Shown: piece after piece, positions 1 to 64,000 of the stretch
Layout of the letters: every line of letters begins with the position of its first letter
Numbering within the stretch: position 1 is the stretch's first letter
Assembly (NCBI GenBank): GCA_016213435.1
Contig: JACRAL010000098.1
Coordinates: 141 to 64,140, forward strand
Source: Bacteroidota bacterium
GTDB lineage: Bacteria > Bacteroidota > Bacteroidia > Palsa-948
Length of the DNA: 64,000 nucleotides
Reading direction: 5' to 3'
Notes under the pieces: model-generated
What the model was told of the DNA's origin: nothing
Seen by the model: only the letters and a program-made list of their open reading frames with translations
The model's database searches: none
Made by a program: the position numbers and the translations under genes

Positions 1-281
1 TCTCTCCACAGGTGGAGACAATGATATTTGATAAGAGTGTAGTAAGATGGGTGGTAAAGAAACAGGTGAAATTAATTCAAAACACTCCATGAGGTTGGTA
101 GAAAGGTTGATAAAAACAACCCAAAAATGACCTGATTATCAAGGAAATAACTAATAGGGGTTGGTAGAAGGGTTGGTAGTAAAGTTTACTCTGACCACCT
201 TATAACTTTCGTCCTTAGTGGCGGTCGCACAAATCAAAAACACGTGCTCCAATAATTTTCTGCTCTATTTCACAGTAATTT

Positions 282-307
282 AATAGTTCGTATATTTGCG
301 AACTATT
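282..307. promoter_or_regulatory. 26-bp inverted repeat AATAGTTCG-N8-CGAACTATT overlapping a TAtaTTTG -7 box; candidate ArsR-family operator and promoter
   Basis: Arms 282-290 and 299-307 are exact reverse complements. The spacer tatatttg matches the Bacteroidetes -7 consensus TAnnTTTG. It lies 15 nt upstream of the ATG at 322. Confidence 0.45.
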
Positions 308-321
308 AAACTTACAGATTT

Positions 322-642
322 ATGACAGACAAAAATATTTACACACTTCACGCCAACATTTGCAAGGCACTAGGACATCCGACACGCATAGAAATCATTG
401 ACACTTTGCAAAACAAAGAAATGAACTTTGGTAAACTGCTTGAAAAAATTGGCGGAGCAAAATCAAACCTTTCACAGCACCTTTCCTCAATGACAAATAA
501 AGGAATTTTAATTCAGCGAAAAGAAGGATTGAATAATTATTATAAACTCTCCTCAAAAAAAGTATCCACCGCCTGCCGAATTATGCGGGAAGTATTGATT
601 GACAACTTAAAAAAACAACACGAAATCCTTAAACACATTTAA
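322..642 (+). CDS. ArsR/SmtB-family metalloregulatory HTH transcriptional repressor
   Basis: 106 aa. Winged-HTH region LGHPTRIEIIDTL...NFGKLLEKIGGAKSNLSQHLSSMTNKGIL is typical of ArsR/SmtB. Upstream palindromic operator. Confidence 0.7.
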   Translation: MTDKNIYTLHANICKALGHPTRIEIIDTLQNKEMNFGKLLEKIGGAKSNLSQHLSSMTNKGILIQRKEGLNNYYKLSSKKVSTACRIMREVLIDNLKKQHEILKHI

Positions 643-653
643 AAAACGACACA

Positions 654-1181
654 ATGGAACAACTCATTCACTCCTTATTATTAGCACTGCACAACATCGC
701 ATTAGTCGGATGTGCAGCAGCGCCATTTTACAACCGAAATCTTGTTATTAGCAGAAGCCAGTATGGTGCAAAACTTCTTTACGAATTAGATAAAGTAGTG
801 GAGGACACCTTACAGGGGAACGCACCTTACTGTATTTTTTTCATCGCCACATTATTCATCACAGGTTTCGGAATGCCGTTGAATCATTATTTCTTTCACG
901 GAGCATTTAAAGAAATATCCACCGTTGCCATGATAGCAGGAATCATAAAACTCCTTTTCATTTTCGGTATGGTTGTTATTATGACAATCATATTTCTGAA
1001 AATCAATCCCGAACTTAAAAAGATATTCAGCGGATTTACCAAAAATGTATTACCCGATGCAACTATTGAAGCTAAATTTTTCAAACTACGCAAGCGAAGA
1101 AAATATCTCTGTGAAATATGCCTTGTATTTGTAATTATTATTTTGGTGTCAAGTGCGTTTTTAGGTTTTAATATGAATTAA
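654..1181 (+). CDS. hypothetical polytopic membrane protein
   Basis: 175 aa with several hydrophobic segments, immediately downstream of arsR-like gene. Confidence 0.4.
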   Translation: MEQLIHSLLLALHNIALVGCAAAPFYNRNLVISRSQYGAKLLYELDKVVEDTLQGNAPYCIFFIATLFITGFGMPLNHYFFHGAFKEISTVAMIAGIIKLLFIFGMVVIMTIIFLKINPELKKIFSGFTKNVLPDATIEAKFFKLRKRRKYLCEICLVFVIIILVSSAFLGFNMN

Positions 1182-1196
1182 AAAGCAATTCAAAAA

Positions 1197-1646
1197 ATGA
1201 AAAATAAAAAAATCTCATTCGTCATTCTGTTTGCAATAACCATCATTGCTTTTGCATTTACCAAATTCCCTTTTCAAAATGGGAATGACCCTTGGGCAGA
1301 AAAGCAGTTGATGACCCCTGCCGACCTTGCAAAAATCCTGAACGATTCAAAAAGCAAACAGCCAATCATATTGAGCATAGGTTTTGGCGGTGGAATAAAA
1401 GGTTCTATTGAAATGGGAGCAGCCAAAGAAAAGGAAGGAATTAAAAATCTGAAAAAAGAATTAACAAAACTTCCTAAAGACGCAGACATTGTTATTTATT
1501 GCGGTTGCTGTCCGTTTGAACACTGCCCTAACATTCGACCTGCTTTTCAATTACTCAATGAAATGAAATTTACAAATCACAAACTTTTGAATCTTTCTCA
1601 TAATTTAAAAACTGATTGGATTGATAAAGGTTATCCCGATAAGTAA
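1197..1646 (+). CDS. hypothetical secreted protein, possible rhodanese-like domain (IVIYCGCCPFEHC)
   Basis: N-terminal signal/TM segment. Cys-rich IVIYCG motif resembles a rhodanese active-site loop. Weak. Confidence 0.3.
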   Translation: MKNKKISFVILFAITIIAFAFTKFPFQNGNDPWAEKQLMTPADLAKILNDSKSKQPIILSIGFGGGIKGSIEMGAAKEKEGIKNLKKELTKLPKDADIVIYCGCCPFEHCPNIRPAFQLLNEMKFTNHKLLNLSHNLKTDWIDKGYPDK

Positions 1647-2354
1647 ATGATTGCCGAAATAAATATATCAACATTTGACCAATACACATTGGAATATGAT
1701 AATTGGTTTGAACAACACGCAAGCCAATATCAATCTGAAATTCTTGCATTGAAAAAAGCTATTCCGAAAAATAAAATTGGAATTGAAATAGGAGTTGGCA
1801 CGGGTAGATTTGCACAACCATTAAACATAAAATTCGGAGTAGAATCATCTCAAAATATGCTCCAATTTTCAGAACAAAGGGGAATAAATGTTTTAAAAGC
1901 TGTTGCCGAAAAATTGCCGATAGAAAATGAAACCTATGATTTTGCTTTGATGGTAACAACCGTTTGTTTTCTCAATAACATTCCAAAAGCATTTTCAGAA
2001 GTTCACCGTATTTTAAAATCAAAAGGAGAAATCATTATCGGATTAATTGATAAGTACAGCGAATTGGGAAATAAATACGAGCAAGAAAAATCTACTAACA
2101 AATTTTACAAAGGCGCACACTTTCATTCCACCGAAGAAATAACATTGCTTCTTAAAAAAGCGGGTTTCAAAAATTTTCAATACTGGCAAACATTAACAAA
2201 TACCCAAAGTGAAAAAAATATCCCTTGCGCTTGCTGTACTCCATCATACTTCCCAATGTTGCCAATAGAAAATAAGGAACGACCTAAGTCGGGCTTTGGA
2301 GAAGGCAGTTTTGTGGTGATAAAAGCACAAAAGAAAAACCTTAAAAATAAATGA
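1647..2354 (+). CDS. class I SAM-dependent methyltransferase (Methyltransf_11-like)
   Basis: Motif I IEIGVGTGRF, acidic motif II, C-terminal CACC cysteine pair. Location next to ArsR could suggest a metalloid methyltransferase, but this is not proven. Confidence 0.55.
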   Translation: MIAEINISTFDQYTLEYDNWFEQHASQYQSEILALKKAIPKNKIGIEIGVGTGRFAQPLNIKFGVESSQNMLQFSEQRGINVLKAVAEKLPIENETYDFALMVTTVCFLNNIPKAFSEVHRILKSKGEIIIGLIDKYSELGNKYEQEKSTNKFYKGAHFHSTEEITLLLKKAGFKNFQYWQTLTNTQSEKNIPCACCTPSYFPMLPIENKERPKSGFGEGSFVVIKAQKKNLKNK

Positions 2355-2355
2355 T

Positions 2356-2709
2356 ATGAAAATCCTAATCTTAATCAATGAACCGCCCTACGGAAATGAA
2401 AAAGCATACAACGCTTTGCGTATAGCTAACCAATTAGGCAAAGATCATGAAACAGTTGAAGTCAGAATTTTTCTAATGGCAGACGCAGCTAATTGTGCAA
2501 TAGCAAATCAAACAACGCCAAACGGATATTACAACATTGAGCGAATGTTAAAACTTGCCATCACAAAAAAAGCCAAAGTAAAAATCTGCGGAAGTTGTGC
2601 AGATGCAAGGGGACTAAAAAATATTCCCTTAATTGAAGGAGCAGAAATCAGCACAATGGCAGAACTCACCAGCTGGGTAGTGGACAGCGACAAAATTCTA
2701 ATATTTTAA
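2356..2709 (+). CDS. DsrE/DsrF-like family protein
   Basis: 117 aa. N-terminus MKILILINEPPYGNEKAYNALR and overall size fit the DsrE/DsrF-like sulfur-relay fold. Confidence 0.5.
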   Translation: MKILILINEPPYGNEKAYNALRIANQLGKDHETVEVRIFLMADAANCAIANQTTPNGYYNIERMLKLAITKKAKVKICGSCADARGLKNIPLIEGAEISTMAELTSWVVDSDKILIF

Positions 2710-2721
2710 AACCTTAAATAA

Positions 2722-3162
2722 ATGAAAACAAAATTCTTTTTACTCATAATGCTATCCATGCTGTTTTTCTTTTCTAAAGACACTTCCGCACAATGCGGAA
2801 TGATGAATATGAATCACGGAATACAGACAACTGCAACGACCAAACAAGACACTGCACTTTCTAAGGACACCGGAAAGGTGGTTTATACCTGTCCTATGCA
2901 CCCGGAAGTAACATCTGATAAACCCGGCACTTATCCGAAATGCGGAATGAATCTCGTAAAGAAAGGTGGCAATACAAGTATGATGAAATGCCCGATGATG
3001 AACGGAATGGATAAAGAGCAAATGAACAATACACAGCAAAAAGACAGCACTAAAGATTCTTCTGCAAAAATTATTTACACCTGCACTATGCACCCCGATG
3101 TTCAATCCGGTAAACCGGGCAAATGTCCCAAATGCGGGATGATATTGGAAGAGAAAAAATAA
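2722..3162 (+). CDS. secreted Met-rich metal-binding protein with two TCPMHP-type heavy-metal-binding domains
   Basis: Signal peptide. Two copies of YTCPMHPEV...KCGM (heavy-metal-binding domain as found at the N-termini of CusB-like proteins). MMNMNHG and MMKCPMMNGM Met-rich tracts are typical of Cu(I) binding. Confidence 0.6.
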   Translation: MKTKFFLLIMLSMLFFFSKDTSAQCGMMNMNHGIQTTATTKQDTALSKDTGKVVYTCPMHPEVTSDKPGTYPKCGMNLVKKGGNTSMMKCPMMNGMDKEQMNNTQQKDSTKDSSAKIIYTCTMHPDVQSGKPGKCPKCGMILEEKK

Positions 3163-3179
3163 AACTAACCGATAGTAAC

Positions 3180-3265
3180 AACTTTAAACACTTTCATCTC
3201 CCCGCCCGATTAAACCTTTCATAGCTTTTAGCAATGCTTTTCAAAACGTGAATTGCTCGATTTAT
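3180..3265. repeat. degenerate copy (about 85-88% over ~60 bp, weaker to ~85 bp) of the 3' end, stop codon included, of the 522-aa ATPase gene
   Basis: aactttaaacactttcatctccccgcccgattaaacctttcatagcttttagcaatgc matches 3741-3800 aactttaaaacactttcatctcccctccctgattaaacctgccatagcttttagcaatgc. Confidence 0.6.
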
Positions 3266-3340
3266 TGACCAGTTACTGATAAAATCCTACCAGTTGCTAA
3301 ATTTCTAAAGTAATGATTGGAAATGAGATAATTTCGTCCG

Positions 3341-3727
3341 ATGGAAAAAATTGTTACCCGAACGGCTGAAATTTTCAAGGACGATGATGGCATTATACAC
3401 ATATGTATTCTTAATGGAGTATGTATTGACATGGAAGATGCTATTGATAATTTTTTGGTTGTTAGAAATCTTAGTCAGGAAGAAAAGTCAATAAAAAAAT
3501 TAATTGATGGTCGGGCGGATTGGTCAATAGATATAGCTGCAAAAAGGTTTATCGCAGGAAAAGATGTTCAAGGAAAAACCATAGCAAGGGCAGTTGTATT
3601 AAAATCACTGTTTAAAAGAGCTTTATGTAATTATTTTATTCGCCTTCACAAGATAAAATCTCCCACTAAGATTTTTACTGATTACGATGCTGCAATAAAA
3701 TGGCTAAAAGAATATAAACGTCAATAG
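3341..3727 (+). CDS. hypothetical protein (single-gene cassette between the two repeat copies)
   Basis: 128-aa ORF, no recognisable motif. Flanked by the 3180-3265 and 3741-3826 repeats. Confidence 0.4.
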   Translation: MEKIVTRTAEIFKDDDGIIHICILNGVCIDMEDAIDNFLVVRNLSQEEKSIKKLIDGRADWSIDIAAKRFIAGKDVQGKTIARAVVLKSLFKRALCNYFIRLHKIKSPTKIFTDYDAAIKWLKEYKRQ

Positions 3728-3740
3728 GAACTCAAAAGAA

Positions 3741-3826
3741 AACTTTAAAACACTTTCATCTCCCCTCCCTGATTAAACCTGCCATAGCTTTTAGCAATGC
3801 CATCCTGAACATGAATAACCACATCC
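3741..3826. repeat. authentic 3' end of the 522-aa ATPase gene; partner of repeat 3180-3265
   Basis: See 3180-3265. Confidence 0.6.
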
Positions 3827-5313
3827 ACCTCATGTTCTAAATCCCTGGATCCCTTATAACTTCCATCCTTAGTGGATTGAGCAATAACAATAATGCCGGT
3901 ACGAGGGTATTTTTCATGCAGCAAGTGAATATCATCCGCACTCATCCCGGCTTTGGTAATGGAATCAATGAAAACAAAATCATAGCCGGATAAATCCTCC
4001 TGAAGTGAATCGGTAAATGACAAATTCGGATGCGTTGCGCCCAGCCGGTTAATTTTTTCCTGCAAGGTGGCTCCAAAACCTTCCTCAATGGCTTCATAAA
4101 GGACTTTCCCGTGATGCTCGGCAAGATGTTTTGCAAATTCTATTGCCAGCGTGCTTTTTCCGCCTTTAGGATTGCCATATATCAGGATGCGGAAACCCAC
4201 CGCAGGATCACCGATAAGTTCTCTCCATTTTCCGTGCAGTGTCATGGTATCAAAATGAGCGTTGGCAAGTTCTTCTGAACCAAGTACCACTGTGCCGTTC
4301 AAACTGCCTCTGTGTTTAGAGCATCGTCCCGGCTTTCTGTGCGAATCGGAATACGTCCTATCAGTGCAACGGTCTAACTTTTTCCCTTTGGTATGGTAGA
4401 TAGCTCCGCAGGCAGCAAGCAATCCGTTGAGTTCTGCCTTTTCAATTTTCAATGCACCGGGTCTTGAGGTATGCAGGTAAGAAAATAGCCCTTTCTGTAC
4501 GAGCTGCAACTTGTCAAAATATTTATCATTCTCCGTTATTTTTTCTTTTTCAATAGAGGTTGTGATTTGGTCGTATAACTTTTTTACTTTTTCTTTTGTG
4601 GCTTTTCTGCCATCCATACCAACATAGCGTTTGATGTAGGCAATGGAAAGCATTGGCACTTCGCTTCCGGCAATTTCATGGAAGCGTTGCAGGGTGGACT
4701 GCTGAACGTCAAACTTTGCCTCATATTTTTTTTGCTGGATCATAGCGTTGTATGCCTTCACCAAGTTTTCCTGTATGCTCTCTATCTCCTGTGCGTAGGG
4801 AGAATCTTTTCGGATACGCCTTTCCAATATTGCTTTTTGCAGGGCATCAATGAAGCTCATAATCTGCTTATCGGTCTTCACTTTTCCGTCAAGGGCTGCA
4901 TAGCGTTTGATGAATTTAATTTCATCTTCTAACCGCTCCACAGGTTTTCCTGCCGGTGCAGTATCTTCCTCTGTGTGGGCAGGAATTTTACGAGATGCTT
5001 TAGCAGCTTGCTTTTCTCTTTTCACCGATTCTTTGGCTTCCCTTTTCGACTGAATGATTTCTTCCCTGCGCTGGGGACTTACCATTGGCTTTAAAGGTGT
5101 TTCTTTCTTGGGCTGTGTTTCAGCATACTCGTTGAGCTTTTGTAAATACAAATCAATCACTCGTTTTATCGTAGCGTTTGTATTGTATGTTTCCCAACTG
5201 CTACCATCCTGTGTAACCTTGCTGACAAGCTCATGGCTTTTCTTTAACGCTTCGGGTAAATTTTGTACACCGATGGTGTCAATGTTGCTGTAATAGTTCT
5301 GTGTGGTTATCAT
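3745..5313 (-). CDS. RecA-superfamily ATPase (RepA/DnaB-C-terminal-like, AAA_25-type) with Lys/Glu-rich N-terminal domain
   Basis: Walker A GNPKGGKSTLAIEF, Walker B DFVFIDSI, and RecA-fold layout in the C-terminal ~200 aa. Confidence 0.55.
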   Translation of the reverse strand: MITTQNYYSNIDTIGVQNLPEALKKSHELVSKVTQDGSSWETYNTNATIKRVIDLYLQKLNEYAETQPKKETPLKPMVSPQRREEIIQSKREAKESVKREKQAAKASRKIPAHTEEDTAPAGKPVERLEDEIKFIKRYAALDGKVKTDKQIMSFIDALQKAILERRIRKDSPYAQEIESIQENLVKAYNAMIQQKKYEAKFDVQQSTLQRFHEIAGSEVPMLSIAYIKRYVGMDGRKATKEKVKKLYDQITTSIEKEKITENDKYFDKLQLVQKGLFSYLHTSRPGALKIEKAELNGLLAACGAIYHTKGKKLDRCTDRTYSDSHRKPGRCSKHRGSLNGTVVLGSEELANAHFDTMTLHGKWRELIGDPAVGFRILIYGNPKGGKSTLAIEFAKHLAEHHGKVLYEAIEEGFGATLQEKINRLGATHPNLSFTDSLQEDLSGYDFVFIDSITKAGMSADDIHLLHEKYPRTGIIVIAQSTKDGSYKGSRDLEHEVDVVIHVQDGIAKSYGRFNQGGEMKVF

Positions 5314-5323
5314 TTTTTAAAGT

Positions 5324-6352
5324 TTAAAGGGTTAATAATTTCAGTTCTGTTTCAATAGCAAGAGCTTCTAATCGAAGTTCACTTTTGCTCATGGTTCCGC
5401 TTAATGAATGAGCAATTCGTTTGTTGGCAATTTTTATGTAAGCAGGTTTAAGTTCCAAACCGATAAAATTTCTGCCCAGCTTTTTAGCGACTACCGCAGT
5501 AGTGCCACTGCCCATGAACGGGTCCAACACGATTCCGTTTTTCGGGCAACCTGCTTTAATCGGTATGGTTATCAGTTCCTCCGGGAATACTGCAAAGTGA
5601 GCATCCTTAAATGGCTTGGTATTGATTTCCCAAACGGTGCGTTTGTTTCTGCCTTCAGCATTTCCGGCCACAAATGCGCTCTGCCTCGCACGAATCTTGT
5701 GTTCTCTTTTGTTGGCATTGCTTTTCCATTTACCATCGTATTCTTTTCGTCCTTTTCTCATCCGCTCCATATCATATTCGTTGCTCAAAAAATTCTCGTA
5801 TTGCTGCTCAAAGTGATACTGTTTTGACTTGGTGAAAAAAAATAAATATTCAAAGTCATTAGTAAATCTATCCCTCACACTTTCAGGCATGGCATTGGGC
5901 TTTTGCCATATAATCGTATTGCGTAATATCCAGCCCCGGTCTATCATGGCGAGAACAAAACGATATGGAATACCTATCAGGGACTTAGGGAATATCTTTG
6001 ATGCTAAAGGTTTTCCACTACTGGTAGGATAATATTTTTGTTTTACCACATTCTGAAAACCTGAACTGTTTTCGCTTTGTCCGTAACCGCAGTTGCTTCC
6101 ACCGTATGTATCACCCAAATTCACCCACACCGTTCCGGTAGTTTTCAGCACTCGTTTTACTTCATCAAAAATCAGCATGAGCTTATAGATGTACTGCTCA
6201 AATGTTTTTTCCAAACCGATTTGCCCTTTCACTCCATAATCACGCAAGCCCCAGTAAGGGGGAGAGGTTACAACACAATCTATGCTTTCGGCTTTCATGT
6301 TCTGCAATCCTTTTAAAGCATCCGTGTTATATATTTTGTTTACCTGTGTCAT
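5324..6352 (-). CDS. DNA methyltransferase, beta-class amino-MTase (N6-adenine or N4-cytosine), motif IV SPPY before motif I
   Basis: Motif IV VVTSPPYWGLRDYG near the N-terminus and motif I LDPFMGSGTTAVVA near the C-terminus. Its start codon overlaps the stop of the upstream 1715-aa gene (TAATG). Confidence 0.8.
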   Translation of the reverse strand: MTQVNKIYNTDALKGLQNMKAESIDCVVTSPPYWGLRDYGVKGQIGLEKTFEQYIYKLMLIFDEVKRVLKTTGTVWVNLGDTYGGSNCGYGQSENSSGFQNVVKQKYYPTSSGKPLASKIFPKSLIGIPYRFVLAMIDRGWILRNTIIWQKPNAMPESVRDRFTNDFEYLFFFTKSKQYHFEQQYENFLSNEYDMERMRKGRKEYDGKWKSNANKREHKIRARQSAFVAGNAEGRNKRTVWEINTKPFKDAHFAVFPEELITIPIKAGCPKNGIVLDPFMGSGTTAVVAKKLGRNFIGLELKPAYIKIANKRIAHSLSGTMSKSELRLEALAIETELKLLTL

Positions 6353-9300
6353 TATATTATTCCTTCGTCTGCAAATGAAAAATGTCCATCGGTTGTAATG
6401 ATTACATGATCTAAAACAGATATATCCATTACTTTCCCTGCCTCTTTTATTTGATGCGTAATTGCCTTGTCTTCTTCACTTGGTTTCAGGTTCCCGGAAG
6501 GGTGATTATGACAGAGGATAATAGAGCTTGCAAGCACATTGAGAGCTGCCGACATTATTAATCGCTTGTCCATAATGGTTGCATCAATGCCTCCCTCTGC
6601 TATCTTAAAATATCCCATCACATTGTTAGCTCTGTTGAGCAGCAGCATGAGCGCATGTTCCTTAACAGTTACTTGAGAACCGATTAACTGCCTGAAAATT
6701 TCAGCAGCATCTTTGGAATTAGTAATTTTTGTTTTATCACCTTTCTTTTTAGCATAGAGCATACGCACCTTTGGAGGGCGCCTTAAATTTTCAGGAACTC
6801 CATAAATTTGGTCGGCTTTCATCGGATAGGGCGTAAGCTCCCCGAATCCCGCTACCTGTGCATACTCGTTTAGGTCGAGCAGTTCAAGTTCGATTTCCAA
6901 TGCAGCAGCTTCCAATTCAAATTCGCTGACATGGGCAGACGGAGATTGTTTTATTATTTTAATTTTTGGCAGTTTTCGTATATTCTTTTTCTGAACTTCA
7001 TTTTTTATGATGTCAAACTGTGGCTGGGTAAGGGTAACGCTTGCGCTTAACTTTTCCTGAATCAGATTAACAATCTTATCAATCGTGCGAACATCAAAGG
7101 TGGCTACCATTTTATCGGCAGTTTTTTCAAAGAGGTTATTGTCCACTAAATCCAAAATATCTTCATCGAGGTAAACCTCTCCGCCCTTTTGCCTTGAAGC
7201 CGGTACAATGATTTTAAAATTGTCGCTCTGACGGATGAATGAAATACCATTGTTTGCATATATGGAGTTTCCGATAGCAATGGACTTGATGACCTTCAGG
7301 GCTTTGCCAATGGGTACAATAATTTTCCCTTTCAGGTTTTCATCGGGCTGCCAGTTGTCCGGCATGAGAATCCCCTTTTGGGTTTCTCCGGAGTTTGTTG
7401 TATAGCTTACGAGCTTGCCTTTAAAATCAGCAAACGCCTGTAAAAGATTTCCTGTGATGATGTGCCTGATTTTCCGGTCGGTAATATTTTCTTTGGTGAT
7501 AACATCCCATTGGCTTAGTAAATCTTCCCTATCAGGTTGTTCTATCGTAGTGCTGGCTCCTATGATAGCAGTGATGTCATTGGAATAGCTTGCAGGGATA
7601 GCTATGTATTTGTTGCTGCTTGCCAGTGCAAGGCGCAGCTTCATGGCGCTGGGAGCATAAGGGTTTTTCTTTTTCTTGTCAATCACAAACCCTAAGAAAA
7701 CAGACATGATTAATTCTTGTCCCCCTTCATAACTCTGTATCGGATAATTTACACGCCTTCCGCAGTAGAAAAATTTTAATACCCGAATGATATACTCTTT
7801 GCGGTTAGAAAATGTTTTTTCACTTTGGATATTTTGAGCTTCCTGTGCTGCCTTCAATTCTTTTTCACGTTCCCTTATTGTAAATTCATAAGTGGGAGAA
7901 CCTTGCAACTTTTGAATTTTCTTTTCGTTGGGAATGTTTTTTATCAGCTCTGCATATTTTTTATTGTTCTCCTGTATTTCCTGCTTCAGCTTACCGGCAA
8001 CAAATAGTTCGTATTCGGAGATAATTTCTGTTTGCTGTGTCAAATGGTCTTTGTTTTCCAATCCCTCCACAATCAGGTTTTCAAGCTCTGGTTTGGTAAA
8101 AGGTTTTTTCAGCACGTTTGCCCTGACTGTTTCCAATACGCTGTCATCCCCGAACTCGCTTTCTCCGCCCTTGCCCACTTTAATTATGTTCTGACTGATA
8201 GTTTCAGCTTCGAGGTTCATAGCTTCCACCTCCAGGTCATACTCACCGATTTGTTTCAGGTACTCTGTATAATCGGTATATCGCTCTGCTATTTCATTAT
8301 AGAAGTCCTGTTGCATCTTTGTTGAAAGAACTGCCACACGCCCGGAAACTTTGTGAGCTGCATCTTCGGTAGTATCTCCGTCCTCATTGCTTGTATCGGT
8401 TAATTTTAAAGGGTCATTCAGGATTAAATTGATTTCAGGATTTTCTTTCAGGTATTCCACGACCATTTTATCTCCGTACTTATTCAAAAAATCCGGCACG
8501 TCCAATATTTTGGTGCTTTGCTTTTGGTTAGAAGTAGTGTTAGCATCCAATGATTTCAGTTTCTTTTGTAACATCATCATTAATCGCTTCTCCGCAGGGA
8601 TAGCAGAGTTTACATAGTCATAAATTGGTTTCAGAATTTGTCCTGTGCGGTTAATCCTGCCACGTTTCTGTACTTCGGTATTGATATTCAGCTCTGCTTG
8701 CAATACAATCATTACTCTTTGCTTTACTTCACTTGCAGGAACTTTACTTGTAACAATAGCATGTGCCGATGCGCCTGTACTGCCCGATTGGTTTATCATC
8801 AGCACATCCACCTCGTTGTTGTTGAACTCACGAAACGCATCATTGGTATTGATTCTTTTCCGGGAGACGACCAATCCCTGACTATTTTTAGGATTAATCT
8901 GCACCTCAAATTTTCTTCCTGTTACTTCATTGACGGTATAACCTGCCTTCTGTATTTTATGAATGATAACATCAATCGGTGAAATAGTTATGCCACTGGA
9001 AACTGTTTTTATTTTTTCGCTTATCCGAAAGAATTCTGCCTGTGCTTCAGGAGCTAATTCAGACACTTCAAACTTTTTGTAAACCTTGCTTCCGTCCGGT
9101 GCCGTTTCAGTATATCGTAATATTCCATCTAATCCTTTCTGTAATACTTCGGTAAAATCTGTATTGATAACTGAACCGTTCTGCACAGGCAATCCGTTTG
9201 TATCTTCCATGTCCTCAATAAAACTTCCCATAGTGCTGGCAAAGGCAATGATTGGCTTTTTCCCTTCTTTCAATCTGCCAATAGCTCTCTGGGCAACCGC

Positions 9301-11499
9301 ATCCGCTTTGATGCTGAATAGCATTTGATTGATAACATTAAATACTTTGGAGAAATAAGGTTGATTGGAAACACCTGCTTCCGATGTTCCTTCACGTACA
9401 TCCACTCGTTTGCCTTCGGCAACTGCAATGCTGTCTAAATCTTCTATCTCCTCATCCACATGCTTTTTTTGAAAGCCGATAATATCCCGGAGTATATCGG
9501 TAATGTTATCGGCAATGGCTTTGTGTTCCTGCTCTTTATTGTCAAGGGTAATGTAATTGACTTCGATGCCTTCAAAAGAGCGTTCACGCCTTATCATTTG
9601 CCCTTCCTTCACTAACTGACTTGAAAGAACCTCCTGCAATGCAACGCCTCCTTTTGTAATAGCTTCCACTAATTCGTCTTTGGTCATGTTCGCATCGCTC
9701 ATAGCTGTTTTCATGGCATAGACAGGCATGTTATCGGGACGTTTGGCAAAAGTGGCGGAGAGGAATACAACGCCTTTTGTTACCGCTAATACGGACTGTA
9801 AAAATTCCCCTGTATTGCTTGAACCACTTGCATTATGGCTTTCATCCATGATAATTATGTTACCGTCTGCAATAGCTTTTAAGAAGCTCGGCTTTTCAGG
9901 TTTCCTTTCAGGGGAATTGAATTGTGAATAGGTAGCGAGTACAAATTGAAACTTAGCCGGAACTTTTTTGTCTTTGAAAATCCTGTTTTGTTCTGTGGTA
10001 GCCATCGCCTGATAAAGTATGTCGCCATTCTCATCTTTAATATCCGTTTTGCTATCTCTTGAATTGACGATAAAAGGAACAAAGTGGTTGGACCCGATTG
10101 CAGCTAAATCCCGGTAGATGTCGGAAAACAGGTTGGCTTTTTCAGTCAGAAAAATTGGTTTATGTCCCTGTAACACTCCGTAGCGGATGATGGAAGCTGC
10201 AATACGCCCTTTGCCGATACCCGTCTGATCGCCAATAATCATTCCCTGCCCTTTTGCTTCTATGTTATAGATAGCCATTGCCACCGCATCTATTTGTTCG
10301 GCAGAAAGGGATTTGCATAACTCCACGCTTGAACGGTAGCCCAAACGCTGCCTTACAAACTCATCTACATCACCGCCAACAGCTTCTTTTACCAAGCTCG
10401 TTGCTGTGTGTGTTTCAAAGTCCATCGAATCGGGAACTTGTGTATCGAGTACGACACAACTTTCGGAAGCAGGTTGATAAGGAGCATCCAAGCCACCGAG
10501 TAATTGCAGTTCTATCTCTAATGCTTCAGCTTCAATATCAACAGGTAATTTTTTCATGGTATTGTCATTTATATTTTCAATTACTCTTTCATATAAATCC
10601 TCAAAAGTTTTTACAACTACATCATGGTCTTGCTTTTTTGCAGGGGCAGCTCCCTGTGGTGTATTTTTTCTTCCCTCAATTAAAATCAGGCGTACATCAA
10701 AGGCAGTTCCTTGTCTTGAATAAAGTTTTTGTCCGTCAATATTGATAACGTCCGCCACCCAGTAGTGGCTGTACAGGTAATTGAAAAAGAGAATATTTTT
10801 TCCCGCTTGTATTCTGCCTTTCTCGTCCCAATTCGTATGACCGCCAATGATAATGGCTGCCCTGCCATCGTCTTTCATGGTGTCGAGTGTTCGTAAAGCC
10901 ATTAGATGATCCAATACTTTAATGGGATAGGTCTCGTACATCACCGGCTTATCCAATACTCCGAAAGGAGGATTGGTTATAACAGCATCGAATTTTTTCC
11001 GAAAAGAAATAAAGGGCTGTGTGGCATCCTGCTTTAATACTTTTGAAAAATTCTGTGTTTCCAAATTTCCCCTGCGGAAAGTATCTATTTCATTGACGAT
11101 TACATTTTCGGGATGAGCTGCAATGGTCAAAAGTCCGTTGCCGGCAGAGGGTTCAAATACCGAAACACCTTTATCGGCATTTACAAACACTCCTGCTAAA
11201 TATGCGATGGGCGCAGGGGTGCTGTATTGCTGCAAAAGAATACTTTGACTTGTACGATGAGAAAGATTGACTTGATTGGTGTATAAATCAACAATCTTTT
11301 TAAAACGGTCTCTGACCGTTTCAGGCAGGTGAGCGATTGCTCTTGCCCTGTGAACAATGGCAAGCTCGGTGAGTTCCTTTACTTCTGTTTTGCTCGTGAT
11401 TCCGTAGGTAGCCGCAATTTTTTCAATGGACGTTTTATTATGCTTTGTTTTAGCGAGCAATTCATTTTCTATCCTCTCTACAAACAGGAACTTGTCCAT
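6352..11499 (-). CDS. multidomain N6-adenine DNA methyltransferase (gamma-class) / SF2 helicase / RadC-like JAB domain protein; DarB-like anti-restriction candidate
   Basis: N-terminal motif I FEPSAGNGLL then motif IV ITNPPFGV. Helicase motifs IIGDQTGIGKGR (I), IIMDESH (II, DEAH-like) and QKRGRINRTGQ (VI). C-terminal ILCHNHPSGNLKPSEEDKAIT is the RadC/JAB signature. Confidence 0.8.
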   Translation of the reverse strand: MDKFLFVERIENELLAKTKHNKTSIEKIAATYGITSKTEVKELTELAIVHRARAIAHLPETVRDRFKKIVDLYTNQVNLSHRTSQSILLQQYSTPAPIAYLAGVFVNADKGVSVFEPSAGNGLLTIAAHPENVIVNEIDTFRRGNLETQNFSKVLKQDATQPFISFRKKFDAVITNPPFGVLDKPVMYETYPIKVLDHLMALRTLDTMKDDGRAAIIIGGHTNWDEKGRIQAGKNILFFNYLYSHYWVADVINIDGQKLYSRQGTAFDVRLILIEGRKNTPQGAAPAKKQDHDVVVKTFEDLYERVIENINDNTMKKLPVDIEAEALEIELQLLGGLDAPYQPASESCVVLDTQVPDSMDFETHTATSLVKEAVGGDVDEFVRQRLGYRSSVELCKSLSAEQIDAVAMAIYNIEAKGQGMIIGDQTGIGKGRIAASIIRYGVLQGHKPIFLTEKANLFSDIYRDLAAIGSNHFVPFIVNSRDSKTDIKDENGDILYQAMATTEQNRIFKDKKVPAKFQFVLATYSQFNSPERKPEKPSFLKAIADGNIIIMDESHNASGSSNTGEFLQSVLAVTKGVVFLSATFAKRPDNMPVYAMKTAMSDANMTKDELVEAITKGGVALQEVLSSQLVKEGQMIRRERSFEGIEVNYITLDNKEQEHKAIADNITDILRDIIGFQKKHVDEEIEDLDSIAVAEGKRVDVREGTSEAGVSNQPYFSKVFNVINQMLFSIKADAVAQRAIGRLKEGKKPIIAFASTMGSFIEDMEDTNGLPVQNGSVINTDFTEVLQKGLDGILRYTETAPDGSKVYKKFEVSELAPEAQAEFFRISEKIKTVSSGITISPIDVIIHKIQKAGYTVNEVTGRKFEVQINPKNSQGLVVSRKRINTNDAFREFNNNEVDVLMINQSGSTGASAHAIVTSKVPASEVKQRVMIVLQAELNINTEVQKRGRINRTGQILKPIYDYVNSAIPAEKRLMMMLQKKLKSLDANTTSNQKQSTKILDVPDFLNKYGDKMVVEYLKENPEINLILNDPLKLTDTSNEDGDTTEDAAHKVSGRVAVLSTKMQQDFYNEIAERYTDYTEYLKQIGEYDLEVEAMNLEAETISQNIIKVGKGGESEFGDDSVLETVRANVLKKPFTKPELENLIVEGLENKDHLTQQTEIISEYELFVAGKLKQEIQENNKKYAELIKNIPNEKKIQKLQGSPTYEFTIREREKELKAAQEAQNIQSEKTFSNRKEYIIRVLKFFYCGRRVNYPIQSYEGGQELIMSVFLGFVIDKKKKNPYAPSAMKLRLALASSNKYIAIPASYSNDITAIIGASTTIEQPDREDLLSQWDVITKENITDRKIRHIITGNLLQAFADFKGKLVSYTTNSGETQKGILMPDNWQPDENLKGKIIVPIGKALKVIKSIAIGNSIYANNGISFIRQSDNFKIIVPASRQKGGEVYLDEDILDLVDNNLFEKTADKMVATFDVRTIDKIVNLIQEKLSASVTLTQPQFDIIKNEVQKKNIRKLPKIKIIKQSPSAHVSEFELEAAALEIELELLDLNEYAQVAGFGELTPYPMKADQIYGVPENLRRPPKVRMLYAKKKGDKTKITNSKDAAEIFRQLIGSQVTVKEHALMLLLNRANNVMGYFKIAEGGIDATIMDKRLIMSAALNVLASSIILCHNHPSGNLKPSEEDKAITHQIKEAGKVMDISVLDHVIITTDGHFSFADEGII

Positions 11500-11514
11500 T
11501 GATTTTCATTTTTA

Positions 11515-12063
11515 TTAAATTGCAATACTGTCATTAAACAATAGGCTTATTTCCTCCTTATCCCTGTGCCTGATAAAATCCTGCGGAGTGATAAGCGGAA
11601 TGTCTTTGTAGCAATTCAGGTTCAGTGCGTTTGTATAAAACCTTGTAAATTCTGAACATATATCCCGCTTTTCGCTGCCAAGCCCGCTAAAATCAATTTT
11701 CAGTTTTTTGATAATTGCAATGCGAGGCAATAGAAAAAAATCGTACTTCGTTCCGTTGTCTCCACGTTCCAGTGCCTTGTCAATAGCTGTATTTATTTCA
11801 GCTTCGGTTTTTTGGGGAGAGAGTATGCAGAAATCCATATATCCGTTGATGCGATCACTTAAAAAATCGGGCTTCACTCCTTTACGGTTACTGTCAATTA
11901 TCATAAGTCGTTCACCAACTTTGAAAATTACTCCTGCATGATTGTAGTAAGCGGAATCAAAAAACTGTATGGCTTTTGCAAGCAGGTGTTTTCCCCTGAA
12001 CAATGCAATGTCTCCGCTATTTATATAAGGTCTTGCCTGATTGTATTTTTCTTTGATGGTCAT
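11515..12063 (-). CDS. permuted papain-fold (NlpC/P60-superfamily, YiiX/YaeF-like) hydrolase candidate
   Basis: 182 aa. INSGDIALFRG then YYNHAGVIF resembles the Cys-less-order GDIxF / H(V/A)G(I/V) layout of YiiX-type permuted papain amidases. Tentative. Confidence 0.35.
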   Translation of the reverse strand: MTIKEKYNQARPYINSGDIALFRGKHLLAKAIQFFDSAYYNHAGVIFKVGERLMIIDSNRKGVKPDFLSDRINGYMDFCILSPQKTEAEINTAIDKALERGDNGTKYDFFLLPRIAIIKKLKIDFSGLGSEKRDICSEFTRFYTNALNLNCYKDIPLITPQDFIRHRDKEEISLLFNDSIAI

Positions 12064-12080
12064 TGCTTTTATTTTATAGG

Positions 12081-13631
12081 TTATTGAACATTGGCATCTA
12101 CAAGCAGTACACCAACCAGTGTCGTTACGTTGGCATGTTTCGCCCTGTTTGCAAAACCTGTATAGACAATGGCATTGCGTAGAGCTGCTGCAAATAATGA
12201 ATTTGTACCTATGTTGGTTGTTACAATTATGGTTTGATTGAGTATCGGTGTACCTCCGTTAATGACAATGCCATGAGCATTGGCAGTGTTGCTCAGATTT
12301 TTCAACCTGCCTTTTACTTCCACAATACCACCCGACATGGTAACAACTCCTGCATCTTTTGTTATGACCACATCTCCGTTAATTCTTGCCTGTGCTGAAC
12401 TTCCGGTAACGCTGATATTTCCAACGCCTGAAATATTTCCGTAGTAATTCAGGATGCCTGAATTATTATTGATAAGCACCGCTATATCCGCATCATCCTG
12501 TAAGTCCCCATATACATTGACAATGGCAATGGAAGGAAAAATATTTTGCTGTACATGAATGGCTCCCTGCGTTAAATTACCAACGGTGCGTGTTAATTTG
12601 CCATGCACTTCCTGATAACCTCCTGCGCTCCATGTAACAATCCCACTGGCGGAATTGCTGATAATTTCTTTGGCATAGATGATATGCCTGTGCGTAGAAG
12701 ATGTGCCTGTGATAACGGTACACGCTCTGCCCTGTGCAATAATTTTATTCGCCACCACATATAAATTAGTGGTGGGGTCTGTGGACATCACGCCTTCTCC
12801 GGTTGTATTGATTATATCCCCTGCTACCTGCACATTCACTTTGCATCCACCCCCTGCAAAAATTACAGGTTGAGCAAAAGAACTGGAGGTCATAGACCTG
12901 CATTGAAAATTTATCGTACTGTTATTGAACGATACAATCAATACTGCGGAAGTAGATACCATATCCGCAAAACCTGTTACAGTATAGCTGTGTGTTCCTC
13001 CGGGGTCGTTCCAAAATCCATTTACGGTGCCGCCAAAAGGAAAATGATATGTCAATCCGTTTTTACCAAGTTGTCCGGGTTCATTATATGTTCCGGGAAA
13101 CATGACAAGGGCTTCCCCTGCCACTGCAACAACTTGTGCAGCAGTAATAGTTTTGTATTTGAACTCGGTACTGTTCTTTTTTGCGGTCAGGTCATCGCCA
13201 AAAACCGGGTCCACGTAAAGCGCATTGGTTTTTAACCGCAGGTTTACATTGGTAATTCCCCAACTGTTTCCTACCGCTACCTGATCGCCACCGGGATTAT
13301 CGGAGGTGGCATAGACAAAATCCCCGATTTCTACTTCAGCTCCATTTACCCCACCGATTTTCCCTGCCTGTATGATATAATACGCATCTCCTGTTTGTGC
13401 AGCAGGATAATTGGGATTAGCAGAAGCATCGATGCTGCCGATTATTTTCAATACTCCGGCAGGCAGAATCCCTTCGATACTGAGCGTAGAATAATCATAT
13501 TGTTTTTCATTGACCCTGATTATACGGTCAGGATTATTGAGAATCTGTGTGGACAGGGCAGCGAAGAACGCCTTGTTGTCTATGGCTTCCGGTAGGATGC
13601 CTCCTTTGGGTATCATTTGAATTGCTAACAT
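12081..13631 (-). CDS. beta-helix (pectate-lyase-like) fibre/tailspike-like protein
   Basis: 516 aa, extremely G/N/T/V/I-rich with periodic short beta-strand repeats (VNVQVAGDIINTTGEG, GNISVTGSSAQARINGDVVITKDAGVVTMSGG). Confidence 0.45.
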   Translation of the reverse strand: MLAIQMIPKGGILPEAIDNKAFFAALSTQILNNPDRIIRVNEKQYDYSTLSIEGILPAGVLKIIGSIDASANPNYPAAQTGDAYYIIQAGKIGGVNGAEVEIGDFVYATSDNPGGDQVAVGNSWGITNVNLRLKTNALYVDPVFGDDLTAKKNSTEFKYKTITAAQVVAVAGEALVMFPGTYNEPGQLGKNGLTYHFPFGGTVNGFWNDPGGTHSYTVTGFADMVSTSAVLIVSFNNSTINFQCRSMTSSSFAQPVIFAGGGCKVNVQVAGDIINTTGEGVMSTDPTTNLYVVANKIIAQGRACTVITGTSSTHRHIIYAKEIISNSASGIVTWSAGGYQEVHGKLTRTVGNLTQGAIHVQQNIFPSIAIVNVYGDLQDDADIAVLINNNSGILNYYGNISGVGNISVTGSSAQARINGDVVITKDAGVVTMSGGIVEVKGRLKNLSNTANAHGIVINGGTPILNQTIIVTTNIGTNSLFAAALRNAIVYTGFANRAKHANVTTLVGVLLVDANVQ

Positions 13632-13656
13632 GGTTGTATGTGTTTAGAATTAATAA

Positions 13657-14226
13657 TTAGAAAATGTTTTGGATTAAATACTTGATAATGAAAATGAAGG
13701 TGCCGTCTCCATTAGCCGGATTTGCTATTTGAGCGTAGAGTTCTACGCCCGCATTTTCAACAATAACTAAAGGGTTTGTGATGTTTGAGATTCCTGTACA
13801 AATCCTCGAATTAGGCGCTTGAAAAAAGAAGCTGTTGTTAAAAGCGCAAATCTGTTCTGCGGGGCTGGCTCCTGCATATTTTAAATAGGGTCCGAAGCCA
13901 CCTGTATATGGGATAGTGCCGAAGTTGTATTTCCCAATCACATCAGTTACCCTTGCATATTTCCCAACTCCAGGCGGGGGAACAACCAATTTGGGATTTG
14001 AAAACCAAGTTTGAGCATCTGCCGAAGAATGAGGGATGATAACCGTTTGGGGTGTATCGCTGCCTCCCGCAGTTTCAACATCAACGGTGCCGAGTTGAAA
14101 ATGAATGTCGTTAATGATAATCAGGTCATCTACAATGTTGGAGTGTTTTAAGGCGTGATAAAATTTATCCGTATTAACTGCTTCCATTGCAGCTCCGCCT
14201 TTTCGCTTTAGCTTAATTGTTTGCAT
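13657..14226 (-). CDS. hypothetical protein
   Basis: 189-aa ORF packed between the fibre-like and transglycosylase genes. Confidence 0.35.
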   Translation of the reverse strand: MQTIKLKRKGGAAMEAVNTDKFYHALKHSNIVDDLIIINDIHFQLGTVDVETAGGSDTPQTVIIPHSSADAQTWFSNPKLVVPPPGVGKYARVTDVIGKYNFGTIPYTGGFGPYLKYAGASPAEQICAFNNSFFFQAPNSRICTGISNITNPLVIVENAGVELYAQIANPANGDGTFIFIIKYLIQNIF

Positions 14227-14295
14227 AGGGTTAAAAATTATTCTTTAAAAATTTTATTATCTCTTTTCGTTTTGCATACGCAATTCCTGTGAGTG

Positions 14296-14964
14296 TTATG
14301 ATGAGCAATCCTCCGATGATGCCTCCTTTGTGTTGTTTGACGGTGGCAACGACTTTTTTTTTAAGGCAGCTAAAAACTCTTTCGGAATTTTCTTGTAAAC
14401 AAACTCCTTGAACTCGGCTACTGTCATGTGTCCGTCTTTATTCAGGTCAAGGGGATTTTGCTGCACAATCTTTTTAGCATAGTCCATTCCTTTCTCGCTT
14501 CCGATAATGTAATCGTCAGGTTTCCCTACCGATATGGGATAGAAGGTGTACAAATACAAATCCTCAAAACTTTTCAGCTTGCCCTTTGCGGACTGAAAAT
14601 ATTTGAACACATAGTCAAGCTGCTGCACATTGCTCATCTTGAAAAGTTCCTGTGTGGAAGTGCCAAGATTTTTAGCGGTCTTTGGCATGAACTGTATTAA
14701 GCCGGTTGCCCGGTACTTTGACCTTTCATAATCGTTGGTGCTGTCAGGTATTCCTGCGGATTTTACCTGCTTGCCATCACCATCATAACCCGGTGTACTT
14801 GCCTTTTGCTTATTGACTATCTGCGGATTGAATGTTCCCCCTGTTTCGGAGTTCATCACCGCCATAATCCAGTCGGGTTGCACACCCAGGTCGGCAGCAA
14901 TTTTTTTCAGCTTTGTGAAAAATGCCTCTGCATTGAATTTTATTTTGTCCTGAAAGAGTATCAT
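14296..14964 (-). CDS. lytic transglycosylase (SLT-domain) family protein
   Basis: Motif GLIQFMPKTAKNLG with downstream Tyr-rich segment typical of the SLT domain. Start overlaps the stop of the upstream gene. Confidence 0.6.
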   Translation of the reverse strand: MILFQDKIKFNAEAFFTKLKKIAADLGVQPDWIMAVMNSETGGTFNPQIVNKQKASTPGYDGDGKQVKSAGIPDSTNDYERSKYRATGLIQFMPKTAKNLGTSTQELFKMSNVQQLDYVFKYFQSAKGKLKSFEDLYLYTFYPISVGKPDDYIIGSEKGMDYAKKIVQQNPLDLNKDGHMTVAEFKEFVYKKIPKEFLAALKKKSLPPSNNTKEASSEDCSS

Positions 14965-15983
14965 TGGTTCACTGATTTAATAGTTACAAATTGTTTGTCC
15001 ACCCACCTTTTCGTATCGTCTATGGTTAAAAATTTCAGGAGCGTTTTATCTTTGGTTTTAAGTTCCATGATCGGAAAGCCAAGTATCATTTCACTTTCCG
15101 CCCTGCCCACTACATGAAACTTATCATCCATGATGTCTGCCGGTACATGGGTAATGATTTCCTGATGATAGTTCACATAATCCGTCCCGTTGAGGGAAGA
15201 ACTGGCATCGTCATATTGCGCTTTGGTGATGGAGAGAGCAGGATATTTCTTTTCCTTGTACTGGGCTCCGCTGATGGTCTCTACCTGCGAGGCAGCTACC
15301 CATGCGGTATAGCTGTCTTTAATAGTTCCTCCTTTTTTTAATACCTGCACTTCGATAAATAAAACTCCGCTTGGCTCTGCTTTTTCGTCAAAGGATGTTC
15401 TGCCGGTAGCTACACCTATGGCAATGCTTTTATCTACTGTGATGATAATATTGCTCCTGCCGAAAACAAGCAGCTTATCCTTTGTCGGTGAGCCGGTAGC
15501 TCTCGGGGTCTTGCGGATATTTACACTTGCTTTGGAAACTACAATCCGTCCTTTATTAGAATCAACCTTTGATTTACCCGGCTTGCCGGGAGATTTTTCA
15601 GTGAGATTGATGATGTTAAAAAACTTCTGATATTCTTCCGCAGATAAATCATCCTTTAAATCTTCCGTCAGATTGGTGTTGTATAGGTTTCTGTATGCTT
15701 TGGTAACAGCGTCCCAATCCGTGATTTCTTTTGCAGTTTCAAAAATTGTTTTCTCATCTGTTCCGGCTCCCTCCATTGCAGTTCTGAATTTTATTGCCTG
15801 TTGCGTTGAAGGATCGTCCCCTGCTTTCTTTTCCTGCTGGTTTGTCCTCCATTGGTTATAGAATTTCTTACCGCCCCATAAAAGCAATAACAAAAGTCCT
15901 CCCTTAACAGCATAATCAATGATGGTATCTTTCTTATGCTCCGGGATAAAAAACACATTGGGTTGTTTTTCTTTTACAGCCAT
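14961..15983 (-). CDS. membrane-anchored protein with annexin-like repeat (AMEGAGTDEKTIFE)
   Basis: N-terminal TM. IKFRTAMEGAGTDEKTIFETAKEIT...AVTKAYRNLYNTNLTEDLKDDLS fits the annexin endonexin fold signature GxGTDE. Confidence 0.35.
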   Translation of the reverse strand: MAVKEKQPNVFFIPEHKKDTIIDYAVKGGLLLLLLWGGKKFYNQWRTNQQEKKAGDDPSTQQAIKFRTAMEGAGTDEKTIFETAKEITDWDAVTKAYRNLYNTNLTEDLKDDLSAEEYQKFFNIINLTEKSPGKPGKSKVDSNKGRIVVSKASVNIRKTPRATGSPTKDKLLVFGRSNIIITVDKSIAIGVATGRTSFDEKAEPSGVLFIEVQVLKKGGTIKDSYTAWVAASQVETISGAQYKEKKYPALSITKAQYDDASSSLNGTDYVNYHQEIITHVPADIMDDKFHVVGRAESEMILGFPIMELKTKDKTLLKFLTIDDTKRWVDKQFVTIKSVNQ

Positions 15984-16147
15984 TTCTTAGCAGTTTGAAT
16001 GAGTCCCGGTTTTTCTTTCACCTTTTTAGCAAACAATAAAAGGTCTTCATGCGACATGGATTTTTTCAGATCAATCATTGCCTGTATTGCTTCCCTTGCT
16101 TTTTCACTCGTGGGAGCATCAATCTTTACATTGAATGTGAACTCCAT
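15974..16147 (-). CDS. small hypothetical protein (about 57 aa), not in the ORF track (below 60 aa)
   Basis: ORF MEFTFNVKIDAPTSEKAREAIQAMIDLKKSMSHEDLLLFAKKVKEKPGLIQTAKKWL fills the only gap in the gene array. Its stop overlaps the next start (ATGGCTGTAA). Confidence 0.3.
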   Translation of the reverse strand: MEFTFNVKIDAPTSEKAREAIQAMIDLKKSMSHEDLLLFAKKVKEKPGLIQTAKKWL

Positions 16148-16149
16148 TT

Positions 16150-17295
16150 TCAATTTTCTTTTTTGGTTTCTTCCGGTTTATTCTGATTGACAAATTGCAG
16201 GACTTTATCAGCCAGTTCATTGTTGAGCATCCCCGAAACAGGGTCTTGCATCATACAGTCAATCGTAAAGAGTTTTCGGAACTCATCCACTTTCACCTGC
16301 TTAAAAAATTGGATGAGGTCTTTTATCCCCTGTGCGTGTTTCGGGTCTAATCCTGCAAGATCACCGGCAGAACTACTTTCGCTGAAACTGCTATTGTCAG
16401 AAGATTTCCCATTTTCAATTTTCTTTTGCTCGCCTTCCCAAATCTTTTTTATTTCCTCATCGGTAAGCCCAAGTCCGATTTTCATTAGCTTGGGATTGTT
16501 CTTTAAAATATTTTCTCCTGCTTGCATCAGCACTCTGCCCAGTACCATTTCACCAAAGGGCTGTTCTTTTTCTTCGTTCAATCCTTCCAGATGTCCTTCG
16601 TACTCGTTTAACTCCCCTTCCATTTCCTCAATGATTTCATCCCTTTCTTTTATGGCAGCTTGCATTTCGTTGATTTCGTTTTGCTGCTGAAGTTTCAGCT
16701 CTTTGATTTCAGAGCTATGTTCCTGCGCTTTGAGCTTGGCATCAAAATCCCTTCGCATCAATTCCAGTTCATAGCTATTGGGATTGAGCGTGCTGCGTAT
16801 TTTTTCAATAGAGCTTTCAAAGTTTTCAGGGCTTCCCAGCTCGTCCAGGGTTTCCTTTGTCTCCGAAGGATTGGTAACGAGGTAAATGTCTTTGGAGTAA
16901 ACAGCACCCGATTTTTTCATTTTGCCTTTGTAGATTTCTACTTTAATGGCATCGGGGTCTCTCGATTCTAAAATCTTCGCAAGGTCTTTTATAAAAGGAT
17001 CACGCCCCGGTTTGGGGATGTAGGGTGTTTGTTCCCAACGTCCGTCTTTGCAGTAATGAGAAATTACCCCGCACTCCGGGCGGTAAACAAAAATCTTTTT
17101 CCCTTCCTTTGGGCTTTCTTCCGTAGAAACAGGTTCCGTTTTTTTCTTTTGTATTTCCTTGTTCTTCTGCTTTGCTTCCTTTTCGGATTCGTCCAGACGA
17201 ACTGCTATTTCCTCTACTTCGGGATGCTTCTTAAAAAAATCGTGTGGCTTGAATTTCATTTTTATAATTATTAGTTCGTATTTGTTGGCTGACAA
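16150..17295 (-). CDS. hypothetical Lys/Glu-rich coiled-coil protein
   Basis: 381 aa with long charged heptad-like stretches. No catalytic motif. Confidence 0.4.
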   Translation of the reverse strand: MSANKYELIIIKMKFKPHDFFKKHPEVEEIAVRLDESEKEAKQKNKEIQKKKTEPVSTEESPKEGKKIFVYRPECGVISHYCKDGRWEQTPYIPKPGRDPFIKDLAKILESRDPDAIKVEIYKGKMKKSGAVYSKDIYLVTNPSETKETLDELGSPENFESSIEKIRSTLNPNSYELELMRRDFDAKLKAQEHSSEIKELKLQQQNEINEMQAAIKERDEIIEEMEGELNEYEGHLEGLNEEKEQPFGEMVLGRVLMQAGENILKNNPKLMKIGLGLTDEEIKKIWEGEQKKIENGKSSDNSSFSESSSAGDLAGLDPKHAQGIKDLIQFFKQVKVDEFRKLFTIDCMMQDPVSGMLNNELADKVLQFVNQNKPEETKKEN

Positions 17296-17612
17296 AAAAG
17301 TTCCGGGACAACTTTCATAAACTGAATATCTATGGGTGCTGCCGGCTGACTTATTTCTATAAGCCCTGAAAATTCCTGTATGCTGTAATAAGTGAAGTCA
17401 GGAAAATTAGCTGCCTCGTTGAATATGTTGGTATCGGATGCTATCACTAAGCCCACAGGAACAGTTTTGCTTATCAGATAATAGTATTCGTTGTATGCTT
17501 CTACCATTGCTTTGCTCGCATTGATAAAAATTCTCACCGGCTCGAAATGAAATGTTTTATATCCCATTTCACTGAGGCGTTGAGTGATGTATGCTATTAA
17601 AAAGTCATCCAT
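17271..17612 (-). CDS. hypothetical protein
   Basis: 113-aa ORF. Confidence 0.35.
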   Translation of the reverse strand: MDDFLIAYITQRLSEMGYKTFHFEPVRIFINASKAMVEAYNEYYYLISKTVPVGLVIASDTNIFNEAANFPDFTYYSIQEFSGLIEISQPAAPIDIQFMKVVPELFCQPTNTN

Positions 17613-18114
17613 TGTTGATTTTGTTATCCGTTGTGTTTGTCGTGCAGTCCAAATAAATCCGAATTTTATAAGGAAATGATACTGCCGATGCTAAGTCCTC
17701 GTAATAGCCCTGTACGTATGAACCTGCTTCAATTTCTTCCTCCAGCTTCAGTGTTTCGTATTTCCTTCGGAGAAAATCCAATGGTTTTGATTCCACGATG
17801 TAATTAAGCGGTTGGGACTTTCGGTTATTGATAAACAAGCTCACTCTGCCCAGCACATAATTTTTTGCACTGCTGCCTTCCACGTTGCCGGAAAAAATAA
17901 ATCCTTTACAGCGTTTTATGTTGGCAGGGAGTTTGTATGTGATTTTCTTCACACTGCCTGAAGCAATGTTGTCAATCAGGATAAGCCCCCATTTTTTACG
18001 CTCATGCTTTTGCATCGTCCTGCCTGTTTTCAAGTCGTAAATAAATTCTCGCATTATAAGGATAGGCGGTAGCATTGCCCGCATCCTGAAAACTTCCTGA
18101 TACAGTTGAACCAT
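17605..18114 (-). CDS. hypothetical protein (true start probably the internal Met near 18015)
   Basis: 169-aa ORF. Overlaps the upstream ORF by 113 nt unless an internal start is used. Confidence 0.35.
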   Translation of the reverse strand: MVQLYQEVFRMRAMLPPILIMREFIYDLKTGRTMQKHERKKWGLILIDNIASGSVKKITYKLPANIKRCKGFIFSGNVEGSSAKNYVLGRVSLFINNRKSQPLNYIVESKPLDFLRRKYETLKLEEEIEAGSYVQGYYEDLASAVSFPYKIRIYLDCTTNTTDNKINNG

Positions 18115-18388
18115 CGGCTCGCTCCTCTATGTCATCATAGAAGCGTTTGTTAGGAGAAACTTCCTGCCCAGTTTGAATGAGTTTTACCTCAAATCCATCG
18201 GGGAATATTTCGTTGGAATCAATCTCGAATTTTGTAAAGACAGCATCTTTCAGGGCTGCTGTATCCGTGCCGGAATACTGTAACCCGGTAACTTTCTTGT
18301 ATGCTTTGTCTGTTTCCGCACTGATAGGAAAGTTTCCTGCCCCGGTTATGGTCAGCTTAATAATCTGATATTTAATTGGTCTCCGCAT
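18002..18388 (-). CDS. hypothetical protein
   Basis: 128-aa ORF. Confidence 0.35.
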   Translation of the reverse strand: MRRPIKYQIIKLTITGAGNFPISAETDKAYKKVTGLQYSGTDTAALKDAVFTKFEIDSNEIFPDGFEVKLIQTGQEVSPNKRFYDDIEERADGSTVSGSFQDAGNATAYPYNARIYLRLENRQDDAKA

Positions 18389-18463
18389 TGGCTTTATGTT
18401 AAAAGGTTAATGAACAAAACGTAGGGGCTTCTCATTTTGTGATCCACCCCTTCGTTTGTATTC

Positions 18464-19171
18464 TTAGTAAGGAGCCACTGAAGACCCTATCAAAATAGCT
18501 TTCAGCCATGTGTTCGCAGCCGGAGCTACTGCAAAGTCAAGGTTAAACTCAAGACCTTGTTCCGCTTCCACAAGTTTGGGATTCTCCAACCTGAAAAGTC
18601 CTTTGCGGATGTCTGTCCTGCCTCCGGTGTCAAATGCTTCGTTGGAAACACGGGCTGCCGGAGTGATGGCTTTTCCTCCGTTGATTTTGAGTTCAAAATC
18701 TCCGTTGCGGATTTCGTGAGGTATCACATCAAAGGTTACGTCCTCTTTGAGTGGTGCGATACCTGCCAAAAGAACTACCCCGCTTAACAGGAAGTGATTG
18801 TCTTTTTCGAGTTTCTGCTTGCTCACGTTGCCAAGTCCCGGAGCTTTGTTGTCGCTGTCGGTAATCATCTTCACGGTTTTGAAGCCACCGGCAGATTTCA
18901 CGAAATAAAATTCGCTGTCCACCATTTGCAGCCTCTTATCTAACAATCCTTTTTGGATGTCGGCAGGCAGCATGGCTGCTTTGCGTAAAAATTCCGTCCT
19001 GGAGTTTTGTTTCAACGCCACAGGAACACGCTTGTTCCACATTTTTTTCATTGCCATTGCTTTGCGGTCAGGAGGCAGTGCGTTGATAGCGCCAAGCAAT
19101 TCGTTGGTTGTTTCCACTGACAAGGCTCCGAGATCGAAGTCCTCACTGTCTAATACTTTGTTTAAGTCCAT
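18464..19171 (-). CDS. hypothetical protein
   Basis: 235-aa ORF. Confidence 0.4.
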   Translation of the reverse strand: MDLNKVLDSEDFDLGALSVETTNELLGAINALPPDRKAMAMKKMWNKRVPVALKQNSRTEFLRKAAMLPADIQKGLLDKRLQMVDSEFYFVKSAGGFKTVKMITDSDNKAPGLGNVSKQKLEKDNHFLLSGVVLLAGIAPLKEDVTFDVIPHEIRNGDFELKINGGKAITPAARVSNEAFDTGGRTDIRKGLFRLENPKLVEAEQGLEFNLDFAVAPAANTWLKAILIGSSVAPY

Positions 19172-19227
19172 TGTTTTTAGTTTTTAAGGGTTAATAATTG
19201 TTTTGGTTTTTTGATTTGATTTTTGGT

Positions 19228-19803
19228 TTATAATATTTCAGCATATTCCACATTCAGCCCTGAAATTTCTGATTCACTTTCTGTATCAACTGCTGAAATT
19301 GGTGTTGAAACAGGAGTGTTTATATTTTCAGGCAAGGCAGGTCGGAACGAATTGTCCTGCAATAGTTTCATAATTTCGTCTTTCGCTTCCCGGTAGTATT
19401 TGGCTTCCAAGGGTCGGTTTTCACTGTCTCCTGCCTCGCCAAGCCCTTCAAAGAGGTCTTTTTTCAGCAGCTTGGCACCGCTGATAACTCCTGAACCAGC
19501 AAAGCCATAGCCGAAACTTTTCACGAAATCATTTTTTCTTCCGAAGTAGATAATGGTGCCTCCGGCTCCGAGCTGCGCTAAGGGTTTGACGATTGTCTTC
19601 CACTGGAATTTGTCAGGGTTGGCAGCATCGGGGGTAACAGGAAGGAATTTATCTACGGCTTTGCCCGCCATGTTTCCTACCCATATTCCCGCTACAATCA
19701 AAAGAGGTTTGCTGCTTTCGCTTAATACTTTTTTTCCTGCCTCTTTTGCTTTTTCAATTCCGCTAAGTCCTTTGGACTTGCATTTTGTTTGTTTATTAGC
19801 CAT
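19228..19803 (-). CDS. hypothetical protein
   Basis: 191-aa ORF with a hydrophobic N-terminal segment. Confidence 0.4.
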   Translation of the reverse strand: MANKQTKCKSKGLSGIEKAKEAGKKVLSESSKPLLIVAGIWVGNMAGKAVDKFLPVTPDAANPDKFQWKTIVKPLAQLGAGGTIIYFGRKNDFVKSFGYGFAGSGVISGAKLLKKDLFEGLGEAGDSENRPLEAKYYREAKDEIMKLLQDNSFRPALPENINTPVSTPISAVDTESESEISGLNVEYAEIL

Positions 19804-19843
19804 TGTTATTTGATTTTTTTAGGTTAATAGATTTGTGATAGTT

Positions 19844-21664
19844 TTAGTTTAGATTCATTATTGGAATCGGGTTACGTTTTGGCTTTCTGTGTTTCCTTTT
19901 CGGAACAGCGCCTAATCCCACAGCTTTTCTTGCTTTTGGCGATACTGCCAGTGCGATAGCTGTTCCTATCACAGCAATACCGATAGCTGTTTTTCCCGGA
20001 TTCTCTTTCACGAATGAGCCAACCTTGCTTATAAATCCTTCGCCTTCGGGTTTATCATTTCCTTTATCATCACCGGATTCTGCATCACCGGATTCTGCCT
20101 TTTCATCAGGGGCTTTTTCCGCATCACTCACCGTTTCGGGAGCAAGCGCAGTTTCTTTTCCGAAAGATTTTTTCCACCATTCTTTGATTTTCTGAATGAA
20201 ACCTTTTTCATCGGCAGGAGTATCTTCGCCTTTTTCAGTCAGTCCTGCGCTCTTTATTTCTCCTGCTACTTTGATGAGTGGCGCTGCGGATGCTACAACC
20301 GTTGCAATGGTGGCTGGTTCTCCCAATTCTCCAAAACCTTTGAACTGCTTTGCAGCTCTGCCATTCATAATGGCTTTTTTCATGTTCTCGGCTTTGCCCT
20401 GAAGGGTACCCACAAAAAGTTTTTCAACTTTCGCCAATGCGTTTTTAGCCCTTTGCCATTTGTCGGTAGTGATTCCCCTTGTCTTCGCTTCGGATTCAGA
20501 GAGGTAAGCGGGATAGAGTTTTTTTGCGAAGCCCAGTAAGTTAATTTTCATGGCAAGCAGAAAACCGCCACGTACAGCAAGGGTCAAAGGATTGTATCTG
20601 ACTATTGCTTTAACTGCTTTTTTCGCAACTTCTCCTACTTTCTGCCCTACCTTTTTCACTCCCTGCCCGACTTTCTTCACCGCTTCCTTTATATTTTTAA
20701 AAAATTTCTTGCGGGCTTTGATAGCTCCAAGTCCGTTGATTTCACCATCATCGTCATCCTCTCCGTCAAGTCCACTCACGCCATTGTGCTGATTCCATCG
20801 TTCTTCTTCCTGCTCCAAAATTTCCAATGCCTTATCCCTGCCCGGAGTGTTCCAGTTGTCAATGGCATAGTTGAGCATCTGCAAATGAGCTGCTGCACCT
20901 CCTGACGTAAGGACTGATTTGGGATTTTCCATGATGTAATCCCTTGTCCGCACCAAGTGGTTGTAAATTGCTCTTAGCTCTTGTTCATCGGAAGGAATTT
21001 TGCCCATTCCTTCGAGGTAGTCAATCTCTGCGAAATCAACTCCTGTTAAAATGCCATACAGTTCTTCGTCCTGGATCGGATCCGGTCCGGACAGAACTGC
21101 TATCGGTAGTCCGTTTAGTGTTGTCATGTTGTATTCAAATTTTTCGGTGTATGGTTTTTCATAATTGAACTCGTCCACTACGCAATCCATGAGGTAATGA
21201 CTGCCCTGTGATTTGGGAACTGCCACGTACACATGCTGCCAGTCGCCTTCGTATTTGGTTATTCTGAACTTGTGAGGTATGCCGAGATTGGCAAGTATGG
21301 AACTGATAAAAATGGAATAGCAGTCGCAGTCCACGCCTGATATTCTATCGTACCATGACCTTGCAGGTCTGCGGAGTTGTTCTAATCCTTTCTGATCGAG
21401 CTTGTATTGAATGTGGTCGTAAACAAAATCCCAGATGTTCCGGCAGGTCTGCTCAAGATTTTTTCCTTTCAGTTTTGGTGCAATCAGTTTGGTATCGTCA
21501 ATGTATTTATTCACTACATCAGCCATGAGGTGAACGGTGTCTTTCACGTTACCATCCCGGATAACAACATCGTCCTGCATTTTGGCAACAGGAAACAGGT
21601 GATCGTATTCCAAACCACTTTGGATATTTCTTCTTTTGGTTGCTATGAGACCGAGTGTATTCAT
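19844..21664 (-). CDS. transglutaminase-like cysteine-protease-fold domain protein with Lys/Ala-rich repeat region and C-terminal TM segment
   Basis: GVDCDCYSIFISSILANLGIPHKFRITKYEGDWQHVYV...YLMDCV fits the Cys-His-Asp transglutaminase-like core. C-terminal KKVGQGVKKVGQKVGEVAKKAVKAI repeats, then a TM helix and a basic tail. Confidence 0.45.
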   Translation of the reverse strand: MNTLGLIATKRRNIQSGLEYDHLFPVAKMQDDVVIRDGNVKDTVHLMADVVNKYIDDTKLIAPKLKGKNLEQTCRNIWDFVYDHIQYKLDQKGLEQLRRPARSWYDRISGVDCDCYSIFISSILANLGIPHKFRITKYEGDWQHVYVAVPKSQGSHYLMDCVVDEFNYEKPYTEKFEYNMTTLNGLPIAVLSGPDPIQDEELYGILTGVDFAEIDYLEGMGKIPSDEQELRAIYNHLVRTRDYIMENPKSVLTSGGAAAHLQMLNYAIDNWNTPGRDKALEILEQEEERWNQHNGVSGLDGEDDDDGEINGLGAIKARKKFFKNIKEAVKKVGQGVKKVGQKVGEVAKKAVKAIVRYNPLTLAVRGGFLLAMKINLLGFAKKLYPAYLSESEAKTRGITTDKWQRAKNALAKVEKLFVGTLQGKAENMKKAIMNGRAAKQFKGFGELGEPATIATVVASAAPLIKVAGEIKSAGLTEKGEDTPADEKGFIQKIKEWWKKSFGKETALAPETVSDAEKAPDEKAESGDAESGDDKGNDKPEGEGFISKVGSFVKENPGKTAIGIAVIGTAIALAVSPKARKAVGLGAVPKRKHRKPKRNPIPIMNLN

Positions 21665-22212
21665 ATCATTACTTCCTCCGTAAAAGTTTTGTTGATGTCA
21701 TTCCCGCTGGTGATGACTTCTATTTTCAATTTTCTGCTTGGCTTCTTTCCTGCAAAGCGGGAAGCGAGGTATTTGATAAAGTCAGGCATGACCGGCAAAA
21801 CAGCATTGGCATAGAACACTACGTCCACATCGCTGATAAAAGAAGCGTCTTTCGCTTTGAGCGTAATTTTTTTATCGGAGGGCGTGGAGGTTCCTATGAG
21901 CTTGTTGTTATAGTAAACTTTCAGGTAGGGCTGTGAAACAATAAGGTCTTTGTCGGTAGGATTATCGGCTTTTATGTCTGCCTTGAAAACTACTTTCGGA
22001 ATAGCAAGCCCCAGCCCTTTTAATCCCTGTGATTTAAGGTCGAATCGGTCAATATGAAAATTGAGAGCATCGGCAGTAGCGGAAGTGCTTAAAAGCCGTG
22101 TAAGACCATAAATGCCTGCTGCGGATAAACCGCCAACTATTAATATGGTTCCTGCCTTACTCATCTTTTTTGTTCCTTTTACTTTTGATTTTATGCAGCA
22201 TCCAGTCTCCAA
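21661..22212 (-). CDS. hypothetical membrane-anchored protein
   Basis: 183 aa with N-terminal TM segment. Confidence 0.4.
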   Translation of the reverse strand: METGCCIKSKVKGTKKMSKAGTILIVGGLSAAGIYGLTRLLSTSATADALNFHIDRFDLKSQGLKGLGLAIPKVVFKADIKADNPTDKDLIVSQPYLKVYYNNKLIGTSTPSDKKITLKAKDASFISDVDVVFYANAVLPVMPDFIKYLASRFAGKKPSRKLKIEVITSGNDINKTFTEEVMI

Positions 22213-22381
22213 AAACCTTTACCGCCAGCATAATTGCACCGCCTATGAGCGAGTGAATTGTAAAATCAAACAGTTCACTTGTGCGGATATTCAGCAGAGC
22301 TTGTATGTTAGTTATGTAGTGGGTCATGGCTCCGATGAATCCACCGATAAATGCCAAAAAATTATTTGTACTTCCGTTCAT
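22157..22381 (-). CDS. small two-TM protein (holin-like candidate)
   Basis: 74 aa, two hydrophobic helices and a charged C-terminus KSKRNKKDE. Overlaps neighbouring ORFs, so gene status is uncertain. Confidence 0.25.
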   Translation of the reverse strand: MNGSTNNFLAFIGGFIGAMTHYITNIQALLNIRTSELFDFTIHSLIGGAIMLAVKVFGDWMLHKIKSKRNKKDE

Positions 22382-22405
22382 TTTTTTCTGAGATTAGAAA
22401 AATCG

Positions 22406-22648
22406 TTACAGAGGTTGAGTTTCGGAAGTTGGTTCATCAGGTGAAACAACAGGTTCAACAGGTTGTTCCAATACAACCGGAGCATCGAGGATTTCCCATT
22501 GAAGCGTATTTAAGTCGTATGGAGTACCTCTCTTTATAATGGTTTGTTTTACCGGGTCAATCGTGCCTTCGACAAGAAGTTCAGGCAGTGGGAAGGTCTT
22601 GCGCTCGTTTGAGCCGACTTCTTTGATACTTGCGTTTATGATTTTCAT
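22406..22648 (-). CDS. hypothetical protein
   Basis: 80-aa ORF. Confidence 0.35.
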   Translation of the reverse strand: MKIINASIKEVGSNERKTFPLPELLVEGTIDPVKQTIIKRGTPYDLNTLQWEILDAPVVLEQPVEPVVSPDEPTSETQPL

Positions 22649-22799
22649 GTTCCGAAATTTTTAATTGATGTTTAAAAATGTTTTCGGGACAAAGGTGAGC
22701 AGGGCTGATGAGTAGATTTTGAAAAGGGTGGAGGGTAATGGATACTTAATGACAGATGACGATAAAGGGAGATAAAAGAAGATTACAGTGGACAGCTAT

Positions 22800-23039
22800 T
22801 TATTTTTTCCTTGAGGGAGAAGTGTTGCGGATATAGGAGATAATTTCAGAAAAGTTTAATCCCTCGTAATCGCAGTATTCTTTTATCGTGAGCTTTCTTT
22901 TATCCGCAGCAAGACAATCACGAATAGCTTTATGCGACTTTGCAGTGCTTTTGTAGGAATCACTGCCGGTGAGCTGCATGAGGTCTTTTATTGTGAGATA
23001 TATTCCGCCTTCCATCTGGTAATCAAAAAAAGTTTGCAA
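22800..23039 (-). CDS. small HTH DNA-binding protein (AlpA/excisionase-like fold candidate)
   Basis: 79 aa. LTIKDLMQLTG and TIKEYCDYEGLNFSEIISYIR resemble a two-helix HTH_17-type unit. Divergent from the next gene. Confidence 0.4.
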   Translation of the reverse strand: MQTFFDYQMEGGIYLTIKDLMQLTGSDSYKSTAKSHKAIRDCLAADKRKLTIKEYCDYEGLNFSEIISYIRNTSPSRKK

Positions 23040-23082
23040 CTTTACAGTATTAATATTTTATCAATGGGAAGAAATTCCGTTT

Positions 23083-23298
23083 ATGCCAATTATGGCTAAA
23101 ATTGACATTAATAGAATATGTATCTACTCTAAAGACATTGAAAGAATTACAGGCAGGAAAGGGCGTACAGCAAGAAAGTTGCTAAATGAAATTCGGAAGA
23201 AATTGGGAAAAGCAAAAAACGATTTTGTTACTGTTACAGAGTTTTGCGACCATACCGGATTGAATGAAGAAGAAGTACGAATGTTTCTGATTGATTAA
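23083..23298 (+). CDS. HTH_17/AlpA-Xis-like DNA-binding protein
   Basis: 71 aa. ICIYSKDIERITGRKGRTARKLLNEIRK...FVTVTEFCDHTGLNEEEV is typical of phage excisionase/AlpA-like regulators. Confidence 0.5.
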   Translation: MPIMAKIDINRICIYSKDIERITGRKGRTARKLLNEIRKKLGKAKNDFVTVTEFCDHTGLNEEEVRMFLID

Positions 23299-23789
23299 CC
23301 ACCCCAAAATCTTTAGCCAACCAAATACTTTCCTTCCGGCATAAATTTTGATTTGTTTTGATTTTATTTGTATTGGTTTCAGAATATTTTTTACATTTGC
23401 ATAACGATATTTGTTCTTTTAAATAGAATGTCATTTACATAGTATTCGGTTACCAATTCGGTTACCAAAACTATTGCAAATAGGTAAAACTATTGATATT
23501 CAAACGATTATAAAAACGATCTCGCTCCCAGCGGGATCACAGGTTGCAAAACCAAACAACTATAAAACCGTTTGATTGTCTATGACATCAGGCGGTTTTT
23601 TGTTTTTATACTCTCCAAACAAAATCAAGAAATCGCATGGAATAGGTTGCCAATTGTATTGCATGGTGAAAATGTTCAACAAAGAACATTGATTTCAAAC
23701 CTCTGAAAATATTTTTTTGACTAATTATGTTTGTATCGTTTTTTTTTACATTTGAGTAGTTATTAGAGATGCCTGTAAGTAATGGAGGG

Positions 23790-23819
23790 TTGAACGCAAG
23801 TTAATACTAGTTACCTTTG
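23790..23819 (+). promoter_or_regulatory. Bacteroidetes sigmaA-type promoter for ruvX (TTG at about 23790-23792, 19-nt spacer, TAccTTTG at about 23812-23819)
   Basis: Matches the -33 TTG / -7 TAnnTTTG consensus with 19-bp spacing. Confidence 0.4.
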
Positions 23820-24233
23820 CACATGGGAAGAATAATGGCAATTGACTTCGGAACAAAAAGAATGGGTATTGCTGTTACGGATCCATTGAAACTGATTGCC
23901 AATGCGCTTACAACTGTTGATGCAAAAGGGATAATGTATTTTTTGGAAGAGTATTTTAAGAAAGAAGAAGTGGAATGTGTGGTGCTTGGAAATCCCAATT
24001 CTAAAGGTAGGGGAGGGGATATGACCCAAATGGCAAATGATTTTTTCGGAAAGTTGAAAGAAAAATTTCCCTCAGTGAAAATTGATCGAATAGATGAATT
24101 CTATACTTCAAAATTAGCACAGCGAACGATAATAAGCAGTGGAATAAATAAAACAGCAAGAAGAGATAAATCGTTGGTAGATAAAATTAGTGCAACTATA
24201 CTATTACAAAACTATTTGGAAACAAAACAATAG
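23817..24233 (+). CDS. ruvX: Holliday-junction resolvase-like protein RuvX/YqgF (true start probably the ATG near 23835, MAIDFG)
   Basis: MAIDFGTKRMGIAVTD is the canonical YqgF/RuvX N-terminus; 130-140 aa. Confidence 0.85.
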   Translation: MHMGRIMAIDFGTKRMGIAVTDPLKLIANALTTVDAKGIMYFLEEYFKKEEVECVVLGNPNSKGRGGDMTQMANDFFGKLKEKFPSVKIDRIDEFYTSKLAQRTIISSGINKTARRDKSLVDKISATILLQNYLETKQ

Positions 24234-24250
24234 CTCACCCCAAAAATCTT

Positions 24251-24264
24251 CCCCTTAGGAGGGG
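24251..24264. repeat. REP-like GC-rich hairpin CCCCT-TAGG-AGGGG between ruvX and def
   Basis: Perfect 5-bp stem with 4-nt loop in an AT-rich intergenic region. Core resembles other elements in the window. Confidence 0.4.
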
Positions 24265-24280
24265 CTTCAAATTTTTAATT

Positions 24281-24847
24281 ATGATTTTACCAATTGTAGC
24301 ATATGGTGACCCTGTACTTCGGAAAGTCGGAGTGGATATTGACAAGCAATATTCCGGCTTGGAAAAACTTATTGCCGATATGTTTGAGACGATGGCAAAG
24401 GCAAAAGGTGTTGGACTTGCCGCTCATCAGGTTGGAAAATCCATCCGTCTTTTTGTGGTTGATGCAAGCCCGCTTGCCGAAGAGGATGAGCATCCGGAAT
24501 TAAAAGAGTTTAGAAAGATTTTTATCAATGCAAAAATTGTGGAGGAGAGAGGGGATGAATGGACTTACAGTGAAGGGTGTCTGAGCATTCCTGATATTCG
24601 TGAAGAGGTAAAAAGATTGCCTACCATTAGGATGAAATATATGGATGAGAATTTTGTATCGCACGAAGAAATTTTTACCGGTATTGCTGCCCGTATTATT
24701 CAACATGAATATGACCACATTGAGGGGAAATTGTTTGTTGACAGAATAAATACGCTCAGGAGAACATTGCTGAAAAGTCGTTTGCTGGACATTGCAAAAG
24801 GGAATGTGGATGTATCATACAAAATGAAATTTCCATTGAAGAAATGA
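24281..24847 (+). CDS. def: peptide deformylase
   Basis: Three PDF motifs GVGLAAHQVG, EGCLSIPD, QHEYDHIEG. Confidence 0.9.
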   Translation: MILPIVAYGDPVLRKVGVDIDKQYSGLEKLIADMFETMAKAKGVGLAAHQVGKSIRLFVVDASPLAEEDEHPELKEFRKIFINAKIVEERGDEWTYSEGCLSIPDIREEVKRLPTIRMKYMDENFVSHEEIFTGIAARIIQHEYDHIEGKLFVDRINTLRRTLLKSRLLDIAKGNVDVSYKMKFPLKK

Positions 24848-24938
24848 TTTTGTATTGTGATTTTAATAGCCCTGTCCTTTCGGTCGGGTGATGGGTGAAA
24901 AAACAAATTGGGCTTCAGCCCTGATAAATGTTCCGAAT

Positions 24939-25490
24939 ATGAAAAATAAAATTTTCCTTTCAGTTTTAAGTATTACGGTTTTGTTTGCCTGTTCGAACGG
25001 AAACAAAGATAGTTCTGGCGAAAAGCAAAATATGATCTCTCAGATCGATTCCCTGCAGAAAAACATGTTTAATGCCAAGAGTATGGAACTGGATAAGAAC
25101 CTTGCTTTCAAAGGAATTGCTGCTTACCAGGATTTTGTGAAAAAGTTTCCTGAAGATTCAATTCACAGCGCGGAGTATTTGTTTCGCATGTCGGATTTGT
25201 TAAGAGCAATGGGAAATTACGGCAAAGCAATCGAAAACCTCGGGCAGATCACAAAAAACTATCCTTCCTTCAAAAAATTACCGGAATGTATTTTTCTTCA
25301 GGGATATTATTCTCAGGAGTTTTTTGGTGATACTATTCGTGCAAAAGAATTTTACTTGCAACTGATCTCAAAATATCCAACTCATGCTTTTGCGTATGAT
25401 GCAAAGGAGCTCATGAAAATGTTCGGCAAATCCGAACAGGATATAATCAAAGAATTTGAAAAGAAGGAGCAAGAAGGAAAGAAAAAATAA
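24939..25490 (+). CDS. TPR-repeat lipoprotein (ORF track starts at 24888; lipoprotein start MKNKIFLSVLSITVLFAC is more likely)
   Basis: Lipobox LFAC followed by TPR-like helical repeats. Confidence 0.5.
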   Translation: MKNKIFLSVLSITVLFACSNGNKDSSGEKQNMISQIDSLQKNMFNAKSMELDKNLAFKGIAAYQDFVKKFPEDSIHSAEYLFRMSDLLRAMGNYGKAIENLGQITKNYPSFKKLPECIFLQGYYSQEFFGDTIRAKEFYLQLISKYPTHAFAYDAKELMKMFGKSEQDIIKEFEKKEQEGKKK

Positions 25491-25519
25491 AGCTTTAATT
25501 TATTTGTTAAAATTTAATT

Positions 25520-27709
25520 ATGAAAAAAATATTTTTTTACTTCTGTCTTCTTCTTGTTTCGTGCACATCAACCATGAACCCTAATCCATCCGCCATTGAT
25601 CATTTGCCTTATCCACAAACAAAAAAGGTGGACACGACCGATGAGTACTTCGCTGCAAAAATAGCTGACCCTTATCGCTGGCTGGAAGACGATAACTCGG
25701 AAGAAACAAAACAGTGGGTGGAGGCTGAAAATAAAGTTACGTCTGATTACCTTTCTAAAATTCCTTTTCGCCAACAGATAAAGGACCGGCTCACACAGGT
25801 TTGGAACTACGAAAAGTTTACAGCGCCTTTTAAACGCGGCAACTATTATTTCTTCTATAAGAATAATGGTATGCAAAACCAAAGCGTATTGTATGTGCAG
25901 GAAGGGTTGAGCGGAACTCCAAAAGTTCTGATCGATCCTAACACACTTTCTGCCGATGGAACCACTTCGCTTGCCGGCATCAGCATTCGCGAAGATGGAA
26001 GATATATTGCTTACAACCTTTCTAAGTCAGGTTCTGATTGGAATGATATTGTGACGATGGAAATAAAAAATGTTGAGAGGCAAGATTTCCTTTCTCTTCC
26101 TGACACCATTCACTGGGTGAAATTTTCCCAAGCGTCATGGGAAGGCAATGGATTTTATTACAGCACTTATCCTGCTCCAACCAGTCATGCGTATTCGGGC
26201 AAGAATGAAAACAACAAAGCCTATTTTCATCAACTCGGAACAAGCCAGGCAAAAGATAAACTTGTTTACGAAGACAAAAAACATCCGAGTAGGGGATATT
26301 CCATCATCGTTACAGACGACCGGCATTTCATGGGGCTTTTTGGAACCGAATCTACGAGCGGAAGTTCTTTTGCAGTCAAAGACATATCGCAAAAACTAAA
26401 AGAGAATATAGATACGGAAAGTGCTAAATGGAAGGTTATTGATTCTACTTTCAAAAACGATTATAACTTAATTGACAATATTGGCGACATGCTCCTTGTA
26501 CACACAAATGCGAATGCGCCTAAGTGGCAGCTTGTGATGATTGATCCTGCAAAACCTCAGCCGGAGAACTGGAAAAAAATTCTTCCTGAAAGCAATGATT
26601 TGCTTGAAAGCATTTCTCTCTGCAACGGAAAATTTTTTGCAAAATATCTGCATGATGTAACCAATAAACTTTGTATCTATGATTTAGATGGTAAGCTGGA
26701 AAAAGAAATCCCTGTTCCTCCTCTTGGTGTTGTCGATTTCAGTTCGGATAAAAAAGACAGCATTGCGTTTTATTCTTTTACTAATTACACCACACCTAAA
26801 ACAATTTACAAATACAGCATGGGTTCAAATACTTCCGAAGTATTTTTTAAGCCGAAAGTTGATTTTAATTCTGATAATTACGAAAGCAAGCAGGTTTTTT
26901 ATTCAAGCAAGGATGGAACAAAAATTCCGATGATCATTACTTACAAGAAAGGAATTACTCTTGACGGGAACAACCCCTGCTTCCTGTACGGCTATGGAGG
27001 ATTTGACATCAGTGTAACACCAGCGTTCATTACAAACTCTGTTGCGTTTTTGGAAAATGGCGGAGTGTATGCGGTGGCGAACATGCGTGGAGGAGGGGAG
27101 TATGGAGAAGAGTGGCACAAAGCGGGTATTGTTTGCAACAAGCAAAATGTGTTTGATGATTTCATTGCAGCAGTAGAATATCTCATCAAAGAAAAATATA
27201 CTTCGTCAGAAAAACTGGCAGTGCATGGCCGTTCCAACGGAGGGCTTCTCATCGGTGCAGTCATGACTCAGCGCCCAGACCTGATGAAAGTCGCTTTGCC
27301 GGGTGTTGGGGTGTTGGATATGCTGCGCTATCATAAATTCACTATCGGACATGCATGGGCGAGCGATTACGGAACAAGCGACAACAAAGAGCAGTTTGAT
27401 TGCCTGGTAAAATATTCTCCTCTGCATAATGTGAAAGAAATACAATATCCTGCAACGATGATCATGACCGGAGATCACGATGATCGCGTTGTGCCTGCCC
27501 ACTCGTTTAAGTTTGCGGCAACAATGCAGGAAAAAAATAAAGGAGTAAATCCGATTCTCATCCGCATTGACCAAAAAGCAGGTCACGGAGCAGGTAAGCC
27601 GACTTCAAAACAAATTGACGAATGGTCAGATGTCTGGAGTTTTGTGTTTTATAATCTGGGAATGGAGGTAAAAATTCAGGAGGCAGATCTTCCTGAGGGA
27701 AAGAAATAG
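25520..27709 (+). CDS. prolyl oligopeptidase family (S9A) serine peptidase, lipoprotein
   Basis: 729 aa. N-terminal beta-propeller region, catalytic GRSNGGLL (GxSxGG) and C-terminal Asp/His region. Signal peptide with LVSC lipobox. Confidence 0.85.
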   Translation: MKKIFFYFCLLLVSCTSTMNPNPSAIDHLPYPQTKKVDTTDEYFAAKIADPYRWLEDDNSEETKQWVEAENKVTSDYLSKIPFRQQIKDRLTQVWNYEKFTAPFKRGNYYFFYKNNGMQNQSVLYVQEGLSGTPKVLIDPNTLSADGTTSLAGISIREDGRYIAYNLSKSGSDWNDIVTMEIKNVERQDFLSLPDTIHWVKFSQASWEGNGFYYSTYPAPTSHAYSGKNENNKAYFHQLGTSQAKDKLVYEDKKHPSRGYSIIVTDDRHFMGLFGTESTSGSSFAVKDISQKLKENIDTESAKWKVIDSTFKNDYNLIDNIGDMLLVHTNANAPKWQLVMIDPAKPQPENWKKILPESNDLLESISLCNGKFFAKYLHDVTNKLCIYDLDGKLEKEIPVPPLGVVDFSSDKKDSIAFYSFTNYTTPKTIYKYSMGSNTSEVFFKPKVDFNSDNYESKQVFYSSKDGTKIPMIITYKKGITLDGNNPCFLYGYGGFDISVTPAFITNSVAFLENGGVYAVANMRGGGEYGEEWHKAGIVCNKQNVFDDFIAAVEYLIKEKYTSSEKLAVHGRSNGGLLIGAVMTQRPDLMKVALPGVGVLDMLRYHKFTIGHAWASDYGTSDNKEQFDCLVKYSPLHNVKEIQYPATMIMTGDHDDRVVPAHSFKFAATMQEKNKGVNPILIRIDQKAGHGAGKPTSKQIDEWSDVWSFVFYNLGMEVKIQEADLPEGKK

Positions 27710-27716
27710 CGCATCA

Positions 27717-28133
27717 ATGAATTACAGCAAAGAAGCAATATTGCAGTTATCAGCACTTATTAAAGGAAATGATGAATCACGTCTTTGGCTGCTGAAAAAC
27801 AATTACCCCGAATTGGTTTTATTGCATTACTCCATTGAAGGACGTGAAGATGCATTGAAAGAGTTAATGAAGAAAAAATATGTAGAGGTTACAGCATTGG
27901 CACAATCTATTCGGGGAAATGCAAGGGCATTTAACTGGTTGGCGGAAAACAAAAAATTTATTTTTGCGGCAACCATTCAGGTTATGTATAAAAAAAAAGA
28001 GGCAGGAATATGGTTGAAAAAAAACAAGCTTGATCACTATCTAATACTTGCTGAAACAATCCGAAAGCGGTTAGAAGAAGATGAAAAAGGAGATATTTTT
28101 TCGATTTTTAACAAGATGTTAAAAAGAAAATGA
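27717..28133 (+). CDS. hypothetical protein
   Basis: 138-aa ORF. Confidence 0.4.
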   Translation: MNYSKEAILQLSALIKGNDESRLWLLKNNYPELVLLHYSIEGREDALKELMKKKYVEVTALAQSIRGNARAFNWLAENKKFIFAATIQVMYKKKEAGIWLKKNKLDHYLILAETIRKRLEEDEKGDIFSIFNKMLKRK

Positions 28134-28156
28134 CAAATAAACCAAAATCAACACCT

Positions 28157-28180
28157 GTCCTCTCCCTTTAGGGAAGGGAC
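28157..28180. repeat. REP-like hairpin TCCCTT-TAGGG-AAGGGA immediately upstream of cinA start
   Basis: 6-bp stem, core CCCTTTAGGGA shared with the element inside rarA. Confidence 0.4.
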
Positions 28181-28187
28181 ACCTCTA

Positions 28188-29519
28188 ATGTTCGCAGAAA
28201 TAATTTCCATAGGTGATGAGATTCTTATCGGGCAGATCACAAACTCCAATGCACAATGGATGGCTCAGCAGCTGAATCTTATCGGCATCTCGGTAAAGCA
28301 AATCAGCACTGTTGGCGACAATCGCGAAGATGTTATTAGAATATTTTCAGAAGCACTGCAGCGTGCAGATATCATTCTTATTACAGGAGGACTTGGACCC
28401 ACAAATGACGACATAACTAAACAATGTCTCTGTGATTTTTTTAAGACAAAACTTGTTTTCAACGAGCAGTGTTTTGAAGATGTAAAAAAAATGTTTTCTG
28501 ATCGAAATCTTGGAATGCCTGCCATCAACAAAGGTCAAGCAGAACTTCCGGAAAACTGTATTCCTATCAGAAATAAAAATGGAACTGCTCCGGGGATGTG
28601 GTTTGAAGCCCCACCCCAACCCTCCCCGTTAGGGAGGGAGAAAAATCAACAGCAAGTCCTCCCTAATGGGGAGGATATAGGAGGGGCTCTTTTTGTTTCC
28701 CTCCCGGGAGTTCCCTATGAAATGAAAGCAATGATGTCGGATTTTGTGATCCCTGAACTTCAAAAAAGATTTCAAAGAAATTTCATTGTTCACAAAACGG
28801 TTCATACGCAGGGAATCGGAGAATCAGCTCTTGCAGAAAAAATAAAAGAATGGGAGGACTCTCTTGCCAAACATGAAATCAAGCTAGCTTATCTTCCTTC
28901 ACCCGGGCAGGTAAAACTTCGGGTATCTCTAAACGGGAATGATCAGAAAAAAATTACTGACTTGGTCGATGAAAAAATCAACGAGTTAAGGCAATTAATC
29001 CCCGAATACATTTTTGCTACAGAAGAATTCGGAAAAGAGCCGGAGACGCTGGAAAAAGTTATAGGAGAAATTCTCCGAAAGAAAAAGAAAACACTTGCTG
29101 TCGCAGAAAGTTGTACGGGTGGTTATATTGCGCATCTCATTACAAGTATTGCCGGAAGCTCGGATTATTTCAATGGCGGAATTATCGCTTATGCAAATGA
29201 AATGAAAATTAATGTGTTGAAGGTGGATGTAAAAATTTTGGAAGAGAAAGGAGCTGTTTGTAAGGACGTGGCCGAGCAAATGTCAGACGGTGTTAGAAAA
29301 AGACTGAAGGCAGATTTTGGAATTTCAACTACAGGTATTGCAGGACCAACCGGTGGAAGCGCTGAAAAACCGGTTGGTACAGTTTGGATTTCGGTTACGT
29401 CTGACACTGAAATTATATCCGAAAAATTTAATTTCGGCAATAACAGGGAAAGAAATATTCGAAGAGCTTCTTTATCTGCCTTAAATATGTTGAGAACCCT
29501 GTTAGAAAAACATTCCTAA
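28188..29519 (+). CDS. cinA: competence/damage-inducible protein CinA (with about 24-aa in-frame insertion encoded by GC-rich hairpins)
   Basis: N-terminus AEIISIGDEILIGQITNSNAQW, GTAPGMWFE ... LPGVPYEMK motifs, C-terminal CinA domain. 443 aa versus about 415 typical. Confidence 0.85.
   Translation: MFAEIISIGDEILIGQITNSNAQWMAQQLNLIGISVKQISTVGDNREDVIRIFSEALQRADIILITGGLGPTNDDITKQCLCDFFKTKLVFNEQCFEDVKKMFSDRNLGMPAINKGQAELPENCIPIRNKNGTAPGMWFEAPPQPSPLGREKNQQQVLPNGEDIGGALFVSLPGVPYEMKAMMSDFVIPELQKRFQRNFIVHKTVHTQGIGESALAEKIKEWEDSLAKHEIKLAYLPSPGQVKLRVSLNGNDQKKITDLVDEKINELRQLIPEYIFATEEFGKEPETLEKVIGEILRKKKKTLAVAESCTGGYIAHLITSIAGSSDYFNGGIIAYANEMKINVLKVDVKILEEKGAVCKDVAEQMSDGVRKRLKADFGISTTGIAGPTGGSAEKPVGTVWISVTSDTEIISEKFNFGNNRERNIRRASLSALNMLRTLLEKHS
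28611..28711. repeat. cluster of three GC-rich REP-like hairpins embedded in-frame in cinA
   Basis: Hairpins CCCTCC(C)-CGTTA-GGGAGGG, CCTCCC-TAAT-GGGGAGG and palindrome CTCCCGGGAG. They encode PPQPSPLGREKNQQQVLPNGEDIGGALFVS between the conserved WFE and LPGVP motifs. Confidence 0.6.
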
Positions 29520-29552
29520 TTTTAGAAAAAATTGTAACTTTGAACAATAAAG

Positions 29553-29568
29553 TCTCGTTAGGACGAGA
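29553..29568. repeat. REP-like hairpin TCTCGT-TAGG-ACGAGA abutting the start codon of ORF 29571
   Basis: Perfect 6-bp stem 3 nt upstream of the ATG. Confidence 0.4.
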
Positions 29569-29570
29569 GT

Positions 29571-30020
29571 ATGAATACGACAAGATTTCTTCTTTCTTGG
29601 ATTCTGAGTGCATTGGTAATGTTTTCCCTTTCGTACTTATGGCATGGCGTTTTTTTGAATGATCTGCAACGCCTGTCCTATCCTAAAGGAATCTTCCTCA
29701 CCGGTTGCATCATCACTTATCTGATACTTGGGTTTCTTGTTACAAAAATTTATTTAATGAACTATCCGAAATCCATTGCGCGAAAACCGCTTGTCAGAGG
29801 ATTGATTGCAGGCTCGGTGCTTGGGGTATGCACGTATATTGTTTCACTTGTAGTTGGGGTTTCTTTTAATTATACACTTACTCTTGGCAACATCCTTTTT
29901 GACCTTTTATGGCAAACCGTAGAGCAAACCTTCGGAGGAGTTGTAGTTGCATTTGTCTATATCTGGATTTACGAAGGAAATCCTGTTGAGGTGATCGGCC
30001 GAAAAATGTTTGGTGATTAG
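29571..30020 (+). CDS. hypothetical membrane protein (4 TM)
   Basis: 149 aa, hydrophobic helices. Confidence 0.4.
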   Translation: MNTTRFLLSWILSALVMFSLSYLWHGVFLNDLQRLSYPKGIFLTGCIITYLILGFLVTKIYLMNYPKSIARKPLVRGLIAGSVLGVCTYIVSLVVGVSFNYTLTLGNILFDLLWQTVEQTFGGVVVAFVYIWIYEGNPVEVIGRKMFGD

Positions 30021-31339
30021 TATCCGTATTTCTCCTTCCAGTTCTTCTTCAAAAATTTCCGAAATCTTTTCTCTGCATCATTATCTCCCGGTTCATACCA
30101 TTTTGTGCCGCTTAATTCATCCGGAAGAAATTCTGCATTTATAAAATTTCCTTCATAGCTATGAGCATATTGATACTCTTTTCCATAGTTAAGATCTTTC
30201 ATCAGTTGAGTGGGAGCGTTGCGGATAGAAAGCGGAACGGATAGATCGCCAGTTTTTTTTACCGCTTCCTGCGCAGTTCCGATTGCTTTGTAAGAAGCAT
30301 TGCTTTTAGGAGAACAGGCAAGGTAAACAACCGCTTGTGAAAGAATAATTCTTGCTTCCGGCAGGCCAATTGCATTTACTGCCTGAAAACAATTATTAGC
30401 AAGAACAAGCGCCATCGGATTTGCATTGCCCACATCTTCCGAAGCGAGAATGAGCAATCTTCTGGCTATGAAAAGAGGATCTTCACCGCCTTCAATCATT
30501 CTTGCTAAGTAGTAAACTCCCGCATTTGGATCACTGCCACGTATTGATTTGATGAATGCGGAAATAATATCGTAATGCTGCTCGCCCGTTTTATCATACA
30601 AAGCCATTTTCTGCTGAACAACATTCAAAAGATTTTCATCAGTGATTACGATATCTTGCACCCCGCCCTGAAGGGAGCTATTGTCATCACTTTCCCCCTT
30701 TAGGGACGGGGTAATCGAACTCACATATAACTCCAATGCGTTATATAACTTCCTTACATCACCGCCTGAAAGACGAAGCAACGCATCACTTTCTTTCACA
30801 ATTATTTTTTTCTTTTTTAATATCTCATCTGCATGAATTGCATAATCAATGAGTGAGATCAAATCCTGTTTTTCCAGATGATTCAACAAATAAACCTGGC
30901 AGCGAGAAAGCAAAGCGGAAATTACTTCGAACGAAGGATTTTCTGTTGTGGCTCCGATCAGCGTAATGGTTCCTTTCTCCACTGCTCCAAGCAAAGAATC
31001 TTGTTGTGCCTTGCTGAAACGATGAATTTCATCTATGAAAAGTATAGGATAATTTGTTCCGAAAAATGAATCAGCGGATGCTTTGTCAATTACCTCGCGT
31101 ATGTCTTTGACTCCTGAATTGATTGCGCTCAGCTGGTAATAGGGGCGTTTTAGTTGAGTGGCAATGATCCTTGCCAGTGTTGTTTTTCCTACGCCCGGAG
31201 GTCCCCATAAGATCATGGAAGGAATAGTTCCGGCTTCAATGGCTCTTCTGAGAATAGCGCCTTCGCCCACAAGGTGTTTCTGACCGATAAATTCATTCAG
31301 CGTTTTAGGACGAAGCCGCTCTGCTAAAGGAATACTCAT
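30017..31339 (-). CDS. rarA: replication-associated recombination protein A (AAA ATPase RarA/MgsA)
   Basis: Walker A GPPGVGKTTLARIIA, Walker B LFIDEIHRF, and C-terminal MgsA helical/tetramerisation region with YDxxGEQHYDIISAFIKSIRGSD. Confidence 0.9.
   Translation of the reverse strand: MSIPLAERLRPKTLNEFIGQKHLVGEGAILRRAIEAGTIPSMILWGPPGVGKTTLARIIATQLKRPYYQLSAINSGVKDIREVIDKASADSFFGTNYPILFIDEIHRFSKAQQDSLLGAVEKGTITLIGATTENPSFEVISALLSRCQVYLLNHLEKQDLISLIDYAIHADEILKKKKIIVKESDALLRLSGGDVRKLYNALELYVSSITPSLKGESDDNSSLQGGVQDIVITDENLLNVVQQKMALYDKTGEQHYDIISAFIKSIRGSDPNAGVYYLARMIEGGEDPLFIARRLLILASEDVGNANPMALVLANNCFQAVNAIGLPEARIILSQAVVYLACSPKSNASYKAIGTAQEAVKKTGDLSVPLSIRNAPTQLMKDLNYGKEYQYAHSYEGNFINAEFLPDELSGTKWYEPGDNDAEKRFRKFLKKNWKEKYGY
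30664..30711. repeat. GC-rich REP-like element (CCCTGAAGGG ... CCCCCTTTAGGGACGGGG) in-frame in the rarA linker
   Basis: Encodes KGESDDNSSLQGG in a linker about 11 aa longer than in E. coli RarA (sequence recalled from memory). Confidence 0.45.
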
Positions 31340-31422
31340 GGATGCAAATATAGAAATAGAAAACTGTTCTTTTCCAGAAAGAACAAAAGGAAAGAGTAAT
31401 TTTTTACTTTTGCATCCCTTAC

Positions 31423-31497
31423 GGTGGTTGTAGCTCAGTTGGTTAGAGCACTAGATTGTGGTTCTAGGGGTCGCGGGTTCAAGTCCCGTCATCCACC
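31423..31497 (+). tRNA. tRNA-His (anticodon GTG) with genomically encoded G-1; no encoded CCA
   Basis: Cloverleaf read by hand: G-1, acceptor GTGGTTG/CATCCAC, D-arm GCTCAGTTGGTTAGAGC, anticodon stem CTAGA/TCTAG with loop TTGTGGT, T-arm GCGGGTTCAAGTCCCGT, discriminator C. Confidence 0.8.
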
Positions 31498-31694
31498 CTT
31501 CTTCAAATTACATTGCGACTCTGACGCACTAGTACTCCTGCGTCAGTAGTCAGAGTGCAGGTCAAAGCGTCAGCATTCAAGTCCCGTCATCCACCCTTCT
31601 TCAAATTACATTGCGGCTCTGACGCACTAGTACTCCTGCGTCAGTAGTCAGAGTGCAGGTCAAAGCGTCAGCATTCAAGTCCCGTCATCCACCC
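31478..31694 (+). repeat. 98-bp tandem repeat (2.2 copies) seeded in the tRNA-His 3' end; the 21-mer TTCAAGTCCCGTCATCCACCC occurs three times
   Basis: Copies at about 31478-31498, 31576-31596 and 31674-31694. The intervening 77-bp units differ by a single nt and contain the hairpin CTGACGCA-N10-TGCGTCAG. Confidence 0.8.
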
Positions 31695-31727
31695 AAATCC
31701 TGACTTATTGTAAGTCAGGATTTTTTA
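31695..31727 (+). terminator. rho-independent terminator AATCCTGACTTA-TTG-TAAGTCAGGATT followed by T6
   Basis: 12-bp perfect stem, 3-nt loop, T-run. Overlaps the stop codon of the convergent HK gene. Confidence 0.7.
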
Positions 31728-33104
31728 TATCGGCATTTCAATTTTATAGCTTGTTCCTTTGTTAATCACACTGTCTATTGTTAATGTGCCATTATAGGAT
31801 TCAACTTGTGATCGGATATATTTAATACCTAATCCTTTAGACTGATCCATGTTGCTGATTTTAAAACCAACTCCGTTATCTTCCAGCAGCAACATTACTT
31901 TATTGTCGTAGCTATTCAAGTTGATACTGATTTCGGTTGCTTTGCCATGCACAATGGAATTATCTATAAATTCTTGAATAATTCTGTAAATTAGAATTTG
32001 TAACGTTTTATCTAGATTGGGAAAAGAATCATTTATTGTGATTTTAAATTTCAGCCCATTACTTAGCATCCTGTTATTGCAAAGATCATGCATTGCGGCT
32101 ATTAAGCCAAACTCTATCAATGTTCTTGGCATCAGGTCGTAGCAGATCTGACGTAATTCAGTAAATACATTATCCATTGCATTTGTAGATTTGATAACTG
32201 TATTCCTGATCTTTTCTTTTGGAAAACTTCTGGTATTGCCATGTGTGATTGTTTGCAGATAAAACTTGATCCCTGCCAATTGTTGAGCCAAGCTGTCGTG
32301 TAAGGCACTGGCAAATTTATCCCTGTCAGTTTCCTGCTTATCTATAAGAGCACGAAGTAAACTGTTGTTGGCTTCCTTCTGTTTAGTAATGTCTTTTATC
32401 AAACCAAAATATCCTGACTCCTCGCTGTTTCCGTTGATAGGATTTACAGAAATTAATGCATCAATCCGCTTATTCTTCTTATCCTTTAACTTTATGTCCA
32501 TATTCTGAATGGCTCCATCTTTCTTTAATTTCTTTATTAATTCCTCCACATTAGTATCTACCAACAATTCATGGAAATCAATAGTGTAAAGCTGATTTCT
32601 CGAATATTTCAATATGACAGATGCTGCATTATTAAAATCTATCAGAAGTCCGTTTTTGTTTACTAGAAAAATAACATCTTTTGTTTCCTCAAAAATATTT
32701 TTATACTGGGTGAGTAATTTTTTGTTTCGTTCCTTAAAAGCATAAACTTCATACGCATTCTCAATGATAATTTTCAATTCATTTGCATTAAAAGGTTTTA
32801 AGATATAGCGGTAAACCTCCCCCAGATTAATCGCTTCTATTACTGTTTCTATATCTGAATAGGCGGTAAGAAGGATTCTGACAGGATCGGGATATTCCGG
32901 AATAATTGACTCTAGAAATTCTATGCCCGTGGTGTTGGGCATACGCTGATCGGTAATAATGATATTGATTTCTTTTTCCTTTAATATCTTTCTTCCTTGT
33001 TCTGCCGATTCTGCAGTATAAACTGCAAAATGTTCTCTGAAATTAGCTTTGAATGATGTTAAATTATTTACTTCATCATCTATGTAGAGTATTTGGATTT
33101 TCAT
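31725..33104 (-). CDS. hybrid signalling protein: N-terminal receiver (REC) - PAS - NarL-type histidine kinase (HisKA_3 + HATPase_c)
   Basis: REC with ITDQRMPNTTG (phospho-Asp), PAS-like middle, H-box ASALHDSLAQQLAG, ATPase box LEDNGVGF. Confidence 0.7.
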   Translation of the reverse strand: MKIQILYIDDEVNNLTSFKANFREHFAVYTAESAEQGRKILKEKEINIIITDQRMPNTTGIEFLESIIPEYPDPVRILLTAYSDIETVIEAINLGEVYRYILKPFNANELKIIIENAYEVYAFKERNKKLLTQYKNIFEETKDVIFLVNKNGLLIDFNNAASVILKYSRNQLYTIDFHELLVDTNVEELIKKLKKDGAIQNMDIKLKDKKNKRIDALISVNPINGNSEESGYFGLIKDITKQKEANNSLLRALIDKQETDRDKFASALHDSLAQQLAGIKFYLQTITHGNTRSFPKEKIRNTVIKSTNAMDNVFTELRQICYDLMPRTLIEFGLIAAMHDLCNNRMLSNGLKFKITINDSFPNLDKTLQILIYRIIQEFIDNSIVHGKATEISINLNSYDNKVMLLLEDNGVGFKISNMDQSKGLGIKYIRSQVESYNGTLTIDSVINKGTSYKIEMPI

Positions 33105-33184
33105 TTTTTTTATATTTAAAATATTGTCGTCTGATTATACTGATCACCAACTAACGCTACAAAGATAAGTTGCTTTGGTATATA

Positions 33185-33234
33185 CCCCTTTGTCTTTAAA
33201 TACCCTTAGTTAGGGTATAAATACTTATAAGGGG
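33185..33234. repeat. nested REP-like hairpin (outer CCCCTT/AAGGGG, inner TACCCT-TAGTT-AGGGTA) between the two kinase genes
   Basis: Read directly in the intergenic region 33105-33321. Confidence 0.4.
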
Positions 33235-33321
33235 AGCTAACAGCCAATATCCAAGCCAATTAAAATGTCCTACTTATCTGAACCACTAAACTGAACCCTT
33301 AATCTAAATAATGTCTATTTT

Positions 33322-35472
33322 TTATCCTTTTTTCTTGAAGTCTTTCTGTGTTATTGGTAAGGTTAAAATAAATGTAGTTCCCTTTCCTTCTTCTGATTCC
33401 ACCTGAATGTCTCCGTTGTGGCTCTTCATTATATTATATACGATGGATAATCCTAAGCCTGTTCCTTCTCCCACTTGTTTGGTGGTAAAAAACGGTTCAA
33501 AGATTTTATCTTTATTCTTTCCGGATATTCCAATGCCATTATCTTCGATGCTGATGATTACATGATTGTTATTGGTTCTTGTTTTTATAGTAATAACACC
33601 TTTTTTGCTTGAATCTTTTCTATCTATTATTGCATGAATGGCATTGTTTATCACGTTCATGAATACCTGATTCAATTTTCCGGGATAGCACTCTGTTTGA
33701 GGGAGTTGTTTGTCAAAGTCTTTTATGACATCTATTTCTGCTTTCTTAAGGTTGCTGTTCAGTAATATGAGGGTTGATTCTATGCCATCATGAATATTAA
33801 TCTGTTTTAAATCATTTTCATCTAAACGGGCAAACGTTTGAAGCCCTTTTACTATTTCAGCGGTTCGGTAGGCCCCCTCATCAATGCCCTTGAGTAAAAG
33901 ATCTATTTCTGTTATCAAATAACTTACATCCAGCTTTTCTTTTAAATCGTTTATCTCTTTTATTTTATCGTGTAGATCATGATCGCTTTTTATTTCGCTG
34001 TACTTATCCAATACACGCAGAATATTTCCAACATCTTTTTTTAAAGGAGCGACATTGGAAATTACAAAATTGATGGGATTATTTATTTCGTGTGCAATGC
34101 CGGCAGTGAGCTGACCCAAGGAAGCCATTTTCTCGGTATTGACAAGCTGGGCTTGTGTTTCTTTCAGGTCTTTATTGGATGCTTCTAATTGGGCTGTTCT
34201 TGCTTTTACATTGGCTTCTAAATAAATATTTTGTTCGGTAATAATTTTTTCGTTTTCTTTTAATGCGTTCAGTGCAATAATTCGCGATTCTTCTTTTTCT
34301 TCTTTAAGGATGTTAATTCTGTCGGCCAAAGCAAAGGAGAGTAACACGGTTTCGATGGCAGATCCTACAGGCATTGTATAAACAGTAAAATCATTGTAAG
34401 GAAGAATCCCCGCACTCTTCATGGCATGAATAAATACGCCCACTAAAAAACAAGACCATGCAATGGCAAAAAATTTTGCAGGTCTATATCCCATTCTTGC
34501 TATGCGAAAACTAATAAATAACATGTATAGCGACAAGGGGCTTACGATACCTAAAATTAATTGCCAGCTTATTTGATAGAATCCGGATACTACCAAAAGG
34601 GCAGCGATAGCATATAAACCATACGATAAAAGAAATATCTTATCCAGCTTTGGAACATATTGAGTTGTATGCAGAAATATGCGAAGAAATTGAACAGAGG
34701 CAACTCCAACGAAAATGCTTAAAAGCATAATACTTTGAACTTCAAATTGCGGACTGTCGGGCCAAAGGTATTTGAATGTATAACCTTGAAAAGCTGCTTG
34801 GGTAAGCATTACAGATACTATATATATTACATAGTACAAGTAACTTTTATCGCGTATGGAAAAATAAATGAAGAGATTGTAGCATATCATTATCAGCATT
34901 ATGCCGCAATATATTCCAAACATGAAATTGAGAGTAGTGCCTGATGAAAATGCAAGCACCGGAGTTGTGATTTTGAAGGGTAATTCAATCTGATCAAAAC
35001 TCTTTATTTTAATAAAGTATGTTCTTTCATTTTCTTTATTTATATGAAGATCAAATAAGTAAGCGGTGTGTTTGTATTTTCGTTCGAAGAATTTTTTATT
35101 CTGCCCTATGACCACCGAAGAATAAGTATCGTCTTCGTTTAAAGTAAACAGTTCCGCTTCATCAATTAAAGGCGCTTCTAATGCGAGTACCAGATTACTA
35201 TCGGTTGAATTATTTTTTATCTGAATTTTTACCCATATAGTTGCTGGTGTAAACTCTAAATTAGGTACCTCTTTTAAGCTTTTTTCAAAATTTGAATTTC
35301 TTTTCACTTCAGCTATTCCCATTTTACCGGATGTGTCTTTTAATATCCAGATATATTTTCCGATGTATTGATTTTGTTCTTTATCAGAAAAAACAAGCTG
35401 TGCATTGCAAATGGCTGATAAGTAAAATATAAACGTAAGAAGCAAGCCGAAGGAAAGTTTTATTTTATTCAT
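33322..35472 (-). CDS. 7TMR-DISM family sensor histidine kinase
   Basis: Signal peptide plus extracellular domain, seven predicted TM helices, coiled coil, HisKA H-box AGIAHEINNPINFV, HATPase_c G-boxes. Confidence 0.75.
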   Translation of the reverse strand: MNKIKLSFGLLLTFIFYLSAICNAQLVFSDKEQNQYIGKYIWILKDTSGKMGIAEVKRNSNFEKSLKEVPNLEFTPATIWVKIQIKNNSTDSNLVLALEAPLIDEAELFTLNEDDTYSSVVIGQNKKFFERKYKHTAYLFDLHINKENERTYFIKIKSFDQIELPFKITTPVLAFSSGTTLNFMFGIYCGIMLIMICYNLFIYFSIRDKSYLYYVIYIVSVMLTQAAFQGYTFKYLWPDSPQFEVQSIMLLSIFVGVASVQFLRIFLHTTQYVPKLDKIFLLSYGLYAIAALLVVSGFYQISWQLILGIVSPLSLYMLFISFRIARMGYRPAKFFAIAWSCFLVGVFIHAMKSAGILPYNDFTVYTMPVGSAIETVLLSFALADRINILKEEKEESRIIALNALKENEKIITEQNIYLEANVKARTAQLEASNKDLKETQAQLVNTEKMASLGQLTAGIAHEINNPINFVISNVAPLKKDVGNILRVLDKYSEIKSDHDLHDKIKEINDLKEKLDVSYLITEIDLLLKGIDEGAYRTAEIVKGLQTFARLDENDLKQINIHDGIESTLILLNSNLKKAEIDVIKDFDKQLPQTECYPGKLNQVFMNVINNAIHAIIDRKDSSKKGVITIKTRTNNNHVIISIEDNGIGISGKNKDKIFEPFFTTKQVGEGTGLGLSIVYNIMKSHNGDIQVESEEGKGTTFILTLPITQKDFKKKG

Positions 35473-35473
35473 G

Positions 35474-36211
35474 TTATATTTTATCCTTATTTGTTACATA
35501 TAATTCAGGTAATGTTATCTCAGTTACATTATTTACAATGAGGTTGTAGTTTACCATAAATTCTCCTTTAGGTCCCGTTTCTAACCGCTGCCGGATTGGA
35601 TTATCTCTCAAAGAAAGCATTCTTTCTTTATCATAAGGAGCGGCAGTATTTAATGCTATTCCATTCAGGATACCAACAGCACGGGCGATATTATTTTCAT
35701 TGGGATAAAGAAATGTTCCATTATTACCTAAAAATGTATTAACGACAAATCCTACATTTTGGAACATTTCTAAAGTATATTCACCACAAATACCAGTAAG
35801 AGTTTGAAATTTTAATTGATTAATGGCTGATATAGCAGCACGCACCAAAACTACGCTGATTCCTTTTCCTTTTACTTTATTTGAATTCCAAAGCCCGCAT
35901 AATTCTCCCGCACCTCCATCAATTGCATATTTCTTAACTACCTCATAAATTCTGGCATCCATTTTTCCAATGGCGCCTTCTATAGGAAGAGGAAATATTC
36001 CATTGGCTACTTGTATTCGAATTCCACCTACTAATTCATTTGATTCATCGGTTGCAATAAAACAGTAAACATTGGGATTATTTATCCAGTGGTTATTGTT
36101 AGAGGTAATATTCTCAATGCCATAATCTTTTAGTACTTGTACATGACCTTTTATATACTCTTTGCAAGTAGCAGATTCATCAATTGCCCGATATGCTCGT
36201 ATTAGGATCAT
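35474..36211 (-). CDS. GNAT-family N-acetyltransferase candidate
   Basis: 245 aa. VVLVRAAISAI...KGKGIS resembles the acetyl-CoA-binding motif A region. Start abuts the stop of the upstream kinase. Confidence 0.4.
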   Translation of the reverse strand: MILIRAYRAIDESATCKEYIKGHVQVLKDYGIENITSNNNHWINNPNVYCFIATDESNELVGGIRIQVANGIFPLPIEGAIGKMDARIYEVVKKYAIDGGAGELCGLWNSNKVKGKGISVVLVRAAISAINQLKFQTLTGICGEYTLEMFQNVGFVVNTFLGNNGTFLYPNENNIARAVGILNGIALNTAAPYDKERMLSLRDNPIRQRLETGPKGEFMVNYNLIVNNVTEITLPELYVTNKDKI

Positions 36212-36254
36212 ATTATATCGCTATTTGGATATATTGGCTTTTTGGTGAAAAATA

Positions 36255-36410
36255 TGAGCTTTCCGGCAGAGGATATGAGCTTTTCGGTGGACGATTTGAC
36301 ATTTCCTGTAGAGGATTTGAGCTTTCCGGTGGACGATTTGACATTTCCTGTAGAGGATTTGAGCTTTCCGGTATAGGATTTGAGCTTTCCGGTAGACGAT
36401 TTGACATTTA
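36255..36410. repeat. 21-bp tandem repeat, about 7.4 units (GAGCTTTCCGGTGGACGATTT / GACATTTCCTGTAGAGGATTT alternating; 42-bp higher-order period), filling the gap between the ThiF-nitroreductase gene stop and the GNAT gene start
   Basis: Units 2+3 and 4+5 are identical except for one nt. Both strands are open across the array (ORFs 36213-36407 minus and 36184-36441 plus). Confidence 0.8.
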
Positions 36411-38747
36411 TATTATAGAATTTGTGAATTTTAATACTTGATCAAGGGGATATCTTAATGATCTGAATTTCGGGGGATTATCAATTATAAATCGCATTAA
36501 TAGTACTTTTCCTTTTTGAGGATTGATGCCAAATAAATCTTCAAGTTCCTTCAACAAGGTTGTTGCTTCTTTTCGCATGTTATCTGGAAGGGCATCTTTT
36601 TTACCATATACTAAAGTATTAAATATTAAAATTGATAAAGAAGGAGGGTGGGTGGAGATGTTATCATGATTGGCAGCCAGCCATACTCTTTCTAAAGCCC
36701 GACCGCCTTGGTAAAAATTATTGGTTGTGAATGAAGGCACTGTTAACAGCCCGACAGCGGCTGAGCCGCGAATCCACTTGCGTTGAATTTTTCCAAATGC
36801 AGAACCTAATTCCCAATCGGCAAGATGTTTAACAACCGACCAATCTTTGCTTACAAAAAATCCGGCAAATTCTGTTGGAGTTAGATCCATTGTTTCCTGA
36901 AAGCTAATTCCGTTTCTTGTTCTTTCCGCTTCTTCAATAGTCCAACGAGCTTCTCCTCTAAAATCATTATGTCCTCCTTTGCTCAGATACCTGATTCGAT
37001 CCATCTTGGCGGTTATCTCACTTAGTTTAATGAGCTTATCTTCATCATCTATAATAATCATATCTGCTCCGGGAATGGTGCGGGCAATTTCTTGTAGTTT
37101 ATTTAACCTGTTTTTTTCAATTGTTTTTCTTTGTACAATTGTTCTGTTTGATACTCTGGAGTTGATTGTTTTAGATAAGTGGTCGCACACATGGGGTTCC
37201 AGTTTATCTTTTATTTCAGCATGTGCTGTATCAAAAAAACGAAAGGTGGTTATTAATTTTGTATCGTCATTAATTTCCACTGTTTGAGCTGCTACTTCCA
37301 GTCCGAGCTCATGGGCTTTTAATACCAAATTTTCGGCTGCTGCTCCAAGCCCCGTAATCATGGTTGTTCTTTGGCAATCCAATAAATCGGGACGGAACAC
37401 ATCATCAAAAAAGAAGTATAGATTTTTGTTGTGATACATCCATTTCCATGTCTGGCTGTTTGCTCCGGAGGGAGCTTTAGAGGCAGCTTCGGCTAATTGT
37501 TTAATTGTGTTTTCCGGCAGATCAATTTGTAAGTTCCAGGTTTCTTGATGGGCTGAATGGATTATATCTAACATTTCTTTATCACTCAAAGATGGTTTGA
37601 TATTCAAAGGCTGCTCGATATATTCTTTTGTGTTTTTATCTTTTATTACCTCTTCCAGATCCACAAAATATCTTCCCGAATCATGCAGTTGATTCAGCAA
37701 AACTCTTCGGCACACATCCGCACATATTCCCCCGCCCAAAACCACACCCGATGCCAATTGAGGCCAGGTTGTTATTGTTTGTTCAATTTCCAGCATAGAA
37801 GCCCTTAGCCGGGTGGATGAAGTTTCTACTCCTAACATGGGTAACAGATAAGGAACTTTTTCTTCATTGGTCTTGGCCTGTTTTACTAAACTCAAATCCA
37901 AGTGATCAATCAATCCGTGCAAGATTGGTAATTCAGGGTTTAGATCATAGCGCTCTATATCGGTTGTTCCTTTATCGCTTGAATTCATAACAACGGGAAT
38001 ACGCAGTGACTTTGCTTTTTGACGTGTAAATATCTTTGTATACAAACCATCGCATACCTCAATGCATACATCTAACTTGCCATCTTTTAGAAAAAAGTCA
38101 TCTGCATTTGCTTCGGTTAGTCCATCAGAATACCAGGTAACTTTTAAATAAGGATCAATTTCCGAGATTTCTCTGGCTACCACAATCGTTTTTTTAATTC
38201 CAAAGTTTTGAACTCCGGTTTGTATGCGGTTTAGGTTAGAGAGTTCAATAACATCAAAATCTGCAATCCGGAGCTCACTGCATATTCGTTCCATGGCTAT
38301 GGTTAAAGCAATGGCTTTTCCTACAGACAATCCTATTACTCCAATTTTTTTTGTTGCAAGTATTTTTTCCTCCTCAGGAGTTATCTTATAATGATTCCTA
38401 TTTGTTCTTACTTCCACAAATTCTTTTTCATCCAATATATGTATCAACTTTTTTGACCAAGGGTAGTAAACCCAAACACCGTATTCTTCACTCGGTATAG
38501 AGCCAATATGTTTTTTAGCTGCTTCGGTTAAAGCGCTTTTAGTAAATACTATTTTAGGATTTTGAGATTTTACGAGTTCTTCCAATTGCCCCTGAAGCTC
38601 ATCAAATACATTTATATCGGGGGTTTCTTTAAGTAATTGCGTCAGCTTGTTGTTGTCAGAGGCGTTATTTAAGCGAAAAAACAATGGGTAAGCAACTGTT
38701 TCGCTCGATTTAGTTTGTTTGCATAAAATGGCTAATTTATCCTTCAT
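36408..38747 (-). CDS. E1-like (ThiF/MoeB-fold) - nitroreductase-like (SagB-type dehydrogenase fold) fusion protein, Rv1355c/MoeY-like architecture
   Basis: Rossmann KKIGVIGLSVGKAIALTIAMERICSELRIADFDVIELSNLNRIQ (E1-like nucleotide-binding). C-terminal ASKAPSGANSQTWKW is the nitroreductase-family FMN-binding signature. Confidence 0.65.
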   Translation of the reverse strand: MKDKLAILCKQTKSSETVAYPLFFRLNNASDNNKLTQLLKETPDINVFDELQGQLEELVKSQNPKIVFTKSALTEAAKKHIGSIPSEEYGVWVYYPWSKKLIHILDEKEFVEVRTNRNHYKITPEEEKILATKKIGVIGLSVGKAIALTIAMERICSELRIADFDVIELSNLNRIQTGVQNFGIKKTIVVAREISEIDPYLKVTWYSDGLTEANADDFFLKDGKLDVCIEVCDGLYTKIFTRQKAKSLRIPVVMNSSDKGTTDIERYDLNPELPILHGLIDHLDLSLVKQAKTNEEKVPYLLPMLGVETSSTRLRASMLEIEQTITTWPQLASGVVLGGGICADVCRRVLLNQLHDSGRYFVDLEEVIKDKNTKEYIEQPLNIKPSLSDKEMLDIIHSAHQETWNLQIDLPENTIKQLAEAASKAPSGANSQTWKWMYHNKNLYFFFDDVFRPDLLDCQRTTMITGLGAAAENLVLKAHELGLEVAAQTVEINDDTKLITTFRFFDTAHAEIKDKLEPHVCDHLSKTINSRVSNRTIVQRKTIEKNRLNKLQEIARTIPGADMIIIDDEDKLIKLSEITAKMDRIRYLSKGGHNDFRGEARWTIEEAERTRNGISFQETMDLTPTEFAGFFVSKDWSVVKHLADWELGSAFGKIQRKWIRGSAAVGLLTVPSFTTNNFYQGGRALERVWLAANHDNISTHPPSLSILIFNTLVYGKKDALPDNMRKEATTLLKELEDLFGINPQKGKVLLMRFIIDNPPKFRSLRYPLDQVLKFTNSII

Positions 38748-38892
38748 GGTTAATTTTGGGGTGTATGAAATCTTCTAAAAATGTTATTGTTTATATCAAA
38801 TAAACGCATAAATTTATGCATTATAATCTATTGTCTTTAAATTTATTAAGAATAATAATAGATAAAGATAAAAATCAATCCTATTAGAAATC

Positions 38893-39378
38893 ATGAAAAA
38901 TAATAAAATCACTGTTCTTTATGTAGATGACGAGGCCAATAATTTATTGTCATTCAAAGCAAACTTCAGGGAATTGTATGAAGTTTATACAGCTGAATCT
39001 GCCGAAGAAGGCAAGCGCATATTAAAAGAGAAAAAAATACACGTTATCATTACGGATCAGCGCATGCCTAACACCACAGGCATAGAATTTTTAGAATCAA
39101 TTATCAAAGAATATCCGGAGCCAATCAGAATACTCTTTACAGGATATACAGATATAGGAGCTGTAATTGAAGCCATTAACAAAGGACAAGTATATCGTTA
39201 CATTACGAAACCTTCCAACATGGAAGAGTTAAAAGGTATTATTGAGAATGCGTATGAAGTGTATTCCCTCCGTGAAGAAAATAAGGAGTTAATGAAAAGT
39301 TTATTGCAAGTGAATCAGCAACTGGAGTTTATGTTGCGTCAGAGATTGATTGCCATGGATACCAATGCTGAAAATTAA
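38893..39378 (+). CDS. stand-alone response regulator receiver (REC) protein, paralogous to the REC of ORF 31725-33104
   Basis: About 70% identity to the N-terminal 120 aa of the 459-aa hybrid kinase (ITDQRMPNTTGIEFLESII, YRYI(T/L)KP, IENAYEVY). Confidence 0.75.
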   Translation: MKNNKITVLYVDDEANNLLSFKANFRELYEVYTAESAEEGKRILKEKKIHVIITDQRMPNTTGIEFLESIIKEYPEPIRILFTGYTDIGAVIEAINKGQVYRYITKPSNMEELKGIIENAYEVYSLREENKELMKSLLQVNQQLEFMLRQRLIAMDTNAEN

Positions 39379-39550
39379 ATTTGATTGTTACTGTTCAGTG
39401 CCACAGTTAAAATAATGCAAAAGATGCGAATGTATCGAATATCACGAATAAAACATTAGCATCATTCGCATTCGTCCCCGATAGCTATCGGGGTTGGCAT
39501 TATTCTATCAATTATACATACCCACTGAATAGTAATTAGGTTTTTATTAC

Positions 39551-39820
39551 TTACTTCTCTATTTCCAGTTCCAATCCACATTTGCGGCAGTTGCCGGCTT
39601 TGGATTCTCTCACTTCGGGGCAGCCGCCACAAGGACAAATATACACCAGAGATGCTTCTTCATGATGTGTGGAATCATGTGCCATTGCGGATACCCCTTT
39701 GGAAGTATCAACCGGCATTGTATCCTCTTGTTTTTTTTCTCCTGAACTTCCGCATCCGGAAAAGGTGAGTGACAATGCAACGGCTCCTGTTAATACAGGG
39801 AATAAAAAGTGTTTTTTCAT
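39551..39820 (-). CDS. small lipoprotein with C-terminal CPCGGCPEV...CRKCG metal-binding-like motif
   Basis: Lipobox FSGC. C-terminus YICPCGGCPEVRESKAGNCRKCGLEL parallels the TCPMHPEV...KCGM domains of ORF 2722-3162. Confidence 0.45.
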   Translation of the reverse strand: MKKHFLFPVLTGAVALSLTFSGCGSSGEKKQEDTMPVDTSKGVSAMAHDSTHHEEASLVYICPCGGCPEVRESKAGNCRKCGLELEIEK

Positions 39821-39824
39821 GCTG

Positions 39825-40238
39825 TTATTTGTTTTTTATTTTATTTGTATTTTTTCGTATTAGTTTTTCATTCTCCTTGATTGCTTGTTTCAATTTTTTA
39901 AGTTCTTTGTCCGATATATTTCCCTTGGCATCTCTCTTCAATTTTGTGCGAATCCTTATTCCATCCTTTCCCCAAATATCCACGTTGTAATATAATTCTT
40001 CGTCAGCAGTAACTTCATCTGCTTCCTTTCTGAAAAAACTGTAAAGAGGGATCCGTAGCGCTTTCGAGATCAGTTCAAGGGTGCGGATCTCGAGAGAATT
40101 ATTTTTAAACTGGCTGTCAAGTTCTTTTTCAGTGGTGCCGATATATTCAGCAAGCTGGCGGTACGTGTAATGATGAAAAGTAAGTACAGCCAATACTTTT
40201 TCTTTAAGATCAAATTCGGGTGGAGCGCTTTCGTTCAC
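39825..40238 (-). CDS. HTH DNA-binding protein (XRE-like N-terminus, Lys-rich C-terminus)
   Basis: LAVLTFHHYTYRQLAEYIGTTEKEL looks like an HTH. Weak. Confidence 0.35.
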   Translation of the reverse strand: MNESAPPEFDLKEKVLAVLTFHHYTYRQLAEYIGTTEKELDSQFKNNSLEIRTLELISKALRIPLYSFFRKEADEVTADEELYYNVDIWGKDGIRIRTKLKRDAKGNISDKELKKLKQAIKENEKLIRKNTNKIKNK

Positions 40239-40291
40239 TAAAAATAAATCCCGCCCTATGCGGAATTCCGGTATTTATTATTTTTTTGTAT

Positions 40292-40915
40292 TCAATGCAA
40301 AGGTGGAGTTACAGCAGGAGGAGGCGATGCGATCTCGCTCTTAAATGTTTTAGAATACTCTTCCCACTGAATGGTTTTATACACATTTTCTCCAAAATAT
40401 TTTACGATGGGTTCCAGTTGAGCCGGTTGAAGATATCCCGGAACCTGCGTAATAAGGTTAAAGTCTTCATCCAGATAAACCGTGGTGGGATAAGACAATT
40501 TATTGCCAAGAAGTGATTGTGCCAACTGGTGAGTGGATCGGGGCACATTCGGACTGGGATTAACGAAAGTATTGTTGTTGAACCTCACGGTGTCTTTCAT
40601 TTCTGCATCCAATTTAACGGCATAGAATTTTTCGTTTATATAGCTTGCTATTACGGGGTTGGTAAAGGTGTTTTTATCCATCACCTTGCACCATCCGCAC
40701 CAGCTGGTGTATACATCAATAAAAACTTTCTTCTTTTCTTTTTTGCCTAATTCCACTGCTTCCTGAAAAGTATGCCAATGAATGCCCTCGCCTGATTCTT
40801 GCGCAGCAGCAGGAGTAGAGTTGCTTTGGCTTTCGTTCTTCTGCGAAAAGAAAACAAATCCACTCAGAAGCAAACCCGAAGCAAGAAGTGCGGTTATGAT
40901 TTTAGTTGTTTTCAT
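40292..40915 (-). CDS. secreted thioredoxin-fold protein (WCGWC active site)
   Basis: Signal peptide and YTSWCGWCKVMD CxxC motif. Confidence 0.65.
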   Translation of the reverse strand: MKTTKIITALLASGLLLSGFVFFSQKNESQSNSTPAAAQESGEGIHWHTFQEAVELGKKEKKKVFIDVYTSWCGWCKVMDKNTFTNPVIASYINEKFYAVKLDAEMKDTVRFNNNTFVNPSPNVPRSTHQLAQSLLGNKLSYPTTVYLDEDFNLITQVPGYLQPAQLEPIVKYFGENVYKTIQWEEYSKTFKSEIASPPPAVTPPLH

Positions 40916-41127
40916 GTTAAGTGTAAAGTTAAGGATTTTTATTTTGAGTGAAACGAAAATTCATTCCTTACTTCCCGTTCCACAAACACTCTTCCTCATG
41001 TTGTTTGATAAGCACGCCCTGTTTTGCGGAACGGTGTAATAATTCAGGATAACCTGCATAGATTTTTGGATAGTATCTGACACAGATACGTGAACCTGCT
41101 CTTTAAAAGTTAATTCATCGGATGGTT

Positions 41128-41480
41128 CTACTTATTCCTCTGCTTTTTGAATCAACAAAGCGGATGATTTTATTCATTCCTCTGCGTTTTGAATTGCTTC
41201 CTCCGATCATGCTATTCATTCCTCCGCTTTTTGAATCAACAAAGCGGATGATTGTATTCATTCCTCCACCTTTTGAATTATTTCATCCGATAATGCTATT
41301 CATTCCTCGGATTTTTGAATTAACAAAGCGGATGATCCTATTCATTCCTCTTCTTTTTGAATTGCTTCCTCCGCTTTTTGAATAAACAAAGCGGATGATT
41401 GTATTCATTCCTCCACCTTTTGAATTATTTCATCCAATCATGCTATTCATTCATCCACTTTTTGAATCATATCCTCCTAT
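41128..41480. repeat. degenerate tandem array, about 42-bp subunits (TATTCATTCCTC-N5-TTTTGAAT-N17) alternating two variants, giving an 84-bp period with about 4 copies
   Basis: TATTCATTCCTC occurs about 9 times and CTTTTTGAATCAACAAAGCGGATGATT four times. The ORF 41122-41385 is a repeat artefact. Confidence 0.7.
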
Positions 41481-41631
41481 GGTGCTACCATGGTGCAAAA
41501 TAAGGCAAGTAAAATGAGATGGCTTAGGGCTTTAAAGCGTAAGCGTATGGGAGTAAAAAAATAAAAAGAGACAAATGAATGCATTTGACTCTTTTTATTT
41601 CTATCGGGTGAAAGATAGAACTTGCAATCAA

Positions 41632-41675
41632 TTAGGGCTTCTTAGGAAACTTAGCTAAAATCCTTGTTAAGCGTT
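41632..41675. repeat. degenerate copy of the last ~35 bp plus stop of the C1-peptidase gene (encodes ...ILAKFPKKP* versus genuine ...ILVKFPKKP* at 43287-43320)
   Basis: ttagggcttcttaggaaacttagctaaaatcc versus ttaaggtttcttgggaaacttaactaaaatct. Confidence 0.55.
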
Positions 41676-41752
41676 GAAACACTCTGAGAGATTTGTGTGG
41701 TATGTTTTTCCATTTCATACGAAAACATTCCTATTTATTCCTGCAATTTATA

Positions 41753-43024
41753 TTATTTATCCGGGTTTAATCTTTTAGGATGGCATGCTGATAATACTAT
41801 TATCATTAAGAAAGTACCAACAGTAATTGTTTTATAATGCTGAGAAATATAACTTAGATGCCGACCAATTATACCATCTGTAGTTAAGATTGCCAAAATA
41901 AAATACAGAACAATCAGCAGCCACATTAGTGTGTTTGTGTTTCTTGAAAATACGATCCTATTATAGGAAAAAATTAAAAAATATATAACGTATAAAATCG
42001 CAGGTGCGATAAAAAAGAAAGCATATTTCTGTTGATGAGGAAATATAAGGGGAGTAATACAGAAGATATAGCTCAATTCCCATAGTGTATGAAGTTTTGT
42101 TCTGGATTTAATAAAAGGAGGGAATTTTAAGAAATATAACGTCATACAAATGAAAAATAATCTTCCTCCGTTTAAAACAATAGGAAATATATCTTTTTGT
42201 AAAACAATAATAGTGCTTCTGTATAAAATGTCCCTCTTGCCTGCATCAGTAAAATATGTGGTAATAAATCCGGAAAGGCTATGAATACCTTCTCCATTAT
42301 CGTATACAAGCTCAGGATTATTAAAGTTGATAATATTCCACCAGTCTGTCAATAATAGTTTGTTGAATTCCCAGCCATAAATTATGACAGGTAGAAATAA
42401 AAATACTATCAGGCAAACAACTGCTATTATAACAGGTTTGATTTGTTTGCGATAAAGAAAGTAGGGAATCATAATGATGGGCATTATTTTTACTATAATC
42501 CCAACTGAGATTAAAATCCCGCTTAATATGTATTTATTATTTTTTAGTTGGTAGGTTGCTTCAAGGCAACAATAAAGAAGAAAAATAGTCATTTGAACCA
42601 TTTCAAAATTATTAAGAACAAATCTTGAGGTCAAAATCACGGATAATATTACCCATAATCGGTATTGCTTTGTAGTAAGAGAGGAAAGGGGCAAGTACCA
42701 ACGAATTATTTTAAAAAGGCGGTATAAGAAAAAGAGATTGGCGAACAACCATAGAACTTGTGCAGTTGGATATGGAAAAAATGTAAATGGTATTAGAAAT
42801 ATTGCAAAGAGAGGGCTATAGCTATAACCGCAATAATCGTCTACGCCAAGGTATATCCATACATTATAACAATTCTTTCCTTCTCTCAGTAATTCTGCAG
42901 CTCCCATGTAGATTTGAAAATCTCCTCCCGCGTATGCCTGAATGAAACAATAAGCTATAACCAGAATAGCTGCCAATACCCTCACACATGTAATCGCCAT
43001 ACGGCTGCAATAAAAATTTCTCAA
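41753..43024 (-). CDS. polytopic membrane protein, GT87/DUF2029-like glycosyltransferase candidate
   Basis: 423 aa with about 11 TM helices, Tyr/Phe-rich loops. Confidence 0.4.
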   Translation of the reverse strand: MRNFYCSRMAITCVRVLAAILVIAYCFIQAYAGGDFQIYMGAAELLREGKNCYNVWIYLGVDDYCGYSYSPLFAIFLIPFTFFPYPTAQVLWLFANLFFLYRLFKIIRWYLPLSSLTTKQYRLWVILSVILTSRFVLNNFEMVQMTIFLLYCCLEATYQLKNNKYILSGILISVGIIVKIMPIIMIPYFLYRKQIKPVIIAVVCLIVFLFLPVIIYGWEFNKLLLTDWWNIINFNNPELVYDNGEGIHSLSGFITTYFTDAGKRDILYRSTIIVLQKDIFPIVLNGGRLFFICMTLYFLKFPPFIKSRTKLHTLWELSYIFCITPLIFPHQQKYAFFFIAPAILYVIYFLIFSYNRIVFSRNTNTLMWLLIVLYFILAILTTDGIIGRHLSYISQHYKTITVGTFLMIIVLSACHPKRLNPDK

Positions 43025-43286
43025 TAGAATAAATTAAATCTTTTAGATATGGGTTAGTGTAATGAGTCGAAATAAAAAGTCCAATAACCGTTTTTATGAT
43101 TTTTAGAATTGAATTTGCTTAAAATATCGTTGAAGGTCTGCCCGAATGATATCAGACCGAAGAATAAAATTATCAATGTAAAGATAAACTCTTGTGAAGA
43201 AGAGAAAATCCAGCTGATTTAATCTACTGCGTCATCTGCATTTCATTTTTTATCACTACTGTGTTTTTAGAGGTTCCCATTATTGA

Positions 43287-44555
43287 TTAAGGTTTCTTGG
43301 GAAACTTAACTAAAATCTCTTTCACTGCATCTTTATGAATGGTATAAGTGGTCATTTTTAATTTGATAAAATCTTCGTGCATGAACCAATAACCCGGTGC
43401 GGAGCGGTTGTTGTGTCCGCTGCTGCCTGAGTCTTTGATCAAATACCAGGTTCCGTTTGTTTTTTCTTCATACCCAACCAAGTGCATGGCATGGTCATCG
43501 GTGGTAGAGCCATTTGAAAAACGCATCTGGCGTGCATACTCATCAATGTATGCCGATGGGATATCGTAAGTGGGCACCATGATGACTCCTGATTTGCTAT
43601 CCATGCCGCTTTCTGAAACATCGCCTCCAATGGACATGGAATATCCATTCTTTATGGCATTTTTTACGATACTCATGAAATCATTCAGCGGAACATTGTA
43701 ATAATCTGCCGAATGCCACCAATTATCGGCCACTTTATATTCTGCCTGAGTCCAATAAGGAGCTTCCATCAAACTCATAAAGTCAACATAGTCATCGGGA
43801 TTTAATTTAGCAACATTCTTCAAGTATTCAAGAGGGGTTATTTTCTTTCCCGCAAGTGTTACGGTTGTTGGCGGCTCGCCCAAATAAAAGTTCATAATTG
43901 ATTTTATGGTGGAGATAACTTCCTCGGTGTTCCATGCGTTGGAAGCTTTAACTCCTTGCAGATAATTTTTCATTTCCTGCACCATCTTTCTATGGTCATG
44001 ATAAGATTGTCCGATTTTCATTCCGGTGTATGCCTCAAGCGGAACGATGCCATATTTTTTCATCATGCCGGCAACTGCGTTTGTTTCAGATCCTTCGTCA
44101 AAAAGAGAGACACCGCGTGTGCGTACAAATTCTTTTGCTTTTTCCACATATTGCCAGTAAAAGGTAAATGCCTCTGATAGCTGAATGTCCTGATTGCTCA
44201 GGCGTTTAATTTCTGATTCGTAAAAAGAGGTGGTGGAAAAGCACCAGCATGTGCCGGTTGATCCCTGAGATACGGGCTGTTGAGCAAATACGGTTTTGAA
44301 TTCTGCAAAAGATTTAGGAACATCTATTCCTGTAAAATCCATGCGGAAGGACAATGGTTTCTCTGCTTTTGGTGCTTCAAATGCATCAATCCCTTTTTGG
44401 ATCTGTTCGTAAAACTCATTTGATCTCTGTTTAAATTCTGCTTTGTCTTTTCTGTCTTGAGCGAATGTGTTCATGCAGCTCAATACTGCAAACACCACTG
44501 CGCTTGTGGAGATGATTCGTTTTTTCATAATAAGTAGAATATTTTTTTTTGACAA
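43287..44555 (-). CDS. papain-family (C1) cysteine peptidase, aminopeptidase C/bleomycin-hydrolase-like, secreted
   Basis: Signal peptide. Active-site QGSTGTCWCFS, and a His region GHAMHLVGYEE. Confidence 0.7.
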   Translation of the reverse strand: MSKKNILLIMKKRIISTSAVVFAVLSCMNTFAQDRKDKAEFKQRSNEFYEQIQKGIDAFEAPKAEKPLSFRMDFTGIDVPKSFAEFKTVFAQQPVSQGSTGTCWCFSTTSFYESEIKRLSNQDIQLSEAFTFYWQYVEKAKEFVRTRGVSLFDEGSETNAVAGMMKKYGIVPLEAYTGMKIGQSYHDHRKMVQEMKNYLQGVKASNAWNTEEVISTIKSIMNFYLGEPPTTVTLAGKKITPLEYLKNVAKLNPDDYVDFMSLMEAPYWTQAEYKVADNWWHSADYYNVPLNDFMSIVKNAIKNGYSMSIGGDVSESGMDSKSGVIMVPTYDIPSAYIDEYARQMRFSNGSTTDDHAMHLVGYEEKTNGTWYLIKDSGSSGHNNRSAPGYWFMHEDFIKLKMTTYTIHKDAVKEILVKFPKKP

Positions 44556-44598
44556 AGATAAGAGAAATAAAATCCCTGATTTCGTGTCAGAAAAAAAA

Positions 44599-46197
44599 TC
44601 AAAAATCAGAATAGTGATTTGTAATTCCGGTTTTGATGCCTATAAAGAAGAAGTTGGAATTAAAAGATGAAGTTGAATTTCTTTCCTGTCTTACTGCTAC
44701 ACCGGCTTCTGCCATTAAATCAGATGAAGGAATCAGGCAATACGAGAGTTTTACCTGCATGTAATGCAAGTTGGTTTTTATTCCCTGCGCCAAATAATTT
44801 CCGTATTCCTTCTTTTGTGCTGTGTATGAAAGAAAAATATTGTTTCCCAGATTTCTTCCTCCAACAGAGTCTTTGCCGTAAACGGCATAAAGAAATTCTG
44901 TTTCAAATGTCCATCTTTTGTAGCGGTAATGAAGGAATGAAACCGATTCTGCAAAGTCTGCTCCAAGCGGATGTGCCAGAGGCTGGTTGTAGTTTGCATA
45001 GTTCTGCTGAACGCTTCCGTGTGTGTAAGTAAATGGGCGTGCATAATTTATTTCTGTCTGGAAGAAAAGATTTCTTAATGTAAACAGATCAAAACTCTTG
45101 AAGCCAAGCTGCAATCCGTATTTATTCCCCCACCATCCCCAATGGTGTTTTGTATTTGGGAATATGTCGTGAAAGATATCCGCTCCCATTTCTTTGAGTA
45201 AAAACTCATCTATCATAAATTGCCCGTAAAACTGTTGTTTCTTTGCAACTTTCTCTTTGAAAGAAATGCCCATCAGCACATTGTCGGATGAACCGAGAGA
45301 ATATTCTACCGGACGGTAAAAAATAATTGGATTGAGGTAGCTTACATCAAAGCTCCGGCTGCGGTTTTCATCAGCACCTTGCCAGATAACAGATTCAAAA
45401 AGTCCAAGGTTAAAACGCTTGGTTACATTCCAGCTCAGGTAATGAAAGCTTCCGAATTTATTTTTGAAATCATTTTTCATGCCGGAAGCTGCGGTAATGT
45501 CCTTGAATTCCGCAAATAAACAAACGTATTTTATCTTCCAGAGGGTAGTGGATATTTTTAAAAAAGGATAAGAATTAGATACATCCGATAAAAACATGGA
45601 TCGGTAGCCGTCTCCCAAAAAGTTTTTGTCTTTTCCGAACTGGAAATTGAATATTTTGTTTGGAGAGTAAGACAGATAGCCTGAATAATACTGGTAAGAA
45701 TAAGCATTATCTGTGCCATGCGCCTTTCCTAAACCGGGTATAACACCGGTTCGTTTAATGAACGTATCAATGTATGCCGGAAAGGAGGAAACAGCAGCCA
45801 GAAAATTTAATGAGTAATATAGTTTTGGAGTAAAAATATTTCCACCGCCCATGAAACCTATTGAAGATTGGAAACTTGTTTGATGATTCTTTAAATCATA
45901 TCCTGCTTCAAGATTCAAAAGAGGAGTGCCGCAAAAGTTCAGTTGTTTTTTGGAAGCAGGAATATTTGCCGTTTTTTCGGATGCAATTTTATTTGTGGAA
46001 TCAACTGCTGAAGGTGCTTTGCTTTGTTGTGCGGGTTCCCAAAGAAATGGTTTTATGGATGAATGAAATTTCGCATTAGAATCTTGCGATCTTTCTGCTA
46101 CATAATTCCTTTCCTTTTCAAGCACAAGATATTGTTGAGAGAAGGAGAGAGAGGGAAACAGGCAAGAGGCGGTAAGCAGCAGGCAATAAAGTCTCAT
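44599..46197 (-). CDS. outer-membrane beta-barrel protein (Wzi-like capsule-assembly family candidate), paralog of ORF 47536-49257
   Basis: Signal peptide, alternating beta-strand pattern, C-terminal aromatic residue. Shares GDGYRS(M/L)(F/L)LSD and YNQPLAHPLGA(D/N)F with the paralog. Confidence 0.4.
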   Translation of the reverse strand: MRLYCLLLTASCLFPSLSFSQQYLVLEKERNYVAERSQDSNAKFHSSIKPFLWEPAQQSKAPSAVDSTNKIASEKTANIPASKKQLNFCGTPLLNLEAGYDLKNHQTSFQSSIGFMGGGNIFTPKLYYSLNFLAAVSSFPAYIDTFIKRTGVIPGLGKAHGTDNAYSYQYYSGYLSYSPNKIFNFQFGKDKNFLGDGYRSMFLSDVSNSYPFLKISTTLWKIKYVCLFAEFKDITAASGMKNDFKNKFGSFHYLSWNVTKRFNLGLFESVIWQGADENRSRSFDVSYLNPIIFYRPVEYSLGSSDNVLMGISFKEKVAKKQQFYGQFMIDEFLLKEMGADIFHDIFPNTKHHWGWWGNKYGLQLGFKSFDLFTLRNLFFQTEINYARPFTYTHGSVQQNYANYNQPLAHPLGADFAESVSFLHYRYKRWTFETEFLYAVYGKDSVGGRNLGNNIFLSYTAQKKEYGNYLAQGIKTNLHYMQVKLSYCLIPSSDLMAEAGVAVRQERNSTSSFNSNFFFIGIKTGITNHYSDF

Positions 46198-46230
46198 TCG
46201 TAAATTCGTGCTGATTCGTTTTCCGTGGAT

Positions 46231-47448
46231 TTAAAAATCGTCTTCGTGGAATAGTTTTTTCTTTACCTCTTCGCTCACTTTGCCGTGTCCGTTACGACTT
46301 GTTCCGTTCTTTGAGTCATGGGCAAGTTTTGTTGTTTTTTTCTTTTTGAAAAAAAACGGAATCTGTGCTAAAGCAGCAGCAATAGTAAAAAGCAGAACGA
46401 AGGATGTCGTTGGACTCATTCCTCTGAATAATACAGCAAGTGCGATGAGGAGCAGATTGGCCCCATAAAGCGTGAGGGAAACGCCTCTATGCGTCATTCC
46501 GGTGTCGAGAAGGGTATGGTGAATGTGATTCCGGTCGGCTTCGAATGGAGAAACGCCTTTAACGGATCGGTAAACAAAAATCCGCAGTGTGTCAATGAGC
46601 GGGTAGGAGAGGATTGCCATCACAAAGATGGGGCGTTGTATCTCTGAAATAATGGTGTTGCTTACATCTGCACTTGGGGTTTCAATTGCTTTGATGGCGA
46701 GTATAGAGAGCATCAAACCGATAAGGGTTGAGCCAGAATCTCCCATGAAAATATGGGCAGGATAGAAATTAAAAAATAAGAATGCAAGCAGAGATCCTGC
46801 GAGTGAAAACGAAAGCAGCGACATCACAATGTCATTTGCCATGAAAAACCAAATTCCAAAAATCATGGAAGCAATAAAGCCGATCCCGGCAGCAAGTCCG
46901 TCAATTCCATCAATAAAGTTGAACGCGTTGATGATGACGATGATAGAGAAAAGTGAAATAAAGATACTCGACCAGAATGGAATTTCATCCACATTAAAAA
47001 TTCCATGCATATTTTCAATTCGGATGTCTGCCATCAGCACAATAATAAGTGCAACCAGGATGTGGGCAACCAATCTTTTTATCGGAGAAGTGCCCACAAT
47101 GTCATCTTTCGCACCGACAAAAAATAAAACTAATACAGTGGCAAGAATATATTTGAAATCATTTAAAGCTGATTTGGTGACTTCCAGCGCAAGTGCATTT
47201 TTCAGATAGCTTGAATTTGCAACATCAATGTCAAGAAGCGAATTGGATGGAAACCAAAGTACAAAAGAAAAAAATGTTCCGGCAAAAATAATAACACCAC
47301 CTATGGTAGGGATTATGCGTTTGTGGAGTTTCCTTTCTTCGGTGGGCTCGTCAAACAATCGCTTCAGTATAGCCACTTTGATGAGCGAAGGTGTTGAAAG
47401 CAAAACAACTCCGAAAGCAGTGATAAATGTGAGTAGAGGAAGATCCAT
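46231..47448 (-). CDS. MraY/WecA-family (GT4) undecaprenyl-phosphate sugar-1-phosphate transferase
   Basis: IPTIGGVIIF, NAFNFIDGIDGLAAG, multiple TM helices. Confidence 0.8.
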   Translation of the reverse strand: MDLPLLTFITAFGVVLLSTPSLIKVAILKRLFDEPTEERKLHKRIIPTIGGVIIFAGTFFSFVLWFPSNSLLDIDVANSSYLKNALALEVTKSALNDFKYILATVLVLFFVGAKDDIVGTSPIKRLVAHILVALIIVLMADIRIENMHGIFNVDEIPFWSSIFISLFSIIVIINAFNFIDGIDGLAAGIGFIASMIFGIWFFMANDIVMSLLSFSLAGSLLAFLFFNFYPAHIFMGDSGSTLIGLMLSILAIKAIETPSADVSNTIISEIQRPIFVMAILSYPLIDTLRIFVYRSVKGVSPFEADRNHIHHTLLDTGMTHRGVSLTLYGANLLLIALAVLFRGMSPTTSFVLLFTIAAALAQIPFFFKKKKTTKLAHDSKNGTSRNGHGKVSEEVKKKLFHEDDF

Positions 47449-47535
47449 TTGTTAAAATGTTGGTCAAACTTACGGAATTTTTTTTTAAAGGTTACAAAGA
47501 GAATTACAATAAGTGAAAATTAGTGCAATTCGCGA

Positions 47536-49257
47536 CTAAAAATCGTAATAAACATTGTTCAGAGAAGTGCGGATTCCAAAGTAAATGAAGTTGGTTTGAG
47601 AGTTTTCAATTGTGCTTGTGCTGCTTCGGTTTGAAATTCCAACCAAAATATTAAAGTTTGTTGCAGGATTTATAAGATAGCCGATATGAAAATCGAAAAT
47701 CCGTAGCGTTGTTTTTATGCCTTGTCCCATTTCATTGTGGGTAGAATTTACTCCATATAAAGCATTGTTATCTGAACTGAAAATGTTATTGCCGTAATTT
47801 CTTCCGAGAGAATCTTTGCCGATGATGGCATAATTCACTTTTACTTCAGTAAAGAGATTTCCGATGCGATAATTCAGGAAAGCAATTGCTTCTTTGAAAT
47901 TTGCTCCGAGCGGATGTGCCAGTGGCTGGTTGTAATGCGTGTAGCTCTGAGCAGATTTTTTTGAAGCATACGAATAAGGACGAACTTGGTTGTACTCGAC
48001 TTGCAAGTGCAGATTTCGTAATCCGAACAAGTCGAAATATTTTGCTCCTGCCTGAAACCCTTGTTTATTATGCAATGAATTTCTTGTAAAATCCTTTGAG
48101 ATGTCATCCAGCATGTATTGTCCGTAGAGGGAAATTGAATTAGTGATCTTGCATTTCAATGTCCATCCGAGCAACACGTTGTTTGTTCCCGCCAATCCTT
48201 CGGAGAGTGCAGCATTATAAATAAGCGGACTGAAATAATTAAAGTTCAAATCTTGCTTGTTCATCGAATCGCTTGCCTGCCAGACAATCCCTTGAAAAAA
48301 ACCTAATTGAATTCTCTTGTTGATATTCCAGCTCAGGAATTGAAAATTTCCTGCTTTCTTTTGGAATAATCTTTCTGTGCCGGGAGGAGTCTTTACTCCT
48401 CCATCCGTCAAATTCATGAACACAGTATAGAGATTTGTGTACTGAAATTTTCCAAAAGAAGAAGCGACACGCAGAAAAGGATAATTGAACGCATTGTCGC
48501 TCAGCAAAAGCGAGCGGTAGCCATCTCCAATAAAATGTTTTCCGATACCTGCTTGAAAATTAAAATACTTGCTTGGGGAATAGGAAACGTATCCTGAAGC
48601 CATCGCAAAGTCATAGCCGTTGGTTTTAAATCTTTTCCATCTGCCTTGGCCCGGCACAACCAAGGAAGCATTATTGAAGTCCTGTATGTAATTAACAAAG
48701 GTTGCTTGATTTTCAAGAAAAGAACTTTCAAAAGAAAAGTTTTTTCCTATATCTCCGCGCAGCAAAATTCCACGCATGTTCTTGTAAAATGATTTTGAAG
48801 AATCCGCACGATCTCTTCCATATTCAAAGTTAAAAAGGGGGTCAATGGTGAGGTGGAATTTGTCGGTGGTATCGTTGACGATGAAAAGATTTTCTTTTCT
48901 AAATTTAGTTCCAATTTTTTTCCAAAAGGTGTTTTGGTATATTTTTTCTGAATGCCAAGTGTTAGAAATAATTGGTTTGAAACAGGATGTAGAATCAACA
49001 TTATAATAAGCGACACCGTATCCTCCCCATGCACTTCCCCATGAATCAATTGCGTCACTTTTCCATTTGATTGTATCTGCATGTGAGTTAATTAGAGATC
49101 GATTTTTTTCTCTTCCCAAGCTCCATTCCCTATTCAAGGGCAAATTTTTTTGCTGAGAAAAGAGAAAGATTGGAAAAAAAATAAATAGTCCCGTTAGGGA
49201 CATAATATTTATAGAAAAAATGTCCGCAGATGTATTTGAGTTCTGTAGGAACGACAT
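47536..49257 (-). CDS. outer-membrane beta-barrel protein, paralog of 44599-46197 (true start probably the Met near 49203, MSLTGLFIFF)
   Basis: See paralog. A REP hairpin overlaps the probable start codon. Confidence 0.4.
   Translation of the reverse strand: MSFLQNSNTSADIFSINIMSLTGLFIFFPIFLFSQQKNLPLNREWSLGREKNRSLINSHADTIKWKSDAIDSWGSAWGGYGVAYYNVDSTSCFKPIISNTWHSEKIYQNTFWKKIGTKFRKENLFIVNDTTDKFHLTIDPLFNFEYGRDRADSSKSFYKNMRGILLRGDIGKNFSFESSFLENQATFVNYIQDFNNASLVVPGQGRWKRFKTNGYDFAMASGYVSYSPSKYFNFQAGIGKHFIGDGYRSLLLSDNAFNYPFLRVASSFGKFQYTNLYTVFMNLTDGGVKTPPGTERLFQKKAGNFQFLSWNINKRIQLGFFQGIVWQASDSMNKQDLNFNYFSPLIYNAALSEGLAGTNNVLLGWTLKCKITNSISLYGQYMLDDISKDFTRNSLHNKQGFQAGAKYFDLFGLRNLHLQVEYNQVRPYSYASKKSAQSYTHYNQPLAHPLGANFKEAIAFLNYRIGNLFTEVKVNYAIIGKDSLGRNYGNNIFSSDNNALYGVNSTHNEMGQGIKTTLRIFDFHIGYLINPATNFNILVGISNRSSTSTIENSQTNFIYFGIRTSLNNVYYDF
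49188..49201. repeat. REP element GTCCC-GTTA-GGGAC 3' of the RAYT gene
   Basis: Perfect 5-bp stem. Inverted orientation relative to the REPs at 49761-49824. Confidence 0.6.
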
Positions 49258-49258
49258 A

Positions 49259-49720
49259 TTATTGTATTTCTTTTAAAACATACCGTTCATCGTACTCAAC
49301 ATTAAATTTCTGTAACAATTTCGTGTATTTTTCTTTGAATGTCCTTTTCTGATGATGATGCTCCTGATTATTGATGTATTTAACAACCCTGTCAATATGA
49401 GAGTGAGAATAAGAAAATGCACCATAACCTTCCTGCCATTTGAATTTGCCTTTCACAAATCCTTTTTTATTAATCCAGCCGGAAGAATTTCCCTTAATGT
49501 CTTGCAGTAAATCCGGAATTAATTGGTGTGGCTTGTAGCCAATAAAAATATGAATGTGATCAGCCACGCCATTGATTGCAATCAATTTGTGTTTATTGTT
49601 TTGCACTATGCCTGTAATATATTTATACAACTCATCCTTCCATGAATTATTAATCAGGGAAATTCTATCTTGAACGGAAAATACAAATTGAATGTATAAT
49701 TGGGTGTATGTATTTGCCAT
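49259..49720 (-). CDS. IS200/IS605-family Y1 (HUH) transposase, REP-associated tyrosine transposase (RAYT)-like
   Basis: 153 aa. HUH motif DHIHIFI and GYGAFSYS...YINNQEHHH C-terminal Tyr helix, characteristic of Y1 transposases. Flanked by REP hairpins. Confidence 0.75.
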   Translation of the reverse strand: MANTYTQLYIQFVFSVQDRISLINNSWKDELYKYITGIVQNNKHKLIAINGVADHIHIFIGYKPHQLIPDLLQDIKGNSSGWINKKGFVKGKFKWQEGYGAFSYSHSHIDRVVKYINNQEHHHQKRTFKEKYTKLLQKFNVEYDERYVLKEIQ

Positions 49721-49736
49721 GTTTTGAATATTGTGT

Positions 49737-49824
49737 CCCTATGGGGCTATAAACATTTTGTCCCTAACGGGATTTGCATGGTTGGTTTCTTTTTCTATAA
49801 ATATCCTGTCCCTCACGGGACAGG
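49737..49824. repeat. three REP-like hairpins 5' of the RAYT gene (CCC-TAT-GGGG; TCCC-TAAC-GGGA; CCTGTCCC-TCAC-GGGACAGG), the last abutting the fcl stop codon
   Basis: Read directly. All share the GTCCC...GGGAC core. Confidence 0.6.
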
Positions 49825-49826
49825 GA

Positions 49827-50753
49827 TTAGAATTTTTCCTTCACTTCTTCATACACCAATCGAATTCCATCTTCCAAACCAATCTTATGTTTCCATCCGA
49901 TGGAATTAATTTTATTTACATCCATGAGTTTTCGGGGCGTGCCATCCGGTTTTGAAGAATCAAGTTTAAATTCTCCTTCATAACCAACAATCTTTTTTAT
50001 CAGAAGCGCAAGGTCCTTTATGGAGATGTCTGTTCCCATTCCCACATTAATCAATCCTTGTTCGTTGTATTTTTCCATTAGAAATAAACACGCTTCTGCG
50101 CAATCATCCACATGCAGAAATTCTCTTTTTGGTGTTCCGCTTCCCCAGATTTCTGTGAATGGTTTATTCTCTTTTTTCGTTTCGTGAAATTTTCTGAGCA
50201 GGGCGGGAAGCACGTGAGAATTATTTAAATCGTAATTATCGTTAGGTCCGAAAAGATTTGTCGGCATTACGGAAATAAAGTTGCATCCGTACTGTGCTCG
50301 GTAAGCATCGCACATTAATATCCCTGCGATCTTTGCGGCTGCGTAGGGCTCGTTGGTCTCTTCCAGTTTTCCGGTGAGTAAATATTCTTCCTTCAATGGC
50401 TGTGGAGCGAATTTCGGATAAATGCAGGAAGATCCGAGGAACAAAAGTTTCTTCACTTTATTATCGTAAGAACTGTGAATCACATTGTTCTGAATCATTA
50501 GATTTATATAAATGAACTCAGCCCTGAGCGTATTGTTTGCGTTAATGCCTCCCACTTTTGCCGCAGCAAGAAAAACATATTCGGGTTTTTCTTTTGCGAA
50601 AAAATCTTTTACTGCCTGTTGGTTGCAGAGATCAAGTTCTTTGGAAGTGCGTGTAACAATGTTGGAAAATCCTTCCTTCTGAAGTTTTCTCAGAATGGCA
50701 GAGCCCACCATTCCCTTGTGACCTGCGATGTATATCTTACTTTGTTTTTCCAT
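49827..50753 (-). CDS. fcl: GDP-L-fucose synthase (GDP-4-keto-6-deoxymannose 3,5-epimerase/4-reductase)
   Basis: N-terminal [19 protein letters not shown] Rossmann, catalytic YxxxK, 308 aa. Confidence 0.85.
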
Positions 50754-50760
50754 AATGTAT

Positions 50761-50833
50761 CGTCATTGCGAGCGTAGCGAAGCAATCTCACATATTAAAA
50801 AGATTGCTTCGTCATTTCATTCCTCGCAATGAC
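50761..50833. promoter_or_regulatory. nested double hairpin in the gmd-fcl intercistronic region (outer CGTCATTGCGAG/CTCGCAATGACG, inner CGAAGCAATCT/AGATTGCTTCG)
   Basis: 12-bp outer and 11-bp inner perfect stems. Candidate RNA processing/stability or attenuation element, or a dispersed repeat. Confidence 0.45.
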
Positions 50834-50839
50834 GTGAAG

Positions 50840-51928
50840 TTATTCATGTAGATTCAGTACGGTATGTCCTCCCTCCAAAAGGTATTTATCACGCTGAAAT
50901 AATTTAATATCGGATGTTACCATTTCTTTCACTAATTGCTCTACAGAAATCTTTGCCGACCAGCCAAGTTTCTTTTTTGCCTTGGATGCATCACCAATTA
51001 ACAGATCTACTTCTGTGGGACGGAAATATTTTTTATCAATTTCCATGATTGTTTTTCCTGTAGCGGAATTAATTCCTTTTTCGTTCTCATGTTTGCCTTT
51101 CCATTCGATCTTAGTCCCCGTTTCGGAAAAAGCGAGCTCCATAAATTTTCGTACAGATATTTTTTTTTCGGTAGCAAGTACAAAATCATCGGCTTCTTTT
51201 TGCTGAAGCATCAGCCACATTCCTTCCACATAATCTTTTGCATGCCCCCAATCGCGTTCTGCATCCAAGTTTCCAAGGAAAACTTTTTCCTGAAGTCCAA
51301 GATGGATTCTTGCAGCAGCGCGGGTAATTTTTCGTGTTACAAATGTTTCTCCTCTCACCGGACTTTCGTGGTTGAAAAGGATCCCGTTGCAGGCAAACAT
51401 GTTGTATGCTTCGCGGTAATTTTTTGTAATGTAAAATGCATACGCTTTGGCAGCACCATAAGGACTACGTGGATTAAATGGTGTGGATTCTTTCTGCGGG
51501 ATTTCCAGAACATCACCGTAAAGTTCCGAAGTAGAAGCCTGGTAGAATTTAGTTTTCTTTTCCAATTTCAGAATGCGGATGGCTTCGAGCAGGCGAAGCG
51601 CTCCGATTGCATCGGCATTGGCAGTGTATTCAGGAGTTTCAAATGAAACCTGTACGTGAGATTGTGCTGCGAGATTATAAATTTCATCGGGCTGAGTTTC
51701 CTGCACTACCCGGATGAGATTGGTGCTGTCGGTTAGATCACCGTAGTGAAGAAAAAACTTCACGTCTTTCTCGTGTAAATCATGATACAGATGGTCCACA
51801 CGCTGAGTATTGAACATAGAACTTCTGCGCTTGATGCCGTGCACGATATATCCTTTTTTGAGGAGAAGCTCGGCAAGATAGGATCCATCTTGTCCTGTAA
51901 TTCCGGTGATGAGTGCGGTTTTTGGCAT
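50840..51928 (-). CDS. gmd: GDP-mannose 4,6-dehydratase
   Basis: [23 protein letters not shown], catalytic STSELYG and YxxxK, 362 aa. Confidence 0.9.
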
Positions 51929-52012
51929 TAGTTAATTGGTTGATTGGTCCGAATGGTTAAAAAAGTCAGTGCGAATTTATGAATTAATATTCTTCGTAAA
52001 GGCGTTGAGTTT

Positions 52013-52780
52013 TCAAATATGAAGCATAGTAAAAATAGAATCCGCTAATCTGCTTGCTCCAAAACGAAACAATTCAGGTTTCAGCCACCCGCTGCCAAGA
52101 ATTTTTTCTGTCAGACGAAGATATTTTACCGCAGTTTCTCCATCCGTAATTCCACCGGAAGGTTTTATGCCGACTTTCTTTCCTGAATCTTTTATCGTCA
52201 GCAGCATGGCGCAAACAGATTCCAAGGTGGCATTGACTGAAGTTTTTCCTGTGGAAGTTTTGATGAAATCCGCACCTGCATCAATGGCGATTTCGCTTGC
52301 CTTGCGGATGTTTCCGATAGATTCAAGTTCTCCTGTTTCAAGAATCACTTTTAATATTTTTCCTTCGCATGTTTTTTTGAAAGCAGAAATTTCTTCAGAA
52401 ACTACATTGAAATTTTCTTCCAGAAACTTTCCGCGCGAGATCACCATGTCAATTTCATCCGCACCTTCGCTGATTGCATACTTCACTTCTTCTATGCGAA
52501 GATTTAAAGGTAATTGTCCCGATGGAAATGCTCCGGCCACGGATGCTATTTTAATTTTAGTTCCATTCAGATTTTTCTTTGCGGTTGCAACCAAAGTCGG
52601 ATAAACACAAACAGCTGCAGTTTCGAACTTTTTGGCTTTCTCGCAGAGAATAGAAATACTTTTCTCATTATCCTTACCTTCCAAAGAAGAGAGATCAATT
52701 AATGAGAGAATAAGACGAAGTTCTTCTTTTGTAGCCGTAGAAGAAGGAATTGCGCTTATGAGTTTTCGAATGTCGTTCAT
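52013..52780 (-). CDS. deoC: deoxyribose-phosphate aldolase (ORF track extends to 52888; start at MNDIRKL is more likely)
   Basis: Schiff-base Lys region FIKTSTGK, IDMVI, about 255 aa from the internal Met. Confidence 0.75.
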   Translation of the reverse strand: MNDIRKLISAIPSSTATKEELRLILSLIDLSSLEGKDNEKSISILCEKAKKFETAAVCVYPTLVATAKKNLNGTKIKIASVAGAFPSGQLPLNLRIEEVKYAISEGADEIDMVISRGKFLEENFNVVSEEISAFKKTCEGKILKVILETGELESIGNIRKASEIAIDAGADFIKTSTGKTSVNATLESVCAMLLTIKDSGKKVGIKPSGGITDGETAVKYLRLTEKILGSGWLKPELFRFGASRLADSIFTMLHI

Positions 52781-52908
52781 GATGAGATTCAAAGGTAGGT
52801 ATAAAAGCATTTTCAACACAGAGTGTGCAAGCACAAATGAAGTTTTACAGAGGAATGCAGGTAAAACATCTTTCGTATTTTCGTGCAAATTCGTTATTCG
52901 AAGATTTT

Positions 52909-53964
52909 ATGCTTGAAGATAAAAACCCCGCCCGCACTGAACTTTCCAAGCTTGGAGAGTTTGGATTGATCAAACACATTGCTGAACATATAAAACTCAG
53001 CAATCCTTCTTCTGTAAAAGGAATTGGTGATGACGCTGCTGTAATTAAATATGACGATGGCAAACAAACTGTTGTTACGACTGACATGCTTCTCGAAGGT
53101 GTGCATTTTGATCTGAGTTATTGCCCGCTGAAACATTTGGGTTATAAAGCGGTGTCTGTAAATGTTTCCGACATCTATGCGATGAACGCATCGCCAAAAC
53201 AAGTTCTGGTTTCCATTGCCATGTCGAATCGTTTTTCTCTTGAGGCGATTGAGGAATTATATGCTGGAATGCTGCTTGCCTGTGAAAGACATGGTGTTGA
53301 TCTGGTGGGCGGTGATACAAATTCTTCGCGCTCCGGATTAATAATCAGTATTACAGCGATTGGTCAAGCGGATAAAAACGAGATCGTTTGCCGCAGCGGT
53401 GCCAAGCCGACAAACTTGCTTTGTGTTTCGGGTGATCTGGGTTCAGCGTATTTGGGTTTGCAGATCCTTGAACGGGAGAAAAAAATATTCATGGAGAATC
53501 CGCAGATACAACCTGATATGGAAGGAAATGATTATTTGCTTGAGCGACAACTGAAACCCGAAGCGAGAAAAGACATTATTGCGCAACTGGGAGAGAATGG
53601 CGTGCAGCCCACTTCGATGATAGATATTTCTGACGGACTGGCATCGGAAACGCTTCACCTTTGTACCGAATCAAATGTGGGATGCCGTTTGTATGAAAAC
53701 AAAATCCCGATTGACGAAGTTGCAATGCTGCGTGCACAGGAATTTAATTTGAATCCAACCATGTGCGCGCTGAGCGGGGGAGAGGATTACGAATTGCTTT
53801 TTACAATTGACATTAAAGACCACGACAAAATAAAAAAGTGCAAGGATGTTACCGTGATCGGACACATCACTGAAAAAGCAGAAGGCGCAAACTTAGTTCT
53901 CACCGGAACAGAAATGCTTACACCGCTTACTGCTCAGGGCTGGGATGCGTTGTTGAAGAGGTAA
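52909..53964 (+). CDS. thiL: thiamine-monophosphate kinase (ORF track starts 52825; MLEDKN start is more likely)
   Basis: PurM-like fold with ThiL signature IGDDAAV and the DLVGGDT motif. Confidence 0.7.
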   Translation: MLEDKNPARTELSKLGEFGLIKHIAEHIKLSNPSSVKGIGDDAAVIKYDDGKQTVVTTDMLLEGVHFDLSYCPLKHLGYKAVSVNVSDIYAMNASPKQVLVSIAMSNRFSLEAIEELYAGMLLACERHGVDLVGGDTNSSRSGLIISITAIGQADKNEIVCRSGAKPTNLLCVSGDLGSAYLGLQILEREKKIFMENPQIQPDMEGNDYLLERQLKPEARKDIIAQLGENGVQPTSMIDISDGLASETLHLCTESNVGCRLYENKIPIDEVAMLRAQEFNLNPTMCALSGGEDYELLFTIDIKDHDKIKKCKDVTVIGHITEKAEGANLVLTGTEMLTPLTAQGWDALLKR

Positions 53965-53971
53965 TGTTGAT

Positions 53972-53996
53972 GGAAGTAAGCGCGAAGCTCTTACTT
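53972..53996 (+). terminator. stem-loop GAAGTAAG-cgcgaagct-CTTACTTC 8 nt after thiL stop (no T-run)
   Basis: 8-bp perfect stem. Could be a terminator or RNA-stability hairpin. Confidence 0.35.
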
Positions 53997-54000
53997 CGTG

Positions 54001-54585
54001 TTATTGGGATTCTGCCCTTAAAATATAATTTTTTCCTATGTCAAATCGCCTTTCCTTATTTCTTTTACCTATTAGCCAAGCTGTTCCTGTTAATAAAATA
54101 CCTGTTGAAAAAAAGATAGAAAAACCTTTTAAGTTAAATGGTTTTCCTTTTTCATGGGCAAGTCCTGCGGGTACTGAACCAAGTATTGTCATTATACCCA
54201 TAAAAGATAAAGCAAATGAATTATAAGCATTACTTGTTACTTTTTTAGCTCTTGTAATTTCTAAAGTCTTAATCTCATTAGTTGGTATTGCAACAATATT
54301 TCCTGGCCTACAAAAGTTTTCAAAGTATTCTGTAATTATTAATGTGTCCTTTCTCGTTTTATAAAGTCCATAGTTGTGTATTGAGAAGAAGGAATCATTT
54401 TTTAAAGTAAGGCCTATTGGTCTGCCTACAGAATATTTATTTGTTTTGTTGGATATGTTATTCACAATAACTATTGATTGAGAATATGAATTGTCAATTA
54501 AAAGAAGAAATGATATTAAGAATAGGGATCTCATAATTATGTATAAATTCGATATATATGTAAATCCGATTCTTTCGTGTTGCAA
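54001..54585 (-). CDS. hypothetical membrane protein
   Basis: 194 aa with N- and C-terminal TM helices. Confidence 0.35.
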   Translation of the reverse strand: MQHERIGFTYISNLYIIMRSLFLISFLLLIDNSYSQSIVIVNNISNKTNKYSVGRPIGLTLKNDSFFSIHNYGLYKTRKDTLIITEYFENFCRPGNIVAIPTNEIKTLEITRAKKVTSNAYNSFALSFMGIMTILGSVPAGLAHEKGKPFNLKGFSIFFSTGILLTGTAWLIGKRNKERRFDIGKNYILRAESQ

Positions 54586-54611
54586 ATATAAAGTATTCTC
54601 ATAAGATATTT

Positions 54612-54720
54612 TTTATTTATCCTTAATCTGAGCAATCTTCTTTAGCAAAACACTCACTGCTTTTCTTCCTTTTGTTCCCAGTGATATTGAATATTTATTC
54701 ACGTAAAGATGAATGTGCTA
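54612..54720. repeat. degenerate copy (about 93%, ~108 bp) of the 3' end of the mqnD-like gene, located on the far side of the carbonic anhydrase gene
   Basis: ttatttatccttaatctgagcaatcttctttagcaaaacactcactgcttttcttccttttgttcccagtgatattgaatatttattcacgtaaagatgaatgtgct matches 55514-55622. Confidence 0.8.
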
Positions 54721-54728
54721 TTTTAAAA

Positions 54729-55427
54729 TTATTCTATGAAACTTACACTTCCTGTTTCAATATCATAGAATGCTCCAATGATCTTCAGCTTTTTTTCGTT
54801 CACCATCTCGCTGATAATTTCGCTTCTGTTTAAAATATCTTTAATGGTATTTTTTACATTGTTTTGTGCGGTTTCGTCAATAATATTTGCGTTAGTAGAG
54901 TCAGAGGTAATTGCGGGTTTTATCTGATCTACTAATTGGGTTAAATTTCCGAGATGAATATTTTTTACAGCGCCTGTTACTGCGCCACAATGGCTGTGAC
55001 CCATCACCACAATAAGTTTTGCACCGGCATGTTCAGTGGCATATTCCATGCTTCCCAGCATGTTCTCGTCTTCAATATTTCCTGCAACGCGCACGGCAAA
55101 AATATTTCCGATTCCCTGATCAAAAATAATTTCAGGAGGCACTCTTGAATCCATGCAGGAAAGAATTACCGAATGGGGTTTTTGTCCTCCTTTGGTCAGC
55201 GCGATCTGTTCTTTGTAGTTGGTGTTTATCAGCTTGTTCTCGAGAAACCTTTTGTTTCCGTTTTTTAACTCCTGAACGGCATCGTCAGAAGAATTAACAG
55301 TCACCGCTGCGCTGGTGCTTACTGTGTCTTTTACTTGTGTTTGATTCGTTTCATTGCTTTTTTGATTGCATGAAACTGCAAAGCAAAAAAGAATGCTTGC
55401 GAGAAAAAATGTTTTTAGATTTTTCAT
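54729..55427 (-). CDS. beta-class carbonic anhydrase, secreted/lipoprotein (single-gene cassette between repeat copies)
   Basis: Zn ligand motifs SCMDSRV and HSHCGAV. Signal peptide with SC lipobox. Confidence 0.8.
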   Translation of the reverse strand: MKNLKTFFLASILFCFAVSCNQKSNETNQTQVKDTVSTSAAVTVNSSDDAVQELKNGNKRFLENKLINTNYKEQIALTKGGQKPHSVILSCMDSRVPPEIIFDQGIGNIFAVRVAGNIEDENMLGSMEYATEHAGAKLIVVMGHSHCGAVTGAVKNIHLGNLTQLVDQIKPAITSDSTNANIIDETAQNNVKNTIKDILNRSEIISEMVNEKKLKIIGAFYDIETGSVSFIE

Positions 55428-55513
55428 GATTAGGTTGTTTTAAGAATAGTAAATTGGTTTTATATTTATAGTTCTTTTAACGGTTGAGTTGAAATCATCG
55501 CAAAAATAATCCT

Positions 55514-55622
55514 TTTATTTGTCCTTAATTTGAGCAATCTTCCTCAGTAAAACACTCACTGCTTTTCTACCTTTTGTTCCCAGTGATATTGAATATTTAT
55601 TCACGTAAAGATGGATGTGCTG
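55514..55622. repeat. authentic 3' end of the mqnD-like gene; partner of 54612-54720
   Basis: See 54612-54720. Confidence 0.8.
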
Positions 55623-56372
55623 TTTGATCACTTCATCATCCATTTCCTGTGCGTTTTTTTTTATAAATGCTTTGCTTGAGTTGGGATTAGCAAAAGCAAA
55701 CTCCACGCTTCTGCGGATAATGCGTTCGACTTTTTTTTGAATTTCCTTTGGAAAACTTTTGTTGATGGCAATTCCTCCGAGGGGAATGGGTGATTTTGTT
55801 TTTTTCTCCCACCAGTTTCCAAGATCAATTACTTTCTTCAATCCCTTTTGTTTATAAGTGAAACGACTTTCATGAATGATCACTCCCAGATCAAACTTTC
55901 CTTTCAGCACCGCGTCTTCAATTTCAGAAAAAAGAACTTCGATTTTGTTTTTCAGTTTGGGATAAGCAAGTGAGAAGAGGAGATTGGCGGTGGTGTTTTT
56001 TCCGGGGATGGCAACACGTAAGTTAGAAGTTAGAAGTTTAAGGTTTAAAGTTGAAACAACCAAAGGTCCAACACCAAAGCCAAGTGCTGAACCTGAATCA
56101 AGTAAAGAATATTTATCTTGAACTTGTGAGAAAGCAAAAAAACTAATTTTTGTAATATCAAGTTGCTTTTTTGTCGCCTTCCCTTCGGGAAGGTCGGGAT
56201 GGGCTGCCCTTCTGTTCAATGCTTCTACATCTTCAATTATCGCTTTGAATTTTAATCCTTCGGTGTCTACTTTTCCATGAAGCATTGCATGGAAGATGAA
56301 GCAATCATTGGGGCAGGGAGAAAATCCGAGGGTTAATGGAAGATGGCTGATGGTTGATGGAATGCGTTTCAT
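55515..56372 (-). CDS. mqnD: MqnA/MqnD-family menaquinone (futalosine pathway) biosynthesis protein, most like 1,4-dihydroxy-6-naphthoate synthase MqnD
   Basis: N-terminus LTLGFSPCPNDCFIFHAMLHGKV...EDVEALN and GPLVV ... IPGKNTTANLL fit the MqnD periplasmic-binding-like fold. Ortholog comparison is from memory. Confidence 0.6.
   Translation of the reverse strand: MKRIPSTISHLPLTLGFSPCPNDCFIFHAMLHGKVDTEGLKFKAIIEDVEALNRRAAHPDLPEGKATKKQLDITKISFFAFSQVQDKYSLLDSGSALGFGVGPLVVSTLNLKLLTSNLRVAIPGKNTTANLLFSLAYPKLKNKIEVLFSEIEDAVLKGKFDLGVIIHESRFTYKQKGLKKVIDLGNWWEKKTKSPIPLGGIAINKSFPKEIQKKVERIIRRSVEFAFANPNSSKAFIKKNAQEMDDEVIKQHIHLYVNKYSISLGTKGRKAVSVLLRKIAQIKDK
56177..56193. repeat. perfect GC-rich palindrome CCTTCCC-TTC-GGGAAGG in-frame in mqnD-like gene (encodes DLPEGKA)
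   Basis: Read directly. 7-bp stem in an otherwise AT-rich gene. Confidence 0.5.
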
Positions 56373-56803
56373 TTTTCGAATGCCTCAATTTTTTCCTTCC
56401 ACTTATCGGGCATGAGAATGTTTTCTTTTTTTTCGTAATCAAAGCAAACATGTACGGTTGAGGCTTCTGCTAAAGTGATCTCTTTTCCGTTTTCAACCTT
56501 TGTAATCAAATAGGAAAGGTCAAAGCTTTTGTTCCCAATTTTCGAGCATTTTGTGTAAATAAAAACTTTATCGTAATAAAGGATAGGAATTTTGTAATCG
56601 CAAGTTGATTTTGCCAGTAAGAAACCTTCTTTTTGCCAATCTGCATCGTCACCGACAACATCGTCAAAATATTTTGCTCTTGCAATTTCTATATATGTAA
56701 AATGATTTGCGTTATTCACGTGTCCCATCATATCCAAATCCTTGAAACGAATTTGAATCGGAGTTTTGTGTTTGAATCCTTCCATGTATACTAGGGTGTC
56801 CAA
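56369..56803 (-). CDS. 4HBT-fold acyl-CoA thioesterase (YbgC-like)
   Basis: IRFKDLDMMGHVNNANHFTYIEIAR hot-dog fold signature. Overlaps neighbours by ATGA. Confidence 0.65.
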   Translation of the reverse strand: MDTLVYMEGFKHKTPIQIRFKDLDMMGHVNNANHFTYIEIARAKYFDDVVGDDADWQKEGFLLAKSTCDYKIPILYYDKVFIYTKCSKIGNKSFDLSYLITKVENGKEITLAEASTVHVCFDYEKKENILMPDKWKEKIEAFEK

Positions 56804-58479
56804 AGTCCTTTTTGCATTTTAATGTTATCTTGCTCAGTCATAACAGAAGTGTCAACAGAGGTGAAACGTGGGGATTTTCGGAATTTAAAATCGTGCGGTT
56901 TGTAAAAATGTAGCAGAAAATCAAGCGCATGTTTATCTATTTTAGGAAGGTAGAGTGCCCTATCCCAATGTCCATCAGGATGTTTTTTGTAAAGATATTT
57001 TACATACTCGGCACTGACGCTTTCCGCTGTAATCATCTCGGCAGCTTCTTCGCGATCGCGCTGCGACCATTTTTCAACAGGAGTAGTAATCAGATTTTCC
57101 AGAAAATTGTTCCCGAGAATAAATTCAGTATTGTCATTCTCCGGGATAAACAAAGCAAGGTCGCCATCACTCTCGAAATCAATTGTAAATTCAGGAGGAG
57201 TACTTTCTTTTTCTTCAGGTTCTTCTTTACCTCCATATTTCTTTTTCATTTCAGTTTGATGCCATCTCATAAAATTATTCATGTCTTTTTTTAGTTCTTG
57301 TTCATCCGAATAGGAAATGAGTTGTTTGCCAAAAAACTTTTGGGCGGAGCGACTGTATTCGGATGCCAAATCATTAAGATTTTTGAAGAAATCATTATCG
57401 AAACAATAAAACTTATTTTGCATCTTTAAGTTTTCAATTCGGATTTGGTCGGGTTTGTACACACAGGGAATACATGTTCCGGTTAATTCATATTCTCCTT
57501 TCCATGCTACAAGGTTGAATACCCACATATCCTGTTCGCGAGAGGGAAGAACATTATTAAAAGATTTTTTTATTACCTTGTAGTTCTTTTTTACGCCTGT
57601 ATGATAGAAATGATAATAACGGTTGTCTTCAGATTGCAAATGAAAAATCCCATAATGACGAACGACAAGGTTTGCGATTTGGGTTCGCATATTTTCTGAG
57701 CAACGGACTGTTTTAGCAAACAATTGAGAAGAAGTTAATGCGCCCAATGATAATGGGGTTTCGAAAATGCGAATATCTTGTGTGGAATAATTATAGATAC
57801 TCAGCAATTCAATATCTTTCTTGTCTTTAATTTTTTTATTACCCATGTACTCTTGCATATCTTGTTCATGTTTCCGCGTGAGTTCAAATCCGGTGAGATA
57901 ATTTTTTAATGCAAACCATAGTATTTTATTTTTAACTGGAATATATTCTTCCTCATCGGTTATGTGGAAATAATCATTATGTAAATCCGTAGTTGGGAAT
58001 TCAACAACAGCATCTAATTCGTCAAAAATATCTTTGCTTAATTTGATCAAGCCAGCGGAAGAAGGATTCAGCATGGGCTTATCTTCTCCTTTCGATACGC
58101 ATGTAATGTGAAAATACCATAGTAAAAAAAGAATATCTTCTGGTTGGATATCGTTTTCGTTATAATCAGGCGATAGGTTTTTTACAATGGGTAAAGGACT
58201 GCTGAATTTTAATTTAAAGTGTTGTCGCATTGTGTTGAAAATTCCAATATCATTAAATATATCTTCTGCATATCCGCCTATCATGTAGGAGAGTTCGCGG
58301 GTTTCTTCTGGAGTATATTTGAGAAGGGGCACATAGTATTTCTTAAGAAAATTATTTATCCGTGTAAAAATCTTTCGTGTCAATTCTAAATAAAACAAGT
58401 CATATTCGGTATGATGAAGAATGGAGTAAGGTTTTCGTTCAGAAAACCATTTCATGGAAATGAATTTCTCAGTATTCAT
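56791..58479 (-). CDS. hypothetical protein
   Basis: 562 aa, Tyr/Phe/Lys-rich, no recognised motif. Confidence 0.4.
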   Translation of the reverse strand: MNTEKFISMKWFSERKPYSILHHTEYDLFYLELTRKIFTRINNFLKKYYVPLLKYTPEETRELSYMIGGYAEDIFNDIGIFNTMRQHFKLKFSSPLPIVKNLSPDYNENDIQPEDILFLLWYFHITCVSKGEDKPMLNPSSAGLIKLSKDIFDELDAVVEFPTTDLHNDYFHITDEEEYIPVKNKILWFALKNYLTGFELTRKHEQDMQEYMGNKKIKDKKDIELLSIYNYSTQDIRIFETPLSLGALTSSQLFAKTVRCSENMRTQIANLVVRHYGIFHLQSEDNRYYHFYHTGVKKNYKVIKKSFNNVLPSREQDMWVFNLVAWKGEYELTGTCIPCVYKPDQIRIENLKMQNKFYCFDNDFFKNLNDLASEYSRSAQKFFGKQLISYSDEQELKKDMNNFMRWHQTEMKKKYGGKEEPEEKESTPPEFTIDFESDGDLALFIPENDNTEFILGNNFLENLITTPVEKWSQRDREEAAEMITAESVSAEYVKYLYKKHPDGHWDRALYLPKIDKHALDFLLHFYKPHDFKFRKSPRFTSVDTSVMTEQDNIKMQKGLWTP

Positions 58480-58495
58480 GCTGCAATAAATAATT

Positions 58496-60472
58496 TTATT
58501 CGGATTGGATACTTGGTTTTTGTTGTTTATCTAACTCTTCATACACTGAATTCTGACTTCTGAACTCAGGTACAATTTCTTTCATTCTTTTTACAATAGC
58601 AGTGCTGTCTTGATTTTGAAGAAGGGAAATCAGCGCACCCACTTTTTCTGAAACTTCCTCGTGTCCATATTCCCTCACCTTGCCAACCATAATCTGAGGA
58701 TTGTGAGTGGGAAGCGTATTTTCTTTTGTGGCAAGAAGTTCTTCGAAAAGTTTTTCCCCCGGACGCAATCCGGTGTAAACTATCTGTATGTCTTTCCCGA
58801 GTGTGAGTCCTGCAAGCTGGATCATCTTTTTGGCGAGGTCAGCAATCTTGACCGACTGTCCCATGTCGAACACAAAAATTTCTCCGCCTTTTCCCATCGC
58901 GCCTGCTTCTAAAACCAATTGGCATGCTTCGGGAATGGTCATAAAAAAACGTGTGATATCCGGATGAGTAACGGATATTGGTCCGCCTCTTTCAATTTGG
59001 TGTCTGAAAAGTTGAATCACCGAACCGTTAGATCCGAGCACATTTCCAAAGCGGGTGGTGATGAATTTGCAGCCCCCTCTAACTCCCCCTTCAGGGGAGG
59101 ATTTATTTTCGCCCTCCCTGAAGGGGAGGGAAGGGGTGGGGCTGAGCGATTGCACATACATCTCCGCAATTCTTTTTGAAGCGCCCATTACGTTGGTGGG
59201 ATTAACGGCTTTATCAGTAGACACCATCACGAATTTTTCTACTCCGTGTTTTACCGCGAGATCGGCCATGATCTTGGTGCCGAGCACATTGGTTTGAATG
59301 GCTTCAAGCGGATGGTGTTCCATCATCGGCACATGCTTGTATGCCGCTGCATGATACACAACTTGGGGAGAATATTTACTGAAAATACTTTCCATCCTTT
59401 CTTTATTTCTCACATCGGCAATCACAATTTCAAAAGAGCGCAGGTGGAAAATATTTTTCAGTTCCATCTCCATTTCATAGAGAGGAGATTCGGCAGTGTC
59501 GATCAGAACTATTTTTTTTGAATTGAATTTTGAAAGCTGTCTCACGATTTCGCTTCCGATAGAACCCGCAGCCCCGGTTACAAGAATCACTTTGTCGCGT
59601 GTCTGCCGTTTGATGTTTTCCATATCAAGTTTGATCGGATTGCGTTCGAGAAGATCTTCAATGCGAACTTTTTTTATCTGCTTGAAACTAAGCTCTCCGT
59701 TTATCCAGCTGCTCACCGGAGGCACATTCAGGATTTTGGTATTGTATTTTAAACATATTTCCACAATTTCTTCTTTTCGTTTCGCGGGAATATTTTGAAC
59801 AGAAATGATCATGTGTGCTACGTTTCCATCTCGTAGAAGTTCTTCCAGTTTGTTAAATCCGTAAATAGTAATTCCTTCCAGTTTGCTTTCCCATTTTTTT
59901 TCGTTGTCGTCAATAAAGGCAAGCACTTTGTATTTCATTCCTGCATCGCGGTCAAGTGTTCGCTTGGTGATGATGCCTGATTCGCCCGATCCGAAAATGA
60001 TGACGCTGGTTTTTGTGCGACTTGGATTTTTCCATTCGAGATAAATGGATTTAAAAATGAGCCGCAGGCTGATCATCAGGAAAGTGGTCGTCATGTATTC
60101 AATGACGAGGATGGAGAAGGGGATAATAAATGTATCTGTAATAAAGTAATATTTTATGATATTGGCAATAGCAAAAAAGATACTGCCAAGTGTGGTGACG
60201 ATAAAAATCCGTTGTGCATCTCTCGAACTGGTATAGCGAACAATGCCTTTATGTGTTTTTGAAATAAAAAAACTCAAAGCACGTACTCCGATTACAAAAG
60301 GGAAAATAAGAGGAAATGTGTCTAATTCCACCTGTGGAATTGCTGCGAAGTTGAAGCGGAGCAAATAGGCGATGATAAGAGCAAAAAAACAAATGAACAG
60401 ATCGATCAGGAAAATTATCCAGCGCGGAGCGGTGCGTTCAAAGAGAAGCATAATTTTTAAATTTGTGTTCAA
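58496..60472 (-). CDS. membrane-anchored polysaccharide biosynthesis protein CapD/PglF/WbpM-like (UDP-sugar 4,6-dehydratase)
   Basis: N-terminal 4 TM. Rossmann ILVTGAAGSIGSEIVRQL, GASKRIAEMYV and RFGNVLGSNGSV motifs. Confidence 0.8.
   Translation of the reverse strand: MNTNLKIMLLFERTAPRWIIFLIDLFICFFALIIAYLLRFNFAAIPQVELDTFPLIFPFVIGVRALSFFISKTHKGIVRYTSSRDAQRIFIVTTLGSIFFAIANIIKYYFITDTFIIPFSILVIEYMTTTFLMISLRLIFKSIYLEWKNPSRTKTSVIIFGSGESGIITKRTLDRDAGMKYKVLAFIDDNEKKWESKLEGITIYGFNKLEELLRDGNVAHMIISVQNIPAKRKEEIVEICLKYNTKILNVPPVSSWINGELSFKQIKKVRIEDLLERNPIKLDMENIKRQTRDKVILVTGAAGSIGSEIVRQLSKFNSKKIVLIDTAESPLYEMEMELKNIFHLRSFEIVIADVRNKERMESIFSKYSPQVVYHAAAYKHVPMMEHHPLEAIQTNVLGTKIMADLAVKHGVEKFVMVSTDKAVNPTNVMGASKRIAEMYVQSLSPTPSLPFREGENKSSPEGGVRGGCKFITTRFGNVLGSNGSVIQLFRHQIERGGPISVTHPDITRFFMTIPEACQLVLEAGAMGKGGEIFVFDMGQSVKIADLAKKMIQLAGLTLGKDIQIVYTGLRPGEKLFEELLATKENTLPTHNPQIMVGKVREYGHEEVSEKVGALISLLQNQDSTAIVKRMKEIVPEFRSQNSVYEELDKQQKPSIQSE
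59083..59130. repeat. two GC-rich REP-like hairpins (CTCCCC-CTTCA-GGGGAG; CCCTCCC-TGAAG-GGGAGGG) in-frame in the capD-like gene
   Basis: They encode about 20 extra residues (PTPSLPFREGENKSSPEGGVRGG) between the conserved YVQSL and TTRFGNV motifs. Confidence 0.55.
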
Positions 60473-60553
60473 AGATAAAACAAATAGATTAAGGATTTAG
60501 GAATAAGGATTTATGATTTTAACAGCAACATAATAGTATTTTTGTAAATCATT

Positions 60554-61636
60554 ATGCCCAGAATTCTTTTCATAGGTGCTCATCGGTTAAATCGCTCTCC
60601 AAGCCAGCGTTTTCGTTTTGAGCAATATCTTTCTTTTTTTCAAAAGAATGGTTTTGAATGCCATCTGTCTCCTTTACTGGATGAAAAGGATGACAGGAGG
60701 TTTTACAGCGAAGGGAATTTTTTTGGAAAAATTTCTGTTGTTGTAAAAAGCTTTTTTAGAAGATGGAAAGACATGGGTAAAGCAAAAAATTACGATATCA
60801 TTTTTATTCAGCGGGAAGCATTTATGACGGGATCTATTTTTTTTGAAAAAAAGTTAAAAGCAATAGGAAAGAAAGTAGTTTTTGATTTTGATGATGCTAT
60901 CTGGCTGCCGAATATTTCAGAAAGCAATAAAAAATATGAGTGGCTCAAAAATCCTTTAAAGACAGATCAGCTGATTTCGATTTCCGATTTAGTGATTGCG
61001 GGGAATGCTTTTCTTGCAGATTACGCGAAAAAGTTCAATGGCAATGTTCGGATGATCCCTACCACAATTGATACGGATTATCACATACGTAGAGTGCGTG
61101 TAAAAAAAGACGAATCCATTTGCATCGGATGGACGGGCAGCCACACTACTATACAGCACTTTGAACATGCAGTTCCGGTTTTGAAAAAACTGAAAAAGAA
61201 TTTTGGGAATAAAATTTATTTCAAAGTGATTGGCGATCCTGCGTATGAAAATAAAGAACTTGGACTTAAAGGAGTTTCATGGAAGCTGACAAGTGAAATT
61301 GAAGACCTCTCGGAGTTTGACATCGGCATTATGCCTTTGCCCGATGACGAATGGGCGAAAGGAAAATGCGGATTAAAAGGCTTGCAGTACATGGCACTCG
61401 AAATTCCAACCGTGATCTCTCCGGTTGGAGTGAACCGTGAAATCATTTCAGAAGGAGTAAATGGTTTTCTTGCACAGAATGAAGAGGAATGGATTGAGAA
61501 AATTTCTTTACTGATTGAAAATCCTGAACTAAGAAAGAAAATTGGAAGAGATGCCAGAAAAACCGTAGAAGAGAGATATTCCGTGAATTCTCAAAAAGAG
61601 AAATATCTCTCTTGTCTGAAGGATTTATTGGGGTGA
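60554..61636 (+). CDS. GT4-family (GT-B fold, glycos_transf_1) glycosyltransferase
   Basis: C-terminal half with E-x7-E-like region (ALEIPTVISPVGVNREII...GVNGFL). Confidence 0.6.
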   Translation: MPRILFIGAHRLNRSPSQRFRFEQYLSFFQKNGFECHLSPLLDEKDDRRFYSEGNFFGKISVVVKSFFRRWKDMGKAKNYDIIFIQREAFMTGSIFFEKKLKAIGKKVVFDFDDAIWLPNISESNKKYEWLKNPLKTDQLISISDLVIAGNAFLADYAKKFNGNVRMIPTTIDTDYHIRRVRVKKDESICIGWTGSHTTIQHFEHAVPVLKKLKKNFGNKIYFKVIGDPAYENKELGLKGVSWKLTSEIEDLSEFDIGIMPLPDDEWAKGKCGLKGLQYMALEIPTVISPVGVNREIISEGVNGFLAQNEEEWIEKISLLIENPELRKKIGRDARKTVEERYSVNSQKEKYLSCLKDLLG

Positions 61637-62131
61637 AGGCTTGCTTCTGTAAACCTTTATTGTCCATTCTCCTCTGAATTCAACATTCATATTCTTTAGA
61701 TTGAGTTGATAGGGAAGGCAGCCTGCCGTAAAAATAACTGCGCCAAGCAGGAAACTGCTTATTCCTACACCAGACTGAGGCTCTTTGAATATGGAAGCAG
61801 TACCATCTGCTATCATAATGGATCCTATCAGCATAATCGGCATTCCTATGATTTTTGTGAGCGTATGCAGTGTAGATTTTTTTTTGATTCCTGCAATGGA
61901 TGCAAGCATAACAGTGTCTTCTCCCAATACAACGGCTGAAGTATCAATCAGGTCGTTTAGTTTTTCGGTAGAATATCCCTCGTCACCTGATTTAATGTAC
62001 GTTACTATGGATCCCTTCTTATATGTCCAGGTTTTTCCGGTAGTGTTATTTCTTAGCAGCAGTCCTTCTTGTGCAGATGCAAAAAGACTGATAAAGCACG
62101 CTGTTGCTGCAAGGAAAAATGTTTTGTACAC
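61625..62131 (-). CDS. hypothetical secreted/membrane protein
   Basis: 168 aa with signal peptide and C-terminal hydrophobic stretch. Confidence 0.35.
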   Translation of the reverse strand: MYKTFFLAATACFISLFASAQEGLLLRNNTTGKTWTYKKGSIVTYIKSGDEGYSTEKLNDLIDTSAVVLGEDTVMLASIAGIKKKSTLHTLTKIIGMPIMLIGSIMIADGTASIFKEPQSGVGISSFLLGAVIFTAGCLPYQLNLKNMNVEFRGEWTIKVYRSKPSPQ

Positions 62132-62197
62132 GTGTGTGAATATTATTTCTCAAATATATCCAAGTTATCTTTAGCTAATAGTTGAATAATTTTACTT

Positions 62198-63301
62198 TTG
62201 CACAAGAAAATATCTATTATGAAAAATACAGCTATCACACACAAACACATTGCACTCGGTGCAAAAATGGTTCCCTTTGCGGGATTTAATATGCCTGTTT
62301 CCTATTCCGGATTGAACGATGAGCATTTGACGGTTCGGAATTCTGTCGGAATGTTTGACGTAAGCCACATGGGAGAATTCTTGCTGAAGGGAGAAAAAGC
62401 CCTTGATCTCATCCAGCGTGTTACTTCCAACGATGCCTCCAAACTTACAGATAAAAAAGTTCAGTACACCTGTTTGCCGAATGATAAAGGAGGAATTGTG
62501 GATGATTTACTTGTTTATCGATGGAAAGAAAATGAATATTATTTGGTGGTGAATGCTTCCAACATTGAAAAAGACTGGAGCTGGATTTCCAAGTCCAATA
62601 CCTTCGGAGTCGAGATGAAAAACATGAGCGATGATTTGAGTTTGTTTGCCGTGCAGGGTCCAAAAGCAATTACTGCTCTTCAGAAGCTAACGGACGTTGA
62701 TCTGTCGAAAATGGAATACTATACTTTCGATATGGGAAAAATGGCAGGTTGCGAGGGAGTAATCATTTCCAATACAGGCTATACCGGTGCCGGAGGTTTT
62801 GAAATTTATGTTTCGAACAAAGACGCAGAAAAAATGTGGGACGCCATCATGAATGCAGGAAAAGAATTCGGAATAAAGCCGATTGGACTTGGCGCACGCG
62901 ATACGCTGCGTTTGGAAATGGGCTTTTGTCTCTATGGAAATGATATTGATGACACCACTTCTCCCATCGAAGCGGGTCTCGGCTGGATCACAAAATTCAG
63001 CAAGGAATTCACGAATTCTAAAAATCTGAAAGAACAGAAAGAAAAAGGAGTTTCAAAAAAATTAGTTGGTTTTGAAATGATTGATCGCGGAATTCCGCGC
63101 CACGATTATGAAATCGCAGATGCTCAAGGAAATACAATCGGAAAAGTTACTTCTGGGACCCAATCTCCATCTCTTAACAAAGCGATAGGAATGGGATATG
63201 TGAAAACAGAATTTTCAAAACCGGATTCGGAAATATTTATCAAGATTAGAGATAAAGCATTGAAAGCAAAAGTTGTGACTACGCCTTTTCTGAAAAAATA
63301 A
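62198..63301 (+). CDS. gcvT: glycine cleavage system aminomethyltransferase T protein
   Basis: FDVSHMGEF, folate-binding region, 367 aa. Confidence 0.9.
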
Positions 63302-64000
63302 TGAAAGAGAAGAAGTTGAAAATTGACGCTTGCTTTTCCCCTCACCTATATCCTGTTTACAAGGACAATGACAGTATTGTAGTTATCATTGACGTGTTGC
63401 GCGCTACTTCCGCCATCTGTGTTGCATTTGAATACGGAGTTGAAAAAATGATTCCGGTTGCTACAGTTGAAGAAGCACGCGAATACAAACAGAAAGGATT
63501 TTTAGTGGGGGCAGAAAGAAACGGTTTGGCTATCGATGGTTTTGATTTCGGGAATTCTCCTTTTCATTATATGGGCGATCACGTGAAAGGAAAAACCATC
63601 GTGCTCACCACCACCAATGGCACGCAGGCAATTGAAGCGGCAAAGGGCGCGCATAAAGTGGTGATTGGTTCTTTCCTTAACATTGATGCCTTATGTTCCT
63701 GGCTTCTGAGTCAAAACAAAAATATTTTATTGCTTTGTTCCGGTTGGAAAAATAAATTTAATCTCGAAGATGCTGTTTTTGCAGGAGCTGTAACAGATAA
63801 AATTTCACATGGTAATGATAATTATAAATTAGGTGATGCCTGCCTTGCGCTGATGTATCTCTACCAGATGGCGAAGGAAAATCCGATTAAGTTTCTCAGT
63901 CATTCATCTCACAAGGAACGCCTTGCTGCTTTGAACCTGAAAGAAGATATTCGCTACTGTCTTACTCCCAACCAAACAAAGGTGATTCCGATATATAAGG
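63301..64000 (+). CDS. 2-phosphosulfolactate phosphatase (ComB) family protein, 3'-truncated by window end
   Basis: ATG overlaps gcvT stop (TAATG). VVIIDVLRATSAICVAFEYG is the ComB family N-terminal signature. Confidence 0.55.
   Translation, partial: MKEKKLKIDACFSPHLYPVYKDNDSIVVIIDVLRATSAICVAFEYGVEKMIPVATVEEAREYKQKGFLVGAERNGLAIDGFDFGNSPFHYMGDHVKGKTIVLTTTNGTQAIEAAKGAHKVVIGSFLNIDALCSWLLSQNKNILLLCSGWKNKFNLEDAVFAGAVTDKISHGNDNYKLGDACLALMYLYQMAKENPIKFLSHSSHKERLAALNLKEDIRYCLTPNQTKVIPIYK

Follow-up and report, generated by a model that had tools for sequence, protein, structure and literature searches.

The colonisation of genes by palindromic repeats that are inserted in-frame is best known from Rickettsia, where the question of what mobilises them is more than 20 years old. 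In fungal mitochondria, mobile GC-rich palindromes (GC clusters) are found, in-frame in the case of yeast var1. The Rickettsia palindromic elements (RPEs) are ~100–150 bp long, AT-richer than the element described here, and confined to Rickettsia. As Ogata et al. reportedly put it in 2000, they are "selfish DNA in protein-coding genes". Di Nocera et al. 2013 described REPs of the GTAG and CGTC superfamilies, whose short palindromic units are often arranged as inverted dimers. Most of these are intergenic; a minority are in-frame within genes and encode 20–30 aa, and many of the intragenic cases are found in replication and repair genes, a pattern into which RarA and CinA fit (PMC3733652). Bacteroidetes are named once in the main text of that survey (PMC3733652).

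Here, we describe a 51-nt palindrome within the rarA gene of a 64,000-nt stretch of Bacteroidota DNA (the window). We consider it, with a probability of about 0.8, to belong to a dispersed family of non-autonomous palindromic repeats of the MITE/REPIN type and to be tolerated in-frame. As with RPEs, a palindromic family occupies housekeeping genes in-frame, the gene that carries the insert is functional, intact, and constrained, and the inserted peptide is located in a surface loop (a predicted one in RarA). RPEs are set apart by length, base composition, and host: the element here measures 51 nt (short form) or 75–85 nt (long form) and is GC-rich in a low-GC Bacteroidota genome, and it is implausible that a 51-nt Bacteroidota element belongs to the RPEs. 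The earlier note on this DNA had called the insert "REP-like". This holds for the architecture, since the family consists of short imperfect palindromes, often arranged as inverted doublets, with a high copy number and a mostly extragenic location. In contrast to GTAG/CGTC REPs (PMC3733652), however, the units are C-run/G-run hairpins with neither tetranucleotide tag at the end. The inverted doublet forming one long hairpin, the non-autonomy, and the many dispersed copies are also features of REPIN–RAYT systems (Bertels & Rainey 2011, PMC3116915); yet REPINs are essentially extragenic while the rarA doublet is intragenic, and no class-2 RAYT flanked by the rarA-type units was found.

The long-form relatives resemble homing endonuclease elements, namely inteins, group I intron HEGs, and the Vsr-like "EDxHD" family I-Bth0305I (PMC2677866; PDB 3R3P), in that a Vsr-fold nuclease is present in conserved essential genes and in that the same sites are filled in distant taxa. 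Unlike in homing elements, the DUF559 ORF is in-frame with the host gene and bounded by GC-rich hairpins, and the rarA insert contains no nuclease. The likeness to GC clusters of fungal mtDNA, which are also GC-rich palindromes sometimes tolerated in-frame in an AT-rich genome, is an analogy only, these being organellar elements; the motifs CCCTAAAGGG and CCCTTTAGGG also occur in Lentinula mtDNA repeats (PMC6679062). The kind of element is already known from RPE-like and intragenic REP-like insertions. The family itself is apparently undescribed, as no description of it was found in the full-text literature, subscription journals being outside the scope of the search.

An in-frame insertion in rarA

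The product of the host gene has the AAA+ P-loop ATPase core, AAA lid, and MgsA C-terminal domain of a RarA/MgsA protein (Pfam PF00004, E = 1.2e-18; PF16193, E = 1.2e-21; PF12002, E = 5.4e-69), and residues 4–426 match E. coli MgsA (3PVS) with E = 1.4e-104. The doublet (Table 1) reads CCCCGTCCCTAAAGGGGGAAAGTGATGACAATAGCTCCCTTCAGGGCGGGG on the coding strand, CCCCGCCCTGAAGGGAGCTATTGTCATCACTTTCCCCCTTTAGGGACGGGG on the + strand, and encodes PSLKGESDDNSSLQGG in the context SSIT-PSLKGESDDNSSLQGG-VQDI. The insertion amounts to a net 48 nt, or 16 aa, and is in-frame, while the palindrome itself is 51 nt long; boundaries are ambiguous by ~3 nt. The interval 30664–30711 given earlier for the insert equals the net indel, and the palindrome extends over 30661–30711.

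Among 24 aligned RarA sequences, the 16 extra residues were present in two, the window protein and P0001 (94% identity). Close relatives sharing an identical linker would have spoken against an insertion. The opposite was seen: the other 22 orthologues, including P0002, P0003, and P0004 (92–93% identity) and ranging down to 73%, lack the 16 residues. In the DNA alignment, filled and empty alleles are separated by a single clean 48-nt gap. The P0001 insert is carried by two contigs, L004 (JGI) and L005 (Logan), which come from independent assemblies, and is therefore no assembly artefact. A target-site duplication is not visible in the alignment of filled and empty alleles, in which the adjacent codons, too, are not those of the empty alleles, and the insert has no internal direct repeat of adjacent rarA sequence. 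The 16 aa are thus confirmed as a true in-frame insertion in this lineage and one sister lineage, as proposed in the earlier note. The linker is 13 residues longer than that of E. coli in a phmmer alignment, and not about 11 as given earlier. Four extra residues are present in the same loop of P0051, and E. coli RarA and 8G28 also differ there.

The GC content of the insert is 61%, compared with 41% for the remainder of rarA and 39% for the window. The insert is a palindrome throughout, with the terminal inverted repeats (CCCCG...CGGGG) of a MITE, and two of its six frames are stop-free. As DNA it folds into one long hairpin (−14.9/−14.2 kcal/mol, z −3.4/−4.2; 0 of 200 shuffles); the RNA fold has a free energy of −31.5 kcal/mol (z −4.1).

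The rarA gene is under strong purifying selection. Outside the insert, comparison of the window with L004 gave a dN of 0.024, a dS of 0.84, and a dN/dS of 0.03; inside the insert, dN was 0.25 and dS was 0.38. This dN/dS value and the presence of the Pfam domains bear out the earlier statement that the ATPase and C-terminal domains are intact and the insertion is apparently tolerated. Between the two copies of the insert, none of the 28 core bases and 10 of the 23 non-core bases differ (Fisher p ~1e-4; tallied and calculated by hand). The better conservation of the core suggests constraint at the DNA/RNA level, or homogenisation against other copies.

The insert region is gapped and variable in the alignment to 3PVS and 8G28. 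Pfam AAA_assoc_2 covers RarA residues 181–267, with the insert at the C-terminal end of the AAA lid, and in an AF2 model residues 212–226 are coil with pLDDT <50, between a helix (195–209) and a strand (230–232). Because the model (mean pLDDT 65) was built on a shallow alignment, this structural placement is approximate. The prediction for the insert is a disordered loop on the protein surface, following the last helix of the lid. The site had been described as an inter-domain linker; a loop it is, but at the end of the lid and not in a separate linker.

Table 1. Features of the window discussed in the text, with the evidence for each.
Feature	Coordinates	Strand	Evidence
rarA/mgsA ORF, 440 aa, host gene	30017–31339	−	Pfam AAA + AAA_assoc_2 + MgsA_C; 3PVS; dN/dS 0.03 vs L004 orthologue
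Short-form doublet, palindromic, 51 nt	30661–30711	−	Absent in orthologues; hairpin; family membership
rarA doublet unit 1, 5' on coding strand, CCCC-GT-CCCT-AA-AGGG	30696–30711	−	Core bases are those of the L004 copy
rarA doublet spacer, A/T-richer, encodes ESDDNSS	30676–30695	−	Differs from L004 copy while cores match; resembles family spacers, e.g. L189
rarA doublet unit 2, inverted, CCCC-G-CCCT-GA-AGGG on + strand	30661–30675	+	Sequence reading
Solo short-form unit in spacer upstream of cinA, core TCTCCCTTTAGGGAAGGGAC at 28161–28180	28155–28182	+	L136/L197 match; absent in relatives
Possible further solo GC-rich hairpin, CCCCTTAGGAGGGG, intergenic spacer	24240–24270		nhmmer E = 30; candidate family member
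Long-form doublet in-frame in cinA (ORF 28188–29519), encodes APPQPSPLGREKNQQQVLPNGEDIGGA	28607–28688	+	nhmmer E = 1.8e-10; fold z −4.5
Long-form doublet in-frame in capD/PglF-like gene (ORF 58496–60472), encodes SPTPSLPFREGENKSSPEGGVRGG	59071–59143	−	nhmmer E = 3e-7
IS200-like Y1 (HUH) transposase gene, 153 aa, candidate mobiliser	49259–49720	−	Pfam Y1_Tnp E = 2e-26
Hairpin repeat flanking Y1 gene, GTCCCGTTAGGGAC + AT-rich tail	49186–49219	+	Inverted repeats I5 and I17
Three hairpin repeats on other side of Y1 gene, GTCCC-N4-GGGAC type	49733–49824	+	Inverted repeats, sequence

The short-form doublet family

A copy of the repeat consists of two inverted ~16-nt units (CCCC-NN-CCCT-NN-AGGG) around an 18–20-nt spacer. 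Using a pattern of two inverted CCCC-N1-2-CCCT-N2-AGGG units with a 14–24-nt spacer, we found at least 120 metagenome loci with short-form doublet architecture, most of them intergenic. Since the rarA copy had served to design the pattern, the match of rarA to it is circular; the rarA spacer, which lies outside the search pattern, scored 8 against family spacers (the shuffled maximum was 7, and 0 of 200 shuffles equalled the score). Together with near-identical copies in unrelated genes, these results substantiate the assignment of the rarA insert to a repeat family.

Among the matches listed, 5 of the 95 low-GC doublets are in long ORFs and 90 are elsewhere. All five in-gene copies use the frame that gives PSLKGE..LQGG. 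The L189 copy, CCCCTTCCCTAAAGGGAGAAGACAAGGACAATAGCTCCCTTCAGGGCGGGG, is part of an SDR gene, in which it is read as APSLKGEDKDNSSLQGG; same-frame copies are found in an asparaginase-like gene (L197), a PD-(D/E)XK nuclease gene (L136, DYKTGK), and an MnmG-like gene (L165). The L189, L197, and L136 peptides read APSLKGED..SLQGG, and the RarA counterpart is TPSLKGESDDNSSLQGG. Short-form units begin with CCCC, commonly after TTTA or TTG.

A hairpin in the spacer upstream of cinA had previously been placed in the same family as the rarA insert. Its core, TCTCCCTTTAGGGAAGGGAC, matches the L136/L197 unit TCTCCCTTTAGGGAAGGGGC at 19 of 20 positions and is missing from the corresponding intergenic spacers of L001, L003, L006, and L007, and we therefore agree that it is a solo unit of the rarA-doublet family. 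The 64-kb window contains no second short-form doublet. The 11-mer CCCTTTAGGGA, allowing at most one mismatch, occurs seven times in the window where 0.77 occurrences are expected (0 of 100 shuffles reach 7), each time within a GC-rich hairpin element described here.

No shared neighbour gene emerged from an all-against-all comparison of the 878 ORFs within 1.5 kb of the 95 low-GC doublets. A 66-aa concatenation of APSLKGED..LQGG variants had no match at E ≤ 10 in a collection of 5.8 billion proteins. Rfam searches returned only tRNA-His for the window (gathering threshold), and only chance microRNA-type matches for seven element-rich loci (E-value mode).

Long-form units and DUF559 cassettes

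Two larger relatives of the doublet, which had escaped the earlier note, are inserted in-frame, one in capD and one in cinA itself. The long-form unit reads RCCCCACCCC-RN-CCCTCCCC-N4-GGGAGGG-RG, and the nhmmer profile used was built from 127 canonical units. The window cinA is 63 nt longer than that of L001, and in L006 and L007 a single inverted unit occupies the site. The capD/PglF-like protein has ~20 extra residues relative to PglF (5BJU), and the Prevotellaceae MAG L091 has a doublet at its doublet site as well. The rarA insert was considered as a long-form member and rejected, because the matches of its units to the canonical-unit profile are non-significant (E = 14–16). With the exception of L091 and the window, short and long forms are seldom found within one 8-kb locus. 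Sampled copies of long-form relatives in low-GC loci are inside long ORFs in 44% of cases.

Long-form-type units are widespread in Bacteroidota coding regions, where they often bracket an in-frame DUF559 (Vsr-like) endonuclease. Such an arrangement was seen in IleRS (L064, L073, L083, and L099), LeuRS (L094 and L098), Lhr (L025 and L123), MetH (L092), and UDP-GlcNAc 2-epimerase (L036), the carriers including the cultured strains Pedobacter sp. Leaf194 (in LeuRS) and Mucilaginibacter sp. OK268 (in Lhr). The IleRS site is filled across four orders. At its ends, the L083 cassette has the form of the two halves of the window capD doublet, and in L092 a complete doublet is present on each side of the DUF559 ORF, both in the same orientation. 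Unit ends are shared between DUF559 cassettes and the long form; for the short form there is the intermediate case of L091 only, in which a free-standing DUF559 gene is flanked by GGCCCCCAAGCCCCCTAAAGGGGAG units intermediate between the two forms. DUF559 matches the structure 3HRL (E = 1.4e-22) and, with E = 1.6e-3, also 3R3P, an intron homing-endonuclease domain. Nothing recognisable as an intron or intein scaffold surrounds DUF559 (no intein family in the Pfam matches, no Rfam match), and the 64-kb window contains no DUF559 gene.

The Y1 transposase gene and its hairpins

The only Y1 gene of the window encodes the motifs DHIH, WQ, and YINNQEHHH, which fit subclass 1.2 of PMC6006769, a subclass listed there without an associated REP. 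It is flanked by hairpins of the GTCCC-N4-GGGAC type with an AT-rich tail, unlike the CCCC-NN-CCCT-NN-AGGG units. Homologues in L024 (with a similar GTCCCTGCGGGAC beside the gene), L038, and L158 likewise have hairpin repeats of their own on their flanks. Y1 genes are present in 2 of the 120 short-form loci listed; in L220, a Y1 homologue is located 80 nt from a short-form doublet, though the hairpins immediately flanking it, AAACCGTTTCAACGGTTT, are unrelated.

Discussion

The filled and empty alleles show that the doublet entered rarA in the common ancestor of the window and P0001 lineages, in the loop after the last AAA+ lid helix, and that it has been kept since, the dS between the carriers being ~0.84. 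Its survival in a constrained gene would be accounted for by a net length that is a multiple of three, and by an orientation and frame (one of the two stop-free frames of six) that give a hydrophilic peptide rich in Ser, Gly, Asp, and Asn. The peptide is predicted to form a disordered surface loop, so RarA would keep working. Given these conditions of length, frame, and loop, the in-gene copies would be the few that have passed a selection filter, which may act on a family that is otherwise ~95% intergenic. A trans-acting enzyme is assumed, because no gene recurs beside the copies. Candidate mobilisers are a Y1/HUH transposase, which would act on single-stranded hairpins, and the DUF559 (Vsr-like) endonuclease, which is flanked by related units elsewhere in the Bacteroidota.

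The nuclease could, however, have had a more direct part. The rarA doublet may be the relic of an in-frame cassette that has lost its DUF559 ORF, spread by homing-type double-strand-break copying and not by transposition. The cassettes bracketed by related units in genes of other Bacteroidota, the likeness of the L083 ends to the capD doublet halves, the intermediate units of L091, the filling of the capD and IleRS sites in distant taxa, and the structural matches of DUF559 to 3HRL and a homing-endonuclease domain are all consistent with this origin, and the direct-doublet layout of L092 would shrink to a solo doublet by recombination. Even so, we consider it unlikely. None of the best 120 rarA homologues has a DUF559, no DUF559 adjoins a classical low-GC short-form doublet among the matches listed, the window lacks the gene, and the rarA units do not match the long-form profile significantly. 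Moreover, the location of 95% of short-form doublets at unrelated intergenic sites fits transposition better than site-specific homing. DUF559 is a nuclease and not a known transposase. A more general proposal, which we regard as rather doubtful, is that the rarA, cinA, and capD inserts are all non-autonomous remnants of undescribed Bacteroidota selfish elements, namely hairpin-bounded DUF559 cassettes in-frame in essential genes. Such cassettes would be homing-type elements in IleRS, LeuRS, Lhr, MetH, and sugar epimerases, and would need neither intron nor intein, because the host protein would simply be translated with the cassette in it. The hairpin ends of the cassettes, almost all of whose six frames are stop-free, would code for Pro/Gly-rich linkers, and once the nuclease had been lost, the doublets of the three genes would remain.

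That the doublet was moved by the Y1 (IS200-like, RAYT-type) transposase of the window, as part of a true REP/REPIN–RAYT system, is distinctly unlikely. The inverted hairpin repeats on both sides of the Y1 gene have the core CCC-(G/T)TTA-GGGAC in common with the rarA unit, and the hairpin-flanked homologues and the short distance between Y1 gene and doublet in L220 point the same way; but the flanking hairpins are of a different type, for which reason we keep this enzyme as a weak rival only, and the unrelated L220 hairpins, the scarcity of Y1 genes at short-form loci, the subclass, and the absence of a GTAG or CGTC tag all argue against it. We consider it very unlikely that the hairpin has been exapted and retained for a DNA or RNA function, such as a translational pause between lid and C-terminal domain, mRNA stability, or a protein-binding site. 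The identity of all 28 core bases, including ~8 synonymous positions, at a dS of 0.84, when 10 of the 23 others differ, would agree with such a role, as would the strong mRNA hairpin and the long retention of the insert. Nevertheless, the comparison is one of two carriers only, the closest relatives do without the insert, and gene conversion by other copies or a mutational bias of C/G runs would give the same conservation; no compensatory changes were seen between the carriers, so the data are silent on pairing as such. Growth of the linker by local slippage or duplication, or through selection for a longer loop, with a coincidental likeness to the hairpins, is hardly credible. The variable length of the loop among RarA proteins and the lack of a visible target-site duplication would be expected of it, but not near-identical 51-nt sequences, spacer included, in unrelated genes, a 61% GC insert in a 41% GC gene, or a long palindrome unmatched by 200 shuffles, and the insert contains no direct repeat of flanking rarA.

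With the dispersed non-autonomous repeat as the preferred reading, the phenomenon known from Rickettsia extends to a lineage of Bacteroidota that is free-living and has three affected genes in a 31-kb span, and close relatives supply both filled and empty alleles. The unit-bracketed Vsr-like endonuclease is a concrete and testable candidate for the mobilising activity. The inserts mark, as a natural catalogue, those loops of conserved enzymes that tolerate insertions, and they affect annotation through inflated protein lengths and spurious low-complexity segments. Another GC-rich stretch of the window, at 27060–27330, was considered as an element and turned out to be ordinary coding sequence of a 729-aa ORF, whose product reads like a prolyl-oligopeptidase-type peptidase.

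Lineage-Specific, In-Frame Insertion in rarA

The rarA/mgsA ORF of the window matched E. coli MgsA/RarA (3PVS) with an E-value of 1.4e-104. Nearly all of its best 120 homologues in a collection of 5.8 billion proteins were 423–426 aa long, versus 440 aa in the window. In a 24-sequence alignment, the 16 extra residues were present only in the window protein and in P0001, a homologue with 94% identity to it; homologues P0002, P0003, and P0004 (92–93% identity) and every more distant RarA were without them. In DNA alignments, a single clean 48-nt gap lay opposite the insert in the syntenic contigs L001, L003, and L006, and a diverged copy of the insert was found in L004 and L005, which were assembled independently from the P0001 lineage. 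The comparison indicates that the insert is truly an insertion and is lineage-specific. The earlier note had proposed an in-frame insertion, a claim that an identical linker in close relatives would have refuted; the opposite was seen. The palindrome is 51 nt long and the net indel 48 nt; the junction is ambiguous by ~3 bases, since filled and empty alleles have different flanking codons as well. With these codons diverged, no target-site duplication was readable in the filled/empty comparison.

The coding strand of the insert gives ..YVSSIT-PSLKGESDDNSSLQGG-VQDIVITDE... Its GC content is 61%, versus 41% in the remainder of rarA and 39% in the window. The insert folds as a single long hairpin, with energies of −14.9 and −14.2 kcal/mol for the two DNA strands (z −3.4 and −4.2) and −31.5 kcal/mol as mRNA (z −4.1), and none of 200 shuffles matched this fold. 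It consists of the inverted units CCCC-GT-CCCT-AA-AGGG and (inverted) CCCC-G-CCCT-GA-AGGG, separated by an 18–20-nt spacer. The 11-mer CCCTTTAGGGA, with at most one mismatch, occurs seven times in the window versus 0.77 expected, each time inside an element reported here.

Features in the window and in-frame DUF559 domains in contigs of other genomes
Feature	Location	Strand	Sequence or product	Remarks
Intergenic GC-rich hairpin	24240–24270		CACCCCAAAAATCTTCCCCTTAGGAGGGGC	between 138-aa and 188-aa ORFs
Solo unit upstream of cinA	28161–28180		TCTCCCTTTAGGGAAGGGAC	19/20 positions as in the family unit of L136/L197
Long-form doublet in cinA (ORF 28188–29519)	28607–28688		encodes APPQPSPLGREKNQQQVLPNGEDIGGA	82 nt
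rarA/mgsA ORF	30017–31339	−	440 aa	AAA, AAA_assoc_2 (lid), MgsA_C domains
rarA insert palindrome	30661–30711		CCCCGCCCTGAAGGGAGCTATTGTCATCACTTTCCCCCTTTAGGGACGGGG (+ strand)	within minus-strand rarA ORF
tRNA-His	31424–31498
98-nt repeats	31478–31575, 31576–31673
Tandem arrays	36210–36445, 41109–41509			21-nt period (nine copies), 42-nt period (seven copies)
IS200-like Y1 transposase	49259–49720		153 aa	Pfam E = 2e-26
Long-form doublet in capD/PglF-like gene (ORF 58496–60472)	59071–59143		encodes SPTPSLPFREGENKSSPEGGVRGG	73 nt
IleRS locus with DUF559	L064:2864–6763, L083:2424–6455, L073, L099	− (L064), + (L083)		four orders
DUF559 in LeuRS	L094, L098			two sites
DUF559 in Lhr helicase	L025, L123
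DUF559 in MetH	L092
DUF559 in UDP-GlcNAc 2-epimerase	L036

Dispersed Family of Short-Form Doublets

A scan of metagenome contigs with a pattern derived from the rarA copy revealed at least 120 loci with the doublet architecture of the short form (CCCC-NN-CCCT-NN-AGGG units, paired in inverted orientation). In low-GC contigs, the consensus was CCCC-RN-CCCTAAAGGGAG-spacer-CTCCCTTTAGGG-NN-GGGG. Since the search pattern came from the rarA copy, family membership was tested on the spacer, whose positions the pattern left free. The rarA spacer reached a top score of 8 against family spacers, versus a mean of 1.5 and a maximum of 7 for the best scores of 200 shuffled spacers. A copy near-identical to the rarA insert, CCCCTTCCCTAAAGGGAGAAGACAAGGACAATAGCTCCCTTCAGGGCGGGG, was found in contig L189 within a short-chain dehydrogenase gene, which reads ..ELEKEL[APSLKGEDKDNSSLQGGEH]GRILPVKCDVR.. 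across it. The element is read in the same frame as in rarA in an asparaginase-like gene (L197), a DYKTGK-motif nuclease gene (L136), and an MnmG-like gene (L165). Among the matches listed, 5 of 95 low-GC doublets were within long ORFs and the others were intergenic; that of L166 sits between arsR-like and arsC-like genes, as identified by reading of the sequence. Judged by sequence, the rarA insert is one copy of a dispersed repeat family, to which the hairpin upstream of cinA also belongs as a solo unit. The earlier note had placed these two elements together, and the unit match, as well as the near-identical copies in unrelated genes, bears it out. The cinA-upstream unit is absent from the corresponding spacer of the relatives' contigs L001, L003, L006, and L007. 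The intergenic hairpin at 24240–24270 may be another solo unit.

In many intergenic doublets (L126–L245, e.g., L166:12790–12890, L204, and L144), the flanks are complementary to the halves of the doublet's own spacer, giving the pattern S-U-S'-U'-S, as in TGAAGAAAATCAATTTG. The full short-form element may span ~95 nt and place each of its units in the loop of another stem. In the rarA copy, spacer-complementary flanks are absent.

Tolerance of the Insert by RarA

Two of the six frames of the rarA insert are stop-free, one giving PSLKGESDDNSSLQGG and the other, on the opposite strand, PRPEGSYCHHFPPLGTG. The former, hydrophilic frame was used by all five in-gene short-form copies found. This frame choice and the excess of intergenic copies form the pattern expected from a selection filter acting on random insertions. 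In an AlphaFold2 model of RarA (shallow alignment, mean pLDDT 65), the site is a loop after the last lid helix, with a helix at 195–209, a coil with pLDDT <50 at 212–226, and a strand at 230–232. The region is gapped and variable relative to both solved RarA structures. Between the two carrier lineages, rarA outside the insert had a dN of 0.024 and a dS of 0.84 (ratio 0.03), and the 20 codons around the insert had a dN of 0.25 and a dS of 0.38. The low ratio in the rest of the gene argues that insert-bearing rarA is functional, and the dS implies that the insertion is old and has been kept through substantial divergence. That the insertion is tolerated and the gene intact, as the earlier note had held, agrees with this ratio and with the predicted loop site.

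When the window and L004 copies were compared, all 28 palindromic-core bases (CCCC, CCCT-NN-AGGG, GGGG) were identical, while 10 of the 23 other insert bases differed (Fisher p ~1e-4; counts and p worked by hand). The unchanged core bases include ~8 synonymous positions; half of rarA synonymous sites have changed. Possible sources of this conservation, seen in two carriers only, are selection for DNA or RNA structure, gene conversion by other copies, and mutational bias.

A different insertion of ~18 aa, KFSSKGSTLPISFGEDQCEVG, is present in P0044 (L246:1501–2823) and P0045, RarA proteins of another Bacteroidota lineage. The insertion, possibly a decayed element, follows the helix after the Walker A region and has AT-rich DNA in which only faint traces of hairpins are seen. 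In L004, a 100-aa GIY-YIG nuclease gene (324–626), absent at that place in the window, lies ~260 nt upstream of rarA.

Long-Form Units in cinA, capD, and Beyond

The window cinA is 63 nt longer than cinA of L001 and L003, a third lineage that has no doublet or unit there. The sister lineage of L006 and L007 has one inverted unit in cinA, at exactly the site of the window doublet, which points to a site that has been repeatedly used or remodelled. The capD doublet corresponds to ~20 residues missing from PglF (5BJU) and lies just before the RFGNVLGS motif; the same site holds a doublet in a rumen Prevotellaceae MAG (L091:6400–6520). Both window doublets contain the unit RCCCCACCCC-RN-CCCTCCCC-N4-GGGAGGG-RG. 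A scan for its core in one genome per GTDB species gave at least 118 loci. Of the matches listed, 90 were from Bacteroidota, covering all major orders; the others include Ignavibacteriota, Thermaceae/Oceanithermus, some Alpha- and Betaproteobacteria, Dormiibacterota, Dehalococcoidia, and a Nomurabacteria MAG. The 5' CCCC and 3' RG, though not demanded by the pattern, were present in nearly all the matches. Since a long-form profile searched against the window recovered the cinA (E = 1.8e-10) and capD (E = 3e-7) copies and did not find the rarA units (E ~15), we keep the two forms apart: they appear related by motif (CCCC-RN-CCCT...AGGG-RG) but are not demonstrably one family.

Among the matches listed, 29 of 66 long-form units at loci below 50% GC were inside stop-free ORFs that extend for 60 codons or more both before and after the unit; all six frames were used. 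Of 127 copies, 115 had no stop codon in five or six frames. Among the host proteins are IleRS, LeuRS, ValRS, acetyl-CoA synthetase, and capD. Tandem arrays of long-form units were also seen (L024:1400–1560, L080:3650–3750, L015:1320–1500, L091:1230–1370; periods ~30, 67, and 120 nt), sometimes within ORFs, where they give repeated LPFGEG/LPKGEG peptides. The G-rich strand of the unit (e.g., window 59120–59143 (+) and L008–L125) reads GGGGAGGG-NN-GGGG-T-GGGG, with four G-tracts and 1–2-nt loops. Such a strand is, by sequence rule, a strong motif for a G-quadruplex, which would compete with the hairpin.

Candidate Sources of the Elements

At least ten loci have a long-form unit abutting a DUF559 domain (PF04480, a Vsr-like PD-(D/E)XK endonuclease) that is itself in-frame within a host protein. 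The genes affected are essential or conserved ones and come from many Bacteroidota, two of the hosts being the cultured strains Pedobacter sp. Leaf194 and Mucilaginibacter sp. OK268. No intron or intein scaffold was recognised around these domains. DUF559 matched the endonuclease-like protein 3HRL (E = 1.4e-22) and 3R3P, the nuclease domain of intron homing endonuclease I-Bth0305I (E = 1.6e-3); Vsr and DUF559 are grouped together in a survey of PD-(D/E)XK proteins (PMC3424549). In L064 and L083, the domain lies between two inverted units, and the ends of the L083 cassette match the two halves of the window capD doublet in form; in L092, a whole doublet is present on either side of the domain, as direct copies. 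One IleRS site is occupied in four orders. The units on both sides of a free-standing DUF559 in L091, GGCCCCCAAGCCCCCTAAAGGGGAG, are midway between the short and long forms. Together, these findings suggest that DUF559 cassettes with hairpin ends, spreading by homing, gave rise to the doublets by loss of the nuclease. Such an origin is plausible for the cinA and capD doublets; for the rarA insert the case is weaker, because DUF559 was found in none of the top 120 rarA homologues, beside no classical low-GC short-form doublet among the loci listed, and nowhere in the 64-kb window.

The short form could instead be mobilised by the Y1 transposase, a candidate whose gene is flanked on both sides (49186–49824) by inverted hairpins, GTCCC-N4-GGGAC with an AT-rich tail. 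These share the core CCC-(G/T)TTA-GGGAC with the rarA unit, but the likeness is limited to that core; moreover, a Y1 gene was present in only 2 of the 120 short-form loci listed, and no gene recurred near the low-GC doublets among them. By its motifs (DHIH, WQ, YINNQEHHH), the enzyme fits a subclass, 1.2, that Quentin et al. (PMC6006769) describe as confined to Cyanobacteria and Bacteroidetes and for which they list no REP. Homologues in L024, L038, and L158 each have their own flanking hairpin repeats, so the subclass does look repeat-associated.

Comparison with Known Repeats

The rarA insert is a real in-frame palindromic repeat insertion of a kind already known, functionally the same phenomenon as Rickettsia palindromic elements and intragenic REP dimers. 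According to Di Nocera et al. (PMC3733652), intragenic REPs are mostly dimers encoding 20–30 aa, and genes for replication and repair contain many of them; the RarA and CinA hosts agree with this remark. The doublet architecture is shared with REPINs, but the rarA element has no GTAG or CGTC tag, and no cognate RAYT flanked by rarA-type units was found. It has terminal inverted repeats, as MITEs do, with no target-site duplication visible. No Rfam family matched the elements, and no description of Bacteroidota hairpin elements or in-frame DUF559 cassettes was found in the full-text literature searched, though one may exist elsewhere. The main value of the rarA insert is that it leads to a superfamily of hairpin elements, widespread in Bacteroidota and often located within coding regions, whose link to a Vsr-like endonuclease is concrete and testable.

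The window contains further repeats. Two 98-nt tandem repeats follow tRNA-His and share 99% identity; both contain a palindrome and open with the final 21 nt of the tRNA. They could stem from a tandem duplication that took in the 3' end of the tRNA and its terminator, or be old integration scars. The two tandem arrays at 36210–36445 and 41109–41509 are unrelated repeats.

Follow-up and report, generated by a model that had tools for sequence, protein, structure and literature searches.

It is routine to interpret duplicated 3' ends of tRNA genes as att sites of integrases. A tandem arrangement of tRNA ends is found in Escherichia coli, where the tyrT-tyrV repeat (rttR / tpr) consists of 3.1 copies of a 178-bp unit, each of which opens with the final 19 nt of tRNA-Tyr. 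Among the GIY-YIG nucleases, Slx1 acts with Slx4 on branched DNA, and we know of no function assigned to the UPF0213 proteins. SegB is a free-standing GIY-YIG homing endonuclease encoded among the clustered tRNA genes of T-even phages; it cleaves tRNA genes internally, at the motif RAWTSGAAC, and its cuts have been mapped by SITE-seq. Truncation of its C-terminus removes its toxicity, and recombination-dependent tandem amplification of the segment containing tRNA and segB has been shown experimentally (PMC13096335). The reverse complement of this motif, GTTCSAWTY, fits the T-loop sequence, although this is our own reading and not a statement of that paper.

The locus described here lies in a 64-kb stretch of DNA, which was analysed as a whole and is referred to as the window. 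An intact tRNA-His(GTG) gene is present on the plus strand (31424..31498; ARAGORN and Rfam tRNA, 65.1 bits), with G-1 encoded at 31423 and the CCA incompletely encoded. Eleven nucleotides 5' of G-1 is a candidate promoter, TACTTTTG (31405..31412, plus strand), which fits TAnnTTTG, the -7 promoter motif of the Bacteroidetes; judging from its sequence, it is likely to drive the entire transcript of tRNA and array. The upstream neighbour is a RarA/MgsA gene (30017..31339, minus strand), which served as a synteny anchor and whose protein has no exact match on record, and downstream is a hybrid response-regulator-PAS-histidine-kinase gene (31725..33104, minus strand) that is convergent with the tRNA.

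Behind the tRNA gene is a 98-bp unit present in 2.2 copies with 99 % matches (TRF; 31478-31694). The 21-mer TTCAAGTCCCGTCATCCACCC occurs in three exact copies on the plus strand, at 31478..31498, 31576..31596 and 31674..31694, the first of which is part of the tRNA itself, extending from T54 to C74 and thus including the T-loop, the 3' half of the T-stem and the 3' strand of the acceptor stem; the array register therefore opens at T54 of tRNA-His. Between the 21-mers lie two 77-bp spacers (31499..31575 and 31597..31673, plus strand), which differ at a single site, A at 31519 versus G at 31617; the G in spacer 2 is probably ancestral, since the relative L004 has G too. The array is followed by an intrinsic terminator, AAATCCTGACTTATTGTAAGTCAGGATTT plus a T-run (31695..31729, plus strand; 13-bp stem at 31695-31723), which overlaps the stop codon of the kinase gene and whose stem arms, CCTGAC/GTCAGG, are the same as those of hairpin 1 described below. 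The 98-bp period, the triplicated tRNA-His end and the strong terminator reported in an earlier note made from the sequence are thus confirmed by TRF, an exact search with the 21-mer and the terminator call, and its statements that no cargo lies between the copies and that the event is recent are borne out by an insert of 2 x 77 bp without an ORF and by the one mismatch between units. Misassembly or a repeat due to chance is scarcely credible, even though tandem repeats can be put together wrongly from short reads and L001 is interrupted within the repeat. One base distinguishes the units, which therefore do not represent a collapsed or duplicated read path, three exact 21-mers are present where none is expected by chance, and the same architecture is seen in many independent assemblies, isolate genomes included.

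The spacers are related to the 3' ends of small GIY-YIG nuclease cassettes, of which we have compiled a set of 80 loci from the Bacteroidota and Chlorobiota. An intact cassette is ~360-430 bp long, lies directly behind an intact tRNA gene, and runs from the tRNA trailer and terminator through a GIY-YIG ORF, a short stretch resembling tRNA positions ~44-53 and a two-hairpin module to a copy of the 3' end of the resident tRNA. Cultured carriers are Draconibacterium sediminis JN14CK-3, D. orientale DSM 25947, Maribacter polysiphoniae DSM 23514, Winogradskyella tangerina M1309 and Phaeodactylibacter xiamenensis KD52. The ORF encodes a Slx1/UPF0213-like GIY-YIG protein of ~82-101 aa without a DNA-binding domain; the family alignment shows conservation of the GIY-YIG catalytic residues, and the best solved-structure matches to the protein profile are the UPF0213 proteins BH0048 (1zg2) and EF2693 (1ywl), and Slx1, with E values of 2.6e-11, 6.1e-9 and 6.8e-4 respectively. 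At 50 of the 80 loci, with 10 isotypes represented, the ORF has before it a co-directional tRNA gene whose end is at most 71 nt away, and a copy of the 3' end of the resident tRNA follows the module at 48 loci, starting mostly at T54 and about 5 nt later in nine; the downstream copy therefore resembles a tRNA that has been opened by a cut in the T-loop, usually at 53/54. ORF clusters mix isotypes within a genus, as with Gly and Asp in Draconibacterium, and cassettes often occur as tandem arrays in the T54 register, for instance both at tRNA-Lys (L037; 375 bp, 5.5 copies at 99 %) and at tRNA-Gly (L015; 430 bp, 2.8 copies). A simple single insertion with target-site duplication could not be reconciled with this anatomy, in that tRNA-derived sequence flanks the module on both sides and the ORF lies outside it.

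The conserved module has the form YCYGACG-inner stem-GTCRGR, followed by ATGCTGAC-loop-GTCAGCA. Its two hairpins are well supported by covariation, with 97.8 % of cells paired and compensatory changes at 15 of 23 pairs, a result reached by none of 500 shuffles. Hairpin 1 has no G-U pairs among ~270 cells, and the Watson-Crick-only hairpins beside the ORF suggest that the cassette nuclease may be structure-specific. An ORF precedes 81 of 90 plus-strand modules; the other nine are solo modules with the same anatomy as the window unit, and in other genomes such modules are again found next to units that have the ORF. A CUGACGA in the module, with a stem after it, recalls a hammerhead ribozyme, but this identity was rejected because there is no GAA core after the stem and no Rfam match. 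Searches of Rfam 15, small self-cleaving ribozymes included, returned tRNA only, the window spacer being unmatched at E <= 10 and the intact modules of eight loci at E <= 0.1. No meaningful family was found for the protein in NCBIfam, PHROGs or PADLOC, where the only matches were two weak ones to PDC-S14 (E ~1e-3, one protein). Neither 50,697 phage genomes nor IMG/VR yielded a tblastn relative of the nuclease, searches of phage, plasmid and IMG/VR collections for the nuclease and for the module pattern were likewise negative, and we found neither a description nor a published name of the cassette family in the searchable literature.

Several features tie the window array to this family. A covariance model, R1, built from 29 modules with the window sequence excluded, matches the window at full length in two places on the plus strand, 31512..31596 (45.4 bits, E 1.2e-11) and 31610..31694 (51.6 bits, E 1.5e-13), and nowhere else in the 64 kb; in an E. 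coli control, tRNA T-arms alone reach 13 bits. Each match comprises a remnant of the 5' half of the T-stem, two hairpins and the 21-mer, which follows both modules exactly, while the sequence before them is GCGAC or GCGGC as against GCGGG in tRNA-His. The spacers also retain a decayed ORF tail, SDALVLLRQ*SEC in spacer 1 (31520-31558) and GSDALVLLRQ*SEC in spacer 2 (31615-31656), both translated from the plus strand, which corresponds to the family tail GPDALILLNQWSGC. Between the tRNA-His end and the R1 match are 13-15 nt, TTCTTCAAATTAC, which may be of either ORF or trailer origin. Like a cassette, the array lies directly downstream of an intact co-oriented tRNA gene, upstream of the tRNA terminator, and has its tandem register at T54 of the resident tRNA (31478). 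Where a cassette has an intact ~82-101-aa GIY-YIG ORF upstream of the module, the window has a 14-codon tail with an in-frame stop, and there is no GIY-YIG ORF anywhere in the 64 kb; the array is therefore a relic or a non-autonomous derivative and not a complete member of the family, and its progenitor is unseen in this genome. Taking these data together, we put at roughly 80 % the probability that the array consists of two tandem units left over from a tRNA-linked GIY-YIG nuclease cassette that has lost its ORF, each 77-bp spacer being the remnant of a cassette 3' end.

Within each spacer the repeated CTGAC/GTCAG arms allow several alternative pairings. The hairpin CTGACGCA...TGCGTCAG to which the earlier note drew attention is present but is only one of these; the pairing of hairpin 1 that is conserved in the family is TCTGAC...GTCAGA. 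This is followed in spacer 1 by a mutated hairpin 2, GCAGGTC...GCGTCAGC, and in both units hairpin 2 is degenerate (GCTGACC to GCAGGTC) and hairpin 1 has a poor inner stem.

Comparison with relatives shows that the array is a footprint of mobile insertion and not a native tRNA trailer. Using synteny with RarA, we located the orthologous tRNA-His sites and found them empty in four lineages (L009, L096, L090 and L003), in which the terminator follows the tRNA directly; the terminator at the empty site in L009 is orthologous to that at 31695 in the window. In L002 the same site contains a 378-bp cassette, flanked by direct repeats of ~61 bp, which encodes a 100-aa GIY-YIG nuclease with PF01541 as its sole domain and nothing else, and the L002 flanks are 99.84-100 % identical to those of the empty site in L003. 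One further lineage, that of L004, carries a decayed remnant at tRNA-His. The junction CCACCC followed by TTCTT.AAAT.ACAT.GCGGCT is common to L004-L008, with decay beyond it, and could denote either an old relic or the independent arrival of one non-autonomous form; if it is an old relic, then gene conversion is needed for the three identical 21-mers. Neither the right (GCGTCAGCA + 21-mer) nor the left (tRNA end + TTCTTMAAATWACATYGCG) window-type junction had a match in the metagenome scans made for them.

The insertion might instead have been the work of a tyrosine-integrase island that used the tRNA-His 3' end as attB, repeated integration and excision having left duplicated cores; an integrase acting at attB was the framework of the earlier note. 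A cassette does resemble an attL/attR pair in having tRNA 3' direct repeats around an insert, an intact tRNA and presence/absence polymorphism, here seen between L002 and L003 at the orthologous site. It differs in lacking an integrase, in an insert of just 77-380 bp, in a boundary at or near T54 in 10 isotypes, in its tandem arrays and in a hairpin module abutting the repeat. No tyrosine or serine recombinase gene adjoins the insert, whose neighbours are RarA and the histidine kinase, and there is no second att copy distal to cargo in the 64 kb; the 21-mer is not found elsewhere in the window even with up to 3 mismatches (none being expected by chance), nor is the 77-bp spacer, including the island ends near 3745 and 23300 where further copies had been thought worth seeking. 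The homology of the spacer to the GIY-YIG cassette tail (R1 E values of 1e-11 to 1e-13), the restriction of the polymorphic L002 insert to the 100-aa nuclease gene, and the T54 register and tandem arrays common to cassettes at 10 tRNA isotypes all run counter to an att scar, which we regard as very improbable. What survives of the earlier proposal is the duplication of the tRNA end by an inserted element, without the integrase and attB; of the options it offered, a satellite co-opting the tRNA end comes nearest to the present finding. Nor do the relatives all have the same 2.2 copies, as a stable structural element, the alternative named in the earlier note, would have required.

The position of the array, between tRNA and terminator, means that it must be transcribed with the tRNA, and could be taken to favour a functional trailer in which 98-nt units are freed by tRNA-processing enzymes to act as an sRNA, sponge or regulator, with duplication raising the dose. 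The structure of the module is indeed conserved and covarying across the family, and the window units fold better than shuffled sequence (z -2.2 to -3.2). Against this, hairpin 2 is broken in the window and hairpin 1 pairs poorly in its inner stem, the remnant has been left to decay in the L004 lineage and is absent from four related lineages, no Rfam family matches, and the lack of G-U pairs in hairpin 1 over ~270 cells fits a constraint on DNA better than one on RNA. We therefore consider a functional RNA improbable. Most likely the array is co-transcribed with tRNA-His from the tRNA promoter, the transcript stopping at the 31695 terminator and the array being lost during 3' processing of the tRNA, and it is expected to have no function of its own.

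Somewhat less improbable, although still unlikely, is that the unit is a live, MITE-like non-autonomous element on which a GIY-YIG nuclease from another locus of the genome acts in trans to mobilize or amplify it, so that the array is dynamic. MITE-type derivatives and the window unit are alike in keeping their end structures (here the module and the target repeat) and losing the enzyme gene, but the window unit has no terminal inverted repeats and no transposase, and its mobilization in trans is hypothetical. Consistent with a live element, only one of the 98 positions distinguishes the units, solo modules recur elsewhere beside ORF-bearing units, the junction in common with L004 might be that of a defined non-autonomous form, and a Logan contig (SRR12113407) ends at the 31-mer where a k=31 graph, k being deduced, would branch with at least two units. 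Arguing the other way are 64 kb without a nuclease gene, the degeneracy of hairpin 2 in both units and the failure to find the unit anywhere else in the window. On the preferred reading, that of a cassette remnant, the ORF body would have been deleted in the window lineage, leaving 77 bp (ORF tail and module) between 21-bp direct repeats, and unequal recombination or slippage between these repeats may then have recently duplicated the 98-bp unit.

The E. coli tyrT-tyrV repeat is like the window array in combining a tRNA 3' end with a downstream unit, in tandem, within a tRNA operon transcript. It shows no kinship to the module in sequence or structure (R1 gives only the 13-bit T-arm matches), has no annotated GIY-YIG gene, and its register is later in the T-loop; we thus reject it as a homologue and regard it as a formal analogue only. 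The origin of the tyrT repeat is not explained by the cassette evidence presented here.

A closer parallel is provided by SegB. In both systems a GIY-YIG nuclease gene lies beside tRNA genes with no isotype favoured, and in both there are tandem segments composed of tRNA sequence and nuclease gene, which in SegB are nuclease- and recombination-dependent. However, SegB is a phage protein, whereas the cassette protein is chromosomal, is found in Bacteroidota and Chlorobiota, and at ~82-101 aa has the catalytic domain only; members of the SegB family have a GIY-YIG domain and a C-terminal DNA-binding region, which the 100-aa cassette protein lacks, and it matches no PHROG. In the cassette, moreover, a dead tRNA copy bears the conserved two-hairpin module where its T-loop would be, a feature unreported for SegB. 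The SegB-like traces in cassettes, T-loop-position junctions and tandem arrays, are products only.

By analogy, a mode of mobility can be sketched for the family in which the nuclease would cleave the T-loop region of tRNA-gene DNA and the break would be repaired by recombination, so that alleles without a cassette, and different tRNA genes as well, would receive a copy of it, this copying perhaps yielding tandem arrays as in phage SegB. The resident tRNA keeps an intact T-loop, and an enzyme that cut there would therefore cut its own locus too. More broadly, at a little under even odds, we tentatively suggest that the cassettes constitute an undescribed class of chromosomal selfish elements, made up of a minimal Slx1/UPF0213-like GIY-YIG nuclease and a Watson-Crick-only two-hairpin DNA module. 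Such elements would be directed at the position that codes for the T-loop (usually 53/54) in essentially any tRNA gene, move from one isotype to another in the same genome, spare the host tRNA through duplication of its 3' end and grow into tandem arrays, with ORF-less units as their non-autonomous progeny.

Harmless in itself, the window feature, a relic within a tRNA trailer, exposes a compact and widespread family with unusually clear rules: constant association with tRNA sequence, a T-loop junction (usually 53/54), a two-hairpin module and tandem arrays. For annotation, it indicates that duplicated tRNA 3' ends have another source besides integrase att sites. Should the nuclease cut the T-loop region of tRNA genes, this would explain the many small genes annotated as 'GIY-YIG nuclease family protein' beside Bacteroidota tRNAs, and would provide a nuclease of very small size whose structured DNA partner is defined, as well as a mechanistic model for tandem tRNA-end repeats, perhaps including the old E. 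coli tyrT puzzle. SegB-type biology, so far shown in phage, would then extend to bacterial chromosomes.

The tRNA-His(GTG) gene at 31424-31498 of the window (plus strand; ARAGORN, Rfam) is intact and is followed by further copies of its own 3' end. The 21-mer TTCAAGTCCCGTCATCCACCC, which corresponds to tRNA positions T54 to C74, starts at 31478, 31576 and 31674 on the plus strand (exact-copy search), and no fourth copy is present anywhere in the window with up to three mismatches allowed, none being expected by chance. The array has a period of 98 bp and 2.2 copies at 99% identity (TRF), its 77-bp spacers differ solely in A at 31519 versus G at 31617, and it ends in a terminator with a 13-bp stem and a T-run (31695-31729); the triplication, period and terminator are as the earlier note described them. 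The neighbouring genes are a divergent RarA/MgsA gene (30017-31339, minus strand) and a convergent response-regulator-PAS-histidine-kinase gene (31725-33104, minus strand). A Logan contig from SRR12113407 (L001), with a kinase gene identical to that of the window, terminates at 1741-1771 exactly at a 31-mer composed of GCGTCAGCA, the 21-mer and A. Such an end is expected at a branch point of a k=31 graph if spacer plus 21-mer precedes both a unit and the terminator, and would be indirect evidence for at least two units in that read set, if k is 31 as we infer.

Homologues of the RarA protein all come from uncultured Bacteroidota, and syntenic contigs were recovered for several of them. The terminator directly follows the tRNA gene in L003, L090 and L096 (RarA 94%, 84% and 81% to that of the window), and the site is likewise empty in L009 (88%), in which the terminator AAAATCCTGACTTATCAAAAGTCGGGATTTTTTT is orthologous to that of the window. 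Since the site is empty in these relatives, the 2 x 98 bp of the window represent an insertion between the tRNA gene and its native terminator. The site in L002, with the same RarA protein as L003, holds a cassette of 378 bp; the flanks of the two contigs are 99.84% and 100% identical, and cassette presence is thus polymorphic between near-identical genomes. The L002 insert is bounded by direct repeats of ~61 bp (tRNA 3' end plus terminator) and codes for a 100-aa protein with GIY-YIG as its sole Pfam domain, and the junction at its 3' end (...GCTGACCGAAGCGTCAGCA|TTCAAATCCCGTCATCCACCC) is the one that also ends the window spacer. A decayed remnant occupies the site in L004-L008 (RarA 90%), where TTCTTAAAATAACATCGCGGCT... 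comes right after tRNA-His; its homology with the window spacer takes in the tRNA junction and the spacer's first ~65 nt, with decay beyond, and the G at 31617 in spacer 2 is also present in L004 and is probably the ancestral state. In one L004-type assembly, L005, part of a TonB-dependent receptor gene downstream of the tRNA-His trailer has been replaced (1325-2353) by AbiEii/DUF6088 genes and an rve-family (IS) transposase, a local rearrangement without relation to the cassette. The tRNA-His gene of L091, L092 and L094 (RarA 84%) lies ~25 nt upstream of rarA on the same strand, not divergent from it, and the tRNA-His/rarA junction has therefore been rearranged in that group.

Insertion before the native terminator bears out the proposal in the earlier note that a mobile element left its footprint at tRNA-His, but the integrase origin offered there does not hold: of the features that define such an origin, no recombinase adjoins the site and no distal att copy lies in the 64 kb. 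The 21-mer, sought with up to three mismatches, is also absent from the ends of a gene block at 3745-22212. This block, co-oriented on the minus strand and slightly raised in G+C (0.41-0.44), encodes an N6/N4 DNA methylase, an AAA_24 protein, a 1715-aa Strawberry-notch-like helicase fused to RadC and several ORFs without a Pfam match, and resembles what conjugative or integrative elements carry as cargo.

All proteins related to that of L002 are ~82-101 aa long; they come from Bacteroidota or Chlorobi, in many cases on very short contigs, and have a common C-terminal tail, G-[IV]-A-G-P-D-A-L-x-L-L-x-Q-W-S-G-C. A one-genome-per-species scan yielded 301 stretches coding for such relatives, the best 80 of which (L010-L089) were analysed, isolates of Draconibacterium, Maribacter, Winogradskyella, Phaeodactylibacter and Fulvivirga among them. 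At 50 of these 80 loci the ORF has a co-directional tRNA gene whose end lies at most 71 nt upstream, and at a further 14 the tRNA gene lies 116-486 nt upstream, mostly with an intervening unit; half of the loci in neither distance class are at contig ends. The tRNA genes concerned cover ten isotypes (Gly, Asp, Met, Leu, Lys, Thr, Glu, Pro, Ser and His). At 48 of the 80 loci the ORF precedes a conserved two-hairpin module, after which the 3' end of the resident tRNA is repeated, in most loci from T54 onwards; behind this fragment the intact tRNA's trailer and terminator recur as well, and the resident tRNA has an intact T-loop. On its 5' side the module usually has sequence that matches the 5' half of the resident tRNA's T-stem, and with the tRNA 3' copy after it the module therefore, in most loci, splits a dead tRNA copy between positions 53 and 54. 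Near-complete second copies are found for tRNA-Glu (L039, L055, L067), tRNA-Leu (L060, L085) and tRNA-Met (L020). In a second junction class of nine loci (L014, L016, L029, L030, L036, L054, L056, L058 and L075) the module stands in place of the T-loop, the tRNA copy begins about five nt later (...GTCAGCA|TCTCGTCC...) and the loop of hairpin 2 is longer and nested. The 100-aa forms of the ORF read through the T-stem half and hairpin 1 to a TGA stop inside hairpin 2, and shorter forms (82-91 aa) stop earlier. This architecture could not be reconciled with a single insertion event, as the module has tRNA sequence on either side and the ORF lies outside it.

A covariance model of the module (R1), trained on 29 aligned modules from other genomes with the window sequence excluded, matches the window at full length at 31512-31596 (45.4 bits, E 1.2e-11) and 31610-31694 (51.6 bits, E 1.5e-13) and nowhere else in the 64 kb; tRNA T-arms by themselves reach 13 bits. 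Relative to the consensus, the inner stem of hairpin 1 is weakened and hairpin 2 is broken (GCTGACC to GCAGGTC). Translation of the units gives GSDALVLLRQ*SEC (31615-31656) and SDALVLLRQ*SEC (31520-31558), a remnant of the family ORF tail in which TGG has become TAG, and no GIY-YIG coding potential was found throughout the window. The units are decayed derivatives of the cassette without its ORF, and for the array as a relic of this GIY-YIG family we give a probability of about 0.8-0.85. Deletion of the ORF body would have left 77 bp between two 21-bp direct repeats, and a second unit would then have been gained by unequal recombination or slippage between these repeats, recently, because a single one of 98 positions distinguishes the units. 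Transcription of the array would start at the tRNA promoter and run to the 31695 terminator, and 3' maturation would then remove the array from the transcript; the feature is probably inert.

Arrays and units lacking an ORF recur in the family. R1 identified 99 modules across 86 loci, and of the 90 on the plus strand 81 are preceded by a GIY-YIG core and nine are solo, with the anatomy of the window unit, as in L076 (tRNA-Leu, 16 nt, module, tRNA 3' copy, terminator). Tandem cassette arrays are frequent (375 bp x 5.5 at 99% identity in L037; 430 bp x 2.8 in L015), and, just like the window array, they have a register that begins at T54 of the resident tRNA. Within the L015 array, two modules at 2760-2896 lie head to tail (...GCGTCAGG|GTCCTGACG...), the tRNA fragment being absent between them. 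Clusters of related ORFs mostly use one isotype each; mixed clusters within one genus combine Gly and Asp in Draconibacterium and, in another cluster, Leu and Pro, and the sequence 5' of the module in L016 and L029, both at tRNA-Met, is still Asp/Gly-like. The cassette has evidently moved from tRNA gene to tRNA gene.

The structure of the module is well supported, with 97.8% of cells paired and compensatory changes in 15 of 23 pairs, values reached by none of 500 shuffles; slid controls are 26-39% paired. Among ~270 cells of hairpin 1 not one is a G-U pair, a hint of constraint at the DNA rather than the RNA level, and the hairpins could be a protein-binding site, a cruciform substrate, a cut-site immunity insertion or an RNA 3' structure. 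The stem of the tRNA-His terminator (31700-31718) has CCTGAC/GTCAGG arms, as does hairpin 1, and CTGAC-N(3-30)-GTCAG occurs three times in the 64 kb versus 0.32 expected, always at the tRNA-His locus. The same arms are present in terminators of the empty sites in L009 and L096 and of some cassette loci (L013, L065, L020), most others being without them; the tRNA-His terminator may be related to the element or be its recognition target. Additional small hairpins with arms CCTGAC...GTCAGG or CCCGAC...GTCGGG, the motif of the module, are found in dead tRNA copies just 3' of the module in L043, L059, L020 and L049, and at ~2330-2350 in L085, inside the acceptor 3' strand (TCTC|hairpin|GCTAC) or, in L085, in the D/anticodon region, and the hairpin unit may itself be insertional.

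The GIY-YIG catalytic positions are invariant in the family alignment. In profile searches the best matches of known structure are two uncharacterised UPF0213 proteins, 1zg2 (E 2.6e-11) and 1ywl, followed by Slx1 (E 6.8e-4) and, marginally, I-TevI (E 0.68). No relative of the protein was found in 50,697 phage genomes, 72,556 plasmids or IMG/VR, NCBIfam and PHROGs have no family for it, and PADLOC gave no meaningful match. The closest functional and best experimental analogue, though not a sequence relative, is SegB, a phage GIY-YIG homing endonuclease whose cleavage motif inside tRNA genes is RAWTSGAAC; tandem amplification of the tRNA+segB segment needs SegB, its nuclease activity and the uvsX and uvsY recombination genes (PMC13096335). 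In our reading of the sequences, and not that of the paper, the T-loop sequence GTTCGAATC agrees with GTTCSAWTY, the reverse complement of the SegB motif. Tentatively, tRNA-gene DNA would be cut by the cassette nuclease in the region of the T-loop, and copying of the cassette and expansion of the arrays would follow from recombinational repair. The E. coli tyrV-rttR array (178 bp x 3.1, verified) resembles that of the window in form, every unit beginning with the last 19 nt of tRNA-Tyr, but is without the module recognized by R1. Each of its units (K-12, 1286705-1287263; L099) contains AAGGTTCGACTCGAGCG, similar to the tRNA-Tyr T-arm AAGGTTCGAATCCTTC, and the repeat may also derive from rearranged tRNA copies.

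No description of the cassette was found in the searchable literature, the module sequence itself included, and it may have been described elsewhere. Selfish GIY-YIG nuclease cassettes linked to tRNA genes are known as a kind, of which this is an apparently undescribed form, and the window holds a decayed, non-autonomous member of the family, a relic that leads to a widespread, apparently undescribed element with testable rules.

Follow-up and report, generated by a model that had tools for sequence, protein, structure and literature searches.

In 2025, Rv1355c of Mycobacterium tuberculosis was identified as TrzS, in which a ThiF-like ATP-dependent cyclase is fused to an FMN oxidase and which converts N-acyl amino acids to oxazolones (PMC12856293). 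Together with TrzA (Rv1356c) it constitutes the N-acyl tryptazolone pathway of M. tuberculosis, M. smegmatis and R. jostii (PMC12856293), and the oxazolone pathway has been reported from Pseudomonadota, Actinomycetota and Planctomycetota (PMC12479983). The physiological role of oxazolone lipids is left as an open question in the papers that defined them, where signalling is only suspected (PMC12856293; bioRxiv 10.1101/2020.06.11.147165), and the literature searched contains no mention of Bacteroidota or of kinases in connection with the oxazolone pathway.

The window analysed here, a stretch of 64,000 nucleotides from a Bacteroidota bacterium, contains a block of genes that resembles this pathway and is accompanied by two-component genes:

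31725..33104, minus strand: 459-aa REC-PAS-HisKA_3-HATPase protein, a receiver-controlled second kinase (Pfam)
33322..35472, minus strand: 716-aa 7TMR-DISM sensor histidine kinase, candidate receptor (Pfam)
35474..36211, minus strand: 245-aa N-acyl amino acid synthase-like protein of predicted GNAT fold, putative TrzA/OxzA counterpart (fold, hhalign)
36213-36407, minus strand: 64-aa ORF, an open frame over the 21-bp repeat, judged non-coding
36213..36424, no strand: 21-bp tandem repeat of about 7-8 copies between both biosynthetic genes (TRF)
36408..38747, minus strand: 779-aa predicted TrzS/OxzB-like oxazolone synthetase of the Rv1355c family (profile, BLASTP, predicted structure)
36411-37535, minus strand: approximate FMN-dependent oxidase (FDO) of the 779-aa protein, residues 405-779
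37653-38489, minus strand: approximate ThiF-like cyclase of the 779-aa protein, residues 87-365, followed by a linker
38490-38747, minus strand: approximate N-terminal region of the 779-aa protein, residues 1-86
38893..39378, plus strand: 161-aa stand-alone receiver, divergently transcribed (Pfam Response_reg)

The features from which a first-pass annotation of the bare sequence had built its reading were all recovered in place by ORF calls, Pfam and TRF. The junction and the first repeats also appear in a Logan assembly contig (L001), which confirms them independently.

The 779-aa protein had been described as joining E1/ThiF and nitroreductase domains in the manner of Rv1355c/MoeY-type proteins, to be checked by HMM searches. 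This description was borne out by Pfam matches to ThiF (residues 122-267, E 1e-14) and Nitroreductase (residues 410-437, E 4e-7), which enclose the motifs IGVIGLSVGKAIALT (residues 134-148) and APSGANSQTWKW (residues 425-436), and by a full-length match to the curated NCBIfam model NF005901 ('Rv1355c family') of 722.3 bits against a cutoff of 476, spanning profile positions 3-720 of 722. BLASTP aligns the protein colinearly with M. tuberculosis Rv1355c at 31% identity over 680 aa (E 3e-97), the reference locus (L090) having been verified as the Rv1352-Rv1357c region, and NCBI labels it 'Rv1355c family protein'. Kept in its homologues are D233, R586, G136xGLSVG143, N171/N173/R174 and A425-P426..N430-Q432-W434; residues of the nitroreductase domain are thus conserved, contrary to the loss of FMN-binding positions that the first-pass annotation had named as a possible refutation. 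The residues mutated in M. smegmatis TrzS were located via the published primers and then aligned to the 779-aa protein. D217 (ATP, ThiF domain) corresponds to D233, present in 57/57 homologues, R540 (FDO) to R586, present in 55 of the 57, and Q651 (FDO) to H700, a position that holds Q in 35 homologues and H in 22 and at which one Rhodococcus member also has H. The AF2 model (pLDDT 82.7) finds 2YMV, an Acg homologue, and ThiF-like proteins as best PDB matches. The oxidase domain is Acg/TyzC-like with 2YMV as its best solved structural relative, which is also the closest structure reported for the TrzS oxidase domain (PMC12856293), and the best PDB match of the ThiF domain in a profile search is TcdA; a phmmer search of PDB with the single 779-aa sequence gave no match, and only the profile search did. 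By sequence the 779-aa protein is a full-length Rv1355c family member and a TrzS/OxzB-type oxazolone synthetase in its predicted activity. The earlier remark that proteins such as Rv1355c are of unknown function is outdated, as Rv1355c is TrzS, whose substrate is a small molecule, an N-acyl amino acid, rather than a peptide (PMC12856293).

The 245-aa protein had been called a GNAT enzyme, a call that is weak by sequence (Acetyltransf_1, PF00583, E 0.0027 and 18.4 bits, below the 20.7 gathering cutoff) and confirmed by the predicted structure, an AF2 model of pLDDT 91.7 with GNAT-type matches. NCBIfam gave no match to this protein, whose synthase family has no curated model and falls into 617 clusters when grouped at 50% identity. 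The top Foldseek matches are 5w8a (BjaI, a CoA-dependent AHL synthase; E 9e-8) and 2g0b (FeeM, an N-acyl amino acid synthase; TM-score 0.77 when normalised to FeeM, 0.60 when normalised to the query), and both BjaI and FeeM are also published structural matches of TyzA (PMC10404671). The family profile aligns with that of the TrzA/Rv1356c family in hhalign (95.6%, E 1e-8, 166 columns, 17% identity), and single-sequence BLASTP of the 245-aa protein against TrzA (Rv1356c) is not significant. The 245-aa protein is therefore a remote homologue of TrzA/Rv1356c as judged by profiles, with an AHL-synthase/N-acyl-amino-acid-synthase fold predicted by modelling. Natural fusions of the two enzymes occur as ThiF-FDO-NAS (P0276, 1006 aa) and ThiF-NAS (P0461, 632 aa), and together with the adjacency of both genes in 68/69 loci they agree with the earlier suggestion that the 779-aa protein acts with the neighbouring GNAT-like gene. 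On a Streptomyces plasmid, a GNAT gene lies beside a homologue that has ThiF only; this GNAT shows no similarity to the 245-aa synthase, and the pair was dropped as evidence. A literature search on AclA (9egb, Tenacibaculum), another structural match, gave nothing relevant. Counted against a pathway reading were the only remote TrzA homology of the synthase, the Pfam GNAT score below threshold, the reversed gene order and the replacement of Q651 by His.

Conservation of the neighbourhood was assessed over 81 Bacteroidota loci, the genome matches inspected being the best 80 of 401, mostly MAGs; counts were taken over 73 loci for the kinase, 69 for ThiF and 62 for the five-gene set. The ThiF gene lies upstream of the synthase gene in 68 of 69 loci, and a 7TMR-DISM kinase homologue follows the synthase gene immediately in all 73 loci with room for one, at a median gap of -4 nt; the two genes overlap in most loci. 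A REC-kinase gene is found within 4.5 kb in 55/62 loci and a stand-alone receiver in 60/62 (divergent in 57/62), the complete set of five genes being present in 52/62, whereas the genes flanking a locus are common to only 6 of the 80 other loci (median). Homologues lacking any conserved neighbourhood would have spoken against the first-pass reading, and the opposite was seen. The cassette occurs in Pedobacter, Chitinophagaceae, Flavobacteriales, Cytophagales and Sporocytophaga, including the cultured strains Pedobacter steynii DSM 19110, P. duraquae DSM 19034, P. panaciterrae LMG 23400 and Nemorincola caseinilytica JCM 32105. As ThiF comes without an oxidase in 7/69 loci and one locus lacks ThiF but carries a second synthase gene, the end product cannot be identical everywhere. 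The conserved module consists of receiver, ThiF(-FDO), synthase, kinase and REC-kinase genes only and holds no YcaO gene or precursor gene, no ThiS/MoaD-like gene and no conserved exporter or immunity gene. It is the two-component gene arrangement that is novel here, while the enzymes are further members of a characterised type.

The 716-aa kinase is laid out as a DISMED2 periplasmic domain, 7TM, HisKA and HATPase (PF07696, 7TMR-DISMED2, 96.8 bits; PF07695, 7TMR-DISM_7TM, 178.6; HATPase_c, 98; weak HisKA H-box). The receiver domains that bracket the block had been taken for paralogues, and indeed the 161-aa receiver shares 63% identity over 157 aa with the REC domain of the 459-aa protein. No DNA-binding or other output domain was found by Pfam or NCBIfam in any module protein. 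The operon-like organisation and its link to two-component genes are upheld by the strongly conserved neighbourhood, and control of the block by two-component proteins is plausible. Scans for regulatory sites did not exceed background: 28 sigma-70 promoter sites were found against 30.1 in shuffled sequence, with a scan unsuited to Bacteroidota, and 6 terminators against 5.7. The Bacteroidota TAnnTTTG motif has no consistent position in the divergent intergenic regions, and a 14-bp palindrome in the divergent promoter region of the window is not kept in relatives.

The 21-bp repeat is present as first described, filling the 196-nt gap before the GNAT gene, with a Ser/Pro-rich minus-strand frame (MSNRLPESSNPIPESSNP...). 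TRF places it at 36255-36404 (period 21, 7.1 copies, 79% matches), and rows of 42 and 63 bp extend to 36424, 17 nt inside the 3' end of the 779-aa gene. This tight packing of a 64-aa ORF between two genes, along with the peptide-acting ThiF-like proteins MccB and PaaA among the structural matches, could suggest maturation of a TOMM/RiPP-like peptide, in which the E1-like domain would dock or activate the Ser/Pro-rich repeat peptide and the nitroreductase would oxidise azolines. We reject this reading as very improbable. With a period divisible by 3, three of the six frames run through the array without a stop, so the open frame is no evidence of coding, and the single-base differences between repeat copies (57 nonsynonymous to 8 synonymous; 44/61/29 by codon position) give no sign of purifying selection. 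The ORF is missing from every related locus inspected (about 80); in close relatives only 2-4 nt separate the ThiF-FDO stop codon from the next ATG, the median gap across loci is about 3 nt, and 9 other loci with gaps of 157-337 nt contain AT-rich, unrelated sequence without a shared ORF, peptide or repeat. Peptide maturation is further contradicted by the lack of YcaO in the module, by the Acg/TyzC-like oxidase and by the equivalog-level match to TrzS, whose substrates are N-acyl amino acids (PMC12856293). Repeat and ORF were judged to be a lineage-specific intergenic expansion, apparently non-coding and without a role in the pathway. Of the peptide- or cofactor-modification system under two-component control that had been imagined, the peptide part is rejected and the two-component part stays plausible. 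Likewise rejected, and even less probable, is a sulfur-carrier adenylyltransferase of the MoeB/ThiF type, as implied by the legacy annotation 'MoeY / molybdopterin-thiamine biosynthesis adenylyltransferase'. JGI gives several homologues such a name and the ThiF Pfam domain is present, but scores against the NCBIfam models for MoeB, ThiF and MoeZ fall far short of the cutoffs (e.g. 32 bits against 633), the module has no gene for a ThiS/MoaD-like carrier, and TyzB/'MoeW' and Rv1355c/'MoeY' have both been experimentally reassigned (PMC10404671, PMC12856293).

The two central genes are best read as encoding the TrzA/TrzS (OxzA/OxzB) pathway in a Bacteroidota form that is most likely linked to a phosphorelay of its own, with no role for the repeat; to this reading we assign a probability of about 0.72. 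In this pathway, the 245-aa enzyme would acylate the amino group of an amino acid, with acyl-CoA or acyl-ACP as the donor, as its GNAT fold, remote homology, adjacency and fusions indicate, yielding an N-acyl amino acid. Orthology to the characterised TrzS and the conserved catalytic residues point to the second step, in which the ThiF-like domain would adenylate the carboxylate with ATP, the amide oxygen would close a 5(4H)-oxazolone ring, and the fused FMN oxidase would desaturate C-alpha/C-beta with O2 to give an unsaturated N-acyl oxazolone. Given the translational coupling to the 7TMR-DISM kinase and the five-gene cassette (gene context only), the phosphorelay is most likely tied to the lipid or to the N-acyl amino acid from which it would be made; in the simplest wiring, the kinase would sense the product.

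The conserved operon with a membrane sensor kinase suggests that the lipid may be a signal, and from gene context only we propose that the cassette is a unit of signal synthase and receptor. Perhaps, and we put this forward tentatively, it forms a self-contained system for cell-cell or self-sensing, with an autoinducer derived from an N-acyl amino acid (an oxazolone where ThiF-FDO is present), the 7TMR-DISM kinase as receptor and the REC-kinase and receiver as relay. Alternatively, the chemistry could be the same and the lipid no self-made signal: the two-component proteins would respond to a cue from outside, for example envelope or antibiotic stress, and would only regulate production of an antimicrobial, membrane or stress lipid. 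Proteobacterial oxazolone production is induced by sub-inhibitory antibiotics and the related N-acyl dehydrotyrosines are antimicrobial (bioRxiv 10.1101/2020.06.11.147165; PMC12856293, discussion), tryptazolones are mostly cell-associated (PMC12856293), and the extracytoplasmic 7TMR-DISMED2 domain could bind an unrelated ligand. We nevertheless consider an external cue somewhat unlikely: no transcription factor is encoded in the module, so that a circuit regulating its own operon is not visible, exporter and immunity genes are not among its conserved members, and the synthase and kinase genes, mostly overlapping and never separated (73/73), are arranged as is typical of synthase-receptor pairs.

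If the self-contained signalling system is real, it would provide the first physiological role and the first receptor for oxazolone lipids as well as a defined lipid ligand for 7TMR-DISM kinases, and oxidase loss, ThiF loss, duplicated synthases and extra tailoring genes would represent signal diversification. A synthase gene fixed beside a specific membrane sensor kinase in several Bacteroidota orders offers a candidate receptor, and the occurrence of the cassette in cultured strains opens it to testing in culture. The assignments also replace the labels 'molybdopterin/thiamine adenylyltransferase' and 'hypothetical protein'.

Compared with TrzA/TrzS, the locus shares the ThiF-FDO architecture (above the equivalog cutoff, 31% identity, with the probed D and R kept), an adjacent putative N-acyl transferase of FeeM/LuxI fold that is a remote TrzA homologue, and adjoining signalling genes, which are c-di-GMP enzymes in M. 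tuberculosis and Rhodococcus and a two-component relay here. It differs in belonging to Bacteroidota rather than Actinomycetota, in its very divergent synthase and in the placement of the pair inside a conserved five-gene kinase/receiver cassette; the gene order, S then A, departs from both trzAS and oxzAB. OxzA/OxzB of Pseudoalteromonas rubra (de Rond et al., bioRxiv 10.1101/2020.06.11.147165) likewise combines a ThiF-nitroreductase di-domain enzyme with an N-acyltransferase in a compact operon, but OxzB falls in ThiF/FDO subcluster A8 and Rv1355c in A4 (PMC10404671), and OxzB is reported only from alpha-, beta- and gammaproteobacteria, without a reported kinase linkage. TyzACB of M. tuberculosis and the NasY-ThiF-nitroreductase clusters of Stieleria, Thalassotalea and Massilia (PMC10404671, PMC12479983) share N-acylation, ATP-dependent cyclisation and flavin desaturation, whereas their ThiF and oxidase are separate proteins, their products are tyrosine-derived and the published descriptions of them include no two-component genes.

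TcdA/CsdL, the tRNA t6A dehydratase, is the closest solved ThiF-family sequence and also makes an oxazolone by ATP-dependent dehydration; it acts on tRNA, however, and has no oxidase domain, and the 779-aa protein reaches 27.6 against the TcdA NCBIfam cutoff of 304. Genes for autoinducer synthases are paired with those of membrane sensor kinases in LuxM/LuxN, CqsA/CqsS, LqsA/LqsS and RpfF/RpfC. Enzyme chemistry and receptor family (7TMR-DISM here) are unrelated to those of such pairs, and the locus would be analogous to them in design, not a member of their class: the gene of a putative small-lipid synthase adjoins that of a polytopic membrane histidine kinase, and a multi-step phosphorelay would follow.

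The minus strand from 31725 to 38747 carries five tightly packed ORFs, and a lone receiver gene is transcribed divergently from them:

31725-33104 (-), 459 aa, REC, PAS, HisKA_3 and HATPase domains (REC-kinase)
33322-35472 (-), 716 aa, 7TMR-DISMED2, 7TMR-DISM_7TM, HisKA and HATPase_c domains
35474-36211 (-), 245 aa, GNAT match sub-threshold only (18.4 bits vs 20.7, Pfam)
36213-36407 (-), 64 aa, opened by a 21-bp repeat
36408-38747 (-), 779 aa, ThiF and Nitroreductase domains (Pfam/NCBIfam)
38893-39378 (+), 161 aa, lone receiver, divergent

ORF calls, Pfam/NCBIfam and TRF recovered the sequence features listed by the first-pass annotation (ORFs, domains, repeat and paralogous receivers); the receiver domains of the 459-aa and 161-aa proteins share 63% identity over 157 aa. 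The window comes from a Bacteroidetes MAG in which the 245-aa gene has the locus tag HY840_07970, and the 779-aa gene and first 21-bp repeats recur in an independent contig from Logan. The 145 nt between the divergent genes include a perfect 14-bp palindrome (GCATAAATTTATGC, 38806-38819), placed 72 nt 5' of the 779-aa gene; conservation sought in related loci was not found, a single locus having a version with two mismatches. Just 3' of the REC-PAS-kinase gene, a 98-bp tandem repeat (31478-31694, 2.2 copies, 99% identical) adjoins a palindrome with a 13-bp stem (AAATCCTGACTTA..TAAGTCAGGATTT, 31695-31723) that looks like a candidate bidirectional terminator.

The 779-aa protein, hereafter ThiF-FDO (FDO, FMN-dependent oxidase), belongs to a known and large enzyme family. 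It is colinear with Rv1355c (31% identity, 680 aa, E 3e-97), matches the equivalog model NF005901 ('Rv1355c family protein') over its whole length at 722 bits (cutoff 476), and already carries this label at NCBI, while the NCBIfam models for MoeB, ThiF, MoeZ and TcdA all score far under cutoff. A 2025 study identified Rv1355c as TrzS, which turns N-acyl tryptophan from TrzA (Rv1356c) into N-acyl tryptazolones by ATP-dependent cyclisation and O2-dependent desaturation (PMC12856293). Oxazolones do not survive exposure to acid or methanol (PMC12856293). Related systems have been described in Pseudoalteromonas rubra (OxzAB; bioRxiv 10.1101/2020.06.11.147165) and in M. tuberculosis (TyzACB; PMC10404671). 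Among 55 aligned homologues from Bacteroidota and two from actinobacteria, the nucleotide-binding motifs (G136xGLSVG143, D163, N171/N173/R174, K186, D233) and the oxidase motifs (A425-P426..N430-Q432-W434, R531/N534/R535, E599/W602) are invariant or near-invariant. Residues of TrzS tested in M. smegmatis were placed by the sequence context of the published mutagenic primers: D217 (VEECD) corresponds to D233 and is kept in 57/57 sequences, R540 (DRIRYL) to R586 (55/57), and Q651 (SVQP) to H700, where 35 homologues have Q and 22 have H. The AlphaFold2 model (pLDDT 82.7) has 2YMV, an Acg homologue, as its top PDB match, the same structure that was reported closest to the TrzS oxidase domain, followed by the ThiF-like proteins AclA, MccB, ThiF and PaaA. 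Because the oxidase residues are conserved and the structures match, a nitroreductase domain devoid of FMN-binding residues, an outcome the first-pass annotation had named as telling against its proposal, is not what the locus encodes. A profile search of PDB sequences gave TcdA as the top ThiF-family match; TcdA, a tRNA enzyme, shares oxazolone ring closure with the reaction proposed for the ThiF domain.

The family of the 245-aa protein is annotated as 'hypothetical protein' nearly throughout. Its AlphaFold2 model (pLDDT 91.7, pTM 0.89) best matches the CoA-dependent acyl-homoserine-lactone synthase BjaI and the N-acyl amino acid synthase FeeM, the two structures that were reported closest to TyzA (PMC10404671). 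For comparison with TrzA, a family set was grown from the neighbour of an Rv1355c-family member encoded on a Rhodococcus plasmid, and this set contains Rv1356c (P0199). Single-sequence BLASTP of the 245-aa protein against TrzA gave no significant match; profile-profile alignment of the two families reached 95.6% probability (E 1e-8, 166 columns), with the motifs VGG(I/V)R.Q, GE..(L/K)..W.S and YP aligning. The homology is remote. Two natural fusions support a shared pathway of ThiF(-FDO) and synthase: a 1006-aa ThiF-FDO-synthase protein (P0276), whose residues 769-993 share 51% identity with the 245-aa protein, and a 632-aa ThiF-synthase protein (P0461). Each comes from a single cluster, so that an artefact of sequencing at the junction, normally 1-4 nt, is possible. 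Synthase-like domains also occur fused to TIR (570 aa, P0454), fused to leucine-rich repeats (662 aa, P0448) and as a tandem double (479 aa, P0365); the TIR and LRR fusions hint that the domain may be used beyond the oxazolone pathway.

GTDB species genomes were scanned for relatives of the synthase, giving 401 genomes, and the best 80 of the 401 genome hits, the closer part of the family (synthase identity 47-73%) and mostly MAG contigs, were analysed. Nearly all are from Bacteroidota, including many cultured Pedobacter, Nemorincola, Flavipsychrobacter and other Chitinophagaceae, Vicingaceae, Brumimicrobium and other Flavobacteriales, and Cytophagales and Sporocytophaga. ORFs were called mechanically and matched to the window proteins, duplicate loci were removed, and only loci with room enter the denominators. 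On this basis, the 7TMR-DISM kinase gene lies directly 3' of the synthase in 73/73 loci and a ThiF gene directly 5' in 68/69, with FDO fused to ThiF in 62/69. A REC-kinase is found within 4.5 kb in 55/62 and a stand-alone receiver in 60/62, divergent in 57/62; all five genes occur together in 52 of the 62. Median gaps in the same best 80 loci are -4 nt between synthase and kinase and +9 nt between kinase and REC-kinase, and such short or overlapping spacing indicates co-transcription and translational coupling. The flanks are not conserved, any flanking homologue being common to a median of 6/80 other loci. Homologues scattered without a common neighbourhood, which the first-pass annotation had named as refuting its proposal, are therefore not observed; few features of the locus are as tight as its conserved gene neighbourhood. 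Outside the cassette, the window encodes a heavy-metal-binding domain (HMBD) protein of 89 aa (39551-39820, -) and a 207-aa thioredoxin-like protein of DsbH/DUF255 type (40292-40915, -).

Variants of the cassette occur among the best 80 of the 401 genome hits. In the deduplicated count, seven loci have ThiF without the oxidase. In L005/L018 (Bacteroidetes bacterium UKL13-3), L014, L016, L020, L031, L042, L047 and L071 the ThiF protein is just 356-379 aa long; it lacks an oxidase domain, the fetched loci contain no gene for an oxidase, and most of these loci pair with a PAS-HisKA_3-type REC-kinase. Their product would be a saturated ring or some other compound. A ThiF-only protein with 40% identity to the N-terminal half of the 779-aa enzyme is also encoded on a plasmid of Streptomyces sp. 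NBC_01471 (L089, 4914-6712), after a MerR regulator and before a 211-aa 'GNAT family protein' (4-nt overlap) in which similarity to the window synthase is not detectable. Synthases are duplicated in two loci, and in another, two synthases are present and nothing of ThiF is left. The tandem paralogues lie at 7270-8687 in L057, 7231-8681 in L049 and 2796-4240 in L072; in L057, tblastn found no ThiF or FDO, and kinase, REC-kinase and receiver are retained. A Chitinophagaceae MAG (L033, 2358-5465) has genes for a methyltransferase, a GT2 glycosyltransferase and an NAD-dependent epimerase between ThiF-FDO and synthase, which may be tailoring genes. Pedobacter cassettes have two stand-alone receiver genes upstream, not one (L036, L048, L050, L058, L062, L065, L070, L073, and further L075, L077, L079, L080, L083, L085, L086).

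The 64-aa ORF had been proposed as a peptide of the system, and this was not borne out. TRF places the 21-bp repeat at 36255-36404 (7.1 copies, 79% matches), with higher-order 42- and 63-bp rows extending to 36424. From ThiF(-FDO) stop to synthase start the median gap is about 3 nt in 81 related loci, and in the closest relatives (synthases 71-73% identical) TAA is followed by ATG 2-4 nt on, without the repeat; the window has a 196-nt insertion there, made up of the repeat. Nine loci with 157-337-nt gaps were searched for a repeat or shared peptide and had neither, their gaps being AT-rich and unrelated. Three of the six frames of the array are stop-free, differences among copies number 44/61/29 at codon positions 1/2/3, and single-base codon differences are 8 synonymous vs 57 nonsynonymous. 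A precursor peptide was rejected on these grounds, and we conclude that the ORF is a by-product of lineage-specific repeat expansion. The window contains two other intergenic tandem repeats, one of which also opens an ORF (42/84-bp repeat at 41119-41426, about 3-6 copies, 71-87% matches; 87 aa at 41122-41385, +).

The enzymes of the cassette are of known types; FDO subcluster A4, with Rv1355c, holds 14,445 sequences, and the pathway has been described in Pseudomonadota (bioRxiv 10.1101/2020.06.11.147165), Actinomycetota (PMC12856293) and Planctomycetota (PMC12479983). In the literature searched, mostly outside subscription journals, no report joined oxazolones, the synthase or 7TMR-DISM with a kinase or with Bacteroidetes. 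We rate the kinase linkage, a variant arrangement of enzymes of known kind, as the novelty here, and an earlier description is possible. In M. tuberculosis the locus order is EAL, Rv1356c, ThiF-nitroreductase (715 aa), GAF-GGDEF-EAL, TetR and Rv1352, and c-di-GMP enzymes likewise adjoin trzAS on the Rhodococcus plasmid (GGDEF), a proximity in actinobacteria also remarked by the authors of the TrzS study (PMC12856293). The Bacteroidota cassette has two-component genes in place of these c-di-GMP neighbours; signalling genes are therefore found linked to this pathway in more than one phylum.

By homology to characterised enzymes, the 245-aa protein would N-acylate an amino acid, the ThiF domain would carry out ATP-dependent adenylation and ring closure, and the FDO domain would perform an O2- and FMN-dependent desaturation to an unsaturated N-acyl oxazolone. 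Gene context suggests that this product or its precursor is tied to the relay of 7TMR-DISM kinase, REC-kinase and receiver. Alternatively, and this is the main rival, the relay could sense an outside cue and merely govern the making of a stress or antimicrobial lipid. DNA-binding or enzymatic output domains are absent from all cassette proteins (Pfam/NCBIfam), which sets the cassette apart from an ordinary 'regulator plus target operon'. The invariant overlapping synthase-kinase pair resembles pairs in which an autoinducer synthase is coupled with a membrane kinase, for instance LuxM/LuxN and CqsA/CqsS, the likeness being an analogy of design.
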